Positions 1 through 64,000 of a stretch of 64,000 bases of DNA are shown in pieces. The notes below the pieces were generated by a model, which was not told where the DNA came from, searched no databases, and worked only from the letters and a program-made list of their open reading frames with translations. Numbering within the stretch: position 1 is the first letter of the stretch; each line of letters opens with the position of its first letter. Origin of the DNA: a virus; IMG/VR virus record IMGVR_UViG_3300025646_005060, positions 1 to 64,000 of that record; one strand, 5' to 3'. Both the position numbers and the translations under genes were made by a program.

Positions 1-117
1 CCTTGTTCTCCAGTAGCACCAGTTGGACCTTGAATTCCTTGTTCTCCAGTAGCACCAGTTGGACCTTGAATTCCTTGTTCTCCAGTAGCACCAGTTGGAC
101 CTTGAATTCCTTGTTCG
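1..117. repeat. 36-nt tandem repeat (~3.2 copies) encoding [12 protein letters not shown] collagen units
   Basis: ccttgttctccagtagcaccagttggaccttgaatt repeated head-to-tail with no spacers. Confidence 0.95.
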
Positions 118-572
118 CCTGTAGCTCCTGTAGCACCAGTTGGTCCTGTTGGTCCAATATCACCTTGTATTCCCTTTGGTCCTTGTAATCCAGGATCTCC
201 CTGTGGACCTTGAATACCTTGTTCACCAGTGGGACCAGTTGGACCCGTTGGACCGATAGGACCAGTTGGACCCGTTGGACCTGTTGGACCATCATTTGGT
301 GGAAGGAAAAAATTAGTATTATCCTCTGCTATCCATTTACCAGCAGAATTTCTGAATACTAAAATTCTACCGTCAAGATAATCAAATTCTGGATCCAAAG
401 AGACATCTAAAAGCTCATATAAATTTGAAGCACCAGTTGGTCCTGTCGGTCCTGTTGGTCCAGTAACTCCTTGAATACCTTGTGATCCAGGGAGTGCGAC
501 ACCAGGTGCTGTGGCAACAATCGTTGTTGCCATTCCCTGTTGTGTCACTGTTATTGTAGTTTCATTCGCCAT
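1..572 (-). CDS. Collagen-like fibre protein (3' end runs off the window)
   Basis: Not in the ORF track. ATG at 572 overlaps the TGA of the upstream gene (TGATG). Manual translation gives [17 protein letters not shown]...[12 protein letters not shown]...[12 protein letters not shown] repeats, with no stop before position 1. Confidence 0.9.
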
Positions 573-1798
573 CAATAAATTCCCCCATCAATTGGTATAT
601 CGCTGAAAGGTTTATTGATCCATTCGACTCCACTATAATAAAGAATATCAGCAGCAGTGACTCCAGAAAGAGTAACATCTGTAAGATCGCCTAATGCAGC
701 TGCACCTCCCCCACCGCCACCTCCACCACCAACAAGACGACAAAATCCAGATTGAAGGATTTTCGCATCACTTGTGCTGCTGAGATCTGCTGCTCCTCCG
801 CGAACAATAAGATGTCCAAGAAAGACTGCATTCAGGGCAGTGATTGGTGCTTCCGTAAAGATTTCATCCTGAACCCCAGCCAATGCATCGGAATATGAAT
901 TATAGATAACTCTTCCGTAGTATGTCATTATGACATCAGGAAGATTTGGAAACATATACATTCGTTGAATTGTATATTGATTGTTGTTTACTGTGGCAAG
1001 AGTTCCCGTGCCATCATCATATTTGGAAGGATCAACAACGCTGTAAAACGAAAGACTGTTAGTATCGTATATCCAATCCCCAGATCCATCACGATATATT
1101 CTTGCGAAGCTTGTAGAAATCTTTTCCGCAATATCAACATCATCAGGTTCAAACTGATCTGTTGGATAATGTCCACCTATGACAAGAGCATCACCAGCAG
1201 AACGATTGAGGGAGAGATTTGTTCCGTTTGGACTGACGATCAATCCAGACTTCTTGATTGGTCCTAATGTATCGTATAGTTCATAAACCTTGTGTGGAAT
1301 TTGATATGGAGTGAATTGCTTATTAGTGACAAGAGCGATTGTTGCCTGATCTATATGACTGATCGTTCCGATAATTATCTTATCGTTGTAATCCTCATGG
1401 GTGAACTCTGCTGTTTGTTGTATCAAATCTCCGTTGGTGTCGATGTAGACTCTTGTAAAATCGCTTGTTCCAAGATCCGTGATGGCAACATTATTGTAAG
1501 CATCCCATGTGACATATGTTGTATCAGCAGTAATGCCATTTATAGATGCACTATAATCTACAATTTGACCTATACCAGCAGAGACACTAAATGTAGTTCC
1601 ACCGACTGTGGCACTTAGAATACCCCCATAAAGGATGCCACTAAAGCTTTGCGGGGTATATTTGACATCACCAGTTAGACCATTCCAAGAAGAAACCGAT
1701 GAACCAATATATCGTTTCCATGCATAACCAGTCCACCTCCAAGTGGACTGGTCTATTGTATGCGTATCGGATAAAGAAGGTGATCTCGGGAATGCCAT
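572..1798 (-). CDS. Putative virion fibre/structural protein
   Basis: N-terminal FPxSP...TWxWxGxxW module typical of T4-like fibre proteins; C-terminal poly-Gly, LGDLTDV and DGG motifs; late promoter upstream. Confidence 0.7.
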
Positions 1799-1805
1799 GC
1801 AATAT

Positions 1806-1813
1806 TATTTATA
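1806..1813 (-). promoter_or_regulatory. T4-type late promoter TATAAATA
   Basis: Exact TATAAATA on the minus strand in the short intergenic gap upstream of 572..1798. Confidence 0.75.
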
Positions 1814-3046
1814 TTACTTGGCCTTCACCTTTTTCTTCTGCTTGCGAGTATTGACCTTTTTTGGTGCTTCTTGGGGAAGATTTGTCTTTGGTTGTGATTC
1901 CATGAACTTCTTTCGTTCCTCTCCAATCTGTTGAAGTATTTTGGTATATTGATTGAAATTATTGATCACTCGTTCCATATGTTCCTGTGGAATGCGATTT
2001 TCCTCTAGTAATTTCTTACATGCCAGATACCCGATTTCTGGTTTTCCTGCGGCATGTGCTGTAGCACCCACTTCGTCCAGTGCTGCGAACTTGTAGATAA
2101 AGTCTGGAACGAATAGAATCTCACCAGGAGGGAATGGAATTTCTGCTGCCTGACGAGCAAAGACAAATGCTGCTGCTGGTTTATTTTCAAGTTGTCTCAG
2201 AATTTGAGCAATATGAACAAGTGGTTCTGCGCGAATTGGACGATAATTGTATGCATCAAGGAACGCAGTAATAATTTCTCCCACTGGGTGTGCAAGAGTT
2301 GCTTTGCATACGGCAATGCGATACTTGGAATAATAGACTTCTTCTGCCCATCCTCCCATGTCCACTCTCTTCTGATATGCTTCAATTGCCTTATCGTATT
2401 GCTGAGAATCAAAGTACGACTGTGCCAAGTAGAATTGGTAACGAGTATTCTCTGGTTCGTCCTTGAGTGCTTCTACGAGAACTTCGGCATCTCGGGTATA
2501 CTTTTCAATCGCAGTGATTCCAACATTACGAGCACCAAGTGTTCTTGCGTTGATTGTGTAGTTAGGAACTTCAATCTTTACAAGTTTTGGTTTCTCTACA
2601 CCAGAGCAATGTGGGTATTCGTGAAGTACACCCTTATATTCCCAACCAACTCCAGTCTTAAATACTTGTGTTCTCCACCATGAGAATTCTGGTCTTCCCA
2701 TTCTGACGACATACCCATCGGCATCCATCTCTGGTGGGAATTGAATTGCTCCCTCCACAACGTCGTCTGCGTCAATCATCCACGCATATTGTGCCTTTCC
2801 ATCGCAATGACGCAGTGCAAGTGTTCGGTTGTGTCCGAAATTCTTCCACTCGTCTTGGTGAAGTTCTCCTGGAATTCCTTTTTCCTTGAAGAAGTTCTGG
2901 ATGATTTCCTGCGTTCCATCAGTGGAACCCGTATCGGAAATAACCCAGTAGTCAATATACTTGTGAATAGAGTTGAGACATTGTTCAATGATATGCGATT
3001 CATTTTTAACGATCATGCACAGGGCAATCTTTGGTTTACCATCCAT
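1814..3046 (-). CDS. Glycosyltransferase family 2 with TPR repeats (protein glycosyltransferase type)
   Basis: LCMIVKNE, DTGSTDGT, IDADD (DxD) and GVLHE motifs, followed by TPR-like helices (FYLAQSYFD...AIEAY). Confidence 0.9.
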   Translation of the reverse strand: MDGKPKIALCMIVKNESHIIEQCLNSIHKYIDYWVISDTGSTDGTQEIIQNFFKEKGIPGELHQDEWKNFGHNRTLALRHCDGKAQYAWMIDADDVVEGAIQFPPEMDADGYVVRMGRPEFSWWRTQVFKTGVGWEYKGVLHEYPHCSGVEKPKLVKIEVPNYTINARTLGARNVGITAIEKYTRDAEVLVEALKDEPENTRYQFYLAQSYFDSQQYDKAIEAYQKRVDMGGWAEEVYYSKYRIAVCKATLAHPVGEIITAFLDAYNYRPIRAEPLVHIAQILRQLENKPAAAFVFARQAAEIPFPPGEILFVPDFIYKFAALDEVGATAHAAGKPEIGYLACKKLLEENRIPQEHMERVINNFNQYTKILQQIGEERKKFMESQPKTNLPQEAPKKVNTRKQKKKVKAK

Positions 3047-3224
3047 AAAAAGGTTCTCTCTTTGTTAATTTAAATTTCACTTTTCCACATTGTGATATAT
3101 CTTTTATAAATCTATTTTTAATATGCGATATATCCTTTTTATTTATACACAATGATGAATGGACTTCACCATTCAAATATACAGTTATCCATATTTGTTC
3201 ACCAAATTTTAATTGAGTTTTCAC
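3036..3224 (-). CDS. Small hypothetical protein
   Basis: 62 aa; GTG start overlaps the upstream stop (GTGA); fills the gap in the operon. Confidence 0.55.
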   Translation of the reverse strand: MKTQLKFGEQIWITVYLNGEVHSSLCINKKDISHIKNRFIKDISQCGKVKFKLTKREPFYGW

Positions 3225-3829
3225 AATCTTGCCTTTGCAAAGATGATATTTGTATGATTATGAAAATGAGTATAATAACCGATAGAAGAAAAATGTTCTT
3301 GTAATCGTTGTTGTTGATTGTCATGTTCAATGCAAATAACTTTAGTATTGAGTTTATTGTAATCCAATAATGTAGAAAAATTAGCAGATTGTCCTTCAAC
3401 ATCTATATTCACAAAATCGATATTTGATGGAAGTAATTGATAAAGAATATTTTTATCAATTACTGGAGCAAATATTTTTTTAAATTTACATCCAGATCCA
3501 TTCTTCCATTTTTCAATATGGTTTGCATCTGTAGATGATATCCCATCACCAATGCTGTCATAAAATAAAGTAACACCAGATTTATCTCCAAACAAAGAAT
3601 CAATTAAAGTTATTTTATCATTATCTTTATATTCATCAATAAATCTAGACATAGCAGAAGGTGATCCTTCCACATAACATCCAGACCAATTTCTTTCAAC
3701 TAAAAAACGAGTATTTGAAAAAATAGTAGGATGATATGCACCTATCTCTAAAAAATATCCATCATCACCAAGAATATCTTTTAATATTTTATCTTCTTCA
3801 TATTGACTATAGGATACAAATTCAGACAT
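3221..3829 (-). CDS. FkbM-family SAM methyltransferase
   Basis: YSQxxED, FLEIGA, SNT, IDFVNIDVEG and ICIEH motifs. Confidence 0.85.
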   Translation of the reverse strand: MSEFVSYSQYEEDKILKDILGDDGYFLEIGAYHPTIFSNTRFLVERNWSGCYVEGSPSAMSRFIDEYKDNDKITLIDSLFGDKSGVTLFYDSIGDGISSTDANHIEKWKNGSGCKFKKIFAPVIDKNILYQLLPSNIDFVNIDVEGQSANFSTLLDYNKLNTKVICIEHDNQQQRLQEHFSSIGYYTHFHNHTNIIFAKARL

Positions 3830-4832
3830 TAAATCTATCCCTCATGTCTAGATCCGCAGTGCTCAGTGATGGTAGACCATTTAATTGAACATCAATCCAC
3901 TCATAAGTCTTCTCAATGCCAACACGAAGAGATTGAGTAGGTTCCCATCCGACTTTCTCAGTATAAAGTTTATTATCAGAATTTCTTCCTCTAACCCCAA
4001 CAGGTCCAGAAATATTATTCACCGAAAGATTCTTACCAGATACATCAATGACCATCTGAGCAAGATCGTTGATCTTGATCATTTCCTCTGAACCGATATT
4101 TACTGGTCCTGTAAAATCAGATTCCATCAAGCGACAAGTTGCCTCTACACATTCATCAATATAAAGGAAGGAACGAGTCTGTTGTCCATCTCCCCAGACA
4201 TCAATGCCAGTACCATTTTCTGCTTGTGCAACTTTACGACAGAGTGCAGCAGGAGCTTTCTCCTTACCACCCTGCCATGTGCCTTCTGGACCAAAGATAT
4301 TATGATAACGAGCAACACGAACATTTAACCCATGATTGCGCGCATATGCGAGGTAAAGTCTTTCACTGAAAAGTTTCTCCCACCCATATTCACTGTCTGG
4401 TGCTGCTGGATAAGCGGAGTCTTCCGAACACTTTGGATTTTCTGGATCTTCTTGGTTGTATGCTGGATACATACATGCCGAAGATGAGTAGAAAACTTTT
4501 CCTACTTTAGTTTTGTGACATCGTTCCACAACATTCAAATTAATGAGTGCAGAATTGTGCATGATGTCAGCATCGTGCTCTCCAGTAAAGATATACCCAG
4601 CACCACCCATATCTGCTGCTAATTGATATACTTCGTCAAATTGAATATTGAAAGCTTTATCACAAACTTGCTGTGATCTTAAATCTCCAATAATAAAATC
4701 ATCTGCTGGAGACTTTGAAAAATCTGGGTATTTGAGATCAACTACTCTTACCCAATGACCTTCTCTCTTGAATCGCTTTACAAGATGAGAACCAATAAAT
4801 CCACCACCACCAAGTACAAGTATCTTTTTCAT
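3822..4832 (-). CDS. GDP-mannose 3,5-epimerase-like NAD-dependent epimerase
   Basis: GGGGFIG Rossmann motif, LAADMGG, SSAC, YGWEK and GGKEKAPAALCRK match the GME subfamily of extended SDRs. Confidence 0.88.
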   Translation of the reverse strand: MKKILVLGGGGFIGSHLVKRFKREGHWVRVVDLKYPDFSKSPADDFIIGDLRSQQVCDKAFNIQFDEVYQLAADMGGAGYIFTGEHDADIMHNSALINLNVVERCHKTKVGKVFYSSSACMYPAYNQEDPENPKCSEDSAYPAAPDSEYGWEKLFSERLYLAYARNHGLNVRVARYHNIFGPEGTWQGGKEKAPAALCRKVAQAENGTGIDVWGDGQQTRSFLYIDECVEATCRLMESDFTGPVNIGSEEMIKINDLAQMVIDVSGKNLSVNNISGPVGVRGRNSDNKLYTEKVGWEPTQSLRVGIEKTYEWIDVQLNGLPSLSTADLDMRDRFNV

Positions 4833-4844
4833 ATTAAATATCCT

Positions 4845-5477
4845 TTATTTTTTAGTAAATACTTTAAACAATGTTTTGTTCTCTATAAACCTTTGATTGA
4901 AAGGTTCGTGTGGTTGTAAAACATTGTAATCAATATCATGATCAAAAATTTCATGACCAAAATCATGCGCCATCATCATATCACCACTCTTAAGTAAAGA
5001 AGAATACATATAAACTTCTTTAGCTTTATTTCCCCCATCACATATAATTAAAGTTTTATATTTTTTAATATTCTCAGAAATGACATTATAAGAAAATTCT
5101 GAGAATATATCAGACTCAAATGATTTACAAAATGGACAGATTGATTCCATTTTTTCAAACCAATGCCCAGCACCTTCATGTTCTCTATTATTCCAATCTG
5201 ATTTAGTAATATCAAATGTATGAAATATAAATTGCTCAGTCACGCATGCAATCGTGCCAAGGTATATAGACAATCCACCCTTCTGAGATCCTATTTCCAC
5301 CACATATTCTGGTTTTTCATGTGCAATGTAATTTTCTAGCAATTTAAATGCAGCAAAATTTTGAGAAGCTCCACCCCCCAAAATTCTAGTATTTACTTGC
5401 CGCATAGACTCACAATCTATAGAAACATCAAAACTATGCCTCGGTATAGAAATACCATGTTTTTCATTAAATTTCAT
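4845..5477 (-). CDS. Class I SAM-dependent methyltransferase (CmcI/Methyltransf_24-like)
   Basis: VVEIGSQKGG motif I, CDGG, LKSGD..AHD. Confidence 0.7.
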   Translation of the reverse strand: MKFNEKHGISIPRHSFDVSIDCESMRQVNTRILGGGASQNFAAFKLLENYIAHEKPEYVVEIGSQKGGLSIYLGTIACVTEQFIFHTFDITKSDWNNREHEGAGHWFEKMESICPFCKSFESDIFSEFSYNVISENIKKYKTLIICDGGNKAKEVYMYSSLLKSGDMMMAHDFGHEIFDHDIDYNVLQPHEPFNQRFIENKTLFKVFTKK

Positions 5478-6196
5478 TATAATCCTCTGTTGATAAAAAT
5501 ATGTTGCTTTTCCTCATAATCACTTTCAAATGTCAAAACATTATTGTGTATCGATATCAATGACATATATTTTAACTCATCAAACCATTGATATGATATA
5601 TTCTTATAATGTAATTGTTCTGCCAAACAACACTCTGGAATCATAGTTCGTATGTAACTATTTAGACCGAGATATACTGATGAATATTCTTTCATTGAAT
5701 TATAGTCACCAATAGCAAAATTATCAGCAACAAAAGGTAAATTATAACCTTCTAAAATAAAATTATTTCTAGGCGCATATGTGTTTTTGTTCCATCCATT
5801 TAATCTAATATGCACATTATTAGGTATTATTTTTGGTAAAACAAATTTATTTATATAAAGAGAATCAAATCTACTTCTAATAATTATATCATAATCGTCA
5901 GGGACAAGAGAAAAACTCTTGTATATACTATAATACATTGGGACAATGTTTGCTTTTTTTGTGCATTTCAAAAAATTCCAATCAGAATTGAAATTTTCTA
6001 TTTCATATTTTTTTGCTAACCTAGAATATAATTTTTCATTATTTTTATTTTCAATAAATCTATCAGTTAATGAATCTGATTTCCATGTGTGGATAAACAC
6101 ATCCGCATTTAGTGGTTTTATGACATTTTCTACTAAAAATGATGAAGTTTCGTCAAAGCACCTATCTATACCAGATAAACATATAGCAATTTTCAT
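5477..6196 (-). CDS. Putative glycosyltransferase (WavE-related)
   Basis: KIAICLSG, DVFIHTW, MYYSI, YDIIIRSRFD, DNFAIG and PE motifs seen in polysaccharide-locus proteins. Confidence 0.55.
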   Translation of the reverse strand: MKIAICLSGIDRCFDETSSFLVENVIKPLNADVFIHTWKSDSLTDRFIENKNNEKLYSRLAKKYEIENFNSDWNFLKCTKKANIVPMYYSIYKSFSLVPDDYDIIIRSRFDSLYINKFVLPKIIPNNVHIRLNGWNKNTYAPRNNFILEGYNLPFVADNFAIGDYNSMKEYSSVYLGLNSYIRTMIPECCLAEQLHYKNISYQWFDELKYMSLISIHNNVLTFESDYEEKQHIFINRGL

Positions 6197-6627
6197 AAAC
6201 TATTCCTCCATAATAAAGGATGATCGGTACAGACACCCCATACATTGGGAATCTTACTAGGCTTTCCCAACTCAACAGTCACACCCAAACTGCTATAGTT
6301 TCCAGGATACATCCAAGGAGTACCATTGCTAGTCAAGGTCATCTTGTCAGTCTGATGCCAGAAGCAGTTTACATCTCCCCACAATAGAAGTTTTTCCATT
6401 GCTTCTGTATTTTTCACATGACACCAAAGGGAAGTTCGACTTGTTATCCAACTACGATCTACAAGATAGGTTGGTGCATCGTGACCAAGGAAGAACTCTC
6501 CATCAACAAACCACACATCCACCTCGACATCAAATCCCCTTGCGATTGCCTCCTCGATATAGAGAGGATTGTTTTCGCAATCAGGCATTCTGCCATCTAG
6601 GTTTCCGCGATGCGAGATGATCTTCAT
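6193..6627 (-). CDS. Glycerophosphodiester phosphodiesterase-like (PLC-like) protein
   Basis: ISHRGN, EN, DVEVDVW, LGHD, HVKN and CTD motifs. Confidence 0.75.
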   Translation of the reverse strand: MKIISHRGNLDGRMPDCENNPLYIEEAIARGFDVEVDVWFVDGEFFLGHDAPTYLVDRSWITSRTSLWCHVKNTEAMEKLLLWGDVNCFWHQTDKMTLTSNGTPWMYPGNYSSLGVTVELGKPSKIPNVWGVCTDHPLLWRNSL

Positions 6628-7343
6628 CTTCCCTTCCTATTCATGTAGGCATTCAGATCCTCGGGTGTGCCGATTCCGTGCATCTTGTCTACGAAGAACG
6701 GAATCAGAGTTCCACCCCAACCGATCAACTCATTGTAGACAGGGGCAATGTAGAACTCGTTGTTCACGCGGATGTTCTTATCGATCATCTGCTCCGCAGC
6801 CTTGACGAAATCCGATCCTTTGCGATACCAATAGATTCCACAGGTGGCGATATCGGAGATTGGATTCTTTTCCGCAACCTTCGTGATGACACCTCGCGAG
6901 TTGGTCTTGACGAATGACCACTTAGGATGCACCGCATGGAAGCAGAACACCAAGGCATCTACGCTGGAGAAGTTCTTGATGTATTGGAAGTTCTCTGGGC
7001 TATATTCTATGATCTGATCTGAGTTGGCAATCAGAAGATCGTCATCATTGTTGATATGATACTTCGCAAGTAGTGCCGTGCATGCAGCACCTTCAGTAAG
7101 ACCATCGACCTCCACAATCTTGTACTTGCCATTCGTGATGCGGTCTAGTGTGGATTCCAGACCTGCATATTTGTCGATATGCTCCTTGCGAACAAGAAAG
7201 ATGTATGTCGCATCGAAGTCGAGGTTCTCAACAACCCGCTGAATCATGGGCTTGCCTTCGACATCAATCAGAGGCTTTGGGAAGGTATACCCTTCCTTCG
7301 CAAACCTGCTACCCTCTCCCGCCATCGGAATCAAAATCTGCAT
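6624..7343 (-). CDS. Sugar-phosphate nucleotidyltransferase (IPMAG subfamily)
   Basis: IPMAGEGSRF...PKPLI, TEGAACT, NSDQ, AEK, EFYIAP and GTPEDL. Confidence 0.85.
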   Translation of the reverse strand: MQILIPMAGEGSRFAKEGYTFPKPLIDVEGKPMIQRVVENLDFDATYIFLVRKEHIDKYAGLESTLDRITNGKYKIVEVDGLTEGAACTALLAKYHINNDDDLLIANSDQIIEYSPENFQYIKNFSSVDALVFCFHAVHPKWSFVKTNSRGVITKVAEKNPISDIATCGIYWYRKGSDFVKAAEQMIDKNIRVNNEFYIAPVYNELIGWGGTLIPFFVDKMHGIGTPEDLNAYMNRKGR

Positions 7344-7954
7344 CGTTCACTCTCCACAAAGTTGATGTAGTTCTTTAGTGTAACCTTGGTTGTATCCGTC
7401 ACAACCCATATGTGTCCTGCAATACTGCCTACTGCCGCCTCTATTCCCTTGGGTGAATCCTCCACACAGACACATGCAGTTGGCTCGACTCCAAGAGTAG
7501 TTATAGCATGGTTGTAGCAGTCGGGATAGGGCTTGTTCCTCGCGACCATCTCATTGCTGACGAGCAAGTCGATGTACGGCATCTGTCCCGTTGCCGTGAG
7601 CATCTCTCTTGCAGTCTCTTCAATTGAGTTCGTCACGCATGCTATCTTGATGCCCTTGGATTTCAGGTACTCATGAAGTTCAATCTTCTCATGCATGATG
7701 TTAGCAGATGATTGTATGATGTCAAGAGTATGCTTCTGCTTGCTTGCATTTATGGAAGTGGCAACATCATCAGGGACTCCAAGCATCTGCAACTTGACTC
7801 GCGTGGGCAAACCGTTGTAGGTGGATAGGTGCGACTCTCTGTCGATGACAGGGTAGCCTGCACCGACTAGAGCAGCATTCAATGCCTCGTAGTGCCAATC
7901 ACATGCATCCACAAGAACACCATCAAGATCAAATAATACACATTTAATCTTCAT
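7331..7954 (-). CDS. HAD-superfamily phosphatase
   Basis: FDLDGVLVD, VTNS, KPYPD and EDSPKG; start trimmed to the ATG at 7954, next to the upstream stop. Confidence 0.88.
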   Translation of the reverse strand: MKIKCVLFDLDGVLVDACDWHYEALNAALVGAGYPVIDRESHLSTYNGLPTRVKLQMLGVPDDVATSINASKQKHTLDIIQSSANIMHEKIELHEYLKSKGIKIACVTNSIEETAREMLTATGQMPYIDLLVSNEMVARNKPYPDCYNHAITTLGVEPTACVCVEDSPKGIEAAVGSIAGHIWVVTDTTKVTLKNYINFVESERCRF

Positions 7955-8738
7955 ATGGTCCATATAAATCTTCATAATAATATTCACCTTCACTCGGATA
8001 CCAATTATATGGATACGAATTCCAATTATATTTTGTCCAGACCAAATCGATCTTGGGAATTACTTTAAACACTTTGTCTCTTACTTTTTCTGAAAAAATT
8101 CTTGCATCAGGTTTAATTGAGTTATCTACCAAATATTCTTTAAAATTTTGCAGATATAAATCGACTTCTTCATATATTTGCCTAAAATACATTGCTCCAA
8201 GATAAATATTAGGCCTCATGTATTGTTTAAAATCATTTGATTCTATTTTCATTTTTTCTGGTTTCAATGGAATGTCAAAAAGTCGATAAATATCATCCCT
8301 ATATCCCCAGAAAAGATGGTCTTGTGGATGAAAAGGATGTCGATTATTCATCCCTATTACAAAAATATTACCTTTTCTTTTAATTCCATCAGAATATACC
8401 AACTCAGTGTCATTGATATTTTTATTAACAAAATTAAAAAGCATATTCATGCTATTAATATTAATTGTTTGATCTGAGCGAACTTTAACAACCATTTCAC
8501 TGGTTGTTGCTTTTATTCCTTCAAAAGAGGATACAATCTGTAAATTCATATTTCCCAAATCACTAGAATCTGGTTTTTTTGATTTAATAATAAATATTTT
8601 TGAATTATCAATTGATTCGACATCATCTGTATCCCATGTTGAAATTATTACCTTATTGACAAATGGCAACGTCGAATAATATTTTGCTGTTGATGTTGTG
8701 GTATTCCACATACCACCTTGTATTACAATATCAAGCAT
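7944..8738 (-). CDS. WavE-family lipopolysaccharide synthesis protein
   Basis: DIVIQG, IISTW, NMNLQIVSSFEG, KVRSD and PFHPQDHLFWG. Confidence 0.75.
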   Translation of the reverse strand: MLDIVIQGGMWNTTTSTAKYYSTLPFVNKVIISTWDTDDVESIDNSKIFIIKSKKPDSSDLGNMNLQIVSSFEGIKATTSEMVVKVRSDQTININSMNMLFNFVNKNINDTELVYSDGIKRKGNIFVIGMNNRHPFHPQDHLFWGYRDDIYRLFDIPLKPEKMKIESNDFKQYMRPNIYLGAMYFRQIYEEVDLYLQNFKEYLVDNSIKPDARIFSEKVRDKVFKVIPKIDLVWTKYNWNSYPYNWYPSEGEYYYEDLYGPYED

Positions 8739-9102
8739 ATGATTTTTCTTCCCTTATAGTCGAATTGCTTAATTTATTAATTTTGTTCTTAATACTGAAT
8801 CTAATATCGTTGGATATATAAACAGAACGAGCAAGTTCAATGAATTCATAATCAAATTCCATTTTAGATTCCTTTATTCTTATTTTATCCTCAATGTCCC
8901 ACAATTTTTCATTTATTTCTTTTAATTTTTTTATTTCAGATTCAAATATATTTAAATAATCATTCTCATTTAAAGAAAAAAATAATGTATTCTTTTCTTT
9001 TATTATATTTGCTAACTTATTATCATCTTTTATCCTTTCAGATTTAATAACAAGTATAGTATATTTATCAATTACTTCTCCAACAGATGCTTCTATAATC
9101 AT
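8731..9102 (-). CDS. DUF6165-like protein
   Basis: SVGEVIDKYTIL, NEKLWDIED, FIELARSVY and EEKSY; ATGA overlap supports a start at 9102. Confidence 0.75.
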   Translation of the reverse strand: MIIEASVGEVIDKYTILVIKSERIKDDNKLANIIKEKNTLFFSLNENDYLNIFESEIKKLKEINEKLWDIEDKIRIKESKMEFDYEFIELARSVYISNDIRFSIKNKINKLSNSTIREEKSYA

Positions 9103-9824
9103 GAAATATATTTCCAATCTTTTTTATAAATTTTATTGATGTAATTAAAGTTTGAATATTGCGGTGAACCATCAATGACTCTCCCATATACAAATAATTT
9201 ATTAGTTGTATTTAAACATTCAATCAAATAACACAGAGATGTTTCCACTGTATGAATTTCCTCTGCATTTTCCAAAATCCAACTTAAGTCAAAAAAATTA
9301 AACTGGTGTAAATGCTCTTCCGTTTGTTCAATGATTCTCCAATTCGTTTCTACAGTAATATTTCTTTGATATATCTTGGGGGGAGATGCAAATAATGAAT
9401 TAACAAATACAAATTTTTCATTATCATTTAAACCAAGTTTTTCTTTACATGCTTTTTCTCTATCTGCAAATCTCTTAAAATTAATATAATTTTGCCAATT
9501 GTTAAAATCAGAATTTACTAATTTATATTTTGCCTCCATAAAATCAAAATGACGCCCAGGAATTTTTGCAACATCAAATGGAATATACATATAATCTTTA
9601 TTAGATATTAAATTATCTGATTTGTACAATTCTTGTATCTCACATGACAAATCATTCATAGAAACATAATTAATATTATCTGATGAATTATAATCTTTAA
9701 GATATTGATAATGCTCAATGACTGGCCAGATCACTTGATAATCTTTTTCAACAAATTTATTTACTGCTTTTTGTAAAAAAAGAATATCACCAATTCCTGC
9801 GGGTTGTCGAATATAAACAATCAT
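9099..9824 (-). CDS. Putative GT-B/GT9-like glycosyltransferase
   Basis: GIGDILF near the N-terminus and AEEIHTVETS near the C-terminus; start trimmed to 9824. Confidence 0.5.
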   Translation of the reverse strand: MIVYIRQPAGIGDILFLQKAVNKFVEKDYQVIWPVIEHYQYLKDYNSSDNINYVSMNDLSCEIQELYKSDNLISNKDYMYIPFDVAKIPGRHFDFMEAKYKLVNSDFNNWQNYINFKRFADREKACKEKLGLNDNEKFVFVNSLFASPPKIYQRNITVETNWRIIEQTEEHLHQFNFFDLSWILENAEEIHTVETSLCYLIECLNTTNKLFVYGRVIDGSPQYSNFNYINKIYKKDWKYIS

Positions 9825-9828
9825 TTTA

Positions 9829-10506
9829 TTATTTTTTAATCCAAAATGCGTTTCCAGTTCCATTCTTTATTTCATTATCAAGTCCTATAGAATGTAAAGA
9901 AAATTTATCATCTAAATAGTTTTTCAAATCATCCATAAAACATTGCCCATCATATATTTGATTGATTTTATTTTCAGACAATTGAACTTCCGCAAATATA
10001 GAAGAAACGTTATCTAAATTTGTTCCTTTCAGCACTTCAAGTTCTGCTCCTTGAACATCTATACTTAGAAGATCTATATTTTCTTTTATTATATTTTCTA
10101 GTTTATCAGATTTTACTTTAATTTTAAATACAGACTTGAAAGAATAACCACTATTATTATTTTCTATAACTGGATAAATCGAATCAGATCCAGGTGAAGA
10201 TGTTCTGTAAAAATAAATATCGCCTACGATATTGGATATGGCAATGTTGTGCAGTTCGCATCTTGGATTCGATCCATATTTTTGTTTTATAATGTCAAAA
10301 AATTCAGAAACTGGTTCAAAAATATAAATTTTAGCATTTTTATACAATTGCAAATAAATTTCTGCTTCCCAACAATGATATCCACCTACAATTGCTATCA
10401 CGTTAATATCATCTTTTGATTTGTTGATATATAAATTAAAATTTGATTCGATATCTCTTGATATAATATCGTATGCGTTGGATTCGTTGTAAATTATTGT
10501 TTTCAT
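9829..10506 (-). CDS. FkbM-family SAM methyltransferase
   Basis: IFEP, IDLLSIDVQGAELEVLKG and IFAEV. Confidence 0.85.
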   Translation of the reverse strand: MKTIIYNESNAYDIISRDIESNFNLYINKSKDDINVIAIVGGYHCWEAEIYLQLYKNAKIYIFEPVSEFFDIIKQKYGSNPRCELHNIAISNIVGDIYFYRTSSPGSDSIYPVIENNNSGYSFKSVFKIKVKSDKLENIIKENIDLLSIDVQGAELEVLKGTNLDNVSSIFAEVQLSENKINQIYDGQCFMDDLKNYLDDKFSLHSIGLDNEIKNGTGNAFWIKK

Positions 10507-12038
10507 TTTTGAGTCTCAGTTGTATTGGGGTCGAATAGGTAATGATACATTACTTTGTCTATATTAAAATTGTATTCGGATTTAATAAGTTTAGACTCTA
10601 ATAATCTATCACAGTAATCTGCATCTTCTGCAAAGTTTTTCTCTGGGAATTTAATTTGCCTAGCAAATTCAGTCCTTACTGGATTTAGATGATTGAGTGG
10701 TCTGTGTTGTTTTCCATCTTTCTTAAAATGCCCACCGTTGGCATTTGAATGATTAAACTCCATAACGGGGTTTCCAGAAACATAATATATTCCCCAAAAT
10801 CCAACACCATCATATAAATCAGTATCAAGAACATTGAGTATTTCACTTAAATACCATTTTGAAACAATATCATCATCGTCTATAAAGCAAACATATTTTC
10901 CTTTTGCTTTATCTAATATTTCATTTCGTTTTGTGCCTACAGATTTTTCTTTGTTATCTTCGGAAATGACAATTTCTATTCTGTGTGAAAACGTTACAGG
11001 ACAAGTTTTTTGTAATATGTTTAAAAGATTATTTAATTTTTCTTTTCTCTGTGGGAGTGTCAATATTCCTATGGTTAATAATATATCTTCTTTATTCATT
11101 TTATAATTTCTTTCAGTAGTTATTACTTCTTCTATGCGTCTGAAAAGATCTCTTCCATATTCTTTTGCTTTTTCATAATTTTTATCAATATATTTTTTCA
11201 TTTTATCATATGTTTTTTCATTTATAGAATTAACTTTTTCTAAAAAATCTTCATATGATTCGAATTGTATGATTCCTCTAATATCAAAAAAATCACCAAT
11301 ATTAGGACATCCCCAGTAAATTGGAACTGTTTTTGTTAATAAACAATCTATTAATTTTTCTGTAAAATAATTAACTTCAGAACTACTTTCAATTGCAATG
11401 CTAAACATTGAATTGTATAAATGAATTTTATCATCATTTGGAAGCAATCCATCGTGCAATGTATTTGAAAATTTCCCATCATTTGTGGGGTATCGCGTGC
11501 TGCTGTAAAAAACTGTATTGTTTTCTATTAATTCTTTTTTATTCCAAATCATACATCTCAAATTATAACCAGTTTTGCCCAAATGAGAAGTTGTAAGAAA
11601 TGATATATTATACTGTTTTGTGATATCACTTAATATCGATTCATCAAATACTCCAAGACTGTCATTATGTCTGGATTTATTTTTATTCAACCACGTTCCA
11701 CCGTATGGTAAAAATTTAGCATTTGGTAAATTTAATAATACCTCTTCTTCGGTGCAAATTATTAAATCATATTGATATCCATTAAAAATAATATTTTTAT
11801 TAGATTCTCTATTATATGATGAACTAGGTTCTGTATTACACACAAAAACTTTAAAAGAATTTTTATTTTCAAATTCAATAATCTTATCAACAATAGGTCT
11901 ATGTAAATAATTAGTAACATATTTGTGATCAATGCAGGTTGCAGTGTTCCCAAATCTGGTGAAATGAATTTCACATGGAAACTCAAATTCCATTGGATCA
12001 AATCCAAAATAATCAGCATTATATACAGTTGCTTTCAT
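10503..12038 (-). CDS. Bifunctional GT10 (alpha-1,3-fucosyltransferase-like) + GT2 glycosyltransferase
   Basis: FSIAIES..YFTEKLIDC..TVPIYWG (GT10), then LTIGILT...GKYVCFIDDDD...AED (GT2). Confidence 0.8.
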   Translation of the reverse strand: MKATVYNADYFGFDPMEFEFPCEIHFTRFGNTATCIDHKYVTNYLHRPIVDKIIEFENKNSFKVFVCNTEPSSSYNRESNKNIIFNGYQYDLIICTEEEVLLNLPNAKFLPYGGTWLNKNKSRHNDSLGVFDESILSDITKQYNISFLTTSHLGKTGYNLRCMIWNKKELIENNTVFYSSTRYPTNDGKFSNTLHDGLLPNDDKIHLYNSMFSIAIESSSEVNYFTEKLIDCLLTKTVPIYWGCPNIGDFFDIRGIIQFESYEDFLEKVNSINEKTYDKMKKYIDKNYEKAKEYGRDLFRRIEEVITTERNYKMNKEDILLTIGILTLPQRKEKLNNLLNILQKTCPVTFSHRIEIVISEDNKEKSVGTKRNEILDKAKGKYVCFIDDDDIVSKWYLSEILNVLDTDLYDGVGFWGIYYVSGNPVMEFNHSNANGGHFKKDGKQHRPLNHLNPVRTEFARQIKFPEKNFAEDADYCDRLLESKLIKSEYNFNIDKVMYHYLFDPNTTETQK

Positions 12039-12703
12039 TTCTTATTTCCCACTAAATTATAATTAACAAGTTCTTCAGTCAGACCCATTTCGCGAAGACT
12101 CTTTTCCTTTGACTCTCCATCAGCAACACCAATTGTTATCATTGCCACGGTTCCATCTGGTGGTAAATTGCCAGGCCATATGGCATAGTTCTGACCAAGC
12201 ATACCAATACGCATCTTTCCAAGATACTTTGGCATTACATAGTGCATCAAAATTTCATGATCAAATACTTTAATTCCTTTTTCGGAATTTTCATGACCTT
12301 CGCAAGCATCAACCCATGTTTTCAAGAATTCAATGGCAATTGGTGTGTAGTTGATATAGATTGGCGATGCCTTCGGTGTGGTGGGTTTCACATGTGGTGG
12401 CATTCCATCATAGGCAAATGCCATGTCACATTTATCTTGCAAATCATCAAATACCTTCAACTCGGCATGAATGAGTGAATCTACGTCCAACCAGACGAAT
12501 GGTTTCTTCTTATGCTCCAATGTCTTGAGAAGAAACTTTGGTTTTGCCAGACAATTTAAACGATACTCACCACGCGATTTCATCTTCTTGATGTCGTGGG
12601 GTATATTATTCTCATTGCAATTAATACGCAACCGTGCTGCATGATCGCTATAGTAAGTGCGATTGTCTATGTCGCAATAAAAGGAAACGATTTCAGTCTT
12701 CAT
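12035..12703 (-). CDS. Putative nucleotide-diphospho-sugar transferase (GT-A fold)
   Basis: KPKFL, VWLDVDS (DxD), FLKTW and DHE motifs. Confidence 0.65.
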   Translation of the reverse strand: MKTEIVSFYCDIDNRTYYSDHAARLRINCNENNIPHDIKKMKSRGEYRLNCLAKPKFLLKTLEHKKKPFVWLDVDSLIHAELKVFDDLQDKCDMAFAYDGMPPHVKPTTPKASPIYINYTPIAIEFLKTWVDACEGHENSEKGIKVFDHEILMHYVMPKYLGKMRIGMLGQNYAIWPGNLPPDGTVAMITIGVADGESKEKSLREMGLTEELVNYNLVGNKK

Positions 12704-13529
12704 AAATTAACCTGTATAATGTGTCGTCTGCGTTCTCTAACCTTTGAACCCTTTCAAAGTTATCACGAACAGCATCCATTTTAGATTGATAAAGATCTAT
12801 TGTCAAGTCTTTTGGATTAAATGATGGAGTTAATTCTATAATTCCATCCTTGTTAAACACATCACCGATGTCTGGTGCTCCCCAGTAAATCGGGATAGTT
12901 CCAGTGGCAAAGCAGTCTGTAAGTTTTTCAGTATAGTATGTTTCGTACTTATCGTTCTCGACTACAATCTGAAAACGATAGTCGTTCAGTGCCTCTTCCT
13001 TATCCCATGTGGTCTTGCCAATACGATTAGACCCATGAGCACCACCGAAGAGGTCTAAGGAGTCTCTGTAGATACGAGCAACGTTATGCCTTAGATTGTG
13101 ACCAAAGACAAAGGTCTTGGGCGATGCGACCATTGAAAGAGATCTTGTCTTGAAGAAGATCTGCTGATTCTTCGTCCATGGAAGATTTGATCCTGCTGGG
13201 CAATATCTTACATTTGGGTGCTTGCCCACCCACGATTTCTCAGATGTAAAGAGCAGATCGTATGAGTCGCAAATATTGTTGAATTGACTTTCCCACACAT
13301 CCCGTGGACATGACATGACATGAAAAATAGCACGGGATTCGCATACCCATGCTATTTTCTTTTCTCCAGGTTTCTTATCATAAGGTATACCCGAAAGTAT
13401 ACCACGATCAATGAAAACCTTTACTGGACAATCATCTGTCGTCCATTCAAATGTTTTTGGTTTTAAATCAGAGCAAGAGGAGTGCTGTATATCAAAGGGA
13501 GCACCAATCGCTTGGAATTTTGGTAACAT
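12693..13529 (-). CDS. GT10 alpha-1,3-fucosyltransferase-like glycosyltransferase
   Basis: YRFQIVVEN..YYTEKLTDCF..GTIPIYWG. Confidence 0.85.
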   Translation of the reverse strand: MLPKFQAIGAPFDIQHSSCSDLKPKTFEWTTDDCPVKVFIDRGILSGIPYDKKPGEKKIAWVCESRAIFHVMSCPRDVWESQFNNICDSYDLLFTSEKSWVGKHPNVRYCPAGSNLPWTKNQQIFFKTRSLSMVASPKTFVFGHNLRHNVARIYRDSLDLFGGAHGSNRIGKTTWDKEEALNDYRFQIVVENDKYETYYTEKLTDCFATGTIPIYWGAPDIGDVFNKDGIIELTPSFNPKDLTIDLYQSKMDAVRDNFERVQRLENADDTLYRLIYED

Positions 13530-13548
13530 AGTATAGAATCTCCATTAC

Positions 13549-13555
13549 TATGTAT
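13549..13555 (-). promoter_or_regulatory. Putative variant late promoter ATACATA at the head of the glycosylation island
   Basis: The same heptamer recurs upstream of gp19 and gp18; here it is followed by a GGAG RBS. Confidence 0.45.
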
Positions 13556-13950
13556 CACTTTCCAATGTGGTACTTTGGAATCAATTGCCAATTCTTTTTG
13601 TCTTTGTGAGGAATGATTTTTAGTCTGGCAAGCGACAATTGAGGAGAAGCATATGACTGCGAATCTACTGCTTCAACGAGTCCCCATTCGATGAGAAGTT
13701 TGACGATGGTGTTTCTTCTGCCGATGTCGTCGTCAGACATATCCGAATCCAACCCATCAAGAATAAACATTTCCTTAAAATGTACGATAGCATAACGACC
13801 TCTCTTGTGAAGAATATGACACGATTGATACAGTTTATTTTCAGTCTTTGATGATACCCCAATTCGGGTTAACGTTTCTTTGACTTTCAAGAAGTCTTCT
13901 TCTTTGTTTAGGCGGACTTCTACACCTACACCTTCAAAAATATCTTCCAT
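13555..13950 (-). CDS. regA: Translational repressor RegA
   Basis: DFLKVKETLTRIG, LYQSCHILHKRGRYAIVHFKE, RRNTI and W.L.PKY.IG. Confidence 0.97.
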   Translation of the reverse strand: MEDIFEGVGVEVRLNKEEDFLKVKETLTRIGVSSKTENKLYQSCHILHKRGRYAIVHFKEMFILDGLDSDMSDDDIGRRNTIVKLLIEWGLVEAVDSQSYASPQLSLARLKIIPHKDKKNWQLIPKYHIGK

Positions 13951-13973
13951 AATATCTCCATTATTACGAAAGA

Positions 13974-13981
13974 TATTTATA
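13974..13981 (-). promoter_or_regulatory. T4-type late promoter TATAAATA upstream of regA
   Basis: Exact motif in the intergenic gap, followed by a GGAG RBS. Confidence 0.65.
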
Positions 13982-13984
13982 TTT

Positions 13985-14356
13985 TTAACGTTTTTGACCC
14001 CCTCTTTGGGTCATCTGGCGCAGGGTTTCCATAGGAACCAAATCCAATACCTCTCTTGCGCGTGTGTCTGAATACCCATAGACCTCCTTGATAACCTCTA
14101 TGTCGGCATTCTCTTCAGATTTAATCCACTTGGAGAATCTCTTTCGCTTGGAGATGGATTCCCGCAGGTAATCATACTGCATCTTCTTGTCCAGAAACGA
14201 CACCTCATTCATACGGTTGGCATAAAAGATTGTGTCTGGAAAGTAAGAAAAGCACTTATTAACTACAAAAGGAACATAATCCTTCTCTAGACGGGGGTCT
14301 TTGAGAAGATCTTCCTTGGTCTGATTGATGGAATTAAGTATATCCGAAAGGTTCAT
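13985..14356 (-). CDS. gp62: Clamp loader small subunit (T4 gp62-like)
   Basis: LNSINQTK, YVPFVVN, QYDYL and KRKRFSKW; ATGA overlap with gp44. Confidence 0.93.
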   Translation of the reverse strand: MNLSDILNSINQTKEDLLKDPRLEKDYVPFVVNKCFSYFPDTIFYANRMNEVSFLDKKMQYDYLRESISKRKRFSKWIKSEENADIEVIKEVYGYSDTRAREVLDLVPMETLRQMTQRGGQKR

Positions 14357-15297
14357 GAGAATGCACAAGACATCATTAGTTGCACCAGACATGCCACCAG
14401 ATTGATCTCCTGGTCAGCAACGAACGCCGACTTGTACTGGTAGTCAGCGAGGATTAGGATTGCCTCTGGAATGCTCTGCTTCTCCAGATGGTCTGTAAGG
14501 GCATCGTAGATTTTACGGTAGATCTCCTGTGGAGATGTCTCTGCATTGATTGCTGCCCACCGACGAACTGAAGCAAAATCCTTACTGGACAATGCCTTCA
14601 TCAGACTGTTGATCTCAGCATCCTGAACGGATGAAAGGATACCAATGTCAATCTTACCCGACACCGAATACCTCTGAAGTTCATTCAGAATACGACGCAT
14701 GTCGGGAAAGTGCTTCATGATCAATTGACCAAGCACCTTCTTGTCAAATGTGATACCTTCCTTACCCAGAATATAGGAACATCGCTCCATCATCTGAGCA
14801 GCAATCTTCGGTTTCTCAGAATTTGGAAGCGAGAAGTCAATACAAGTGCATCGCGAATGAATCGGTTCAATGATACGAGACTTGTAATTGCATGTTAGAA
14901 CAAATCTACAGTTGTTTGAGAACTCCTCAATCGCACCACGAAGGGCGGGTTGAATGCTGTTGGCATTTGAGTAGTCAAACTCGTCTAGGATGACTACCTT
15001 CTTCACATCACCCGTCAGAGATACAGTACTGGCAAACTGACGAATCTTGGTTCGCAGTGTGTCAATGTTTCCTTCCTCTGAGCAGTTGATGATAATCCAA
15101 TCACAACCCATCTCATTACAGAGTGCCTTGGCAACGGTAGTCTTGCCCACTCCCGCAGATCCAGAGAATAGAAGGTTTTGTGGTTCTCCCTTAGCAACCA
15201 TGTCGCTGAAGGTTGACTTCAGCGACACGGGGAGAACACACTCTTCTATGGTCTGGGGACGATACTTCTCTACCCACAGAAAATTTTCAGGTTTCAT
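14353..15297 (-). CDS. gp44: Clamp loader large subunit (T4 gp44-like)
   Basis: LWVEKYRP, Walker A GSAGVGKTT, ILDEFD and SRC. Confidence 0.97.
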   Translation of the reverse strand: MKPENFLWVEKYRPQTIEECVLPVSLKSTFSDMVAKGEPQNLLFSGSAGVGKTTVAKALCNEMGCDWIIINCSEEGNIDTLRTKIRQFASTVSLTGDVKKVVILDEFDYSNANSIQPALRGAIEEFSNNCRFVLTCNYKSRIIEPIHSRCTCIDFSLPNSEKPKIAAQMMERCSYILGKEGITFDKKVLGQLIMKHFPDMRRILNELQRYSVSGKIDIGILSSVQDAEINSLMKALSSKDFASVRRWAAINAETSPQEIYRKIYDALTDHLEKQSIPEAILILADYQYKSAFVADQEINLVACLVQLMMSCAFS

Positions 15298-15984
15298 TTA
15301 ACCCCCATAGGTTGAAGTGTTTGCTTCCATGGCAAACCAGTACTTCAGTGAGATTGACTTATGAACAAACTCACCGACGATGTTCTTTGCAAAGTTGACT
15401 GTGTAATCTCCAGGAAGGATCTTGATGTTGTCCATCTTGAAGTTGAATTCAAACGGGGGTGCTTCTTCCGCATCACCAACAACGACCTTGTAACTATTCG
15501 TAGTTGGATCTGACAGATCAGAAACCTTGGCAAAGATCTTGCCATTTCGTTCGCGAACAAACGAAAGGTCTGGAAGTTGCATGACAGATGCTGCCTTCTG
15601 GAGTTCAGAGAACTGCTTTTCGGTAAGAGTAATACTCACCGAAATCTCTGGCATGATGACATCCTTGGTTGGGAACGACAGCAACTTTGGTTCTGAGTAA
15701 AAGTAGTTGACTACAGAATCTCCACCGTTCTTAATGCGGACACTCTTCTCACCGAAATCAAAAGTCGGATTATTGAAAAGACTGACTACACCAAGAAACT
15801 TGTTAAGATCCCAGATGCCAAATTCAACATCAAATGTTTCATCCACGGTTGCGACTGCCATTCCTGCCTTTGAAGGCGTAATGGTCTTAATTACATTACC
15901 AGGATTGACCAAAAGATTTGAATTTAGGTTTGAAAAGTTTTTTAGGATTGCTAGGGTATTCTTTGAAAAGGTCACTTGACTCAT
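15298..15984 (-). CDS. gp45: Sliding clamp (T4 gp45-like)
   Basis: TLAILKNF, FGIWDLNKFL and NIKILPGDY; synteny. Confidence 0.95.
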   Translation of the reverse strand: MSQVTFSKNTLAILKNFSNLNSNLLVNPGNVIKTITPSKAGMAVATVDETFDVEFGIWDLNKFLGVVSLFNNPTFDFGEKSVRIKNGGDSVVNYFYSEPKLLSFPTKDVIMPEISVSITLTEKQFSELQKAASVMQLPDLSFVRERNGKIFAKVSDLSDPTTNSYKVVVGDAEEAPPFEFNFKMDNIKILPGDYTVNFAKNIVGEFVHKSISLKYWFAMEANTSTYGG

Positions 15985-15989
15985 AATAT

Positions 15990-16160
15990 TCACCTCATGA
16001 ATTCATCTTCAAAATCGTCATTCTCAAAACCACTTTGCCAATATTCCTTAAGTTGGTGCTTGGACTTTACTCTTTCTGAATTTTTCTCCTTCTTGGAGAC
16101 TGACTTTAAATTCTTTTGTGGTTTTGGTTTCTCGTACTTATGCTTGTCATCGTTTCTCAT
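15990..16160 (-). CDS. Small basic/acidic hypothetical protein (56 aa)
   Basis: Below the ORF-track cut-off. Manual translation MRNDDKHKYEKPKPQKNLKSVSKKEKNSERVKSKHQLKEYWQSGFENDDFEDEFMR fills the gap upstream of gp45. Confidence 0.65.
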   Translation of the reverse strand: MRNDDKHKYEKPKPQKNLKSVSKKEKNSERVKSKHQLKEYWQSGFENDDFEDEFMR

Positions 16161-16169
16161 GTTTGCTCC

Positions 16170-16198
16170 ATTGTACCATACTAAAAGTTACAGTTCAA
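16170..16198 (-). promoter_or_regulatory. Sigma70-type early/middle promoter
   Basis: TTGAAC-17 nt-TACAAT with TGn extension, upstream of the small ORF-gp45-gp44-gp62 block. Confidence 0.6.
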
Positions 16199-16508
16199 CC
16201 CAAAAACTATTATTCCCTTCTTTTACAAAAGTATATTCTGCACCGTCTGTGGGTTTATACCAACGATCTCCAATATCTGTATTTACAGGGGTACGCTCTT
16301 GAATATAATACGCACTGTCGCCACCTAAAGAGCGCCAGTAATTATTACCCTCAATTGTTCCTGGAATTTTATTCTGGGTAGGTTTTATGGCAACATATTT
16401 TTCGCCATTATACTCTACGGTATCCCCTATTCTATAAAGAAATGGATTTCCGTCAACATCATACTGACGATACTTGCCACGAAAATTTACTTTATCAGAA
16501 GCATTCAT
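16188..16508 (-). CDS. Hypothetical protein with CBM5/12-like and fibre-type motifs
   Basis: YRIGDTVEYNGEKYVA...PG....W, then GDRWY...WVEL. Confidence 0.55.
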   Translation of the reverse strand: MNASDKVNFRGKYRQYDVDGNPFLYRIGDTVEYNGEKYVAIKPTQNKIPGTIEGNNYWRSLGGDSAYYIQERTPVNTDIGDRWYKPTDGAEYTFVKEGNNSFWVEL

Positions 16509-16509
16509 A

Positions 16510-18234
16510 TCAGTTATTTATCATCTTACTGAAATTATTCTTCTTCTCAAAATACACAACATTTGAAAATTTATCAACTAATTGATCAGACTTGTGACTG
16601 ATGACATACACATTGGCATTATTACTGACCATCTTAAGAAGTTTCATCAGTTCATCCATACCAACACCATCAAGAGACGAATCAAAAACCTCATCTAATA
16701 TTAGAAGATTACAACTAATACTGTTCTTAAGTCTGGCAATCTCTCTCCATGCGAGTACTAGTGCCAGATCTATACGCATCTTTTCGCCTTCGCTGAAGTT
16801 CATATAACTGAATTCATCGCGATATCTTGACTTGATCTGCTCATTGAATTCTTCATCTAGATTGAATTGAACAAAGAAATCCATAGCAGAAAGGAACTTG
16901 TTGATGTGCTTATTCATATGTGGAAGATAATACTTGATAATCTTGGTCTTAACTCCACCATCCTTCAAGAGTTCCGATGCCAACTCATGATACATGATTT
17001 CACTTGAAATTTCAGATCTCTCGTCTTCCAACTTCTCAAGTCCACCTTCAAGGTGTGAGAGTTTATCTTTTTCGGAAGAAATGTCACCAACCAGAGAAGA
17101 AGTATTGATTGTTTTTCTTATTCTTTCAATCTCTCTTTGATATGCTTCTGCTTCGTTTCGCTTGACATTTGCCTCTTGAATATTCTTCCTCAGATGTTCA
17201 AGGTTGGTTTCAATATCCCGAATGATATTCTCTACCTCTTCGATGTGCTCATTTGCGAAATCGATTCCAGAGTTCATATCGGATATCTCAATGTTTGTAG
17301 AGATGATCTTGTTCTTTTTCATCTCCTCTGAAATTGACTGTGAGCATGTAGGACAAACTTGATTCTCTCGAAAGAACTTGATGTCTTTTTCCTTTTGTTC
17401 TTTTTTGACTTCAAGTTCTGCTTTCTTTCTGTTGTATTCTTTAATCTTGTTTTTCTTTTCAAGAATATGATTTACAGCAGACTCAAAATTATTCTCATCA
17501 ATAGATGCTCCCTTTACTACGAGTTCGTGTTCAATGCTTTTTATCTTTTCTTCAAGTTCTTGAATTCTTGCTTCCTTCTCGGAATTGTCTTCATTGTTCT
17601 TTCTTTCAAGATTTTCAATATAACTCTTTTGAACTCCGATCTTTGACTTTTCAATTTCAAGTTTTGTATTAATATCTTTGTATGTTTCCTTGAAAGAAAG
17701 AATCTTTCCCTTAAGAACAACATTCATCGTACTAAAAATATTAATATCAAGAATATTTTCAATCACTGATCTGCGGTCAGCAGCACTCAGTTGCATGAAT
17801 GGAACAAAGGACGAACTTCCAAGTATCACGACTTGCGTGAATGTCTTGTAGTTCATCTTCAATATTTGATCTTCTAGAACTTGCTGATAATCAAGACTCT
17901 TTGCATCTTGGTTGACCAAGTCACCATTTCTATAAATCTCAAAAATTCTTGGTCCCTGTCCTCTGCGAACCAAGAATTTGTCAGATCCGCGACGAAACTC
18001 AATCTCTACAAGGCAACCCTTTTCGTTGATTGAATTGACTAACTGGGGAATGTTGATCTTACGAAAAGGTTTGCCAAATAGAGCATATGTGATTGAATCA
18101 AGAAAAGCAAAAGACTTACCAGATCCATTGTTTCCATGAATCAGAGTAGTGTTGTTCTTATCCAACACGATCTCTGTCATGTTCTTTCCAAACGAACCAA
18201 AGTTTTTAAATCTAACTTTTTCAAAGTAAATCAT
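16510..18234 (-). CDS. gp46: Recombination endonuclease ATPase subunit (gp46, Rad50/SbcC-like)
   Basis: GNNGSGKS Walker A, coiled coil with CPTC zinc hook, FSEGEKMRID signature, LILDE. Confidence 0.97.
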   Translation of the reverse strand: MIYFEKVRFKNFGSFGKNMTEIVLDKNNTTLIHGNNGSGKSFAFLDSITYALFGKPFRKINIPQLVNSINEKGCLVEIEFRRGSDKFLVRRGQGPRIFEIYRNGDLVNQDAKSLDYQQVLEDQILKMNYKTFTQVVILGSSSFVPFMQLSAADRRSVIENILDINIFSTMNVVLKGKILSFKETYKDINTKLEIEKSKIGVQKSYIENLERKNNEDNSEKEARIQELEEKIKSIEHELVVKGASIDENNFESAVNHILEKKNKIKEYNRKKAELEVKKEQKEKDIKFFRENQVCPTCSQSISEEMKKNKIISTNIEISDMNSGIDFANEHIEEVENIIRDIETNLEHLRKNIQEANVKRNEAEAYQREIERIRKTINTSSLVGDISSEKDKLSHLEGGLEKLEDERSEISSEIMYHELASELLKDGGVKTKIIKYYLPHMNKHINKFLSAMDFFVQFNLDEEFNEQIKSRYRDEFSYMNFSEGEKMRIDLALVLAWREIARLKNSISCNLLILDEVFDSSLDGVGMDELMKLLKMVSNNANVYVISHKSDQLVDKFSNVVYFEKKNNFSKMINN

Positions 18235-19289
18235 ATTTTAAGACTTTCCATATACAAATCACGAATGATTGTCTTGAGTTTTACTTTATCAATATCTCTT
18301 TCAATTCCGTCTATTTCGCGAGAAATAATACTCATTGTATCTTCTGTTTCTTCAAAGTCAACACCTTCGGACTTCTCAAGTTGTTCTTCAATTACTGCCA
18401 GACTTTGAATTCCTTTTTCCCAAAGAGCATCAATAAACTTGTCAAAAATCTTTTGCTTTGTTTTCTTTCTTACGATTAGACGAATAAAGCAGTTCTTTAG
18501 TTTTGTTTCAGAGACAAATTCTCCCATATTCTTGAGATCTTCTTTGGTAGAGTCGTCGTAAACGAAAGCATAAAACATATTGTTTGCGTTTTCAACATAG
18601 AGCATTTCGTCCATTTCAGTGTCATATATGTGAAATCCTTTCTTAACATTCACGTCTGAAAAATTCAACTGATACTGTGTCCCAAGGTAATGAATATTTC
18701 CTTCACTCTGTCTGATGTGAAAATGTCCAGAAAGAACACGATCAAATCTCTTGAATTCGGAAACATTAAATCCACCATGATGCTTGACACCAGGAATTAC
18801 CTGAAATCCTACAATCTCAAAATGCCCACCGATCATTCTGCATGGACATGAGCGAAGATAGTCTACAACCTCCTGCTCGTTTTCCTTGACTACCCAAGGT
18901 ATGATTCCAAAACAAAAATCACCAAACTTCAAAGAAGTCGGTTTCTCGTATATGCTGATTGTAGGATAACTATCGGAAATCAATTCATTCAATGAATTTA
19001 AATCATTTGAATTGCGATAATAAGTATCATGATTTCCGATAGTTATGTGAAGATTGATCTTCTTTTCCTTGAACACGTTGAGTATTCTTTTTCTTACTTG
19101 TGAAAGAGTATTGAAGTTTACATACTTTCTACGATCAAAAAAATCACCCAAGTGTACAACTTCGGTGATTTTATTCTCTTCTAAGTATGGAAAGAATTGT
19201 TGCTCAAAGAATTCAATTGCGTTTTCCAGGAAAAACGGTGAATCATTACGAACCCCGAAATGGGTATCACATAAAAATGCTATTTTCAC
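18231..19289 (-). CDS. gp47: Recombination endonuclease nuclease subunit (gp47, Mre11/SbcD-like)
   Basis: DTHFG, GDFFDRRK, GNHD and SGHFH metallophosphoesterase motifs. Confidence 0.97.
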   Translation of the reverse strand: MKIAFLCDTHFGVRNDSPFFLENAIEFFEQQFFPYLEENKITEVVHLGDFFDRRKYVNFNTLSQVRKRILNVFKEKKINLHITIGNHDTYYRNSNDLNSLNELISDSYPTISIYEKPTSLKFGDFCFGIIPWVVKENEQEVVDYLRSCPCRMIGGHFEIVGFQVIPGVKHHGGFNVSEFKRFDRVLSGHFHIRQSEGNIHYLGTQYQLNFSDVNVKKGFHIYDTEMDEMLYVENANNMFYAFVYDDSTKEDLKNMGEFVSETKLKNCFIRLIVRKKTKQKIFDKFIDALWEKGIQSLAVIEEQLEKSEGVDFEETEDTMSIISREIDGIERDIDKVKLKTIIRDLYMESLKI

Positions 19290-19846
19290 TTTTTCTTCCT
19301 TCTTCGTTTTCTTTTCTTCTTTTCCTTTGGTTCCATCTTCTCAAGATCGCTTTCTGTTAGAGAAAATGTTTTCTGAATAAATTCAGAGTAACTACCATCT
19401 GTATTTTTCTTCAACCAGTTTGTAAATTTGCCATCCATATCTGCCATCTGTAGACACTTATATTTTATAAATGCCTGTTTCTTTTCTTTTTCAATTCGTC
19501 GCAGAAAGGCATAATATATGATCTGCGTAAAATACGAAAACGGATTACTTGATTTTGCAGGATCAAAATTATGAGCATAAAGAAGACAATTTTCTACACC
19601 GTCTCCAATCATATCCTCCCTAAAGGGATAGTTGATAAAGTTGGGACGATGTGAAAGATGTTCGGCAATCTTTAAAAAACTCTCAGCAATGTAATTTGTC
19701 ACTGGTGGTCGTTTTTCACCGACTGCTTCTGCCTTATTGACCTTCTTTTTCCATTCGGTCATTGACTTGCAAAACTTTTCATTATCAATGTAATGTCTTA
19801 AAGTCTTGACTTCGTCTTCAATTTCTTTTTCGTCGTTTTCATTCAT
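19286..19846 (-). CDS. gp55: Late-transcription sigma factor gp55
   Basis: HYIDNEKF, HRPNFINYPFREDMIGD and NPFSYFTQIIYYAFLRRI; start trimmed to 19846. Confidence 0.95.
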   Translation of the reverse strand: MNENDEKEIEDEVKTLRHYIDNEKFCKSMTEWKKKVNKAEAVGEKRPPVTNYIAESFLKIAEHLSHRPNFINYPFREDMIGDGVENCLLYAHNFDPAKSSNPFSYFTQIIYYAFLRRIEKEKKQAFIKYKCLQMADMDGKFTNWLKKNTDGSYSEFIQKTFSLTESDLEKMEPKEKKKRKRRRKKK

Positions 19847-19853
19847 AGGACAC

Positions 19854-19881
19854 ATCATATCACTTTGTTCACGAATGTCAA
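19854..19881 (-). promoter_or_regulatory. Sigma70-type promoter for gp55
   Basis: TTGACA-16 nt-TATGAT with TGn extension; ATG lies 8 nt past the -10 hexamer. Confidence 0.6.
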
Positions 19882-19895
19882 GAGATCTTGACATT
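19874..19895. repeat. Perfect 10-bp inverted repeat carrying back-to-back TTGACA hexamers
   Basis: aatgtcaaga-ga-tcttgacatt. Confidence 0.9.
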
Positions 19896-19920
19896 TTTCA
19901 AGTGAAAATGTAATTAGGGC

Positions 19921-19950
19921 TTGACAGGTTCTTGGAAGTATCTGTATAAT
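19921..19950 (+). promoter_or_regulatory. Consensus sigma70 promoter antisense to the surrounding genes
   Basis: TTGACA-18 nt-TATAAT on the plus strand. Confidence 0.55.
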
Positions 19951-19994
19951 CTTTGTGTGGGAATGAAGAAGATCTAGAGCTATCAAGTACTCTA

Positions 19995-20732
19995 TTACTT
20001 ATAGTCATCTGAGTTAGGATCTGGATTCCAATCAGTATACTTAGTACCGAAGTCTTCACGCTTCTTTTCGTCTCCAGTAAAGCGGTTTCGCTTTTTCACT
20101 TCATCAACCATATCTAAAAGAGTCTGGGGATCTAACATTCCCGATGTAATCATATTCATGATTGCTTCAGCAGGAATATAGAGTTGCATCATAATCATAT
20201 GACGATCCAATTCTGATTCGTCTACCATGTCAGGTGGAAGATAAGAGGACTTAGATTTTTTGTTTCTTCTCTTCTTTCTCTTTGGTTTTGGATAATCTTC
20301 TTCTGACATTTGTTCTAGTTCTTCCATTTCGGCAGATGCTTTATTGATGTCTTGAATAAGTTCGTCAATAAATGTACCAAAATCTTCTGCACTTGGTGCT
20401 TTCATGCTGATGTCTTCAGTCTCTTTGATTGATACGCTTCTTGAGTTCTCTGAAAACTCACGATTGCTTTCAATTTTATAAAGTTCAACTGTTGATTTAT
20501 TTGGTTCACTCATGAGTGCAACGTGATTTGATGGAAGTACTGCTTCTTTATTATCTGTATTCATCAACCAATCGTGTAGACTTGTTACATCAACCATGCG
20601 TCCCATTGGATCATATGTAGAAGAAGTTTTGAACAGCATTGGTTGAAAAATCTTGATATTCTCGTTGCCTTCTTCCAGAACTTGACATGCAATTTCTTCA
20701 CCACTACGAAGTTTAAGAATCTTGATGTTCAT
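19995..20732 (-). CDS. Sm-like domain protein (conserved T4-like gene downstream of uvsW)
   Basis: ILKLRSGEEIAC N-terminus and position after uvsW. Confidence 0.6.
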   Translation of the reverse strand: MNIKILKLRSGEEIACQVLEEGNENIKIFQPMLFKTSSTYDPMGRMVDVTSLHDWLMNTDNKEAVLPSNHVALMSEPNKSTVELYKIESNREFSENSRSVSIKETEDISMKAPSAEDFGTFIDELIQDINKASAEMEELEQMSEEDYPKPKRKKRRNKKSKSSYLPPDMVDESELDRHMIMMQLYIPAEAIMNMITSGMLDPQTLLDMVDEVKKRNRFTGDEKKREDFGTKYTDWNPDPNSDDYK

Positions 20733-22188
20733 TCAGCGAATCTCCTAGATTGATTTTAGTCTTCTTGAATGTGAACTGCTCATTAGTATATATGGTAGTT
20801 CTCTCATCCAGATGACGAAGAGCATGATTACGATAAGACTTCCAACTAAGATCATCTCCTATATCAAAAAGAGTTACTTTGTCCTTGGTATCTGACTTAC
20901 GAAGTCCTCGACCTATTGATTGAAGAACACGCACGACAGACTTTGAAGGTGAGGCAAATATAATCGCATGAATGTTCTTGATATTGATGCCTGTACTACA
21001 CGTTCCATAAGATGCGACAAGTACACTGTTATCATGCTTGTCCACGATCTTGCGTATCTGTTCACGATCTTCCACATCCGTCTTACCAGAAATAAAGAAT
21101 ACTTCTTTCTTTTTGTCTTTTGACAATTGTTGGAAAAGTGGGACTCCGTGCTTTTCCACAAAATTAAACAAGACAAGGACGTTGCCAGGAATATGGTTAG
21201 CAAGATTACATATAAAATTGTTCCTCTTATCATTAAGAACCAACCATTCTATTTCTTCTTGATACTTTGCTCTCTTGATCTGCGAGACATCAGATTCAGG
21301 ATATTTGAGTATCAGACAATTAATATTTAGTTGTGCCAATACTTCACGGTCAATTAGTTCTTTGGTGTGTGTGACCCGATAGAGTGTTCCAAATAGTCCT
21401 TCGAGAACCAACTGATGAACCTGAGTTCCGTCAAGAGTTCCCGTGGTTCCGATACGATATTCACATTGCTTCAATCTTGTCATGATTTTTGTCAATGACT
21501 TTGCTTTGAATAAATGGGATTCGTCTCCAATGATCGCATCAAACTGTTCAAAAAAAGATTCGGGAAGAGTGTGAAGACTTTGCCATGTGGAAATAATGAT
21601 ACGAGCATTTGTCTGCTTTTCCTGACCACCATAGATCAAGTGAATGTTCTTAGCAAACTTCTTGTCATTTGCGTAGTCTATAAAGTCCGAACACATCTGA
21701 GTAACCAGACCTGTCGTTGGTACAACCACCAAAATCTTTTTGTCGGTTCTCTTCATGAGTTCTAAAATGCAAAAATAGATGATCAAACTCTTACCACTTC
21801 CCGTTGGAGAGATCAGGAGAGTTCTACGCTTTGATATGGCGTGCTTTACCGCGTCTATCTGGTAGTCGTGCGGTTGAATGACCTGACCGTTAGAATGGAC
21901 TGTAGGGAATTCTACGGGGTCTTCTGAGGGGTGTAGACCGTCTTCGTACTCTACCTTATACCCACGGTCCTTGGCAAATGACAGAACATATGGTAAAAGA
22001 CCAGCATATATCTTATTCGTCAGAATATTAAAAAGACGAATCTTTCCATCCCATCGCTTCTTGCGAAACGCAGGATTATATTGAGAGTTCGGAACACGAA
22101 ATGTGAAGAAGGAACTTAATTCTTTTGCGATTCCTTTTTCACAATCAATCTCAATGTAGACGGAATCTATGGTCTTTATACGAATCAT
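20713..22188 (-). CDS. uvsW: DNA helicase UvsW
   Basis: WDGKIRLF, SPTGSGKS, DESH and LQSIGRGLR; ATGA overlap with uvsY. Confidence 0.96.
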   Translation of the reverse strand: MIRIKTIDSVYIEIDCEKGIAKELSSFFTFRVPNSQYNPAFRKKRWDGKIRLFNILTNKIYAGLLPYVLSFAKDRGYKVEYEDGLHPSEDPVEFPTVHSNGQVIQPHDYQIDAVKHAISKRRTLLISPTGSGKSLIIYFCILELMKRTDKKILVVVPTTGLVTQMCSDFIDYANDKKFAKNIHLIYGGQEKQTNARIIISTWQSLHTLPESFFEQFDAIIGDESHLFKAKSLTKIMTRLKQCEYRIGTTGTLDGTQVHQLVLEGLFGTLYRVTHTKELIDREVLAQLNINCLILKYPESDVSQIKRAKYQEEIEWLVLNDKRNNFICNLANHIPGNVLVLFNFVEKHGVPLFQQLSKDKKKEVFFISGKTDVEDREQIRKIVDKHDNSVLVASYGTCSTGINIKNIHAIIFASPSKSVVRVLQSIGRGLRKSDTKDKVTLFDIGDDLSWKSYRNHALRHLDERTTIYTNEQFTFKKTKINLGDSLNEHQDS

Positions 22189-22619
22189 AGTCCTTGAGTG
22201 AACTTGATCCATTCAATTGAAGATCTTATATTCCAAATCTTATTGGAAATGATCTTGGCAACTGATTCAATATAGTTCACCTTCTCCTTCTGAAGAAATA
22301 CTTTATTTGAAAGATTGATGACACTTGAGTCACTTTCAATAAAGCGATCAAGTTCGTTCTTGAGAATTGCCAGATCAAAGGGTTCCCATCCCTTTTCTCT
22401 TAATTCTTCTTCTGACATTTTGCCAGAATAGTACAACCACTTGTCGCGACGAAGAACTTTGAGTTCTGATTCGTATCTTTCAAGAATCAACTTCTCATCC
22501 ATCAACATACAGAGATATTTGTTGTGAAGTTGAGGAATCTTTGAAGATTCGTCGTCTAAATGATTGATGTCAATTGCGGTATCAAGTTCTGCTTGTGCTT
22601 TAATTTGTTGAATATTCAT
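22185..22619 (-). CDS. uvsY: Recombination mediator UvsY
   Basis: IPQLHNKY, KWLYYSGK and IEW.KF..G. Confidence 0.93.
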   Translation of the reverse strand: MNIQQIKAQAELDTAIDINHLDDESSKIPQLHNKYLCMLMDEKLILERYESELKVLRRDKWLYYSGKMSEEELREKGWEPFDLAILKNELDRFIESDSSVINLSNKVFLQKEKVNYIESVAKIISNKIWNIRSSIEWIKFTQGL

Positions 22620-22626
22620 AATAAAG

Positions 22627-22654
22627 AGTATACCAAATCAGGGGGTGTTTTCAA
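22627..22654 (-). promoter_or_regulatory. Sigma70-type promoter for uvsY
   Basis: TTGAAA-16 nt-TATACT with TGn extension; ATG lies 8 nt past the -10 hexamer; no SD. Confidence 0.6.
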
Positions 22655-23228
22655 ATACTTCTACTTCATAGTGAGTATATGCAAATGTAGAAGTGGCAAT
22701 CACTGTTTCAGAATCTACTGCCGAAGAGTCAAAATCAATTCCACTCAAAAATGTGGGAAATACATTTCTAAATTTAATTGCCATTTGTGGTCTGTAATTG
22801 CTATTCATGACAAGAATATACGCACTGGCGACCTTTTGTGGTTCATTGAGAACTTCATATGAAGTCTTATATCCGATACCGAGATCCTGCATCCAGTTGT
22901 ATATTTCCAACCAGTTCTTCATTTCTTCGTCTACGGCAAATCCAATTTGAAGATCCTCGTAAACATATGAAGTTCCAGGTCTACGAGAGACAATACCAGT
23001 AGGGTTTGAATTTTGAGACACACCAAATGATAGAGAAGGAATGTTTGCTCTTTGACAGAAGTATGTGACGGTTGGGCATCTTGTTAATACAAATCTAAAC
23101 TTATTGCCAGTAAGAACATTGTGTGTTGCTGGTTGAAATTCATTCTCAAATAGAAAATCTCCAGGCATATCGCGAAGAATATTACTTGGCACATTTCCTG
23201 AAATAATTTGTTCGCTATTGTTTGGCAT
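22638..23228 (-). CDS. gp3: Tail completion / tube terminator (gp3-like)
   Basis: FRFVL..P.VTYFCQ.ANIP, VDEEMKNWLEIYNW and F..VFP..LSG; position after gp23. Confidence 0.9.
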   Translation of the reverse strand: MPNNSEQIISGNVPSNILRDMPGDFLFENEFQPATHNVLTGNKFRFVLTRCPTVTYFCQRANIPSLSFGVSQNSNPTGIVSRRPGTSYVYEDLQIGFAVDEEMKNWLEIYNWMQDLGIGYKTSYEVLNEPQKVASAYILVMNSNYRPQMAIKFRNVFPTFLSGIDFDSSAVDSETVIATSTFAYTHYEVEVFENTP

Positions 23229-23234
23229 ATAGAG

Positions 23235-23242
23235 TATTTATA
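23235..23242 (-). promoter_or_regulatory. T4-type late promoter TATAAATA for gp3
   Basis: Exact motif immediately after the gp23 terminator. Confidence 0.75.
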
Positions 23243-23272
23243 AAGAAAAACCCACGGGTTTCCCCGTGGGTT
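23242..23272 (-). terminator. Rho-independent terminator after the major capsid gene
   Basis: AACCCACGGG-GAAA-CCCGTGGGTT stem-loop followed by a U-rich tract. Confidence 0.9.
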
Positions 23273-23295
23273 CTCTGATGACTATTGTCTACTTA

Positions 23296-24792
23296 TCACC
23301 AAGTTACGCCAGCGGCATTGCCGTGGAGGTTCTTGACTGCGAAGAGACGGTAGTATGCGTTGGTTGATGCCTCAAGACCATCACTGGTGTTGAGGTTGCT
23401 GAAGGTTGACTCACGACCACCTGCGAATGGATTGGCGACAAGACCGTAACGAGTCTTGAAACCAATCTTTGGTTGGAAGGTGTCTTGACCAACTGCACGG
23501 ACCATTTGTAGAGGAACGTATGGGCAGTAGAAGAATCCTGCGTCGTATGGCGAGGTTCCCTTGTAACCAACGGTGATGAAGTTGATGTTGTTGGCAACAA
23601 ATGGGTCAATGTAGACCTTGAACTTGTTGTTGAGAACACCTGCGAATACGTTACCAGTGTCGTCAACTTGCATGTCAACGTTGAGTGCTGGCGAGAGGTT
23701 AAGGAATCCACCCATTGCGAGAGCACTTGCAACGTCTGCGGAGCAAACGATGAAGTTACCCTTTCCTCTACGAGTATCCTTAGCAATTTGGTTTGCTTCG
23801 CGTTCAATTTGGAACATAAGTCCGCGATAACGTTCTGCTGACCAACGACCGTCTGAGTCTGCGAGAAGGTCGTAGATACCACCATTGCCTGCTGCTGAGT
23901 AACCAGCGAGGTCGCGGTTGACTGCACCAGTCTTAGCAACGTAATACATTGCGCGAAGAATTTCGCGGTTGATTTCGTTCATGATTTCAACCGAAAGGAT
24001 GTTGGCGAGTTCTGCCTCTGCGTCAAGACCGTGAACTGCGCGAAGGTCTTGTGCAAGTTCTGTGGTGTATTCTGCCTTGAGAGCGCGTGATCTTGCTTGT
24101 ACTGCGACTCTTTCAATGCTGAATGCCATCTCACGGAAGTCACCTGACGATGAGTTCTTGCCGAGAGTTTCAGCAGTCGAGGTAAGCATACCGCGGAATG
24201 AAGTAAAGGTGTCTGGACGCGATTCAAGATATGTTTCACCTTCAGTATAAAGACCAGTGAATGTACCAAGAGTGTGACCAGAAAGAAGGTCTGCATACGA
24301 AAGAGTTCCGCCTGCGCCACCAAGTCTGGTTGCACCAGAAGCACCAGAAACTTTTGCCCATGGTTCGTCAAAGAGTGCTTCGTCACCTTGAGTGTAACCA
24401 TTGTTGTCGTTTCCGTAACGAGCGCGCATTGCAAAGATAAGACCAGTTGGAGCACTCATTGGTTGAACGCCTGCGATGTCGTATGCTACGACGTTTGGCA
24501 TTGCGCGACGAACGAGTGAGATAAGAACTGGATCGTAACCAGCAAAGTTACCTGCTAAACCGACTTGACCAGTGATGAAGTTGCCACCGACACCGATTGG
24601 GCCCATGGTATCTTCAAAGAGATTTCCTGCTCTCTCTTCTTTCATTGCCTTGACTTGGTTCTCAAGAAGAACTGCGGTTACGCGCTTCTTGTGAAGATCG
24701 CCAATGCTTGGAAGATCGCCGTGCTCAAGTACTGGGGACCACTTCTCTACGAGTGAATCATATGGGGTTGTGTTGTTAAAATCTACTGACAT
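23296..24792 (-). CDS. gp23: Major capsid protein gp23
   Basis: LVEKWSPVL, DPVLISLVRRAMP, VQPMSAPTGLIFAMR, SRALKAEYT.ELAQDL and FQPKIGFKTRYG. Confidence 0.99.
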   Translation of the reverse strand: MSVDFNNTTPYDSLVEKWSPVLEHGDLPSIGDLHKKRVTAVLLENQVKAMKEERAGNLFEDTMGPIGVGGNFITGQVGLAGNFAGYDPVLISLVRRAMPNVVAYDIAGVQPMSAPTGLIFAMRARYGNDNNGYTQGDEALFDEPWAKVSGASGATRLGGAGGTLSYADLLSGHTLGTFTGLYTEGETYLESRPDTFTSFRGMLTSTAETLGKNSSSGDFREMAFSIERVAVQARSRALKAEYTTELAQDLRAVHGLDAEAELANILSVEIMNEINREILRAMYYVAKTGAVNRDLAGYSAAGNGGIYDLLADSDGRWSAERYRGLMFQIEREANQIAKDTRRGKGNFIVCSADVASALAMGGFLNLSPALNVDMQVDDTGNVFAGVLNNKFKVYIDPFVANNINFITVGYKGTSPYDAGFFYCPYVPLQMVRAVGQDTFQPKIGFKTRYGLVANPFAGGRESTFSNLNTSDGLEASTNAYYRLFAVKNLHGNAAGVTW

Positions 24793-24817
24793 GTGTTTTC
24801 TCTCCTGTATTCCTTTT

Positions 24818-24824
24818 TATTTAT
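24818..24824 (-). promoter_or_regulatory. Late promoter core ATAAATA upstream of gp23
   Basis: Motif in the intergenic gap ahead of an AGGAG RBS. Confidence 0.55.
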
Positions 24825-24837
24825 TAAATTTAATATT

Positions 24838-25911
24838 TCAGATGAAATTGTCCTTGACAATGTTTGGATTAATTAATGATGCCAATTTTTGATTTTGCTC
24901 TGGAACTGCTTTCTGAATCATTGGTTTATTCTTCTGAAGAAGCGAAAGAGTATTGACTACAGATTCCATCATTGGATCCGTAGAGTCTGAAGTTCCGACA
25001 AACGATCCATCGGTATCTTCGGTGAGCATTGCCTGTCTTGAAGCACCTCTAGATTGAGTCTTGCCATTTCCAAAGTATGATTCGCGAAGAAGTGCTACTT
25101 TTTCCGAATATTGCTCTGGACTTTCAAACTCAATGCCTTCTGCTAGTTTAGCAAGTTTCTCGACTTGAGTGTCAGCAAGACCTTGTGCTTGTTGCATGAA
25201 TGCTTCTGCACAGAGGTGAGCATTTACTTCATTCTTAAGTGCAACATTCTGACGAATAAGATCATTTACACTCTCTTGAAGTTCTTCGTTGGCATCATAA
25301 AGATCATCAAGAACATCATACTTTTCATGTGGGACATCAATGAATGAAGATTCAAATAGATCCTTGAGTCCGTGAATGAAGTTTTCTGCGATTTCAGTGC
25401 GAAGACCTCTCTCGACGGCAACCTTATTCTCTGTCATCCACTCAGAAATTACATAATTAAGGTAGTTATCAACTTGCTCAATAAGTGCTTCTGAAGTTCC
25501 AGCAGTTGATTCAAGAACTACTTCCTTTGCTGCCTGTTGTGATTCTAGAACTACTTCCTTTGCTGCTTGTTGCTGTTCTTCAATTATTTCTTTTGCTGCT
25601 TCAAGAATATGAGACTCAAGGAAAGTTACTCTTTCGTTGATTGCTGCTTCAAAGATGGTCTTTGCCTTTTCTTTGAAATCTTCGCTGAGATCTTCTCCAT
25701 CAAAAAGTGCCTCTAAGTAATCAACTCCTTCTTCTTGGACTTGTTGATTTTTCTTTGCCTTCTTGAGAAGTTGCGCTGGTGATAATGTTTGCATATTTCC
25801 CATAGCAACATTTGGATCAGCAAGAGGAGGATTGATTACAGCACCACGACCTGTTCCGTCGTCGTAAAGTGCTGGTGACGAATATTCTGCATATGGGTTA
25901 TTATCTGGCAT
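24838..25911 (-). CDS. gp22: Prohead core scaffolding protein gp22
   Basis: LSEDFKEKAKTIFEAA, VDNYLNYV..EW..EN, LKDLF and LRESYF. Confidence 0.95.
   Translation of the reverse strand: MPDNNPYAEYSSPALYDDGTGRGAVINPPLADPNVAMGNMQTLSPAQLLKKAKKNQQVQEEGVDYLEALFDGEDLSEDFKEKAKTIFEAAINERVTFLESHILEAAKEIIEEQQQAAKEVVLESQQAAKEVVLESTAGTSEALIEQVDNYLNYVISEWMTENKVAVERGLRTEIAENFIHGLKDLFESSFIDVPHEKYDVLDDLYDANEELQESVNDLIRQNVALKNEVNAHLCAEAFMQQAQGLADTQVEKLAKLAEGIEFESPEQYSEKVALLRESYFGNGKTQSRGASRQAMLTEDTDGSFVGTSDSTDPMMESVVNTLSLLQKNKPMIQKAVPEQNQKLASLINPNIVKDNFI
25507..25572. repeat. 33-nt tandem duplication in gp22 (QQAAKEVVLES x2)
   Basis: Two adjacent near-identical 33-nt units. Confidence 0.9.
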
Positions 25912-25950
25912 TATTTTTCTCCATTTAATGTTCTAAAAACTATTTAGAAT

Positions 25951-25958
25951 TATTTATA
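25951..25958 (-). promoter_or_regulatory. T4-type late promoter TATAAATA upstream of gp22
   Basis: Exact motif, with a second CTAAATA at 25941-25947. Confidence 0.75.
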
Positions 25959-25965
25959 ATTTCAC

Positions 25966-26724
25966 TTAAATTCTTGGTCTAAGTAGTCCTATTCTGAGTC
26001 TATTCAAAAATGAATCTGGATCTCCACCCCGTGCTCTTATAACGTTTCTTCCTGCTGCTCGGTGTCTTACGACATCGTCTTGCCTGTTTCTGCGAAGAGC
26101 ATCTGCTGTGGTTTTTGCATCTTTTTCTGTATCTTGTGCCGCTTTATACAATCCACCAAGTCCAATTTTTCGTAATCGTATTGGACTACCACTAGCGGTC
26201 CAGTTTGGATTTCTTCCTGCTAGTTGTTCACGATTTCTAGCATCTTGTGTCTTTAATGTAAAAACACTTCTTGCGTAATTTGGATCCTTTGCTCTTTCAG
26301 ATCTAGTCCTATCATGAAGAGATTTTCCAAGTCTGTATGTTTCCGAATCTGATTGGAATTTTGCCACATCCGCACTGCTAGCACCAGGTCCAGGATGTTT
26401 TGGGGCCTGACCTCCGAGACGAGCAAAATCATCTCTGACATTTTGCAATTTTCCAGGATCCATTCCTAATTTTTCGGCAGTTTTGTTAAGTTCCCATCTA
26501 CCACTAACATGTTGTTGATAAGCAGTTTTTCTCTCAAGAGCTTTCTGGGAAAGGTTTGCTGCTCCTTGAACTACTCTATTACCAATTTCTTGTGCGAATC
26601 TGGCAATTCTACCACCAGTTCCTAATTGTTGCTCACTAATCATCTGAGCAATAAATGGAATATTGCTTCTGATGAGAGAAGCAACTTCCGAATTATTTTG
26701 AACTGATTCTTTTAGAATATTCAT
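25966..26724 (-). CDS. Basic hypothetical protein, possible internal head protein
   Basis: Between gp21 and gp22; Arg/Lys-rich; N-terminal LKE and ISE motifs. Confidence 0.5.
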   Translation of the reverse strand: MNILKESVQNNSEVASLIRSNIPFIAQMISEQQLGTGGRIARFAQEIGNRVVQGAANLSQKALERKTAYQQHVSGRWELNKTAEKLGMDPGKLQNVRDDFARLGGQAPKHPGPGASSADVAKFQSDSETYRLGKSLHDRTRSERAKDPNYARSVFTLKTQDARNREQLAGRNPNWTASGSPIRLRKIGLGGLYKAAQDTEKDAKTTADALRRNRQDDVVRHRAAGRNVIRARGGDPDSFLNRLRIGLLRPRI

Positions 26725-27365
26725 AGTCTTCCCAAGAAGTCTTTAAATAACTTTAGAGCATTTTCTTCTAGTTTTCTTTTTGGAGTTCTTTTTAATTGTT
26801 TTTCATATGTTGCAATTTGCTTTTCAACTAGAAGTCCATTCTCCCATATCCATTCCTTACCCTCAAGAATGCCATTGACAAATGCGTTTGGTGCTGAAGG
26901 ATCTGCGACTATATCAATTGCTGCAAGAGTAAAGTCTTCTTGTACAATATTTACTCCACCTTGAGCTTTCAGTGATCCCATGCCTCTGGAAGAAACTCCA
27001 AGTTGTGCTCCTTCGTCAATGAGAGATTTTACAATCTTACCCATTGGAGTATCAAGAACCTTTGCCTTTCCTATGATCTGATTGCCACTCTCATTTAGAT
27101 TTACAACCATATGACAAACGCGATCAAGATTAACAGTAGGACCAGATGGATGGTTTAATTCGCCAAGTGCTCTATTTTTATTGACATATTCTTTGATATA
27201 TCTTTGACATTCTTTTTTAAGAATGCTTTCATTATACATTCTCTTATTACGATTGACAACACCAGCTTCCATCATGACACCAGTGATGAAGTAATTCTTA
27301 CCACCAGCTTCATTAGATTCAACGATGGTTTTAACGTCTTCAATTGTTTCTGTGATTAGTTTCAT
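26721..27365 (-). CDS. gp21: Prohead protease gp21
   Basis: MKLITE, ALGELNHP, GVSSRGMGS and DIVADPSAP.AFV. Confidence 0.98.
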   Translation of the reverse strand: MKLITETIEDVKTIVESNEAGGKNYFITGVMMEAGVVNRNKRMYNESILKKECQRYIKEYVNKNRALGELNHPSGPTVNLDRVCHMVVNLNESGNQIIGKAKVLDTPMGKIVKSLIDEGAQLGVSSRGMGSLKAQGGVNIVQEDFTLAAIDIVADPSAPNAFVNGILEGKEWIWENGLLVEKQIATYEKQLKRTPKRKLEENALKLFKDFLGRL

Positions 27366-27381
27366 GATGGTTCCTAAATTA

Positions 27382-27795
27382 TTATTCGTCTTCTGACGTA
27401 TCTTCTAGAATAGAAAGATATTCTTGGGCAATTTCTTGAATTTCTTCTTCGGTTAATTCTTCGCCAGTTTCTTCTTGAATCTCTTGAACAATCTGAACAA
27501 TTTCGTTTTGGAATTCTTCAAGAAGCATGTCATCTGTGATTTCTATGTCTTCTTTTACTTCCTTTGCTGCCTTTTTCATTGGTTCTTTTTTATTACCATC
27601 TTTATCCAAATCTAGAAAATCTGGTTTAGAACCTTTCTTGGATTTGCCTTCGTTAAAAAGAGAAGGACCATAATCTGCTAATTTGTCTTCAAGAGCATTT
27701 CCCAATTTGGAAAAAAGCGATTCGTTAATAAGTTTCTTGGCAGAAACGATGTCTTCTTGTATAAGTGCGTTTAAAATTTCTCTACTATTTGACAT
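27382..27795 (-). CDS. Acidic prohead core protein (gp67/68 position)
   Basis: Between portal and protease; Glu-rich; contains KPDFLDLDKDGNKKEPMKKA. Confidence 0.65.
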   Translation of the reverse strand: MSNSREILNALIQEDIVSAKKLINESLFSKLGNALEDKLADYGPSLFNEGKSKKGSKPDFLDLDKDGNKKEPMKKAAKEVKEDIEITDDMLLEEFQNEIVQIVQEIQEETGEELTEEEIQEIAQEYLSILEDTSEDE

Positions 27796-27823
27796 TTTTA
27801 TCTCCTAAACTTATATATAAGAT

Positions 27824-29398
27824 TTATTGAGGTGGTTGTCCTTGTTCGTCTACCAGACCCAATTGCTGCATTTCTATTTGCTGCTGTATTTGTTTCTGAC
27901 GATCCACTTCCATTTCTTCATCCATACGAGCAATTTCTTCTTCAGACTGCTTAAGAATATTCTTTCTCACATACTTGGCAGAGAAGAACATTCCAGTATA
28001 TTGACCAATCGTGTTAAGCATGTTGATTCGTTCGGCAAGAATCTCGTTCTCTTTTAGATCGTTGAAATATGAATCTTTGCTATAGACAATCTTCATGTCC
28101 TGATAATGATCTTTCCAGTCATCAGGAGTCAAGATTCCTTTTAGAATTGACTGCTTCTTGAGCATGTCCAGGAACATAAAAGAGAACTTATTCTGAAGTC
28201 TTTCAATGAACTTGTAGAACTTCACTTCGTCTCTGGTTATTTCACTGCTTCTGCCTAGATTGAATCCAGTCTGAACTTCCATTCGTGTAAGTGGAACATT
28301 AAGTGCTCTGTATACCTTACGGAGTAAATATTCAACGTCTTCCATTTCGCTGAGTCCTTGACCACCTGGAAGTGTTTGAATCTCAGTTCCTCTTCCACCC
28401 TCTCTACGAGGCAACCAGTAATCTTCAAGCATGGAGAAATGGTTTCTCTGGTCTTTAATTTCTCCACTTGATGAATCGTATGTGAGTTTATTACGATAAC
28501 GATTCATGAGTGACTTCATGTATTCTTCTGCTTTGTTCTTTGGAAGATTTCCAACGTCAACGTAGAATACTCTTCGTTCTGGAGCACGGGCAATGCGGTA
28601 TACGACCATTGCGTCTTCTGTCTGACGCAACATGTTGAGTGGACGAATTGCCTTGTGTAAATGTCCTACGACTCTCTTTGTGGTCTGATCAAGATATCCA
28701 GAGTGACAATATGTGATTGAGTCTGGAGCAATCTTAACACCAGCAGAACTTGTGGTTGGTATGTTGCTTGCCTCAAAATCTGTAAAGACAAAGTATTCAT
28801 CTACTTTACTGACAATAGGAATTGCTGTATTGTTTACACGCTTGACTTGCTTTTGAACCTTACGAATCTTACGAATCTTAATTGGATCAATTGCCCGAAT
28901 TTCTTGTATTCCTTTTTCTGGATGATCAGTATCAATAATTAACTGGTAGTAGACTCTTCCATCTACATACCAGCGCCTAAAGATATCGTATCCTCTGCTA
29001 GAAAAGTCTAGCAATTTAAGAATATTGTTGAATTCGATTTGAAGTTTTGCCTTAACATTGTCTGAAAGATCAACATTATCAAGATTTAGTTTGACAGCAG
29101 AATTCTGATTGTCAAAGCATATTGCCTGAGTAACAATATCTTCAATTGCCATGTCAACCTCTGGATAGAGAGACATGCTACGATATTGCTTGATAAGAGA
29201 ATTTTCATCAAGAAACGATCCACCAAAGTCATAAACGGAGGACATAAATCCTCCTGATTCTATGACTTGAGTTCCATCATAATTTTCTGGAGCGACAAAG
29301 GAAGCATTGGAGGAACTGTCTCCAGTTAATCCTCCAATGAATTCCTTATCGTCCTTTGCTTTCCCAAAGGAAAACCCAAAATAATCAGTCCACGACAT
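27824..29398 (-). CDS. gp20: Portal protein gp20
   Basis: YRIARAPERRVFYVDVGNLPK, MLEDYWLPRREGGRGTEI and ITRDEVKF. Confidence 0.99.
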   Translation of the reverse strand: MSWTDYFGFSFGKAKDDKEFIGGLTGDSSSNASFVAPENYDGTQVIESGGFMSSVYDFGGSFLDENSLIKQYRSMSLYPEVDMAIEDIVTQAICFDNQNSAVKLNLDNVDLSDNVKAKLQIEFNNILKLLDFSSRGYDIFRRWYVDGRVYYQLIIDTDHPEKGIQEIRAIDPIKIRKIRKVQKQVKRVNNTAIPIVSKVDEYFVFTDFEASNIPTTSSAGVKIAPDSITYCHSGYLDQTTKRVVGHLHKAIRPLNMLRQTEDAMVVYRIARAPERRVFYVDVGNLPKNKAEEYMKSLMNRYRNKLTYDSSSGEIKDQRNHFSMLEDYWLPRREGGRGTEIQTLPGGQGLSEMEDVEYLLRKVYRALNVPLTRMEVQTGFNLGRSSEITRDEVKFYKFIERLQNKFSFMFLDMLKKQSILKGILTPDDWKDHYQDMKIVYSKDSYFNDLKENEILAERINMLNTIGQYTGMFFSAKYVRKNILKQSEEEIARMDEEMEVDRQKQIQQQIEMQQLGLVDEQGQPPQ

Positions 29399-29411
29399 TT
29401 ATGTTCCTTAC

Positions 29412-29972
29412 TTAGTCTATAAATTCCCAGTAATCGTATGCCATTGTTACTGTAAATTCTGAAAACGAGTCTGACAAATCATAGTTAAGGGTGACTGATC
29501 CAACATCTGTTGGGAAGCAATTCTTAAGTCTGACTGATTTATTGAAATATGCAGCATCTTGAGATTCGTTAGCTGGTGCGCTGACACTAGTGCCAGGTAC
29601 AATATCCGACCATCTGACTATCCAATCTTCTGTTAAATTATAATCAATTGTATGATCATTTCTTCCATCCATTTCTTCCATCCAACGTTCAAATGCATCT
29701 CTTAAATCATCAGCAGGAACATTGGATTCATAGCAATTGATCGCCCAGTCAGCATACATTCTTTCGCCAGAAAACTTGACAACACGACCCATCCATGCGA
29801 CTGGAATCGTTCCGATTGTGGATCCTGGAAGATCTGCTGCCTTAATGTAGATCCAACTCTTTGAATTATCTGGTGCTGGACTGATTGTGTTAGGAAATGC
29901 AGCTTCAACTAAAAATCTGTTTGGTCGTACACCTTTAAAACCATTTCTAAAATTATTTAAGGTATTACCCAT
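29412..29972 (-). CDS. gp19: Tail tube protein gp19
   Basis: RPNRF, A.LPGS.IG, GR.VKF.GER and F.VT.AYDYW. Confidence 0.95.
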   Translation of the reverse strand: MGNTLNNFRNGFKGVRPNRFLVEAAFPNTISPAPDNSKSWIYIKAADLPGSTIGTIPVAWMGRVVKFSGERMYADWAINCYESNVPADDLRDAFERWMEEMDGRNDHTIDYNLTEDWIVRWSDIVPGTSVSAPANESQDAAYFNKSVRLKNCFPTDVGSVTLNYDLSDSFSEFTVTMAYDYWEFID

Positions 29973-29997
29973 TTATTTATTCTCCTATTCTTATGTA

Positions 29998-31230
29998 TCA
30001 GATGGTATCTGATAGATCCTTATTCGTAAGTGTAATCTTGACATAATTAATAGAAGTGATTGGTTTGACTAGAATATCTGCTACGAAGTAATTTGCCTCA
30101 ACAATTTCTGGTGTGTTATTGGTTGAATCGCAAATTACTCTGTATTCGGTAATTCCTCTTTGACCAACGATACGATCAAGGAATCCTTCAGCAGCAATCT
30201 TAAATCTTGAACGAGTTACAGAATCGTTTTGTTCAAAGAGAATTGAACGAGCAACTGGTGCGAGTGCCTTCTTGATGTAGTGGAACAGTCTGACAACGTT
30301 GATTCTTGAAAGAGTACTCGTTGGAGAACCACTGGTCTTGTCTCCGAAAAGAATGGTTCCATCTCCACGGAAAGTTACTACTGGATTGATTCCGTCATCG
30401 TAAAGAATGTCTTGTTCTGTTTCATTAAGATTGTCGTTGAGTCTGACTGCGTTGAGAATTCTTCCTCTTCTTGGTCCTGCTGGTGAGAACCATGGATATG
30501 CTTCACGGTCAGTTCTGGCAATGCAACCAGCAACGTCTGCTGCGAGAGGAGTCGTAATATAGGTTGAACCAGTGAGATCAAGATGAACTTTTTCTCCATA
30601 CACTGCGGCAATGTTTTCATCTGCTGAAGCTGCTAGGTTGTATCCAATTAAATTAGCAACATTTGCTTCTGAAATTGCTTCTGTTGTAGAACCAACATTA
30701 AGAATACCAAACACAGGTTCTGATCCTGCTGCGCGATCTGTTACGATACTTGTGACTGCCGACGCATAGTTAGAACCAGAAACTCCTGCTGTTCCTCCTT
30801 GGAATACTACATCGTATCCAAGTAAACTGAAGGTATCAGTGACTGATGACGATCCCCATCCAACGTAGCAAGGTGCTCCGTATTGAAGGAAGTTGTTGAT
30901 TGGCCACCACTCGTCGGCAAATTCTGCCGAAATGCCAGCGCCACTATATGTGCCATTGACATATGATGCAGCACATGCGCCGACGTTAATTGCTGCCGCT
31001 GCTGCTGCTCCTCCTGCGTTGTTAATGACTGCGTTGGTGAGTCTTGCGTACCAGTCTGATTGATTTGGTACGAAGATATACCCCTGATCTCTTTCAGCAG
31101 TGGATCCTGCCAGGACTTTCAAAGCAATTGTTGGATTATAACAACCACCAATTGTGGTTGATTCTGCTTCGCCTACTGGAACCACTAAAGATTCGTCTAC
31201 GACGGTAAATGTTACATTTGGTCTTGCCAT
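29998..31230 (-). CDS. gp18: Tail sheath protein gp18 (compact)
   Basis: NFLQYG, PWFSPAG..RG, INPV, LFGDKT, RINV.RLF and FEQND. Confidence 0.95.
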   Translation of the reverse strand: MARPNVTFTVVDESLVVPVGEAESTTIGGCYNPTIALKVLAGSTAERDQGYIFVPNQSDWYARLTNAVINNAGGAAAAAAINVGACAASYVNGTYSGAGISAEFADEWWPINNFLQYGAPCYVGWGSSSVTDTFSLLGYDVVFQGGTAGVSGSNYASAVTSIVTDRAAGSEPVFGILNVGSTTEAISEANVANLIGYNLAASADENIAAVYGEKVHLDLTGSTYITTPLAADVAGCIARTDREAYPWFSPAGPRRGRILNAVRLNDNLNETEQDILYDDGINPVVTFRGDGTILFGDKTSGSPTSTLSRINVVRLFHYIKKALAPVARSILFEQNDSVTRSRFKIAAEGFLDRIVGQRGITEYRVICDSTNNTPEIVEANYFVADILVKPITSINYVKITLTNKDLSDTI

Positions 31231-31279
31231 TTATCTCTCCTTGGTATGAATGCTATGTATATGTATTTTTTTCGATATT

Positions 31280-33025
31280 TTAGAAAAGACCATCATTCCT
31301 CATACGAGAAATCCATAGAGGGTTTCTTATATCTTTTTTTTCTTTTATTAACCATTTTTCATCAGAACCTTCTGACCATTCGTCCTGCTCTTGTTCTATA
31401 TCTTCAGAAAACCCATCCGAAAAGTATCCAAATGGTAACATATCGTCTTCAATTTTCTCAATCTCGTTTTGATACATTGCCAGACGAACATCCATATCGG
31501 TGAGATTTTTAAAGTATTGCTGTCTTGTTGCCCACGCAAACAATACAAGACACATAACCAGATCGTCGTTGTGTCCGTCCTCTGCTTCAAAACTTTGCTT
31601 CTTTGATATAAAGGTCGTGAATTCAGAAATGGTATCCGCATCCTCTACGATGAGTTTGTCCTCTTCAATCAGGTTTTTTAGAACCTGACATCCAATCTTC
31701 TTAGTCATGACCGATGTCTTGACACCCATCTGTACTTTCTTTACAGGTCCAAACCCTTCGGTAATGATCTGACCCTTGCGACCCATCATCGCGGTCTTGA
31801 CAATATTTTCATATTCAAGATCGGTATGAAGAATATTGGCAACTTCCATTCCTATGCTATTGACTTCAATCAACACATATGCGTTATTATATTTTTTGGC
31901 AACCGTCCTCAATACGGAAGCAAAGAGAAGAGGAGATACCGTATTATTTCTATATGTCGCAACGACTCTATATGGAAACTGAGTAACGTCAATCACAGAC
32001 ATTGCGGTGTAGTCCTTGCCCTGCCCTTCCGCAACGTCAGCAGTTATGAAGTAAATATGATCCTGAGACTTTTCCTCTTCATCATTTTTTCTCTTGGGTT
32101 CTTCATAAACGTTCATTCCGTCCTTTGACCGAATCATTGGTTTTGAATATACCAGAGTGTGCAGTTTCTCTGCCGATATGAGAGTATTGGAACTGCCCAA
32201 GAAGTCACACTCCATCTCCTGAGCAAACTGCTTCTCAGAAGTCTTGGAGATCATATCATTCTTCCACTTCTCGTCTCTTAAAGGACCACCTGGATATTGC
32301 GGAACCTGACTCCAATGGACCTCGAATGCCTTGTATCCGTTTTGGTTGTTGATTGCTCCCTTCCAGTAATAGTAAAACATATTCAACCCGTTTGGAGTTG
32401 AAATGATAAACATCTTGGTAGATTGACCCGAGGTAATGGTTGGATATACAGAGGTGAAGAACTCTTCGGCAATCTGTGTTGGAATGTGAGCAAACTCGTC
32501 AAGAAGAATACAGTTGAAGGAGAATCCACGAATCGCAGAAGATGATGTTGCTGCTGCCAAAACGCGGGATCCATTCTCTAGTATGATTGATCCCTTATTC
32601 CATTCAATTATTCCTTGTTGTAACCATTTTGGCAGATATTCATATGCCATCTTCAATCTTCCTAGAATTTCAATTGCGGTAGATTGTTTGTTTGCCAAAA
32701 TACCAACGTTCATATTTTGATTGAAAAGAACATAGTGAAGTAGATAAGCACCTACGGTTGTAGTCTTTCCTACCTGACGTGGAAGTTTACCAATAACGAA
32801 GCGATTATCATGTAGTATCTCTATGAGTTCCTTCTGAAAGTCATACATCTCAAAAGGAACAAGACCTTTATCTACAGCAACGATGCGTACATACTTTTCA
32901 ACAAAGTAGACAGGATCATTGGCACACTTAATATACTCCTGTACTTGTTCGGGAGTAAATTGTTGCTGTATGCCTACTGGTTTTAAATTGGGATTACCAA
33001 GATATCCATCTTTTTTTGCTGTCAC
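31280..33025 (-). CDS. gp17: Terminase large subunit gp17
   Basis: YLGNPNLK, RQVGKTT, LDEFAH, STPNG, DVAEG and DDLVM. Confidence 0.99.
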   Translation of the reverse strand: MTAKKDGYLGNPNLKPVGIQQQFTPEQVQEYIKCANDPVYFVEKYVRIVAVDKGLVPFEMYDFQKELIEILHDNRFVIGKLPRQVGKTTTVGAYLLHYVLFNQNMNVGILANKQSTAIEILGRLKMAYEYLPKWLQQGIIEWNKGSIILENGSRVLAAATSSSAIRGFSFNCILLDEFAHIPTQIAEEFFTSVYPTITSGQSTKMFIISTPNGLNMFYYYWKGAINNQNGYKAFEVHWSQVPQYPGGPLRDEKWKNDMISKTSEKQFAQEMECDFLGSSNTLISAEKLHTLVYSKPMIRSKDGMNVYEEPKRKNDEEEKSQDHIYFITADVAEGQGKDYTAMSVIDVTQFPYRVVATYRNNTVSPLLFASVLRTVAKKYNNAYVLIEVNSIGMEVANILHTDLEYENIVKTAMMGRKGQIITEGFGPVKKVQMGVKTSVMTKKIGCQVLKNLIEEDKLIVEDADTISEFTTFISKKQSFEAEDGHNDDLVMCLVLFAWATRQQYFKNLTDMDVRLAMYQNEIEKIEDDMLPFGYFSDGFSEDIEQEQDEWSEGSDEKWLIKEKKDIRNPLWISRMRNDGLF

Positions 33026-33474
33026 TCTGAATCCTCATGGTCTATAACTTTAGTTTGACTTCTTGACTGATTGATAATATTTTGTAGATCTTTTGTAGAT
33101 CCGACAAAAATAGAATTATTTGTGGTCTTCTGGACGACCTTATTAGTTCCTAGTGCGTCAGCAGTAGTCTTGTGCATATTCATCAGATCCGTATTAAGTT
33201 CACTCACGGTCTTGATGAGTATGGATGCAACTTCGTAAGCACGGGGAGAGTCTCCTGCTTCGGCAACACGCATGATCCCATCAAGTGCTTCAAATCCACT
33301 TGATATCAGATCTTTCATATTCTTACGAGCAGAATCAAAGTCCTGACGAACTTGATCTCTTCTCTTGATCTTTACTTTCTTGACAGTATCTTCTGCTTTG
33401 ACAATTTCAATTGGTTCTTTTTTTGAAACTTCAATATCAAGAATTTCGGAAAGTTTTTCATCGGAATTTTTCAT
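33022..33474 (-). CDS. gp16: Terminase small subunit gp16
   Basis: DFDSAR, SPRAYEV and NNSIFVGST.DLQ. Confidence 0.93.
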   Translation of the reverse strand: MKNSDEKLSEILDIEVSKKEPIEIVKAEDTVKKVKIKRRDQVRQDFDSARKNMKDLISSGFEALDGIMRVAEAGDSPRAYEVASILIKTVSELNTDLMNMHKTTADALGTNKVVQKTTNNSIFVGSTKDLQNIINQSRSQTKVIDHEDSE

Positions 33475-34235
33475 GATGGGGGCCAATCTCCTAAGACTTC
33501 GGTAATATCACCAGTTATAACATCTCCAGTATATCCAACATCGTCTACATAATAACCATATTCAACAGAACCCGTAGTCCCGTATCCATAGAAATTAACA
33601 TCGGATCTTTCAATAATGCCACCAGAAGATCCGCAAATTTGTGGGTATATAAATGTCTTGGCAGTAAAGTCAAAAGTAGAAATTAGAGTTCTACGATTGT
33701 CAAATGTTCCTTCGTAATTCTCTGCCAAGTTGACATTGTTCAGAATGAAAGGTACATCCACTGATTGATGAAGATCATTCATTTTCATCGTGACCGTGTA
33801 CTCTGGTGTAAAGTAAGGTACGATCTGCTCAATGATCTGAAGCATATCGTCCATATTGCGCGTAAAGGCGAATAGAGAAAAATTAATATTATATGGTGCT
33901 TCGGAATGTGCCGATTTGTATACACCGTCTACGACCTGTGATCTTTCAACAAGACGATTAATTTTTCTTGTGGGATCGTACATCATTGTGGTGATCTCAA
34001 ATCCCATCTTTGGAAGCACGATTTGAACTCTTGAATTCTTTGAAAGACTGTTCTCTTGAGTCAGTCTGAGTGCGAATTTTTCCTTACTGCCATATGCCAA
34101 TGGTACACGAATCTTTTCCTTTTCGCTTCCATCTGCTTCATAACGAGTGACATATACAGAATCAAAAAGAGATCCGAAGGCAATGACAATTTTTCGTATG
34201 GACTGATTGTAAAATGATTTATTTACGTTAAACAT
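33471..34235 (-). CDS. gp15: Tail sheath stabiliser / terminator gp15
   Basis: FYNQSIRK..IAFGSLF, VPLAYG.KEKF and QIIEQIVPYFTP. Confidence 0.95.
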   Translation of the reverse strand: MFNVNKSFYNQSIRKIVIAFGSLFDSVYVTRYEADGSEKEKIRVPLAYGSKEKFALRLTQENSLSKNSRVQIVLPKMGFEITTMMYDPTRKINRLVERSQVVDGVYKSAHSEAPYNINFSLFAFTRNMDDMLQIIEQIVPYFTPEYTVTMKMNDLHQSVDVPFILNNVNLAENYEGTFDNRRTLISTFDFTAKTFIYPQICGSSGGIIERSDVNFYGYGTTGSVEYGYYVDDVGYTGDVITGDITEVLGDWPPS

Positions 34236-35158
34236 TAGTCACATGCCTCCGAGAATGGATTATCTGCGCTAAAATTAAGTTCACTGTCTGCCTTCTCCGC
34301 GTAGTAATCATTCTCAATTTCGCTGACACCAGATATTGGATCAATTGAGAGATTGATATTTGTTTCTTGGTAGTCGAGAAGGTAGTATTCTGCTCCACTC
34401 TCGACAGACTTGATGGATTCTGTTCCAGATGGACCAGTAACAAAGGTTCCAGAGACTCCCTTGATATATGTGGTGTTTCCAGTATATTCAACAATGACAC
34501 CTTCGGCAGTGGAATCTCCGTATATTGCACCAGCACCCGTGACTCCAGAAACCTGGAATACGGTATCTCCTCTTTTGAGAATATTCAATCCAGTGATAGG
34601 AGCACCAGAAAGAGAAAGAGAAATCATGTTGTATTTTCTCTTGGTCTGAATTTCGTCAATGTCACTGACTCCAGTTTCAATATCTTCAAACGAATATGTG
34701 AAGAGTTCGCATGTTAGTGTATATGTGTTGAGTGTTCCAAACTGGAAGAATGGAATCTTATCTTCAACATAGTTTATCTCAAACATGTTCTTATTCAATG
34801 GAAAGTAAAGCAAATCGCCTTCTCTTGGAGTTCGAATTGCTGGTTGCTTTCTTGATACTTCTTCTTCAAATCTTGTCTTTGAAACCTTAAGTGTAACTCT
34901 GTCGGTAATGTTGATACCGAACTTATTTACGATATTCATCTGACCACCGAACTCAAGTATGTTCTCAATATACATTTCAATCGTATATGCGTACTTGAAT
35001 TCTGAAATTGGATCCTCACCAAAGATAATATCCCTGTTCAGGTATTCTCTGGGAATATAGATCATATCACGACCCATAGTCTTGATTGTTTCTATGGTGA
35101 GATCATTCAATAGATCTTGTTCACCTTTATAATCTTTGAAATATGGGTTTACTGCCAT
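34235..35158 (-). CDS. gp14: Neck protein gp14
   Basis: NPYF..EQ.L, YIPRE, FGED, PREGDLLYFP and NPFSE. Confidence 0.95.
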   Translation of the reverse strand: MAVNPYFKDYKGEQDLLNDLTIETIKTMGRDMIYIPREYLNRDIIFGEDPISEFKYAYTIEMYIENILEFGGQMNIVNKFGINITDRVTLKVSKTRFEEEVSRKQPAIRTPREGDLLYFPLNKNMFEINYVEDKIPFFQFGTLNTYTLTCELFTYSFEDIETGVSDIDEIQTKRKYNMISLSLSGAPITGLNILKRGDTVFQVSGVTGAGAIYGDSTAEGVIVEYTGNTTYIKGVSGTFVTGPSGTESIKSVESGAEYYLLDYQETNINLSIDPISGVSEIENDYYAEKADSELNFSADNPFSEACD

Positions 35159-35161
35159 TTG

Positions 35162-35965
35162 TTATCCTATCATGAAATCAATTGGCAACTCGTATGCCAT
35201 TGAAAGTTCCTGCTCTACCAGTTGTATTTCTTGTACTGCCTGATCGTAGATCTGTTGACCCTTGAATGTGATACCACCTGGAAGTTGAACTCCGTCATAC
35301 TTGAGCATGTTTGCTCCCCATTGTCTCTTGATGAGAGCGGTGAGATACTTCTTCAATAGACGGTCATTGTAGATCTTGGTATATACATCTGGATCAAGCA
35401 TTGCGTATGCTTCAATTACTAGATAATATCCTGCTGGAATATCTTGATCCAATGCGTCAACGTAGATTCTGTCAGTTACTTTGCTAAAACGAACCGACTT
35501 CTCTGGACTGAAGAATTGCTCAAGAAGACTGATATACTGCATGGTTACTTCATAACCAGCAACGGGTGTGCTTTGACTTCCGTTAAGACCTCTGTTGATT
35601 CCGAAATAATCGGTGAGTGCCAACTGGTAGCGAACATCAAACATATTGACACCAGTCAACGTACCGAATCTGAATACTTTGACAACCGACAATATATCCT
35701 TACCAGATGGGGAATCGTTAAGATCTCCAGTTGGTGGATCAATATCATTTATATCAATATATCCACGATCAATATCAGTCTGAGTCAACAGATACTTGAA
35801 ATATACCTTCTGAACACCGTCAAAATGTCTTTCGGCAAAATATTGAAGTGCTTCATCAAGACGATCTTCACATTGCTCATAATCAACATTGACTTGAACC
35901 ACAGGATGTCCCAGGTTGCGAAGACAAAGTTCTATGAGTGATCTTCTTGAGTCTGGTGTTGCCAT
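35162..35965 (-). CDS. gp13: Neck protein gp13
   Basis: CLRNLG.PV..VNV, HFDG, ALIKRQWG.N..K and LPGG. Confidence 0.96.
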   Translation of the reverse strand: MATPDSRRSLIELCLRNLGHPVVQVNVDYEQCEDRLDEALQYFAERHFDGVQKVYFKYLLTQTDIDRGYIDINDIDPPTGDLNDSPSGKDILSVVKVFRFGTLTGVNMFDVRYQLALTDYFGINRGLNGSQSTPVAGYEVTMQYISLLEQFFSPEKSVRFSKVTDRIYVDALDQDIPAGYYLVIEAYAMLDPDVYTKIYNDRLLKKYLTALIKRQWGANMLKYDGVQLPGGITFKGQQIYDQAVQEIQLVEQELSMAYELPIDFMIG

Positions 35966-35967
35966 AT

Positions 35968-36004
35968 AAAAACTCTCCTTACTTTATTTATAAGGAGAGT
36001 TTTT
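35968..36004 (-). promoter_or_regulatory. 14-bp hairpin covering the gp13 RBS, with late promoter TATAAATA (35985-35992) at its loop
   Basis: AAAAACTCTCCTTA / TAAGGAGAGTTTTT perfect arms; the downstream arm contains AAGGAG just before the ATG. Confidence 0.8.
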
Positions 36005-36008
36005 TATA

Positions 36009-36581
36009 TTATTTGGAATCCGTATTTTCTGCTGGTTTCTCTGGTTGAATTGGAGGTTCGTGCGTTGTCACTTTGATCTTCTCCATTTCCTTATACGGCA
36101 TTTGTTCAATATAATATCTACGAGTAATTGGTGGTTCTGCTTCGTCTGGTTTGGACTTTTCGTAGTTGGTAAACCCTGGCATCTTCAACGGACATGCCAG
36201 ACGAGGGTAATCCAACTTGCTATATTCTTCACCATCTGCGAGCAACCAGGTTCCTTTACGGTCGCCACATCCACAACCCCCACAAAAGAATTTACCTGGG
36301 GTTGAAGATTGTTTCAGATGTTCGCATGGAGGAAGAACTCCACCCTTGTCTTGATTTCCGAAACAAGAAAGAACGCGAAGTTGTTTGATTGGTTTTGTGA
36401 CCTTTTCATTATTAAAACCACGCGAAGAAATGGCAGATGCAAAACTTTGCATCATGGTCATCTTTTCCTTGATCGCGCCTTCTTTCTTGATTGGTTCTGC
36501 CTTACGAAACTCTACTGATTGATTTTCGTTCTTTGGTTGTTCATTATTTTTATTCTTGTTTTTATTACATCCACATCCCAT
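36009..36581 (-). CDS. Cys-rich hypothetical protein (possible metal-binding)
   Basis: MGCGC, C..PC, CGGCGC and KL...CP motifs. Confidence 0.7.
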   Translation of the reverse strand: MGCGCNKNKNKNNEQPKNENQSVEFRKAEPIKKEGAIKEKMTMMQSFASAISSRGFNNEKVTKPIKQLRVLSCFGNQDKGGVLPPCEHLKQSSTPGKFFCGGCGCGDRKGTWLLADGEEYSKLDYPRLACPLKMPGFTNYEKSKPDEAEPPITRRYYIEQMPYKEMEKIKVTTHEPPIQPEKPAENTDSK

Positions 36582-36591
36582 AGCAAAATCC

Positions 36592-38094
36592 TTATGTTAA
36601 AATAATACGACGGAAGAAGTAAACTGTTTCTTTATTTCTCTTATTGAAGAGTGCTGTCTTGTAGTTGACGGCATATTCTGAATTGATCAACTGACCATAG
36701 ACATGTCCACTATTATATATCTTGGATTTAGAAGTCGATGGGTTGATGTATTTGCTGTTATATACAGAAGATGAAATTAAATTCCCTCTAGTCGTTACTC
36801 CTTTATTATAGAGGTACGCAGAGTAGAAGTAAAGTTCATATATGGATGGAAGATAATAATCTATAAATCCTTTTCTATTTCTATATCTGACAGTATTTGT
36901 AAGTGCTGTCTGTATACCGAGGAATGTAGTATTATTTCCATAGGTATTGTAGTAACCATCCCAGAGGGAGGTGTTGAAATAATCGTCTGTTTCCTTTTCC
37001 AACAAGAAAGGAACGGAATAAGCAGTTTCATCCACGATCAATGCCCATTGCTTGTCTGTTCCACCGATGGAATCGGCAGTAAATCTTCCAAGTTTTGGTT
37101 CACCGAAATTTAAATTTCCATATACGTCACTGCTACGAGAATTGAGAGGTGATGGTTTGAATATTCCAATGTATATACCACCTTGGAATTCGTCACCTGT
37201 TGTGACTCCAAGAGCATTGAAACTGGCAAGTGACATTCGTTGAACATCATATGCTCCGTTCAATGAAACTGGATCTGATGGTTGGTGAGTAGAAGTACAA
37301 TATGGATTTTCCTGATCAAGTTCCTTTACCCAATATCCATCGCAAAGTGCCTTTGGAGAAAGCGCGCACTCATACTCAAGAACTCCATCGTTATCTTCAA
37401 GTGTATAGCAAGAACCAATATCAAATCCTTCGTAGAGTTCTGTTTTTGTTGCCAGAATGGACATTGTCAAATGTTGAGCACATGAAGTATCTGTACATTT
37501 TTCTCCCACACCACCAAAAATTGAAGGGTATGCGTCAGTGCTTAACAATGAACAATCGTATGCGGTACACACATCAGAGCAAGTTAACCCAACTGGCCAA
37601 CCAGTATCGGAATCATATCCTAGATGGCAGCATCTTCTTGGAGTACGAACGTCTACATTTGTTCCTTCTATAGTTCTTAGACACAGATTTTGCCAATTGT
37701 CAGATGTCAAATCTGGACAAGCACCAGCAGTCCATTTGCCACCTTTTCTTTCACACTCGCAACGAGAAACATTTGATCTCACTCCAGATGCCAAGTATGG
37801 ATAATTTGGATTACCAGTGTCATTATAATTGGGAACAGAAGATAATTCTCCTGGAGTAACATACGCACATGAACAACAGCATCCCAATTCGGAATCTATG
37901 ATAGGGCAAGGAGTGGCATTATCTGGAATTGTATTTGGATCTATTGGAAGAAAATGACCACCTTCATTGAAGCATTCTATGAATACTTTATTGCTATATG
38001 TTCCGTCATCACTACAACATACACCAAAATCATTTAACTTTGGTGTATAGTTGATTGCTGGTTTAATTCTTGATCTGAATTGAATTGATGACAT
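36592..38094 (-). CDS. Cys-rich virion protein with DUF1566/Lcl-like C-terminal domain
   Basis: GxCC repeats; GDEFQGGIYIG, WALIV, YYLPSIYEL and FFRRI. Confidence 0.65.
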   Translation of the reverse strand: MSSIQFRSRIKPAINYTPKLNDFGVCCSDDGTYSNKVFIECFNEGGHFLPIDPNTIPDNATPCPIIDSELGCCCSCAYVTPGELSSVPNYNDTGNPNYPYLASGVRSNVSRCECERKGGKWTAGACPDLTSDNWQNLCLRTIEGTNVDVRTPRRCCHLGYDSDTGWPVGLTCSDVCTAYDCSLLSTDAYPSIFGGVGEKCTDTSCAQHLTMSILATKTELYEGFDIGSCYTLEDNDGVLEYECALSPKALCDGYWVKELDQENPYCTSTHQPSDPVSLNGAYDVQRMSLASFNALGVTTGDEFQGGIYIGIFKPSPLNSRSSDVYGNLNFGEPKLGRFTADSIGGTDKQWALIVDETAYSVPFLLEKETDDYFNTSLWDGYYNTYGNNTTFLGIQTALTNTVRYRNRKGFIDYYLPSIYELYFYSAYLYNKGVTTRGNLISSSVYNSKYINPSTSKSKIYNSGHVYGQLINSEYAVNYKTALFNKRNKETVYFFRRIILT

Positions 38095-41000
38095 TTATGA
38101 CTCTTCGCAAAGTTCGTATTCATCGCAACCAGTATCACAGAGAATAGGAATACACACTTCCTCATTATTTAGGACAATTTTAACGTTAAGCAATGTTTGA
38201 TTCGTGGATTCGTCTGGTAAGAAGTTAGAAATTCCGCAACCTATGACTTTAAACGATGGGCATATTTCTGCGGGTATGCCAAGTTGTTGACACTCATTCC
38301 ATATACAAGGATCACTAAATCCAACACAAGATTCCTTACATGGATCGTATTGTTCTATTGAACATACAGATTCTCCTTGAGAATTTGTTATACATGAACC
38401 ATAATCAATTACAAATCCACCACCACCAGATCCATATCCAGGTGGTTGTTCTCCAGAAGATACGCAATTATCTGGATTATTGTCTGCTGCGTCTGTTCCT
38501 GTGCCTTCAACGGCACATGAATTTAATTGACACAATGATTGTTGATCGCATGGACAGCATGAATTAAAAGTAACATCACTTAATGGATAACAAGTATGAG
38601 TTCTTAAGTATGAATTGAATACATTATCGTCTATGTTTGCACAAAGTTGATTAAATTGATCTTGACCTCCTGGTAGTTTTGATATCACATCGGCACAATC
38701 TAGACATGTACATGGATACAGTGACTGAGAACATCCTCCACTTTGTTGTTGTCTCTGTCTATAACAACAAACTGCTAAATTGTAGATATCAGTTGCTCTT
38801 AATTTATTTGATCCCTCGGTATTATTACACACGTTGAATGTGCTACAACTTACTGGAGGTTTTCCAGATACTGTACATATTCCTCTTTTTACAGTATTTT
38901 GGGACAACTGATTATTGCTAGGATTGTAACGACACCAATTATATTCAACGCAGCAGCAATTCTGCGTAAAATCTGTACATGGTTCCTCACCACCACCGCC
39001 GCCGCCTCCACCTCCGCCACCACCGCCGTCATCATCATCGTCACCGTCAGTACCGCCACCGCCACCGCCACCGCCACCGCCGCCATCGCCATCGCATCCT
39101 GGTGGTGGATTTGGACCATTACATGGATCTTCTTCGCATCCTGGTGGTGGATTTGGACAAGAGCAAGGATCTCCTTCACATGGTGTACACCAGTCTGGTG
39201 GATTGTCAGCTGCACAAAGGCAGGATCTTGGATCTTCTCTACATGCATCACAATCAGTTCCTCCACCTGGACAGCAATCATCTACGCAACACCATTCTGG
39301 AGGATTTGGTAAATCACATGGTCCTGGACGTGGACATACTGGACAACCTGGACCAGCATTACATTGATTGCATGGTGGAGAACGATCACAAGGAGCATTT
39401 GTTGCAACCCAATTGCAATTCTTTCCAGGATAAAACAATCCATAAACACAGTCGGTAGCAAAAATGTTATCTACGCAACGATCATTCAAATAATCGCAAC
39501 ACGCTCCGATTGGATTTTCAGCACATACACAACCACAACTTACTTCTTCACACACACTTCCTGGTCCCATGAATGCAGTTTTTAAATTTGTGTATTGGTT
39601 ATTAGTATAATTTTTACATTCGGTTGGTGTTAAATTGGGTAGACAGAATGTGGTAACAAGTTGTCCCTGACTGTCTTCAGCGCATACACAACAAGCACCT
39701 TTTACTTCTGTCAATTCACAACAGTTAAAGTCTTCACATGATGCTGCATTTATTGATTTTCCACCAAGAACCAATTCACATTGAACTCTTGTATAGTTTC
39801 CAAGACATACTCCATCTTTACAACAAATGGCATAGTCTCCTTCTGCGTGACAATGATCATAACAGAATCTTCCATCTGCCTTTAGTTGTTCCTCTGTAAG
39901 AACTTCACCCTGTGGATCTGCAACGTAGTTCGTTCCTGTGGGATTGTAATCTCCACAATCAACATTAGACCAGAACTTGCCACCAAATTGCTGACAGAGT
40001 GTCACCGAAACACCAGCAACACAGTCTCCATTCGCGCAACAAATTGAATTGGCATCTCCGCATGAAGATTCACAAGTAGTCGCTGGTCTGAATGTTCCAA
40101 AGAGAAGATCACAAGTTCTTGAATCTGTATAGTCTAAACAATTCAAAGTTCCATCGGTACTTGTGTAGCAACAAGATCCAAGAGCAAACCCAGGAATACA
40201 TTGTCTTTTTGTGTTGTTAATTCCTTGACCACGATGAGAAGGAACTGCCAACCATGTATTTCCAGCATCATATGAAATGATACCGATTATATTGTTACCA
40301 CACGAAAGATAATTTTCACTTGATTCAAAGTAGATATTCTGTGGAAACTTCCAGACATTATCTGAATCTATCTTGAGAGTCAGTGCAACAATTTCGCCTT
40401 GCTTAAACGTTCCCGTGATTCCAGCAATTCCAATTGGTGTCTTTATGTCAAACAGACCACCAGCATTTGAATCAAGATAGATTCCACTTGTGGTTCCTAC
40501 ACCACCAATTGCTGGTGTTCCTGTATACCCGACAAAATCTCCCTGACGAACTGGACCGACCGTGAGAATTCTTGCTCCAGCATTCAAATGACGAATGATC
40601 TCATCGCTGAAGAAATCAAAAGCACCACAGTATCCATTTGAACCATTCTCAGTTGATTGTTCTAGATTTGCTCCTTCTACCAGATCTGGATTTGCCAGAT
40701 ATAGAGCTTCATTTGTAGAAATTTCAAGAGGATCGTAATCGCCTAATACATCAGATCCCCAATAGATCGTATCAATTGAAATATATTCATTGTCGTCTCC
40801 AGCATAGGAAACACGAAGAGAACCATAGGCACAGATTCCACGAATGTTGAATGTTCCACCAACAATATTGTAGAGAAGTGCGGATCCAGAATACCCTGGA
40901 GTATTTGCTCCTGTGACTGCTCCTGCTGTCTTGTCTGCGGTGGTTGCTCCCTTGAAAGTTCCTTGAATGTCAAAGGTAGTTCCATCCGAAAGAGTAATCA

Positions 41001-41169
41001 GAATGTTATTTCCAGATGCTTCGTAATTCGCGTAGTAAACACCAAGTGGACCGATTGCTCCTGTGTTTCCAGTTTCTCCTGGATTGCCAGTTTCACCTGA
41101 ATTTCCAGTAGGACCAATAGGACCAGATGGTCCCTCTACTACGAATTTGATTATAGCACTGCTACTCAT
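38095..41169 (-). CDS. Cys-rich fibre-like protein with N-terminal collagen segment and poly-Gly tracts
   Basis: 10-11 GXY triplets, GxCC repeats, PNPP repeats and poly-G/D linker. Confidence 0.7.
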   Translation of the reverse strand: MSSSAIIKFVVEGPSGPIGPTGNSGETGNPGETGNTGAIGPLGVYYANYEASGNNILITLSDGTTFDIQGTFKGATTADKTAGAVTGANTPGYSGSALLYNIVGGTFNIRGICAYGSLRVSYAGDDNEYISIDTIYWGSDVLGDYDPLEISTNEALYLANPDLVEGANLEQSTENGSNGYCGAFDFFSDEIIRHLNAGARILTVGPVRQGDFVGYTGTPAIGGVGTTSGIYLDSNAGGLFDIKTPIGIAGITGTFKQGEIVALTLKIDSDNVWKFPQNIYFESSENYLSCGNNIIGIISYDAGNTWLAVPSHRGQGINNTKRQCIPGFALGSCCYTSTDGTLNCLDYTDSRTCDLLFGTFRPATTCESSCGDANSICCANGDCVAGVSVTLCQQFGGKFWSNVDCGDYNPTGTNYVADPQGEVLTEEQLKADGRFCYDHCHAEGDYAICCKDGVCLGNYTRVQCELVLGGKSINAASCEDFNCCELTEVKGACCVCAEDSQGQLVTTFCLPNLTPTECKNYTNNQYTNLKTAFMGPGSVCEEVSCGCVCAENPIGACCDYLNDRCVDNIFATDCVYGLFYPGKNCNWVATNAPCDRSPPCNQCNAGPGCPVCPRPGPCDLPNPPEWCCVDDCCPGGGTDCDACREDPRSCLCAADNPPDWCTPCEGDPCSCPNPPPGCEEDPCNGPNPPPGCDGDGGGGGGGGGGGTDGDDDDDGGGGGGGGGGGGGEEPCTDFTQNCCCVEYNWCRYNPSNNQLSQNTVKRGICTVSGKPPVSCSTFNVCNNTEGSNKLRATDIYNLAVCCYRQRQQQSGGCSQSLYPCTCLDCADVISKLPGGQDQFNQLCANIDDNVFNSYLRTHTCYPLSDVTFNSCCPCDQQSLCQLNSCAVEGTGTDAADNNPDNCVSSGEQPPGYGSGGGGFVIDYGSCITNSQGESVCSIEQYDPCKESCVGFSDPCIWNECQQLGIPAEICPSFKVIGCGISNFLPDESTNQTLLNVKIVLNNEEVCIPILCDTGCDEYELCEES
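38989..39090. repeat. GC-rich (CCR)n trinucleotide repeats encoding poly-Gly around a poly-Asp run
   Basis: ccaccaccgccgccg... runs. Confidence 0.9.
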
Positions 41170-44100
41170 TCACACATTCCTTCTTCTACATCAAGACATG
41201 CTGGACAACCAGTTGCTCCACCAGTCCAATAGTTATTTAGAATATTTTCGTTCCATCGGAAGTTAGAACATGTGACTACAATTGGAATTCTTCTCACTGG
41301 TCTAAAGTTTGCGACTCTGGCATTTCTGTTTCTGCTTTGCATTCTTCCCAAAATGATGGGTGCATTATTTTCGTCTTCCCAGTTGAAAGTCTGAGTCAGC
41401 ATGTTTTGACCATTGGCAACTGCCATTGTGAACTTATAAGCATCATCTTCGTCAAGACCGAATGAATTGTCACTTGTCAATCTTGTAGATGCCAAGTATG
41501 GTTCTACTGTAGAATCAATTGCTTCCAGTTGATACTTGTCCTTATTTAGAGGATCAAATTGGTCCCAACCAGTAAGTCTAGTAACACTGGTAGAACTCCA
41601 GTATTCTTCCCCTGCCATGATTTGAGCATCATCGGCAAATAATCTACCATTAAGTTCATCCTTGACATTGTATATGTAATTCAATTCCGTGATGCTTGGA
41701 ACATACCAGTCGTTGTGACCATATGATCCAGTTTCATTGAGAATAGAAACCTGACGAATTACAGAGTCGAGTGGATTGTGGTCATTCCACATATCTGTGT
41801 ATGCTTGCTTAAATGCGTTCTTATTATTATTGATCACATCTGGATCTACAGATGAATCCCATGCTGGACCATTTCCAAAAGAGAAACGCATGTATGCCTT
41901 TGGATCTGAATTCGTTCCTCTAAACCAGAGTTCTGGTTTTTGCTTTGAAGACGAATCATGTAGACGAGTGGTGAGTAATCCATCAACTGGATATGTGGCA
42001 ACGCCTTCAACATTTACTTCAGTTGGAACTCCATTGTCATCTGGAATATGAGTACCCTGCATCATGCCCCAACTCAACTTGCGATTTGATGTGGCATCAA
42101 ATGTTGTGTCTCCAGATGTGATGAGTGGTTCTACTTCAACATCCTCTGGAGCAACAATCAATGCCCACATGATGTGAATATCGTTCGCACCATATACTTG
42201 CTCTGCGAGGTAACGATAAGTACCCTGACCAGATCCTACAAAGTATTCAACCGACAATCCAGATCCAACTAGACTATATGCGAATGTTCCTCTGAAAGTA
42301 GAATAGTTGACTCCACCTTCGAACATCGTATCCGAAGGCCATTCAATTCCTTTATATTCGAGCAACTGCTGTACAAACGGAACACCTGCTTTGAGCAGAC
42401 ATCTTGAATCCTTGGAGTTCTTTGGAAGAATACGAGGGTATGTTCTTGAGAAATATTCAACGCACGAATTGTTGGAATTTGGAACATGCGATCTACATGT
42501 TTTTAGATACCAATTTGGAACATTGTATATTTCACCTCTTGGGAAAATTCTACACTCAAGAGGTTGTCCATATGCGGTATTTGGTTCATTGAACGAGTCG
42601 CATGGATTTGGAGATCCAATGAATCCAATGAAGTATCCTCCACCGATCTTAGTTCCGACTGGAAGACACGAATATGTTTGTGTTTCCGTGGTCTTACATG
42701 AATTGGCAAACTGCCCTCTAAAGTAATCGTCACTGTATGCCGAACCAGAACCACAGCATGAAACTTCGGTACAAGTTGTTCCGACTCCTTGGAATATACC
42801 ATTGTTATTTGTGCATTGTACAGGAGTTACGTTGTCTACACATGTTCCATTTTGGCAACAAGCACCTACACGATCAACTCCAATTAAACAGCATATAGAG
42901 TCGGATGTTTCGGACTCGCATGTACCACCAGCAACAAATGTAGAGTTCGCAATGGAAGCACAGTCTGCTCTTGAAAGACTAAAGCATCTTCCTTGAACAC
43001 AACATCTTCCCAGTTCTGCGGAACCTACATTACACAGATTCGTTGGACATTCAAATATCAATCCATTATTCCAGACATTGTTACACGACTTTCCTAGATT
43101 GAAAATTCCAGAGAACTGAGCACATCTTTCTTCTGTGGTGTTGATACACTTCGTCTGTTGTGTATCAGAGTCATAGACGCAGCAAGCACCCTCTGTGAAG
43201 CAGTCTGAACTGGTAGAACGGTTCACACACGATTGATTGCTGAACGACCCTGATATTGCTTCACAGAATTCACGCGAGGTGTAGTCAAGGCATATATTCT
43301 GTCCTTGAGAAATTGCGTTACAATAGCAGCAAGATCCTATATTTGTTCTTGAGAAGTTCTGAGGATTGAAAGTATTTGTATAAGACAATCCAGAACTTTG
43401 AATGAATGAAATATATTCAAGATTCTCTGCTGTGTATCCAAGTATGATCTTTGAATTGTATGCTATATCTCCTGGTCTTTGAAGATATGTTGAATCATTT
43501 GAATTGAAGATTATATCTGGAGACAGAACATTTTGTACAAATGAAGTTCCATATGTGGCACTTGTAACACCACCATAATCATTGAATGCTACTGGATTGA
43601 ATGTAGTTTCAAATGTTTGAGTACTTTCATATGTCCAGTTTTTATTATTTACAATTGCTTCTCTTGATATGTTCTGATCAATTATGAGTTGCTTCTCGTC
43701 TGGAACCCATTTGGTGTTTGGTGCTGCTCCTGCTTTGAGATTTCCAATGCCAAACCCTGCATTTCCACTGACATATAGAAGTTCTCCAGTATTTCCATAT
43801 ACCGTGTTTTCGTCCTCGACAGTAGCACCGTATATGTAAAGAGTATTGAGATCATAACTGATACCGACAAATGGTCCATTGGTAACTGGAACTGGAGTCT
43901 GTCCAGCAATTGTGAGTGCCTTGAATGTTACTCCTTGTCCATATGCAATTTCATTGACTTGTGTGTTTTGCTGAACTATGTTCGTGGAACGAAGCGTTGC
44001 CTCGGTTGCCAGACCTTGAATTCTATATCTTTCGGTTCCAGAAGAAGCACCAGCATCTCCTTGAAGATTATCAAATGTAAATGCCGTAGATCCTTCAATT

Positions 44101-44297
44101 ATAAATTCAATGTAAGTGGTGGTTCCAGTGACACCAGTAACACTTGCTCCAGTTGGTCCAGTAGATCCATCGTTTCCAGTAGAACCAGTGGCGCCAGTCG
44201 GACCTGTATTTCCAGTAAAACCAGTTGGTCCCTGTGTTGCTCCAGGGACATTCTGATTTTTAATGAACTGTTGTATTCTTGATGAACCGTATATCAT
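41166..44297 (-). CDS. Cys-rich fibre-like protein: collagen segment + GxCC repeats + DUF1566/Lcl-like domain
   Basis: GPTGFTGNT..., GACC repeats, GGGYFIG, WALIVAPE, DWYVPSITEL, YWSST and FRPVRRI. Confidence 0.75.
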   Translation of the reverse strand: MIYGSSRIQQFIKNQNVPGATQGPTGFTGNTGPTGATGSTGNDGSTGPTGASVTGVTGTTTYIEFIIEGSTAFTFDNLQGDAGASSGTERYRIQGLATEATLRSTNIVQQNTQVNEIAYGQGVTFKALTIAGQTPVPVTNGPFVGISYDLNTLYIYGATVEDENTVYGNTGELLYVSGNAGFGIGNLKAGAAPNTKWVPDEKQLIIDQNISREAIVNNKNWTYESTQTFETTFNPVAFNDYGGVTSATYGTSFVQNVLSPDIIFNSNDSTYLQRPGDIAYNSKIILGYTAENLEYISFIQSSGLSYTNTFNPQNFSRTNIGSCCYCNAISQGQNICLDYTSREFCEAISGSFSNQSCVNRSTSSDCFTEGACCVYDSDTQQTKCINTTEERCAQFSGIFNLGKSCNNVWNNGLIFECPTNLCNVGSAELGRCCVQGRCFSLSRADCASIANSTFVAGGTCESETSDSICCLIGVDRVGACCQNGTCVDNVTPVQCTNNNGIFQGVGTTCTEVSCCGSGSAYSDDYFRGQFANSCKTTETQTYSCLPVGTKIGGGYFIGFIGSPNPCDSFNEPNTAYGQPLECRIFPRGEIYNVPNWYLKTCRSHVPNSNNSCVEYFSRTYPRILPKNSKDSRCLLKAGVPFVQQLLEYKGIEWPSDTMFEGGVNYSTFRGTFAYSLVGSGLSVEYFVGSGQGTYRYLAEQVYGANDIHIMWALIVAPEDVEVEPLITSGDTTFDATSNRKLSWGMMQGTHIPDDNGVPTEVNVEGVATYPVDGLLTTRLHDSSSKQKPELWFRGTNSDPKAYMRFSFGNGPAWDSSVDPDVINNNKNAFKQAYTDMWNDHNPLDSVIRQVSILNETGSYGHNDWYVPSITELNYIYNVKDELNGRLFADDAQIMAGEEYWSSTSVTRLTGWDQFDPLNKDKYQLEAIDSTVEPYLASTRLTSDNSFGLDEDDAYKFTMAVANGQNMLTQTFNWEDENNAPIILGRMQSRNRNARVANFRPVRRIPIVVTCSNFRWNENILNNYWTGGATGCPACLDVEEGMCE

Positions 44298-47200
44298 AAC
44301 ATTGGATTATCTGTTGGGTTATAATTTTTGTAAATATCACTCTCGGGATCGGGAGAATTGTTGTACAATTCTTGTGTATTTATTTTATTAGGAAGAGTTC
44401 CAGATTTTGTACTAGTTGTTCCGCTCGTAATTAAAGCATCGCTGAATCTTGGAACAAACCAAGTGGCATTTCTAATTAAATCTGGATCTGCATTTTTATA
44501 AAATTGTTCATCACAACGAATTATACGAATTGGTCTTAATTCTGCTTCAAATGTAAAGTTATCCTTTTTAGCAATTTTAACATTCGTTGCTAGACTATTT
44601 GGATTCATATTAATTGCCCATGCCTTTGTCATTCTGTCAGTGACACCATTTGAATTTGATGGATTTTGAGTTTCATCTGTTATTGGAGCACCAGTTCCAT
44701 CCTGTAAATATTGATTTTCATCTATGATTGTAGAAAAAGGTACAGCTCCAAATGCAGCAGTCGAAGACCATACCCAAGAATTAGAACCACCACCAGATGC
44801 TGCTCCAATCGCCAATCCACCTGTTTCTGTGATACGAGTATTTAATGGAGTTTCTCCTGGTGGTGCATTTCTAGTTTTGTATGCTATATACGCCAATTCG
44901 TCAATTGAAGGAATAAACCATCTACTCACCTGATAAAAACCAGTAGCACCTTCAACTTGGGTTGAAATATTTCCGTACCAATCCTGATATGTTCCATCTG
45001 GGTCATTTCCTTGAAGATTGAATTGGGGTCCAAGTGGAAGAGAATATGTAAATCCTCCTTGAACTAAGGTTTGACTGTCTCCTGAGAAATTTCTTCTAGT
45101 TTTATAATTACCAGGATAGCAAGCTCCCAATTTATCTACTGGATAATAATAATTATTAAATACAGACAGTCCTTCTGCTAAACATGTTTTCATTATTGTT
45201 TGAGATTGATCGATTGTTGCACTAATTTCATTAGTTAAAGGATAGTCATAATAAGTTTGAGGATCCCCTCCGTCGTTTGGTCCATATTGTTGATATAAAT
45301 TAGAATAATAACTAGAATATGGTGAACTTGTAGTTACTGTATTTGATCCACCAGATGCTATTGGTCCAAGGAAACTTTCTATTGCAAATCCTGCTCCCAG
45401 TCTGCAAGAATTCATAAGACCATTGTTCAATGACCATCTTCCTGATGCTCTAAGATATTTAAATCCATTTGAAATTAATCTACCAAGCGGAGAAGATTCA
45501 CAATCTTCTGTGCATAAAATACTTTCTCCCGAAGGACAACTGATAAATGTATTGTTTATTCCTGCATCATACTTTGTAGTTTGATTTCCAAATGCGCCGT
45601 CACTGTAAAGATAATTACCAAAACTTGCCAATATTGGAGTAGTTGAAGTACAGTTGTCAGGTGAAACCGCATCGAAGGCAACGTTTAGATTGTCGGGTAA
45701 GTAAGGAGCAAATGAAGCAGTTGCTCCATGACCCCATATAAATGTTTTTACATAATTATATTTAAATAATGTATTTATACTGTCGTCTGTAAGTGAAATA
45801 AAGTTATAATAATCATTTCTCCATCCAACATTGTCGTATGGTATTATACCAGTTATATAATCCGCAGTCATTACAGTTGCTGGATTTTTGGTGATTAAGT
45901 CGATTTGACTTCTTTGTTTGCCAAATCGTTTAGTGCCTGCTGAATTTATATCAGCATCAATTGTATCAGTATCGTAATTTTGACGCATGAATACTTTTTG
46001 TCTAAACATTACTGGATATTTTGACACGATGATTATGTATTTGTCTTGATCTTGATTTTGAGAATATGGTGCTACTACTGGGAATCCATATCCCTGTGGA
46101 TCAAATGATGAATTATAAATTTCACAACTAGCACCATTTGTGCTGTTTACGGCAGTTATTTCAGGATAAACATTATCAATGTATCCATTTGCATTTGGAT
46201 TTGGATTTGGAAAAAAGACAGAAGTAGTTGATGTGACTTTTCCACCCAGCAAGGCTGCCGCTTTCAATTCTTGAGCATTGACATTGGGAAAAGCGGATTC
46301 TAAGCCATTTACAGTATTGCTAAAAATTTCAAATTGTTTAGCACCATGATATGGATATCCAAAGCAAGTAGCACCATTTGGATTGAAAACTCCAACAACA
46401 ATTCCACCAGCAAATTCGGAACCATACGTCAAAGGAAGTTGAGATCCATATGGCACTTCTGGATTTTCAAAATTACCGTATCTGTTGACATACCATGGGC
46501 CAACATCGTCGTTTGATTTACATATGTTTGGAAGAAGAGCATCGATGGTTTCGTCTGTACATGTGTAAACATTTTCATTACACACAACACCGCATCCATA
46601 AAACTTTTTCAAAGAACCATTACAATTGCCATATGTTTGATCAGTACATGTGCCATCATCATTGTTACAGCATCCACCAGTTCCAGTTGTGCATATGTCT
46701 ACTGTAGTAGATCCATCCGAATACGAGCAAACAGATCCTAGTCCTTGCCAATATCCAGTACATTGAGATTGTTGTAGATTTTCTGTGCAAACTCCAGTAC
46801 CGTTGCAACATGCTCCTCTGTTACCAAACGCCGCATTACAGTTAATAGAATTTACATTCTTTCGGCAATCTGTAATTTCTGTCCATATGAACCTGCTGTT
46901 AATATCTTCTACTAGTTCGGAACAATCACAGAGTTTCAGAGGAACTTGCCATTTTTGCACAACGTTTTCAGAATCCAAGTAGCAACACACACCTAACGAT
47001 GCGTCTTGATCTGTAGAGCATAACGGAGATCCAAGAGTTCCACCTTCAATGAAAACACCATCTGTGCAATTTCCTTGCATACCTTCAAAAGATCCACCAT
47101 CAAGACATGCTCTACAGCAAAGACCAGGAACCGAATTCCAGTTTTCTTGACAATCCTCACAAGTCAATTCAGATTGACCACTACATTGTGATGCTTTAAT

Positions 47201-48652
47201 TTGTGGTACACACACTCCAGTAGAAGTATCACAACAATCAATGATAGGATCTGTAATAACACAGTCAGATTTGTTTTGAACAATTGTTCTTGGATCTAAA
47301 CACTGGGATTGTGGAATTGTAGTTACACCATAGGTATCGTCACAGCAATACACAAATGGATCTATTTCTGATTGATCACACTCGTCACATGAATTGATAC
47401 TTGAGCCTTTTAGGGTAATACATTGACTTTGTAGAATATTTGGAGTGCAAATATTTACAAAAACTCCACTTGGATCTGGTGAACAACATGTCACGATTGG
47501 ATCTGGTTCGGGTCCATTTGGATTATATGGAGGATCGTTTGGATTTGTAACACAGTTGAAATATTCAGAATCCCAGTTTACCTGATCCTCTCCATTTCCC
47601 AATATGCCGAAGTTGGCATACCAAAGACCATTGATGTAGAGCATATTGATTACATCAATATTATCTGTAAAACAAGGAGGGTATGTCAAAGGCCATGATA
47701 TGTTATGCCTTCCGTCTCCAAGTGTATATCCAGCAGCAAGATCTTCCGTTGTAACAAATCTTGTAAGAATACGAATATCAGAAGTTGCTGGATCATATCC
47801 ACTTGTGACTCCTGGTGGAATGATAAGTGTCAGAGACTTGGCAAACTCTGAATTTGGAGGGTTCTCAATGTTAATGACTTGGGCAATTGTTGTTCTGCCT
47901 TCGCCTGGTTGACCAGATGCCAATTGATCTGTATACGAATTGAGAATGAAAGTGTTTGCTTCTTCCCAGTCAATATTCCAGACAAAATATTGAGATTCTG
48001 TTGAATTTCCATCTAATCTATAGAAGTCTTTTCTTTCTGGTCTTACAAATTGAACTCGTTCACCATAGTTTACGATCTGAGCATCTACGGTTCGTTTGAC
48101 GACATCATAATATGTACCAGTGAGTCCACGGAATTGAGTGGAAGACGAAGCAACCACAAGTTGTCCAGTGGATCCACCAGAGAGTCCAAGATATGGAAGA
48201 CCAGTAAGACTGTATGTAATTCCAATCAGTCCTGAATTTGCCTGACTATTGATTGTGATGAATTTCAGATCATCGTTCTGAGAACCAGTAGTGAATCCAC
48301 GGAATCTTACAGTATGTTGAAGGTTGCCATCACCGATGTCATTGATCGTGACTCCCTCTACAAGTGATAACTGAGTTCCGAGAGAATTCGCATCGGCAAA
48401 GATGTAGTAATTTCCATCCTCTCCTTTTATTTCTGGAGAGAATTGTGAACTGCCATCTGAATATTCGGTTTTGATTTCACCATTGATGAGAGTCATTCCA
48501 ACAATGCCAGGACCAGTTTCGCCAGTGTTTCCCGTATTGCCAAGTAATCCATCATTTCCAGTTGGACCAGTAGGACCAGTGGATCCAGTTGGTCCAGTGA
48601 TTCCTACAATTACTCTGTTGATATAAGGACTACTTCCATATGGATTTGGCAT
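44294..48652 (-). CDS. Cys-rich fibre-like protein: collagen segment + GxCC repeats + DUF1566/Lcl-like domain
   Basis: GITGPTGST..., GACC repeats, EFAGGIVVG, WFIPSIDEL, WVWSST and LRPIRII. Confidence 0.75.
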   Translation of the reverse strand: MPNPYGSSPYINRVIVGITGPTGSTGPTGPTGNDGLLGNTGNTGETGPGIVGMTLINGEIKTEYSDGSSQFSPEIKGEDGNYYIFADANSLGTQLSLVEGVTINDIGDGNLQHTVRFRGFTTGSQNDDLKFITINSQANSGLIGITYSLTGLPYLGLSGGSTGQLVVASSSTQFRGLTGTYYDVVKRTVDAQIVNYGERVQFVRPERKDFYRLDGNSTESQYFVWNIDWEEANTFILNSYTDQLASGQPGEGRTTIAQVINIENPPNSEFAKSLTLIIPPGVTSGYDPATSDIRILTRFVTTEDLAAGYTLGDGRHNISWPLTYPPCFTDNIDVINMLYINGLWYANFGILGNGEDQVNWDSEYFNCVTNPNDPPYNPNGPEPDPIVTCCSPDPSGVFVNICTPNILQSQCITLKGSSINSCDECDQSEIDPFVYCCDDTYGVTTIPQSQCLDPRTIVQNKSDCVITDPIIDCCDTSTGVCVPQIKASQCSGQSELTCEDCQENWNSVPGLCCRACLDGGSFEGMQGNCTDGVFIEGGTLGSPLCSTDQDASLGVCCYLDSENVVQKWQVPLKLCDCSELVEDINSRFIWTEITDCRKNVNSINCNAAFGNRGACCNGTGVCTENLQQSQCTGYWQGLGSVCSYSDGSTTVDICTTGTGGCCNNDDGTCTDQTYGNCNGSLKKFYGCGVVCNENVYTCTDETIDALLPNICKSNDDVGPWYVNRYGNFENPEVPYGSQLPLTYGSEFAGGIVVGVFNPNGATCFGYPYHGAKQFEIFSNTVNGLESAFPNVNAQELKAAALLGGKVTSTTSVFFPNPNPNANGYIDNVYPEITAVNSTNGASCEIYNSSFDPQGYGFPVVAPYSQNQDQDKYIIIVSKYPVMFRQKVFMRQNYDTDTIDADINSAGTKRFGKQRSQIDLITKNPATVMTADYITGIIPYDNVGWRNDYYNFISLTDDSINTLFKYNYVKTFIWGHGATASFAPYLPDNLNVAFDAVSPDNCTSTTPILASFGNYLYSDGAFGNQTTKYDAGINNTFISCPSGESILCTEDCESSPLGRLISNGFKYLRASGRWSLNNGLMNSCRLGAGFAIESFLGPIASGGSNTVTTSSPYSSYYSNLYQQYGPNDGGDPQTYYDYPLTNEISATIDQSQTIMKTCLAEGLSVFNNYYYPVDKLGACYPGNYKTRRNFSGDSQTLVQGGFTYSLPLGPQFNLQGNDPDGTYQDWYGNISTQVEGATGFYQVSRWFIPSIDELAYIAYKTRNAPPGETPLNTRITETGGLAIGAASGGGSNSWVWSSTAAFGAVPFSTIIDENQYLQDGTGAPITDETQNPSNSNGVTDRMTKAWAINMNPNSLATNVKIAKKDNFTFEAELRPIRIIRCDEQFYKNADPDLIRNATWFVPRFSDALITSGTTSTKSGTLPNKINTQELYNNSPDPESDIYKNYNPTDNPML

Positions 48653-48653
48653 A

Positions 48654-49769
48654 TTACATTCTCAATCTTGTTTCAATGGCAGCAATTCTGCTCTCAAAAT
48701 TATTTAGGGTTGATTCTACATTCACTTCGCTAGTACCAACATACATTTCGGTTGCCGTAATGCTGTTGATTGAAGCATTGGTAGGAACCGAAACTCTGGT
48801 TCCAGTTGGACTGACTTTGAGTCCTACCTTAATTGTCTGTGGAACCGTGATTGATGCTCCACTCTTTCCTGTAATTCTGACAGGTTGAGTCAATGATACG
48901 ATTGGAGTGTTTACTGCGTAAATTGAAGTAGCAGTAATCGTACTCTTTGTATTTCCACTCGTTGTCGTGAAAGAAGCAAGTTTATTAGTTGATGCGAGAG
49001 ATGTATTTGGTGCTCTGAACACATAAACATATTTGTTTGCGTAGTCAACAGAAACAACAGTTCCGTCGTAGGTTGAAGTTGTTTGAGATACTTTATTATT
49101 TGGAGCAATTGCTCCAGAAACAGAATCAAGAGTCAGTCTTTCAACATATCCATATTGTGTTCCGTACTTCGCATAGAAATCTGGATAATCCCCAATTGGA
49201 AGTTCATGCGAAACAGAAGCATCAACATATCCCTCGTCAAATGTTCCAGAACCGATCAAGAATGTAAAGTTTCCAACTGAGTCGTCGGCAAACGATGCTT
49301 CAATGTCACCACCGATCTTGTATCCCAAGTAATTGATCACAACACCAGTGAATGCTCCGTGTGGTGCTACTTGATATACGGGTTTGACAATATGATCAAG
49401 ATCTGTTGGAGCAAGATTTTGAAGAACACCAGCAGTCTCTCCACTGAGGAAGTAAATGTCGTTTCCACCCGATCCGCCACCAGAACCCATATCGGCAAAT
49501 TTGGTAGAATCAAGATTTACAGATCCGTAAATGACTACGCCGAATGTAGATGATGTGGCACTTTCAATCACTCCAAAAACTTCTGAAGTATCGGCAGCAT
49601 TTGCGATTGCGGCAGTATATCCAGATGTCGCAATATCGTAACGAATTACATCTCCAAGTGTCAGTCCACTGACAAATGGAATACTGACGAAGAGTCGTGA
49701 ACCACCTTGTGAGACACTTATGGTGTTGAGTGATGCTTGGATATTTGAACTGCTGCTACAACTTGGCAT
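48654..49769 (-). CDS. Putative baseplate-associated structural protein
   Basis: S/T/G-rich; shares the A.A....EV.GV...YFL....G.....P....KPV domain with the neighbouring gene; C-terminal coiled coil. Confidence 0.6.
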   Translation of the reverse strand: MPSCSSSSNIQASLNTISVSQGGSRLFVSIPFVSGLTLGDVIRYDIATSGYTAAIANAADTSEVFGVIESATSSTFGVVIYGSVNLDSTKFADMGSGGGSGGNDIYFLSGETAGVLQNLAPTDLDHIVKPVYQVAPHGAFTGVVINYLGYKIGGDIEASFADDSVGNFTFLIGSGTFDEGYVDASVSHELPIGDYPDFYAKYGTQYGYVERLTLDSVSGAIAPNNKVSQTTSTYDGTVVSVDYANKYVYVFRAPNTSLASTNKLASFTTTSGNTKSTITATSIYAVNTPIVSLTQPVRITGKSGASITVPQTIKVGLKVSPTGTRVSVPTNASINSITATEMYVGTSEVNVESTLNNFESRIAAIETRLRM

Positions 49770-49780
49770 GGGTTACTCTC

Positions 49781-52126
49781 TTAGATTGGATAACTGGCAT
49801 CTGCTACGATATGACAATTCAATACATCATAGGGAACACTACCCGACGAAATATTTATTTTAACCGAGGTTTCATCTGACGAAGTATTCACTGTTGGAGT
49901 TCCAAGTTTAGAAACTCTGTTTTGACTGGCATATCCAATAGTTCCACTTGTATTCTTGAGATCTCTTCCTGCGGTGTAGTTGTAGACTTCATTGACAACA
50001 CCAGTAAGTGGAGAATAAAGAGCAACCGTGGGTTCGCTTCTCATTCGCGTTGGAAGTTGGAAAACACCAAATGGTGCGGTTGGTAATTGACTAAATCCAA
50101 AAGTATTCAATGATGGATTTGTGGAAGACAACATGGTCTTTGATCCAATCAATTGATTTTCCTTATAGGTTGAGAAGTAGAATCTCTGTGCTTTTCTGAG
50201 TTTATCGGGATACTTCTCAAACTGATGTGGTGGGTTTGCGTATGTTCCGACATAGACACACATAGAAGCAAAACTGACATACAATCCAGTTCCCGTGGCA
50301 ACCGAAGAATCAAACGCAGTCTCTACTAAAGGAATTAGATCCAAACCAATTTCAACATAATCGTCTGTGTATGATGATGCTGGAAGAGAGTCAACATCGT
50401 AATTTATTACATGCTTATTCCATGAAGTCTGGAGTGAGATTGTTCCAATCGTAGTCTTGCTTACTTGCGATCCACCAGAGTAACGAGCGAAATATACATT
50501 CGCGGTATATGATGGAAGACTGCACTTGGCATAGAAACTGACGGTGATTGAAGATCCGTTGAATGTCTCAATATCTTCAATGACATGACCTACTGAATAC
50601 ACACCACCCGCAGGATCTGCTCCACCAGGATCGGCAACACACTTGAGATCTATGTAATATTCTGGATTTCCTTCAACATCAGTGCTTGTGACTGCGAAAG
50701 ATTGTCTCTGAATGTATTGAGCACTTCCAGCAGCAATTCCAGATTGACGACGAATCCAGTTATCGGCAAAGTAGATATCACCAGAGGTGGAGTATTGTGA
50801 CTTGCCAGTATTTCTTTGCCATACAGAGAAGTCACCATTGAACGCATTGTTCAGCAATCCACTACTGAAAGTTGTGGCAGAACTCGTTGAACGTAGACTG
50901 TTGGTTATCTCTAGTTGTTCTGTTGGTTTTGGATTGACATACCAATAAGTAGGTGAAGAATCAAAGACAAAACCAAGTTGATATGAAACCCTGTCTATTG
51001 TGCTATATAGTGGTTGTGGAACCATCTGCTGAGTGATGCCAGAAGCATTAACCTCATATGTAAACCCATTAAGATTCCAGGATCCTCTCTTTTCTCCAGT
51101 ATATTGAGAAATACTTTCTGGAATTATAGTACTTGTTCCCTTGATGATAATCTGATAAAGATTTTCATTTGAGGTCGGAGTATCTGGAGTCACAGATTCA
51201 ATCATACCGACAATGAAATTTTCTTCATGGGCATAGTCCTGAATGGCAGATGTATCGTCTGTGTTTATATCATAAGCATAGAATTTACTTCCAGACAAGA
51301 ACCATCCATCTATAGCAGTTCTTCCTGTATTTGTCAGAACCTGATTGAAGAATGTATTTCCTGCCAGAATTCCAGGAGCATATGATATGAAATTTCCTGC
51401 CGAGAATCCATGATCGCTTGGATTTGTTGGATTGTTTGATATGGCAACATAAACACGATTTGCTCCAGATTCACCACCACCAGCAACTGACGAGTTTAAG
51501 TAATTTCCACGATATGGAACAATGACTCCTGAAGTTTCACTCAAACCAAGAATTACTGGTTTGGAAACTTGTCCAAGAGTAGAAGGTTCAGTGACTGTAA
51601 TCTGTCCGTGATTGCTTGGATCTAGGAAGTAAACACATCCTGGAGATAAGGTTCCACCAGCAACATCAGAAAAGTCTCCATCAATCTTTCCAGAGATCGT
51701 CACGATTGAGTATGAATCCTCAATGGAAGAAAGAACACCTACCACTTCTGCGGCATCTGGGTCATTGGCAATTGCGAATGTATATCCATCTGTGGTGATT
51801 CTGACCACCGTGCCGAAAGTAAATCCAGAAGTACCTGTGGTAATTCCTGAAATTCTATAGGAAAGGTTTGGAAGATTTACATTTCCACTGAAGACGATAT
51901 CTCCAGCAAAAGTCAATCCAGTTGCGATTGTGCCAGATGTTCCACCGATACTAAGAGTGACAAGTCCGCTTGTGGCATTTAATGACGCAAGAATACCATC
52001 ACCACCAGTAACACTAGATACTTGTGCTAGGTTTAACTTGGAAATGATTTCATCATTTTCTTTTATGAACCAATCATAAAATGTTGAATTTCCAGTTAAT
52101 TGTGAAATTGAATCATTGAACGCCAT
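49781..52126 (-). CDS. Putative baseplate/fibre structural protein with CBM-like C-terminal region
   Basis: TFYDW..K.N N-terminus; NGDFSVWQR, ADNW, TVSFYAK, QRFY and MRSEPT motifs of phage fibre domains. Confidence 0.65.
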   Translation of the reverse strand: MAFNDSISQLTGNSTFYDWFIKENDEIISKLNLAQVSSVTGGDGILASLNATSGLVTLSIGGTSGTIATGLTFAGDIVFSGNVNLPNLSYRISGITTGTSGFTFGTVVRITTDGYTFAIANDPDAAEVVGVLSSIEDSYSIVTISGKIDGDFSDVAGGTLSPGCVYFLDPSNHGQITVTEPSTLGQVSKPVILGLSETSGVIVPYRGNYLNSSVAGGGESGANRVYVAISNNPTNPSDHGFSAGNFISYAPGILAGNTFFNQVLTNTGRTAIDGWFLSGSKFYAYDINTDDTSAIQDYAHEENFIVGMIESVTPDTPTSNENLYQIIIKGTSTIIPESISQYTGEKRGSWNLNGFTYEVNASGITQQMVPQPLYSTIDRVSYQLGFVFDSSPTYWYVNPKPTEQLEITNSLRSTSSATTFSSGLLNNAFNGDFSVWQRNTGKSQYSTSGDIYFADNWIRRQSGIAAGSAQYIQRQSFAVTSTDVEGNPEYYIDLKCVADPGGADPAGGVYSVGHVIEDIETFNGSSITVSFYAKCSLPSYTANVYFARYSGGSQVSKTTIGTISLQTSWNKHVINYDVDSLPASSYTDDYVEIGLDLIPLVETAFDSSVATGTGLYVSFASMCVYVGTYANPPHQFEKYPDKLRKAQRFYFSTYKENQLIGSKTMLSSTNPSLNTFGFSQLPTAPFGVFQLPTRMRSEPTVALYSPLTGVVNEVYNYTAGRDLKNTSGTIGYASQNRVSKLGTPTVNTSSDETSVKINISSGSVPYDVLNCHIVADASYPI

Positions 52127-52137
52127 TTATAATCCTC

Positions 52138-52887
52138 TTATTGTGCGGTTAAATCTGTTGCTGGGACTGTTATTGATTGCCCATCTATGAATGTGGCAGT
52201 TCCATTCGAATTATATTGTAGAAGTGGCAGGAATGTTGTACTATATGTGCCAGTAATTCTTACTTGTACTTCGGTGAATGACATCTTAAAGCGTGAAGCA
52301 CCACATGTATTTTCAGTCACTGTGTTTCCCTGTGAATTGTCTCTGAGTTCATCGTCTTGAATAGTAGGCGCATTTTCATCTGAATTTGTACAATCTCCTG
52401 CCGCACAGCACGATACGACTTGAGGAAGAACTTCAAATCCAATAATGGCATTTGCGTTTACCTGCTGTGCTGTAAATTCTTCTTGAGATGTAAATGCCTG
52501 GTCATTGTAAATCCAGAAACTCAACTTGCTAGTAAAATCGGTCCAAAGATACCACCCCTCGTTTACTGTAATATTGATGGTCAATGTGCTTCCGCTAAAA
52601 GATATTGGAGCATTGATTGTGATATAATTTGGATCAAGAGGAATTGCTCCCTCCCAGAAAGGAATATTAAACCCCTCTCTCATCCAATTGGCATTCATTC
52701 TTTGAGTAAGACTTTGATTGATAAAAAATAATTCCTGAATTTCGTTCAATTCAGATGCCTGAAGAGCATATCCAGGATTAAATGGAAGCAAGTAAAAATT
52801 CTCAGATGGATCTAAATTTAATTTAGTCTGATATCTGCTATTGTAAGGAGCAATTGATAAAGGTAGAGTTCCAAACGGTGATGGCAT
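52138..52887 (-). CDS. DUF4815/VrlC-like structural protein (short)
   Basis: APY...FNPGYALQASELNEIQ and GASRFK. Confidence 0.65.
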   Translation of the reverse strand: MPSPFGTLPLSIAPYNSRYQTKLNLDPSENFYLLPFNPGYALQASELNEIQELFFINQSLTQRMNANWMREGFNIPFWEGAIPLDPNYITINAPISFSGSTLTINITVNEGWYLWTDFTSKLSFWIYNDQAFTSQEEFTAQQVNANAIIGFEVLPQVVSCCAAGDCTNSDENAPTIQDDELRDNSQGNTVTENTCGASRFKMSFTEVQVRITGTYSTTFLPLLQYNSNGTATFIDGQSITVPATDLTAQ

Positions 52888-52890
52888 TTA

Positions 52891-54627
52891 TTACATTCCT
52901 TTTACCATATTTATACGAATAATTACAGAATCAATATCGGATATGGGTAGATTTGTAGTTAGTTTTGTAGTTGACAATACAGAACCAGTGTATTGTTGAA
53001 ATACTGGTTTTGAAACAATCGTAGTGATATTGGCATCCTTTGAGGTTGAAGTCAATTCTCCATCAACCATATCATCAGCATCAGAATATAAAATATTCTT
53101 CAACTCCACAAGTTCTGTTGTGGCAGAAGTTGCCGAAACTCCTCCGACCTTACCATCGGTTATGGTCTTGTCAGTGGAACCCTTGGTATATGTTATTATA
53201 TACTTTTCGTCTGTTTCTGGAAGTCCACCTCTGGTGTACTGTATGGTTGCCTTTACTGTGGTTCTAAAGATATAATCAAGTTTCTTGTTCAGATCAGATC
53301 CAGTAGTGACTGAAGTGGAAGTTGAGATTCCCGTTGGATTCTCTACAAGTCCGAAGAAATTAACACTTTCTGGTAATAGAATTCCAGCACTCTCTATATC
53401 TTGCTTTTTCAAACGAGCATCAATCATTACATGCTGAGATCCGAGAACATTCACAGGATCAAATCCGAGTCCGTCTATTGTATCAAGATTTACATCAATT
53501 GCCGCCACCAGAACACTTTCAATCCAAGAAGCGCCACTTAATATTCCATTTGCGAGAGAAACTGTAATGTCTCTGTATCCAGATCCTACAGAAATTATCT
53601 CAATTCCATCTACGACATAATTATTTTCAAGAATTGAGGTCAGAAGACGAATTCTTCCACCAGAACCAGTATTGCTGGTGATCGTCAATTCAGGATTTGC
53701 GGTGGTAACAGTGAGTTGCTTTTTGGTAAAGGCACTCAGATCAATTGCCACAGATACGATAGATCCTTCTTCTAGATTGTCGTTAATATTGCACTGATAC
53801 AAATACCAATATGGAGAAGAAGTGGTCAACTGATTGTTTGCTATTAAATTGCCAATTTCAGTAAACTTATCATTGATTGTAATTGAAGTTGGAATGGTAT
53901 CTCCATCTTCATAGAAAACAGAAACAAAGTTTTCATTGTTTCTCATTAAGTAATAGCAATCGGAGCATGTGATATTTTCTGCCGTTGTGAAAAGATCTCC
54001 AATTTGGTATTCTATGGTATCTTCGTCGTTGTCTGTGTTTAGTGCTTTTTTCGCATATATCGCGCAATTGCCAGTGAGAGTGGTGAAACCAACACCGCAA
54101 CGATCTTGTGCTTGTTGAAGTTGTGTCTTTTGATCTCCACTGTCAAATGTATCCAAGGATACCACAGGAATCCACTGTGCGGATACAAATCTTTCCAATC
54201 CAGATGTCACTCTGTACATCGGACGCCATGCGTATCCATCGGAGTAGCGAACAATGCCAGCAGTGTGTGTTGGTCGTATAGTAGAGACTATATCCTGTAC
54301 ATCTTTTCTATTTTTTGCGTTATTGGAAACGCAAAGATAAACATATCCGTTCTCGGAATTGTATGCATAAAAATTATCAGTATTGACCGAAACCGCAGAC
54401 CATGGTCTGTAATAGTTTGATCGTGACCAACGAACGTTTGGAATAACTGCCGAAAGACTGTTTTGACCAACTCTTACTGAAAAATCAGATTGTCTCCATA
54501 CATCAATTCCACTCTGAGTAGAGTTTGAAGAAGTAGATGCTTCATCTGAACCAACAAAGACAAATAATTGACTTTTGGTTCCAGCATCTGCTATAAATTT
54601 TTTAACATTATTGCTTTTTATACTCAT
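52891..54627 (-). CDS. gp8: Baseplate wedge protein gp8-like
   Basis: VRW..., VYLCVSNN, ST.RPTH, DGYAWR.MY, WIPV and GSGY. Confidence 0.8.
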   Translation of the reverse strand: MSIKSNNVKKFIADAGTKSQLFVFVGSDEASTSSNSTQSGIDVWRQSDFSVRVGQNSLSAVIPNVRWSRSNYYRPWSAVSVNTDNFYAYNSENGYVYLCVSNNAKNRKDVQDIVSTIRPTHTAGIVRYSDGYAWRPMYRVTSGLERFVSAQWIPVVSLDTFDSGDQKTQLQQAQDRCGVGFTTLTGNCAIYAKKALNTDNDEDTIEYQIGDLFTTAENITCSDCYYLMRNNENFVSVFYEDGDTIPTSITINDKFTEIGNLIANNQLTTSSPYWYLYQCNINDNLEEGSIVSVAIDLSAFTKKQLTVTTANPELTITSNTGSGGRIRLLTSILENNYVVDGIEIISVGSGYRDITVSLANGILSGASWIESVLVAAIDVNLDTIDGLGFDPVNVLGSQHVMIDARLKKQDIESAGILLPESVNFFGLVENPTGISTSTSVTTGSDLNKKLDYIFRTTVKATIQYTRGGLPETDEKYIITYTKGSTDKTITDGKVGGVSATSATTELVELKNILYSDADDMVDGELTSTSKDANITTIVSKPVFQQYTGSVLSTTKLTTNLPISDIDSVIIRINMVKGM

Positions 54628-54637
54628 TTGTAGTCTC

Positions 54638-55801
54638 TTATGGTGGCAATATTATTGTACATTCGGATCCACTGTTTGGAGATCCCAACTCTGCGGGATA
54701 ACACATTTCAATTAAAGTACTAATATTTATGTCAAACAATGTATTTGTGGTATATTGTCCATTCCAATTTGGGAATAGATGAGTAGGACCAGAAAATCCA
54801 GTATTACCGTTTACGCAATATGCCTGATAATTCAATCCGATAAAAGTAAACCCTTGCGCTGCTGCTTCAGCAGTCCACCCATCGGCAATGTAAAGATTGC
54901 TGGTAGATGAAGAATAATCGTTTCCTATGACATATCCAGAATAATTTCTCAGTATGGGAAGTTCACATACTGTTGGATTATCTTCGTCAAACAATGGTCC
55001 TTGGTAATCCGAAAGAAGATGCTCATATACGATCTTAAGACCAGCAGGATGCATTATGTCTTTATAGATTTGCTTATATGAATTTACATCCACTCCAGTC
55101 TTGATGAGATATGACCAATCCTGAATCCAGTTTCCATCCTGCATTCTGGATCCATTCAAGTGACTTCCACTCAAATCATTGGTGATGTCGTAATCTCCAG
55201 TTCTACCTATTGGAAATGAATAGACCGAATCTGGAAAGCGACCACCGTTCAGACGTAAAATGTTTTTCTTTGGAACATCAATTCCTATATTTTCCTCAGA
55301 TACACCAAATAATTTTATGAAAAAGTAACGAATTGCGTCTTCTGTTGTTTTCTTCTGATGAATTGCTCTTCGTATTCCGTTGAGAAACTTTCTAAGATTT
55401 TCTTCGGAAACAGCACCACCATTAGATTTCAGTGCCTCTGGAACGAATCCATTGGCATAAGTATCTGCCAGTCTCTCTAAAAACTGACTTCTGGTTCTGT
55501 CTATGTCAATCAGATCTAAAAAGTCTTGACTCAATTCATATTGAGCACCGCTTTCATTGTCACAGTACAACCAGTCATAATACTTCTGTAGAAAGTCAAA
55601 TACGTTGACACCAGACAATCCATCTTCTTCTCTTGATTTCTTTTCCTGAACGATCCAAAGAGGTATTTGACTTGTTATGTCATAATTTGTAGGACAAGAT
55701 CTTCCAAATAACAAAGAAGTCAATTCATCAATAGTAGTGCTTAACTCTGCTAATTGATTTCTTGGTGTTTCTGTTTGAGTGTTGACTACGGAAGGTATCA
55801 T
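54638..55801 (-). CDS. Baseplate wedge protein gp7-like (short)
   Basis: QIP.W, FLQKYYDWL, DID, QD..W.QDWSY and HPAG motifs; lies between gp6 and gp8. Confidence 0.7.
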   Translation of the reverse strand: MIPSVVNTQTETPRNQLAELSTTIDELTSLLFGRSCPTNYDITSQIPLWIVQEKKSREEDGLSGVNVFDFLQKYYDWLYCDNESGAQYELSQDFLDLIDIDRTRSQFLERLADTYANGFVPEALKSNGGAVSEENLRKFLNGIRRAIHQKKTTEDAIRYFFIKLFGVSEENIGIDVPKKNILRLNGGRFPDSVYSFPIGRTGDYDITNDLSGSHLNGSRMQDGNWIQDWSYLIKTGVDVNSYKQIYKDIMHPAGLKIVYEHLLSDYQGPLFDEDNPTVCELPILRNYSGYVIGNDYSSSTSNLYIADGWTAEAAAQGFTFIGLNYQAYCVNGNTGFSGPTHLFPNWNGQYTTNTLFDINISTLIEMCYPAELGSPNSGSECTIILPP

Positions 55802-57546
55802 TATAGTAGTGTTATGTTATTTGCGTTGAATGACGTTAAATTATTCAGTCCACTGCGGAATGTCTTGTATCTGAAATAGATTTTCAATCTGGCACTGGTT
55901 CCTGGAGAAATGATTCCAGATTTAATATTCAACACACCCTTAGATGCTATGAAATAACCAAAGTCTCCAGTCAACTGCTGTTCAGTTCCTGTCGTTTCGT
56001 TTTGGGTCCAAAGTTGAAGAGCAATTCTTGTATTCTTTGCTGATGTTGTCTGTGCGTATATCTTGAATACACCCTTGGTTCCTGCTGGTTGTGCTCCAAA
56101 TGTATTCACGTCAAGATCAAATGGTTCTGAGATATCGGTAGGAGTAAATAGTGGAAGATAGAATTCATTTTCAAGATTGAATGTGTATTCTCTTCCAGCA
56201 TTGATATCTTCCTGTAGATATATCTCAAAGTCATCTGTGGATATTATGAGTTCATTTTCATATTCCTCTTGTGCTCGCGTAATGAAATCTGAAGCACTGA
56301 AGAAAATATTGTATGAGTTTTGTACTGCAAATTCGCTATTGAATAGTGAGCGAATTCCACTCAACACCGAAGAACGATTCGAAGTAGTCGAAGATATCTT
56401 GAAGTTGAAATCAGTATAAATGTTTATTGAATTTGATTCAATGTATTCTGGAAGTACGGTAATGACACTTCTTTCTTTCAAGAAGTTTATCATTTCCGCT
56501 ATTTCTTCTTCGGTCAAACTTTCATTTGAAGCAATGAACACTCTTCCAAATCTGGATGGAGATAGATCTTGACCTCCGAACACATTGAATTTTGTCTCGT
56601 CTGTGAAGAACCCTGCTTCAAGTAGAAGTGCTTTGTAGTCGTTGGGAGTTACTGCTCTCTCCTGAGCGGAGAACCATTTGGGTGCTAGAAAACGAACACT
56701 GTCAAGATCTGGATTATTTTTTCCACCACTTGCCTGTGAAACGGTAATCACTATTGCTCCTGGAAGAGTGAAATTGATCAAACCATTTCCAGATACACCA
56801 TTTGTTTCCAAATAACGAACCCTGATACTTGATGTGTCTTCTCCGATTGCCTTTCCTAGAGAATTCACGGAACCAAAAACGACTGCGAATCCATTTGGTG
56901 TTCTTTCTATGAAGTAGATTCTTTCATCTACTTGTGAAGCATATCCGATGGAATCCACCTTTGTCCAGACATACTCAATCTCATCCTCAACGGTGATTAC
57001 ACGAATCGTGCTCAAATCAAAAGAATCAGTGACAAATACAATCTTTTGATTATCAAAGTCAAAGTCTGGAAACACTTCGGCATCAATGTATGCAGAAGCT
57101 TCGTATATATTGAAAGAAGAAGCAGATCCATCAATTACTGGAATATCTTCAAGTGTGAATAGAGAAAACTGTACACCATCAGAGTTTTTAGAAGTAAACT
57201 GAGTTCCTTCTGCCAATGATGTTATGGAAGCACCAAGTCCAGCAACACTGACCGTAGCAATCGCGGCAGTTCTTGCGGGAACGGTATACCCTAATGGTTT
57301 AACCAATGAAATGACCGAAGATTCTCTCTGTGCGCTGTCAAGAAATGCTTCGGCATTGATTATATTCGCATAGTAGGCATAAAAGTAAGTGTTATATGCC
57401 ATGAGATCAATCATGGTCCGTAGAGCACTTCCTTCAAAGTTATATCCAGAAAATATTGACTGATTTCTTAAATAATCAGTCAGACTCTTTTTGATATCTG
57501 TGAACTCTAAATTGCCTAAAGTTGTTGGTGTTCTGGATACTGCCAT
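55801..57546 (-). CDS. gp6: Baseplate wedge protein gp6
   Basis: LEF.DIK.SL..YL, YNFEGS, LMAYNT, FLDSA, Q.RAVT..DY and GRVFI. Confidence 0.93.
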   Translation of the reverse strand: MAVSRTPTTLGNLEFTDIKKSLTDYLRNQSIFSGYNFEGSALRTMIDLMAYNTYFYAYYANIINAEAFLDSAQRESSVISLVKPLGYTVPARTAAIATVSVAGLGASITSLAEGTQFTSKNSDGVQFSLFTLEDIPVIDGSASSFNIYEASAYIDAEVFPDFDFDNQKIVFVTDSFDLSTIRVITVEDEIEYVWTKVDSIGYASQVDERIYFIERTPNGFAVVFGSVNSLGKAIGEDTSSIRVRYLETNGVSGNGLINFTLPGAIVITVSQASGGKNNPDLDSVRFLAPKWFSAQERAVTPNDYKALLLEAGFFTDETKFNVFGGQDLSPSRFGRVFIASNESLTEEEIAEMINFLKERSVITVLPEYIESNSINIYTDFNFKISSTTSNRSSVLSGIRSLFNSEFAVQNSYNIFFSASDFITRAQEEYENELIISTDDFEIYLQEDINAGREYTFNLENEFYLPLFTPTDISEPFDLDVNTFGAQPAGTKGVFKIYAQTTSAKNTRIALQLWTQNETTGTEQQLTGDFGYFIASKGVLNIKSGIISPGTSARLKIYFRYKTFRSGLNNLTSFNANNITLL

Positions 57547-57941
57547 TATCTGTTCCTTGATATTTGAATATTTATTTCATCTTGAACATTTCCTTCTTCC
57601 AAGAGATAACTAAAATATAAAGTTATAGTATTTGGCAAGTCTGGGTCAAATTCAAACCGAATGTCCCGAATTGAAATTCTTGGTTCATATCCAGCAAATG
57701 CACTTTGAATTCTTGCTTGCATCTCTATGTGCATTTCCGATGTGTTGTTTTCAAACAACGAATTGAATAGATTACATCCAAATCCATAATCAAATGGTCT
57801 TTCTCCGACATTTGACAACAGAATGTTCTTAATTGATTGACGAACCGCACTTAAATTACGAGAAATGTTCAAATCACCAGTAAACGTATTGCTACTGATA
57901 AAGAACGGAATGTCTGCGTAATTGTTGGTAAATGCTTTCAT
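57546..57941 (-). CDS. gp25: Baseplate wedge protein gp25
   Basis: AVRQSIKNILL...GERPF...FG and YEPRI. Confidence 0.93.
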   Translation of the reverse strand: MKAFTNNYADIPFFISSNTFTGDLNISRNLSAVRQSIKNILLSNVGERPFDYGFGCNLFNSLFENNTSEMHIEMQARIQSAFAGYEPRISIRDIRFEFDPDLPNTITLYFSYLLEEGNVQDEINIQISRNR

Positions 57942-57949
57942 ATAATTAT

Positions 57950-60900
57950 TTAGGTTAAAACAAATGGTTTGACTGGAGATGTTATATCGTTTGGATCAAA
58001 ATAATTAGAGTCTCTTACTAGGGTGAGAATCATGTAATATGTTCTCGGAGTCGCGAACATGTGTTGGATTCCCGAAACCATCCAAGTTCCAGAAATTGCC
58101 TTATATTGATCTTGCGTATATAAAGGAGCATCATTTTCATTGATGACCGATACCAAAGATCCAACATTGACAACCGAATTTGAAGTGACTTTAATTCTGA
58201 TTTGCTGAGAACTCAACTGAGCAGAATGGGCATTTCTCATGAGTGGAACTTCATAAGGTGTTTCCCAGAAAGTCGCATATGTTCTGGTATATGCCAGATA
58301 TTCATTGAACTTCTCTCCCCACTCTGGACAATTACAACTACATGTAGATTCTGGATCAGAATACTCACAACCAAGATATTCCTCCCCAAGAACTTCTTCA
58401 ATCATCGCACATTCATTGATTTCCTTTTCCAGTCTGTACAGTTCCAAATATGTTGGTTCTGTTTCTGTTGGTTTTACGTTCTGTGCTGGACAGTTACAGT
58501 AGTAGTTCGTATTTGGACAACCATCGGAATTTACAATAACTTGATTTGGATTTGCACAGGAAAGACCTAAATCGTTACATGTACGAAGTCTTGACTTGGC
58601 AAATACCACAAATTGTGCTGCAAAGTTACGATCAAAGAATTCGTACTCTGTATCCACTGGTGGAGTGATCAATCCATATTCAGTCTCACCACTGAGATCA
58701 TATTTCCAGAGATCTGTCGCAACCAATCCTGGTCTGTAAAGATTGTAATTTCCAGCGATATAATTCATCAGAGATTCGTGGAAATAACCTTGTAAGTCGG
58801 TTGTGTACGGAGAAATGGAATCTCCATCTTTGCCTTCAATAAAGAATGTAAGGTCTGGAGCACTGTTTTCCATCAATGCCTTTGTTGTTGGATTGTTGTC
58901 CAAGGTCAACCAGGTTTCAAATTCACTTCCATACCAAGTTCTCCAGTAATTTGGATTGATTGTGAATATTGCCTTGCCACCAAACAAGTCTCTTGCCTTG
59001 GTATTTGGAGTCTTGAACATATTCGCAAAACGAATTGGTATGAATAGATTTCTTGGCACAAACAACGACCACCACGAACGGTGTGGTTTTAACTTACGAT
59101 AACTGTTTGGAAGAATATAAGATCCTACAACTGACGTTCTATAAAGTGGATCAAATTGCTTGCCAGAAGAAACCCCGTAGTGGTATAGAGATTCCATCCA
59201 GTCTTGAGACTCATTCTCAAAGTAGTATCCACCACCCATGTGGAAATCTAGATCATACCCTCCACCATGAAGATCTTCTTGTGCTGGATCGTATGCGTAA
59301 TATGGATAATCAGTTTCAAATCCAGGTTCAGGCCAAAGATCCATGCCATTGTAATCTGGTGTTAGATAATCTGCCTTTGACAAAACAGATCCAGTATCGT
59401 GATTCCACCAGTTGTAATAATTGCCCTTGTTAATGCCTTGTAATTTGCGATTGCTTGGAAGATCATCCTTGATCTTCTTTACGGCAACATCAAATCCGTA
59501 AGGATCCATTCCAATGACGGCAATATTGTACTTGACACCTTGTCTTCCGAATGGACCAGGAGTTACATTCACAAGATATGGCAAGAAGTATTCAATACCA
59601 GCATCACGGATGAACGCATTTGGGAAATCCTTAATTGTATCAAGACCGATGGGCGTATTGAATTCAATTCTGACATAAGAAGAGATTTCTTCCTTCTTGA
59701 CATTTGCTGGTTTCCTTCCAGTCACATCATAGAAGTTGTAAGTGTCTTTAAAATCAGTAAGAGTTCCAGAAAGATCCGATTGTGCCTGTCCATACGAACT
59801 ATTCAGCAATCTGCTTGCTGGAACTATGTTGTTTGGATTGTGAGAATACAAATCAATATGAGCAACACCAGGAACTACTGCTTCATTTCCAGAATACGAT
59901 GGATAATAATTTCCAGCATTTGCCGTAAATGAAGTATTATCAATAAAGAATGTAAAGTCATCTGTTCCATCTGCGTCAGTTCTTCCGAACCAAACATGAG
60001 GAGATCTTGATGTCACAAATGGTTGAGAATTATACCCCTGATCGTAGTATGGATGTGCTGTAGAACCAGCATCTCCTCCGAAGAATATTTCATACAACCA
60101 CTCTCCCGCAGAAGCACCAGTGATTCCTACCTTGTTTGATAAGAGTTCGTATCTACTTCCACGAATTTCTTTTCTTGTTATTTTCTTTACATTCTGAAGA
60201 GAAAGAGGTGAATTTATACCAGAAACACCTGTTTGTTCGTTTCTGAATATCGAAGCACCTGGATTCTTCGAGAAGAAGAAAGCATTTCTCTGATACCACT
60301 CTTGATAAGAAGTGTTCCAAGAATTGATAAATTTGCTTGCTATTTCTGATTTGAGTTTTTCTGTTAATTCAAACTCTACAAGCAACAATTGTTTTTCAAC
60401 TACTACTGTTCTTCTTAGAGTTTCCAGAGAAACGGGACTGAGACATGTCGTGTTGTAGCATTGTACATTTTCTAAACATTCTTTGGTCGTGTTTCTAATT
60501 TCTTCGTCGGTGATTGCTGGTATCAATCCAGATTCTGATCCATAATCAAAGAACGACCAATCCTTGACACCATCATCCCAAAGATATGGAGCAGCGTAAT
60601 CATATATAGGAGAATACTCAGATGCTGCTTGTCGGTTGATGTGTTTGATGTATCCACGAACAACTGGATCGTTTGAGCATTGTGCCAGTAGATTGGGATT
60701 TACATAAACCACATCTTCGTCTGTTGGCAATCCAGATGGTCCTGTGGGTCCAGTTGGTCCTGTGGGTCCAGTTGGTCCAGTTGGACCAGGAGTTCCAGGA
60801 ACGATTATAACGGTTACGTCGTCATCTACTATACACTCTGAACAATTTTCAACTACAGATCCTAGGAAATCTTGAGTTCCACAAAATCCATTTGGAAGAG

Positions 60901-63736
60901 GAACACAAACACTCACACCAAATGCCGCAACACTTAAGCAGCAATTTTCAACTCCGTCGTCTGGAGTTCCTGGATCGTATGTACATTGTTCTGGATCTTC
61001 AATGCTATAACCACGAGCTGGATTTTCTGCTGCCAATGCCGCACATTCTGGAATTGGAATAAATGCTGGATAGCTTGGATCTCCTGCTTGTGCTCCACGA
61101 ATACAACACCATGTACAGTTTTCTGGGTTGGTGTCACAATCGTAACTTTCACATGTCAGGAATCCATTATCATCAATACAAGATGTTCCTGGTCCTTGCC
61201 ATTGTCCACCAGAACATCCTGCTTCTATTTCTATGCTGCAATTTCCAAAATTACCAAATGTACCTTCGCGACAACATGCTCCACCCGCACATGCGTCTTC
61301 TGACCATGCTTGTGCGATACTCGCACCTGGTCCAAATGAATAATATCCCTGACATCCATACGAATTGTTAGCCCAGTCTGGTGGGTATTGTGGAAGATCA
61401 TTATATGGTAAATTTCCATTAACTATAGCACCATAATAAGAACATGAACCTTCTAATATATACGATTCATTCGGATTACCTGTACAATATTGACAACATC
61501 CCTCACCGCCTGCAAAATTGGAAAATCTATAGGTGAGTTGATTTCCATTTGGATCTTCTCCAAAAACAACAACACCCAATCCTTTGTTTATAGGAATGGC
61601 AGTATATGGGACAAGACCGTATTCTTGTTCAGATATAGGCCACTGTCTGGTTTCGCTTCCAATGAATGGTCCTAGATTTTCTCCTGGGAAAGAATCTCCG
61701 ACATATCTAAATCCTTGAGAAAGATCAACTGGTCTATAAGAATCCGACTGTTTGTCAATAGTTGCTTTATCTAGGATCTGTATGGCATTGAATTTATATT
61801 GATTTACATTTCCCAAAAATAGATCAATATCATTAATTCTTTTGCTGATCTTTTGAAGGAGTATATTATAGAGATTTAAAGATCTTTGTAGTGCGTATTT
61901 TTTATATGCTGCTGGTGCTTCTGGTCCAACTATATTGAAGAACTGACCAATTGTTTCATTGTATGGTGCTTTTGTAAGATCATACGAGTATGTTAGACCA
62001 TACTGATTTGCAGTATTGCCTGGATCGTAGTTGATTAGATCTGTGAAAGATCCAGCAGCAACGATCTTATATTCGTCTTCTTTGATTGATCCATAGATGC
62101 CAGTTGCTCCAAAGAGTGCCTGATATGTAATGCCATCAATTGGTCCTGGGTTTTCCAGAATTTCTAAATCTTCCTTGGAACCAAGAGGTCCATCGGCATG
62201 ACAGCAGACGGTACATCTATACGTTTCCCATTTTCGTTTGATGTCTTTTTTCTCTGCGTATTCTTGTCTTTTCGCTTTAAGTGGAACACGAATCTCTTTG
62301 TGTATCTTTTCAAATGTAGAGAATGTAAGGTCTGTCAAATCAAATTGAGGTTGCCATGCCTTCCTCGACCAAGGAGAACTTGCTCTGTGGTTATATACTT
62401 CCCACTTGACTGGATGTGGATTGTTGAGTACTTTTTCGCTAAAGTATCCATATATCTCATCATCTACTTTTGAATTCTGTTTGGCAGTTGTGAGTTCGTT
62501 GAATGGTGAAGTATCAATATCATCCGAAACTAGTTTATTCTTCTCAATATGCTCTATTCTGGAGTAATCTCTATGATAATCATAGGTTACGGTTTTCTTG
62601 ATAAAGCAATCATCGCTACTTGTGAAGTCAATGTAAGGATTAGTATAGTCTGGATCAATTCTCTCATAATAAGAAAACAAACCACCAGAATCATACAACC
62701 ACTGAATATTATTTTGACTCAACACTTCGTAGTTGTGAATTCTCTTTGGATTGTTTTGATCAATCGTAATTAAGAATGTATCGTCAAGTTCTGAATTCTT
62801 TTCCTTTAAGATCTTGGAAAGAGATCTGAAGTTCCATCCGTTTCTATCGTGCCAGCAGTAATAATCTGCATACAGAGTAGGAGCATACAAGTCAAGAACA
62901 TCAACAAATGACAATACTCCAAGAGGATGTCCATTTGTTCCAGTGCCATCCCAGGCATACTTTGAGATATAATTGAGCATTTGAGTGATTCTCATTTGCC
63001 CTTTTCTCTTCATCCAGGGGTAAGAGACATGATCGTGCTTCAACCATATGCCATTCTTGGCAGAGTCAATCTTTCCAATTGGCAATTTATAATATTCAAA
63101 AAGAACATTTATAAGTCCAACTTCAGATTCGCCAAACACAAACTCACTTATACTTTGTATTGCTGTAGAAATTAATCCCTGATTTCCTTCTTGATCTGTT
63201 GCTATTTTTCCAACAAAGTCTTCATTGTCATTGAGAAATGATGTTGTATAGTTTGGAAGAAATATTTCAGAACTAATGAGATCCAACTTCCAAAGACTAT
63301 ATCTCTCATCCAATGTGGTATAGTCAGTTTGCTTTGCTTCGTTTGTTATATTTTTTGCAGCATGGATATGAAATCTAAATTCGGTGACATCTTCCGAATC
63401 ACCAATTTTTACCTTTAAGACTAAAGTGTCTTTTCCATTTAATTTAATTTCATTAGTCCAGTTTCTAACATCATACAACACTACAGAACCAGTCATCGGT
63501 CCAACAAACAAAGATTCCTCAAATGTCATGGAAACTAAAGGAGAATCTGTATATACTTCAGATTCCCAAGGAATTATTGTGAAGGATGTGTTAAAAAAGA
63601 ATGAAGATCCAGATTCAATGTATAGTTCTTGAATTCTTGATTCTGCTGGACTGATTGGATTTGGCAAATCTGGTGTAGGAGTGAAATAATCAGAAATTGC
63701 CTGTCCAAGTAATGATGCTAAAGAAAATATAGACAT
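57950..63736 (-). CDS. Giant baseplate hub-like (gp27-type) protein with Cys-rich and collagen insertions
   Basis: N-terminal ESLF...TGSV..D and ..FRSL, C-terminal ISGTWMVSGIQH...L.RDS typical of T4-like hub proteins; internal GACC and GPT repeats. Confidence 0.6.
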   Translation of the reverse strand: MSIFSLASLLGQAISDYFTPTPDLPNPISPAESRIQELYIESGSSFFFNTSFTIIPWESEVYTDSPLVSMTFEESLFVGPMTGSVVLYDVRNWTNEIKLNGKDTLVLKVKIGDSEDVTEFRFHIHAAKNITNEAKQTDYTTLDERYSLWKLDLISSEIFLPNYTTSFLNDNEDFVGKIATDQEGNQGLISTAIQSISEFVFGESEVGLINVLFEYYKLPIGKIDSAKNGIWLKHDHVSYPWMKRKGQMRITQMLNYISKYAWDGTGTNGHPLGVLSFVDVLDLYAPTLYADYYCWHDRNGWNFRSLSKILKEKNSELDDTFLITIDQNNPKRIHNYEVLSQNNIQWLYDSGGLFSYYERIDPDYTNPYIDFTSSDDCFIKKTVTYDYHRDYSRIEHIEKNKLVSDDIDTSPFNELTTAKQNSKVDDEIYGYFSEKVLNNPHPVKWEVYNHRASSPWSRKAWQPQFDLTDLTFSTFEKIHKEIRVPLKAKRQEYAEKKDIKRKWETYRCTVCCHADGPLGSKEDLEILENPGPIDGITYQALFGATGIYGSIKEDEYKIVAAGSFTDLINYDPGNTANQYGLTYSYDLTKAPYNETIGQFFNIVGPEAPAAYKKYALQRSLNLYNILLQKISKRINDIDLFLGNVNQYKFNAIQILDKATIDKQSDSYRPVDLSQGFRYVGDSFPGENLGPFIGSETRQWPISEQEYGLVPYTAIPINKGLGVVVFGEDPNGNQLTYRFSNFAGGEGCCQYCTGNPNESYILEGSCSYYGAIVNGNLPYNDLPQYPPDWANNSYGCQGYYSFGPGASIAQAWSEDACAGGACCREGTFGNFGNCSIEIEAGCSGGQWQGPGTSCIDDNGFLTCESYDCDTNPENCTWCCIRGAQAGDPSYPAFIPIPECAALAAENPARGYSIEDPEQCTYDPGTPDDGVENCCLSVAAFGVSVCVPLPNGFCGTQDFLGSVVENCSECIVDDDVTVIIVPGTPGPTGPTGPTGPTGPTGPSGLPTDEDVVYVNPNLLAQCSNDPVVRGYIKHINRQAASEYSPIYDYAAPYLWDDGVKDWSFFDYGSESGLIPAITDEEIRNTTKECLENVQCYNTTCLSPVSLETLRRTVVVEKQLLLVEFELTEKLKSEIASKFINSWNTSYQEWYQRNAFFFSKNPGASIFRNEQTGVSGINSPLSLQNVKKITRKEIRGSRYELLSNKVGITGASAGEWLYEIFFGGDAGSTAHPYYDQGYNSQPFVTSRSPHVWFGRTDADGTDDFTFFIDNTSFTANAGNYYPSYSGNEAVVPGVAHIDLYSHNPNNIVPASRLLNSSYGQAQSDLSGTLTDFKDTYNFYDVTGRKPANVKKEEISSYVRIEFNTPIGLDTIKDFPNAFIRDAGIEYFLPYLVNVTPGPFGRQGVKYNIAVIGMDPYGFDVAVKKIKDDLPSNRKLQGINKGNYYNWWNHDTGSVLSKADYLTPDYNGMDLWPEPGFETDYPYYAYDPAQEDLHGGGYDLDFHMGGGYYFENESQDWMESLYHYGVSSGKQFDPLYRTSVVGSYILPNSYRKLKPHRSWWSLFVPRNLFIPIRFANMFKTPNTKARDLFGGKAIFTINPNYWRTWYGSEFETWLTLDNNPTTKALMENSAPDLTFFIEGKDGDSISPYTTDLQGYFHESLMNYIAGNYNLYRPGLVATDLWKYDLSGETEYGLITPPVDTEYEFFDRNFAAQFVVFAKSRLRTCNDLGLSCANPNQVIVNSDGCPNTNYYCNCPAQNVKPTETEPTYLELYRLEKEINECAMIEEVLGEEYLGCEYSDPESTCSCNCPEWGEKFNEYLAYTRTYATFWETPYEVPLMRNAHSAQLSSQQIRIKVTSNSVVNVGSLVSVINENDAPLYTQDQYKAISGTWMVSGIQHMFATPRTYYMILTLVRDSNYFDPNDITSPVKPFVLT

Positions 63737-63738
63737 AA

Positions 63739-64000
63739 TTAAACTAGTACCTTAAATGATCTACCTATCTGATTTGTTTCCAATGCCGTCTGAATAGTCG
63801 CCATTACACTATTTAGATAATCTGCCTTGAGTACTTTGATCTTTTGACTTTCAAATCTGGAAACGACTAATTCTTCGCTTAGATATTTGTATCGTATATT
63901 TGTCGTAGTTGGCGATCCATCATTTGTCACATAATCATAAAGAACAGTATCCGAGAAGTTGGAGGTAACTGCATCAGTTGGATCTGTATATGTTTCAGAT
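63739..64000 (-). CDS. gp53-like baseplate wedge protein (5' end outside the window)
   Basis: Frame stays open to the window edge; C-terminal E...KIKVLK..Y pattern and position. Confidence 0.5.
   Translation of the reverse strand, partial: SETYTDPTDAVTSNFSDTVLYDYVTNDGSPTTTNIRYKYLSEELVVSRFESQKIKVLKADYLNSVMATIQTALETNQIGRSFKVLV

Follow-up and report, generated by a model that had tools for sequence, protein, structure and literature searches.

In C. difficile, the glycosyltransferase SgtA, which consists of a GT-A domain and a C-terminal TPR domain and is encoded immediately upstream of the collagen-like bclA3 gene, adds beta-O-GlcNAc to Thr of the BclA3 GPT repeats in vitro (PMC7157674). A GT-A domain combined with a TPR-like one is also found in the glycocin S-glycosyltransferases SunS and ThuS. 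The Listeria flagellin O-GlcNAc transferase GmaR, which doubles as an anti-repressor, is likewise of the GT2-TPR type and acts in the cytoplasm on the protein of a surface filament. Among viruses, mycobacteriophages reportedly glycosylate their own virions, the targets being the C-termini of capsid and tail-tube proteins, a finding attributed to Freeman et al. 2023. Virus-encoded glycosyltransferases that decorate the structural proteins of the same virus are described for mycobacteriophages and giant viruses, and the latter (chloroviruses, mimivirus fibrils) also encode sugar-nucleotide pathways, with capsid or fibrils as the targets (cited in PMC12619734; see also PMC9614988); the enzyme families and targets differ from those considered here, and none of these systems is T4-like or couples collagen Thr to a GT2-TPR initiator. 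Finally, the large, variable clusters of “LPS genes” in cyanomyoviruses and pelagimyophages (P-SSM2, S-SM2, S-SSM7, S-SCSM2R) encompass glycosyltransferases and sugar-nucleotide enzymes and are read as host-surface or DNA modification; in pelagimyophages, such clusters share a hypervariable region with tail-fibre genes (PMC7029224).

The window analyzed here, 64,000 nt long (positions 1 to 64,000 of IMG/VR record IMGVR_UViG_3300025646_005060), comes from an uncultured aquatic T4-like (cyano)myovirus. Its minus strand carries the whole set of genes discussed below: the replication genes gp44 (14353-15297) and gp62 (13985-14392), the gene for the translational regulator regA (13555-13950; Pfam Translat_reg, 3.5e-40), which is the upstream border of the variable region, an island of carbohydrate genes, and two fibre genes. 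The original prediction of 14 tightly packed, mostly overlapping genes was correct with respect to the packing (most neighbors overlap by 1-50 nt, and the sole real gap, of 174 bp, lies ahead of the GT2-TPR gene), although the count is 15, from the GT10 to the GT2-TPR gene. We consider a virion-fibre O-glycosylation locus to be the best reading of this arrangement, with a probability of roughly 0.55.

The GT2-TPR enzyme and the adjacent fibre genes

The last gene of the island (1814-3046), the conserved anchor of the locus, encodes a soluble, SgtA/SunS-like putative protein glycosyltransferase. Its best sequence matches in PDB, namely, GmaR (5.4e-10), SunS (4.5e-7) and the ThuS-type 7msk (2.8e-5), are all protein or peptide glycosyltransferases, and the DTGSTD and IDADD (DXD) motifs are invariant across 33 homologues. 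When the AF2 model (pLDDT 88.9) was compared to known structures using Foldseek, the top six matches were SunS/ThuS, aligned over about 400 of 410 columns with E values of 1e-16 to 3e-14, followed by TarS (3e-8). SunS/ThuS (PDB 7msn, 7msp, 7msk) are the best whole-length structural matches, and the sequence matches to them run into the helical domain; the identity, however, is 13-17%, the score with the NCBIfam SunS model, 42.6 bits, is below its cut-off of 350, and the acceptor expected in the phage is the Thr hydroxyl of a structural protein, with no gene for a glycocin-type Cys-rich peptide seen near the GT2-TPR gene. The alignment with GmaR is confined to the start of the catalytic domain (~95 residues, query 4-98), and the phage has no flagellin. 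In layout and position, the phage enzyme is most readily likened to SgtA, both being soluble proteins with an N-terminal GT-A and a C-terminal TPR domain encoded just upstream of a Gly-Pro-Thr collagen. The phage locus differs from the spore exosporium system in that one fibre gene intervenes between enzyme and collagen, the helical domain is larger (residues ~179-384 of 410 compared with 262-358 of 358 in SgtA), and a multi-gene, swappable sugar island is attached.

The first of the two fibre genes (572-1798) encodes a 408-aa tail-fibre-like protein with a poly-Gly linker (PHROG “tail fiber”), which also matches tail-fibre and tailspike proteins of Streptomyces and Stenotrophomonas phages. 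Its stop codon overlaps the ATG of a Thr-rich (GPT/GAT) collagen-like fibre gene (TGATG), of which the 5' part is present (1-575, ORF 3-575; Pfam Collagen, 1.2e-18); the gene is cut by the contig end, into which a 36-nt tandem repeat extends. The fragment comprises 39 triplets, 20 with Thr at Y. As anticipated, the island directly precedes two fibre genes, the second a Thr-rich collagen. A G-x-T-[GA] “sequon” showed no specific enrichment on the virion proteins of this phage, and the major capsid protein has 0.

Fold, sequence and gene context lend good support to the prediction that GT2-TPR glycosylates proteins, with the neighboring Thr-rich collagen fibre as its substrate. From the modeled fold, the sequence and the conserved gene pairing, we infer that this two-domain enzyme would work like SgtA, the GT-A catalytic domain placing the first sugar on the Y-position Thr of the Gly-X-Thr fibre repeats in the cytoplasm of the infected cell, while the TPR-like helical domain would grip the protein substrate.

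The carbohydrate gene island and its transcription

Family membership and position suggest how the remaining island genes could supply, extend and cap a glycan. A GDP-L-hexose donor might be made by a HAD hydrolase of the beta-phosphoglucomutase family (7331-7993; sugar-phosphate mutase or phosphatase), a sugar-1-phosphate nucleotidyltransferase (6624-7343; PDB 4evw, 9e-21), and an SDR epimerase (3822-4832) homologous to GDP-mannose 3,5-epimerase (GME). The epimerase matches Arabidopsis GME (2c59) at 2e-91, compared to 1.7e-29 for the next-best SDR family, keeps the SSAC, YxxxK and GGxEKAP motifs, and would yield GDP-L-galactose or GDP-L-gulose. Candidates for extension are a GT10-like, GDP-L-sugar-dependent glycosyltransferase (12693-13529; Pfam GT10, 4.9e-7; H. 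pylori alpha-1,3-fucosyltransferase, 6e-11), a 222-aa GT-A glycosyltransferase (12035-12703) that gave no match in the Pfam search but is Nucleotid_trans/GT34-like by Atlas features (0.98; 10 of the 10 named Atlas matches in a single clan), a GT10-GT2 fusion (10503-12038; low GC, 0.28), a WavE-like protein (7944-8738; Pfam WavE, 4.6e-13), and a DUF7796/WavE-like protein (5477-6196; low GC). Capping could be accomplished by two FkbM-type methyltransferases (9829-10506, Pfam Methyltransf_21, 4e-12; and 3221-3829, GC3 0.12) and a CmcI/rhamnosyl O-methyltransferase-like protein (4845-5477; Pfam 4.4e-4, under the cut-off). LPS and O-antigen loci, too, typically encode WavE-type and GT10/GT2 enzymes, an observation that speaks against a virion role.

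The other island genes encode a DUF6165 protein (8731-9117) and two less readily classified proteins. The 254-aa phage-family protein (9099-9863) had been labeled GT9-like, for which there is only an Atlas lead (0.92); its fold also occurs fused to DUF5672/GT2 enzymes in other phages. The “GDPD-like” label of the 144-aa protein (6193-6627; PHROG 34507) reflects an HRG...EN...ExDxW...GHD motif discerned by eye, and the protein has no Pfam match; homologues (L041, L045, L091, L136) recur beside GT2-TPR in related loci. The GC content of the island is a mosaic, with blocks of 0.22-0.30 and blocks of 0.39-0.48, which suggests piecemeal acquisition.

The predicted T4-type late-promoter motif, TATAAATA, is indeed present at 13974-13981, 24 nt upstream of the regA ATG, and recurs at 3140-3147, inside the 174-bp gap and 94 nt before the GT2-TPR ATG, and at 1806-1813, 8 nt before the fibre gene ATG (all on the minus strand). 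The window contains 9 copies, all on the coding strand, with 3.6 expected on both strands, and 1 of 100 shuffles reached 9 copies. The ATAAATA core is also found upstream of gp23 and gp22; the late sigma factor gp55 is encoded at 19286-19894; and (C/T)ATAAATA lies 17-52 nt ahead of GT2-TPR in eight related loci (L001, L002, L004, L013, L014, L019, L045, L046). Judging by these motifs, gp55 would direct transcription from the sites before regA, GT2-TPR and the fibre gene. No late motif other than the copy at 13974-13981 could drive the island proper. The island lacks an internal promoter and is read from a start upstream of regA, and its transcription together with the replication genes is therefore also possible. 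The motifs and gp55 are what supports the proposed late expression; the position of a promoterless island behind replication genes counts against the virion-fibre reading. Nothing supports a promoter role for the ATACATA at 13549.

Gene context and competing explanations

An unlikely alternative is that the island, with or without GT2-TPR, alters host LPS, O-antigen or another envelope glycan, in which case superinfecting phages could be excluded or grazer recognition changed. The WavE-family match, the GT10, GT2 and GT-A enzymes and the sugar methyltransferases are typical O-antigen locus content, the island may be co-transcribed behind gp45-44-62-regA, and “LPS genes” of cyanophages and pelagiphages are usually interpreted in this way (PMC3037559; PMC7029224; PMC12801897). 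Against it, the window island contains no gene for a membrane protein, flippase, polymerase, ligase, ABC transporter or initiating phosphoglycosyltransferase. No hydrophobic 19-mer (KD >=1.6) was detected in the 15 island enzymes and two fibre proteins (17 locus proteins, GT10 to the collagen fragment), nor in regA, gp62 or gp44; among the 99 island ORFs of 13 related loci, which likewise include no membrane protein, 2 have a single such segment and 0 have several. The 25 commonest Pfam families of these 99 ORFs include SDR/GMD, methyltransferases, DegT, TPP enzymes and GT2/10/17, with 0 representing Wzx, Wzy, ligase or phosphoglycosyltransferase. Furthermore, a SunS/SgtA-like protein glycosyltransferase and fibre genes always border the island, and the GT2-TPR family is closely tied to collagen genes in bacteria: among the 80 best bacterial homologue loci (contigs from one genome per species), a collagen ORF, mostly with Thr at Y, lies no farther than 6 kb away in 39, and in five isolate genomes (3.4-7.2 Mb), the neighboring collagen is the sole one (Pigmentiphaga, Tundrisphaera) or one of 2-4.

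Island and fibre also swap together. In the sibling contigs L091 and L092, the GT2-TPR DNA is 97-99% identical and the HAD gene 98% identical, but the NTP-transferase, the 144-aa protein and the methyltransferase are merely 68-74% identical, a cupin, a GT2 and a sugar C-methyltransferase stand in for the GME/CmcI/DUF7796 block, and fibre protein identity is 58%. Island and fibre genes thus appear to be exchanged as cassettes around a conserved GT2-TPR. The original claim of a virion glycan coat rather than LPS remodelling is well supported for the GT2-TPR/collagen core; a contribution of the entire island to this glycan is what we infer from position, the soluble-only content, the lack of lipid-carrier machinery and the swapping with the fibre.

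Less probable is a split function, whereby GT2-TPR adds a simple host-supplied sugar to collagen-like fibres, and the island is unrelated cargo of the hyperplastic region, either host-glycan genes or stuffer DNA. The GC mosaic is compatible with this possibility, as is the report that C. difficile yielded no enzyme that extends the SgtA product (PMC7157674). Phage loci, de-duplicated and with at least 3 kb downstream, bear on it in both directions. In one entire clade, represented by 12 loci after de-duplication and by 35 of the first 80, GT2-TPR directly follows regA and precedes dUTPase, Cpn10, speD, N6 DNA methylase and DNA polymerase, with no island and no collagen within 8 kb (0/12), which implies that the enzyme needs neither island nor adjacent fibre and also counts against the virion-fibre reading. 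Conversely, of the 14 island-type relatives, 9 have a collagen ORF within 3 kb and 11 have one within 8 kb, so that collagen adjacency tracks island presence; sugar-nucleotide enzymes lie directly upstream of GT2-TPR in three subclades (GMD in L001 and L012, DegT in L005, SDR-C-methyltransferase in L004, SDR in L018); and neighboring genes lie so close together that stop and start codons overlap.

In a quick tree, in which independent events within phages are few, GT2-TPR homologues adjoin Thr-rich collagen genes in 3 of 4 T4-like subclades. Where the collagen is immediately adjacent, Thr occupies 50-85% of its Y positions, whereas those farther off (3.8-4.9 kb, L012/L013) are of a charged, non-Thr class. 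In the cultured jumbo phage Tunturi_5, the homologue lies 3.7 kb from a GPT-collagen “tail fiber protein”; no homologue was detected in the cultured cyanophages of the phage collection at tblastn E 1e-5. All 7 GT2-TPR virus records of at least 46 kb encode collagen proteins, but such proteins are common in aquatic phages without GT2-TPR, so that co-occurrence alone is weak evidence. Tail fibres and glycosyltransferases accumulate together in the hyperplastic region (PMC7029224), and the enzyme-fibre adjacency may partly reflect this shared location.

Glycosylation of phage DNA, or of a host or replication protein, by GT2-TPR is highly improbable. In its favor, one clade has the gene between regA and DNA polymerase, jumbo-phage relatives have it next to topoisomerase II subunits, and its neighbors in Tunturi_5 are dUTPase, helicase and replication genes; the enzyme also ends in a disordered, Lys-rich tail (residues 390-410, pLDDT <50). 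Against it, the GT-A DNA glycosyltransferases known so far are similar to TarP and JGT and adjoin C5-methyltransferase/5mYOX or hydroxymethylase genes (10.1101/2023.12.21.572611), the SunS/ThuS matches of the phage enzyme are 8-10 orders of magnitude better than those to TarS and TarP, three T4-like records (54-86% complete) contained no ThyA-type hydroxymethylase, the neighboring methylase is of the N6/N4 type, and DNA gives no rationale for the collagen linkage in bacteria.

Under the preferred reading, virion-fibre O-glycosylation, the presence of a conserved SgtA-type enzyme right before the phage's own Thr-rich collagen genes implies that the fibres, rather than the host surface, are probably sugar-coated. 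Given the apparent cassette exchange, close relatives would show differing combinations of fibre and glycan.

The phage and its gene order

The viral contig is 73.9 kb long, and the window takes up its first 64 kb, with every gene located on the minus strand. Comparison with PHROG and Pfam identified T4 core genes for the gp45 clamp, the gp44/gp62 clamp loader, RegA, gp46/47, the gp55 late sigma factor, UvsW, the gp23 major head protein, the gp22 scaffold, the gp20 portal, the gp18 sheath and the gp17 terminase. The nucleotide matches of the window in the phage collection consisted solely of short pieces of Synechococcus myovirus capsid genes, and the cluster of carbohydrate genes that follows regA (hereafter, the island) produced zero megablast matches in that collection. 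The virus is thus an uncultured T4-like myovirus, probably related to cyanophages.

The island is bordered upstream by regA (13555–13950) and runs to position 1814; it is tightly packed, as stated in the original prediction, but contains 15 genes rather than 14. In order from regA, the products are a GT10 protein matching an H. pylori fucosyltransferase, a 222-aa GT-A protein, a GT10-GT2 fusion, an FkbM methyltransferase, a 254-aa phage-family protein (for the earlier “GT9-like” label there is an Atlas lead only, 0.92), DUF6165, a WavE-like protein (Pfam WavE, 4.6e-13), a HAD hydrolase, a sugar-1-P nucleotidyltransferase, a 144-aa protein with a GDPD-like motif, DUF7796 (a weak match), a CmcI-like methyltransferase, an SDR epimerase (3822–4832), an FkbM-like methyltransferase and, last, GT2-TPR, a predicted glycosyltransferase of 410 aa (1814–3046). 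The two fibre genes expected after the island are indeed present: the first encodes a 408-aa relative of tail-fibre and tailspike proteins, and the second, translationally coupled to it (TGATG), is a collagen gene represented by its 5' part (3–575), with Thr at 20 of the 39 Y positions (the third position of the Gly-X-Y triplet). A 36-nt tandem repeat in the collagen gene (1–125; 3.5 copies, 97% matches) reaches the contig end at position 1, and the contigs of two sibling loci, L091 and L092, break off at the same repeat, which probably broke the assembly.

Farther along the window, at 36592–48652, there are four large fibre-like genes, three of which (1024, 1043 and 1452 aa) encode N-terminal collagen stretches of 10–11 triplets, mainly Gly-X-Thr/Ser; these proteins would be further candidate substrates of GT2-TPR. 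A virion-wide G-x-T-[GA] sequon was considered and rejected: outside collagen runs, structural proteins contain ~27 copies against 12 expected, yet the enrichment is equal in non-structural proteins (5 against ~1.4) and the sequon is absent from the major capsid protein, so that this test does not discriminate in the window.

The motif TATAAATA occurs nine times in the window, always on the coding strand, and precedes regA, GT2-TPR and the 408-aa fibre gene; its ATAAATA core is found before the genes for gp23 and gp22 as well. This placement, combined with the presence of gp55, fits late transcription of the T4 type, so that the late expression proposed originally is backed by motifs and a sigma factor and stands as a motif-based prediction. 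The island proper lacks its own promoter, and sigma-70-like promoters and terminators in 1–16000 do not exceed the chance level. The 174-bp gap before GT2-TPR (3047–3220) could, by eye, accommodate a 46-codon ORF with a TTG start that includes TATAAATA and whose stop overlaps the GT2-TPR start (ATGGATGGTAA).

The GT2-TPR enzyme and its bacterial relatives

The N-terminal catalytic domain of GT2-TPR belongs to the GT-A (GT2) class, as indicated both by the Pfam match (Glycos_transf_2, 2.5e-13) and by the fold of the AlphaFold model, which was built with 33 homologues (pLDDT 88.9). The DXD motif (D92-A-D94-D95) and the residues D38/G40/S41/D43 (DTGSTD) are invariant across these homologues. The model contains ten helices in residues 179–384, and this helical domain matches TPR proteins and the TPR domain of OGT; at the sequence level, several Pfam TPR models, TPR_16 and TPR_2 among them, match residues 184–240, each below its cut-off. 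At the C-terminus (window 1814–1900), there is a Lys-rich disordered tail (residues 390–410, pLDDT below 50), and jumbo-phage homologues (loci L061–L080) carry a Lys-rich extension at the N-terminus instead; possible roles of these extensions are binding to nucleic acid or membrane, or packaging.

The solved structures that GT2-TPR matches best in sequence, GmaR, SunS and a ThuS-type enzyme, are without exception protein or peptide glycosyltransferases. Foldseek aligned the model with SunS/ThuS over the full length (E from 1e-16 to 3e-14); the top match (E 1.4e-16, ~400 aligned columns, TM 0.57) has the two-domain fold in common, and SunS/ThuS surpass the teichoic-acid enzymes TarS, RmlT and TarP by eight orders of magnitude. 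Assignment of GT2-TPR to the SunS family of peptide S-glycosyltransferases (TIGR04195) was rejected, with a score of 42.6 bits against the equivalog cut-off of 350; it has the fold but lies outside the family.

An exact published parallel is SgtA of C. difficile, which consists of a GT-A domain followed by a C-terminal TPR, is encoded immediately upstream of the collagen-like bclA3, and in vitro adds beta-O-GlcNAc to Thr within GPT repeats (PMC7157674). Judged by this published description (there is no SgtA structure in the PDB), the two enzymes share the GT-A plus C-terminal TPR or TPR-like organization and the proximity to a Gly-X-Thr collagen gene, but in the window, the collagen gene lies 1.2 kb downstream with one fibre gene in between, whereas the SgtA gene directly precedes bclA3.

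The strongest independent evidence for the collagen link is the gene context in bacteria. In 39 of the best 80 bacterial GT2-TPR homologue loci (contigs, one genome per species), a collagen-like ORF lies no more than 6 kb away, in most cases on the same strand and with Thr mostly at Y. Collagen genes were also searched for across five whole isolate genomes of 3.4–7.2 Mb: in Pigmentiphaga and Tundrisphaera, the neighbour of the homologue is the sole collagen gene in the genome, and Stagnimonas, Giesbergeria and Methylobacterium have two to four collagen genes, the neighbour among them. In a 5-Mb genome, two genes are expected to lie within 12 kb of each other by chance at a rate of only ~0.2% per gene, so the observed pairing implies a functional tie between the GT2-TPR family and Thr-rich collagen-like proteins.

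Phage relatives and exchange of the island

At least 6,744 metagenomic proteins (90%-identity clusters; 8,000 candidates scored) match GT2-TPR at E ≤1e-5; 152 relatives are present in IMG/VR and 317 in the JGI metagenomes, and the T4-like subclades are taken from a quick tree. Two locus architectures were discerned. In three T4-like subclades, including that of the window, a sugar island separates regA from GT2-TPR, and a collagen gene follows within 3 kb in 9 of the 14 island-type loci (11 within 8 kb), so that the neighbourhood comparison called for originally recovers the same pairing in related phages. The collagens encoded directly after GT2-TPR have Thr at 50–85% of the Y positions; those of L012 and L013, 3.8–4.9 kb away, are of a charged, non-Thr class. 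Across whole virus records, collagen genes co-occur with GT2-TPR in 7 of 7 cases, which is weak evidence, since phages without the enzyme often encode collagen proteins too.

In the second architecture, which defines a well-supported clade, GT2-TPR directly follows regA and precedes genes for dUTPase, Cpn10, SpeD, an N6 DNA methylase and DNA polymerase, with no island and with a collagen gene within 8 kb in none of 12 loci. The interval from GT2-TPR to the DNA polymerase gene in L038 (9300–11762) and the other loci of this clade encodes dUTPase, a DUF1599-like protein, a Cpn10-like co-chaperonin, S-adenosylmethionine decarboxylase (speD) and an N6/N4 DNA methylase. As for promoters in this clade, a late promoter directly before GT2-TPR was rejected, the spacer being 35–50 nt long and devoid of xATAAATA, as was a CTAAATA within the regA 3' end, which is not conserved. 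About 55 nt upstream of regA, at a place equivalent to that of TATAAATA in the window, most of the 23 distinct loci of the clade (L015–L065) have a conserved GCTAAATA(A/T)T motif, which may be a late-promoter variant.

The jumbo-phage relatives (37–41% identity) have the GT2-TPR homologue adjoining topoisomerase II, with no collagen gene nearby, although their genomes encode many. In the cultured Tunturiibacter jumbo phage Tunturi_5 (309 kb; L251, PP885688.1 28905–38126), the homologue is gp35, annotated as a beta-1,4-glycosyltransferase and encoded 3.7 kb from gp29, a “tail fiber protein” with GPT collagen runs of 19, 20 and 28 triplets; four paralogous proteins of ~285 aa (gp30–33) are encoded in its neighbourhood. 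Tunturi_5 thus offers a cultured system with the enzyme and GPT-collagen pairing, which makes the idea directly testable; in cultured cyanophages, tblastn of the phage collection found no GT2-TPR homologue.

The GC content of the island in the window is a mosaic, with some blocks at 0.22–0.30 and others at 0.39–0.48, near or above the backbone value of 0.39; GT2-TPR, at 0.43, is backbone-like. Compared with window positions 1–7850, L091 and L092 are 97–99% identical in GT2-TPR DNA and 98% in the HAD gene but just 68–74% in the genes for the nucleotidyltransferase, the 144-aa protein and the methyltransferase; a 2.4-kb block (epimerase, CmcI-like and DUF7796) is swapped for cupin, GT2 and sugar C-methyltransferase genes, and the fibre retains 58% protein identity, with the N-terminal two thirds diverged. 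Such divergence beside a nearly identical GT2-TPR gene looks like cassette exchange of island and fibre around the enzyme as an anchor gene.

The SDR epimerase is clearly a homologue of GDP-mannose 3,5-epimerase (GME): its match to Arabidopsis GME (2c59; 2e-91, 310 bits) far exceeds that to the next SDR family (1.7e-29, 106 bits), identity to the plant enzyme is ~55% as estimated from the alignment, and the SSAC, YGxEK and GGxEKAP motifs align. The Cys, the Tyr-x3-Lys pair and the Lys that are reported to be catalytic (Major et al. 2005) are conserved. Phage GME homologues with 68–84% identity are present in L004–L010, L046, L099 and L130, and the presence of this enzyme points to L-galactose or L-gulose in the predicted phage-made glycan. 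In relatives, sugar-nucleotide enzymes are encoded immediately 5' of GT2-TPR.

Proposed function and its meaning

We consider it likely, from fold, sequence and gene context, that GT2-TPR adds sugar to Thr of phage collagen-like fibres, as SgtA does on BclA3. The island would then make and elaborate the glycan, through a GME-derived GDP-L-hexose, GT10-type extension and methyl capping; for this entire scheme, initiation by GT2-TPR included, we estimate a probability of roughly 0.55. A plausible alternative is that the fibres are the substrate of GT2-TPR and the island is cargo that has nothing to do with it, as suggested by the regA-adjacent clade, which has a working enzyme and no island. The literature interprets clusters of this kind as remodelling the host surface (PMC12801897, PMC7029224, PMC3037559), and the WavE-like protein matches an LPS-type family, with the DUF7796 and GT9 cues weaker; this reading may hold for the island, but it is weakened by the missing membrane (lipid-carrier) machinery and by the fixed link of the island to a protein glycosyltransferase and fibres. 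Specifically, no island protein of the window contains a hydrophobic 19-mer at KD ≥1.6; in 13 related loci, a single segment of this kind occurs in two of the 99 island ORFs, and several in none. The commonest Pfam families in the relatives' islands are SDR/GDP-mannose dehydratase, methyltransferases, DegT aminotransferases, TPP enzymes and GT2/10/17, and the commonest 25 of 71 include no flippase, polymerase, ABC transporter, ligase or phosphoglycosyltransferase. Of the original proposal of a virion glycan coat in place of LPS modification, the fibre-Thr step is the better supported, and the part assigned to the island is a prediction. DNA glycosylation by GT2-TPR, for which the published criteria are a TarP/JGT-type GT-A enzyme encoded beside hydroxymethylase or C5-MT/5mYOX genes (10.1101/2023.12.21.572611), is unlikely given the wrong fold class (TarP E 5e-6 against SunS 1e-16), the lack of hydroxymethylase (PF00303) matches in three T4-like records and the N6/N4 type of the adjoining methylase.

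Virion glycosylation is known from mycobacteriophages and giant viruses (see PMC12619734), and the SgtA–BclA3 pair is known in bacteria; we found no published proposal or demonstration of collagen-fibre glycosylation in T4-like phages, and this proposed case is what is new. More tentatively, and with considerable doubt, these loci in aquatic T4-like and jumbo phages might specify a “virion serotype”, with GT2-TPR as a fixed recombination anchor, a sugar cassette on one side and a collagen-like fibre cassette on the other, such that near-identical phages differ in their glycan-coated fibres; many “LPS genes” of aquatic myophages would then be virion-glycosylation genes, not host-surface genes, and would shape host range, adhesion or grazing. 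If the collagen-fibre glycosylation proposed here is true, virion glycosylation would reach the T4 superfamily, the “LPS gene” clusters that have long been puzzling in myophages from the sea and from fresh water would be read anew, and abundant aquatic T4-like phages would wear self-made, rapidly exchangeable glycans on their fibres, so that carbohydrates would become a further layer in how phages recognize hosts and in how sticky their particles are.
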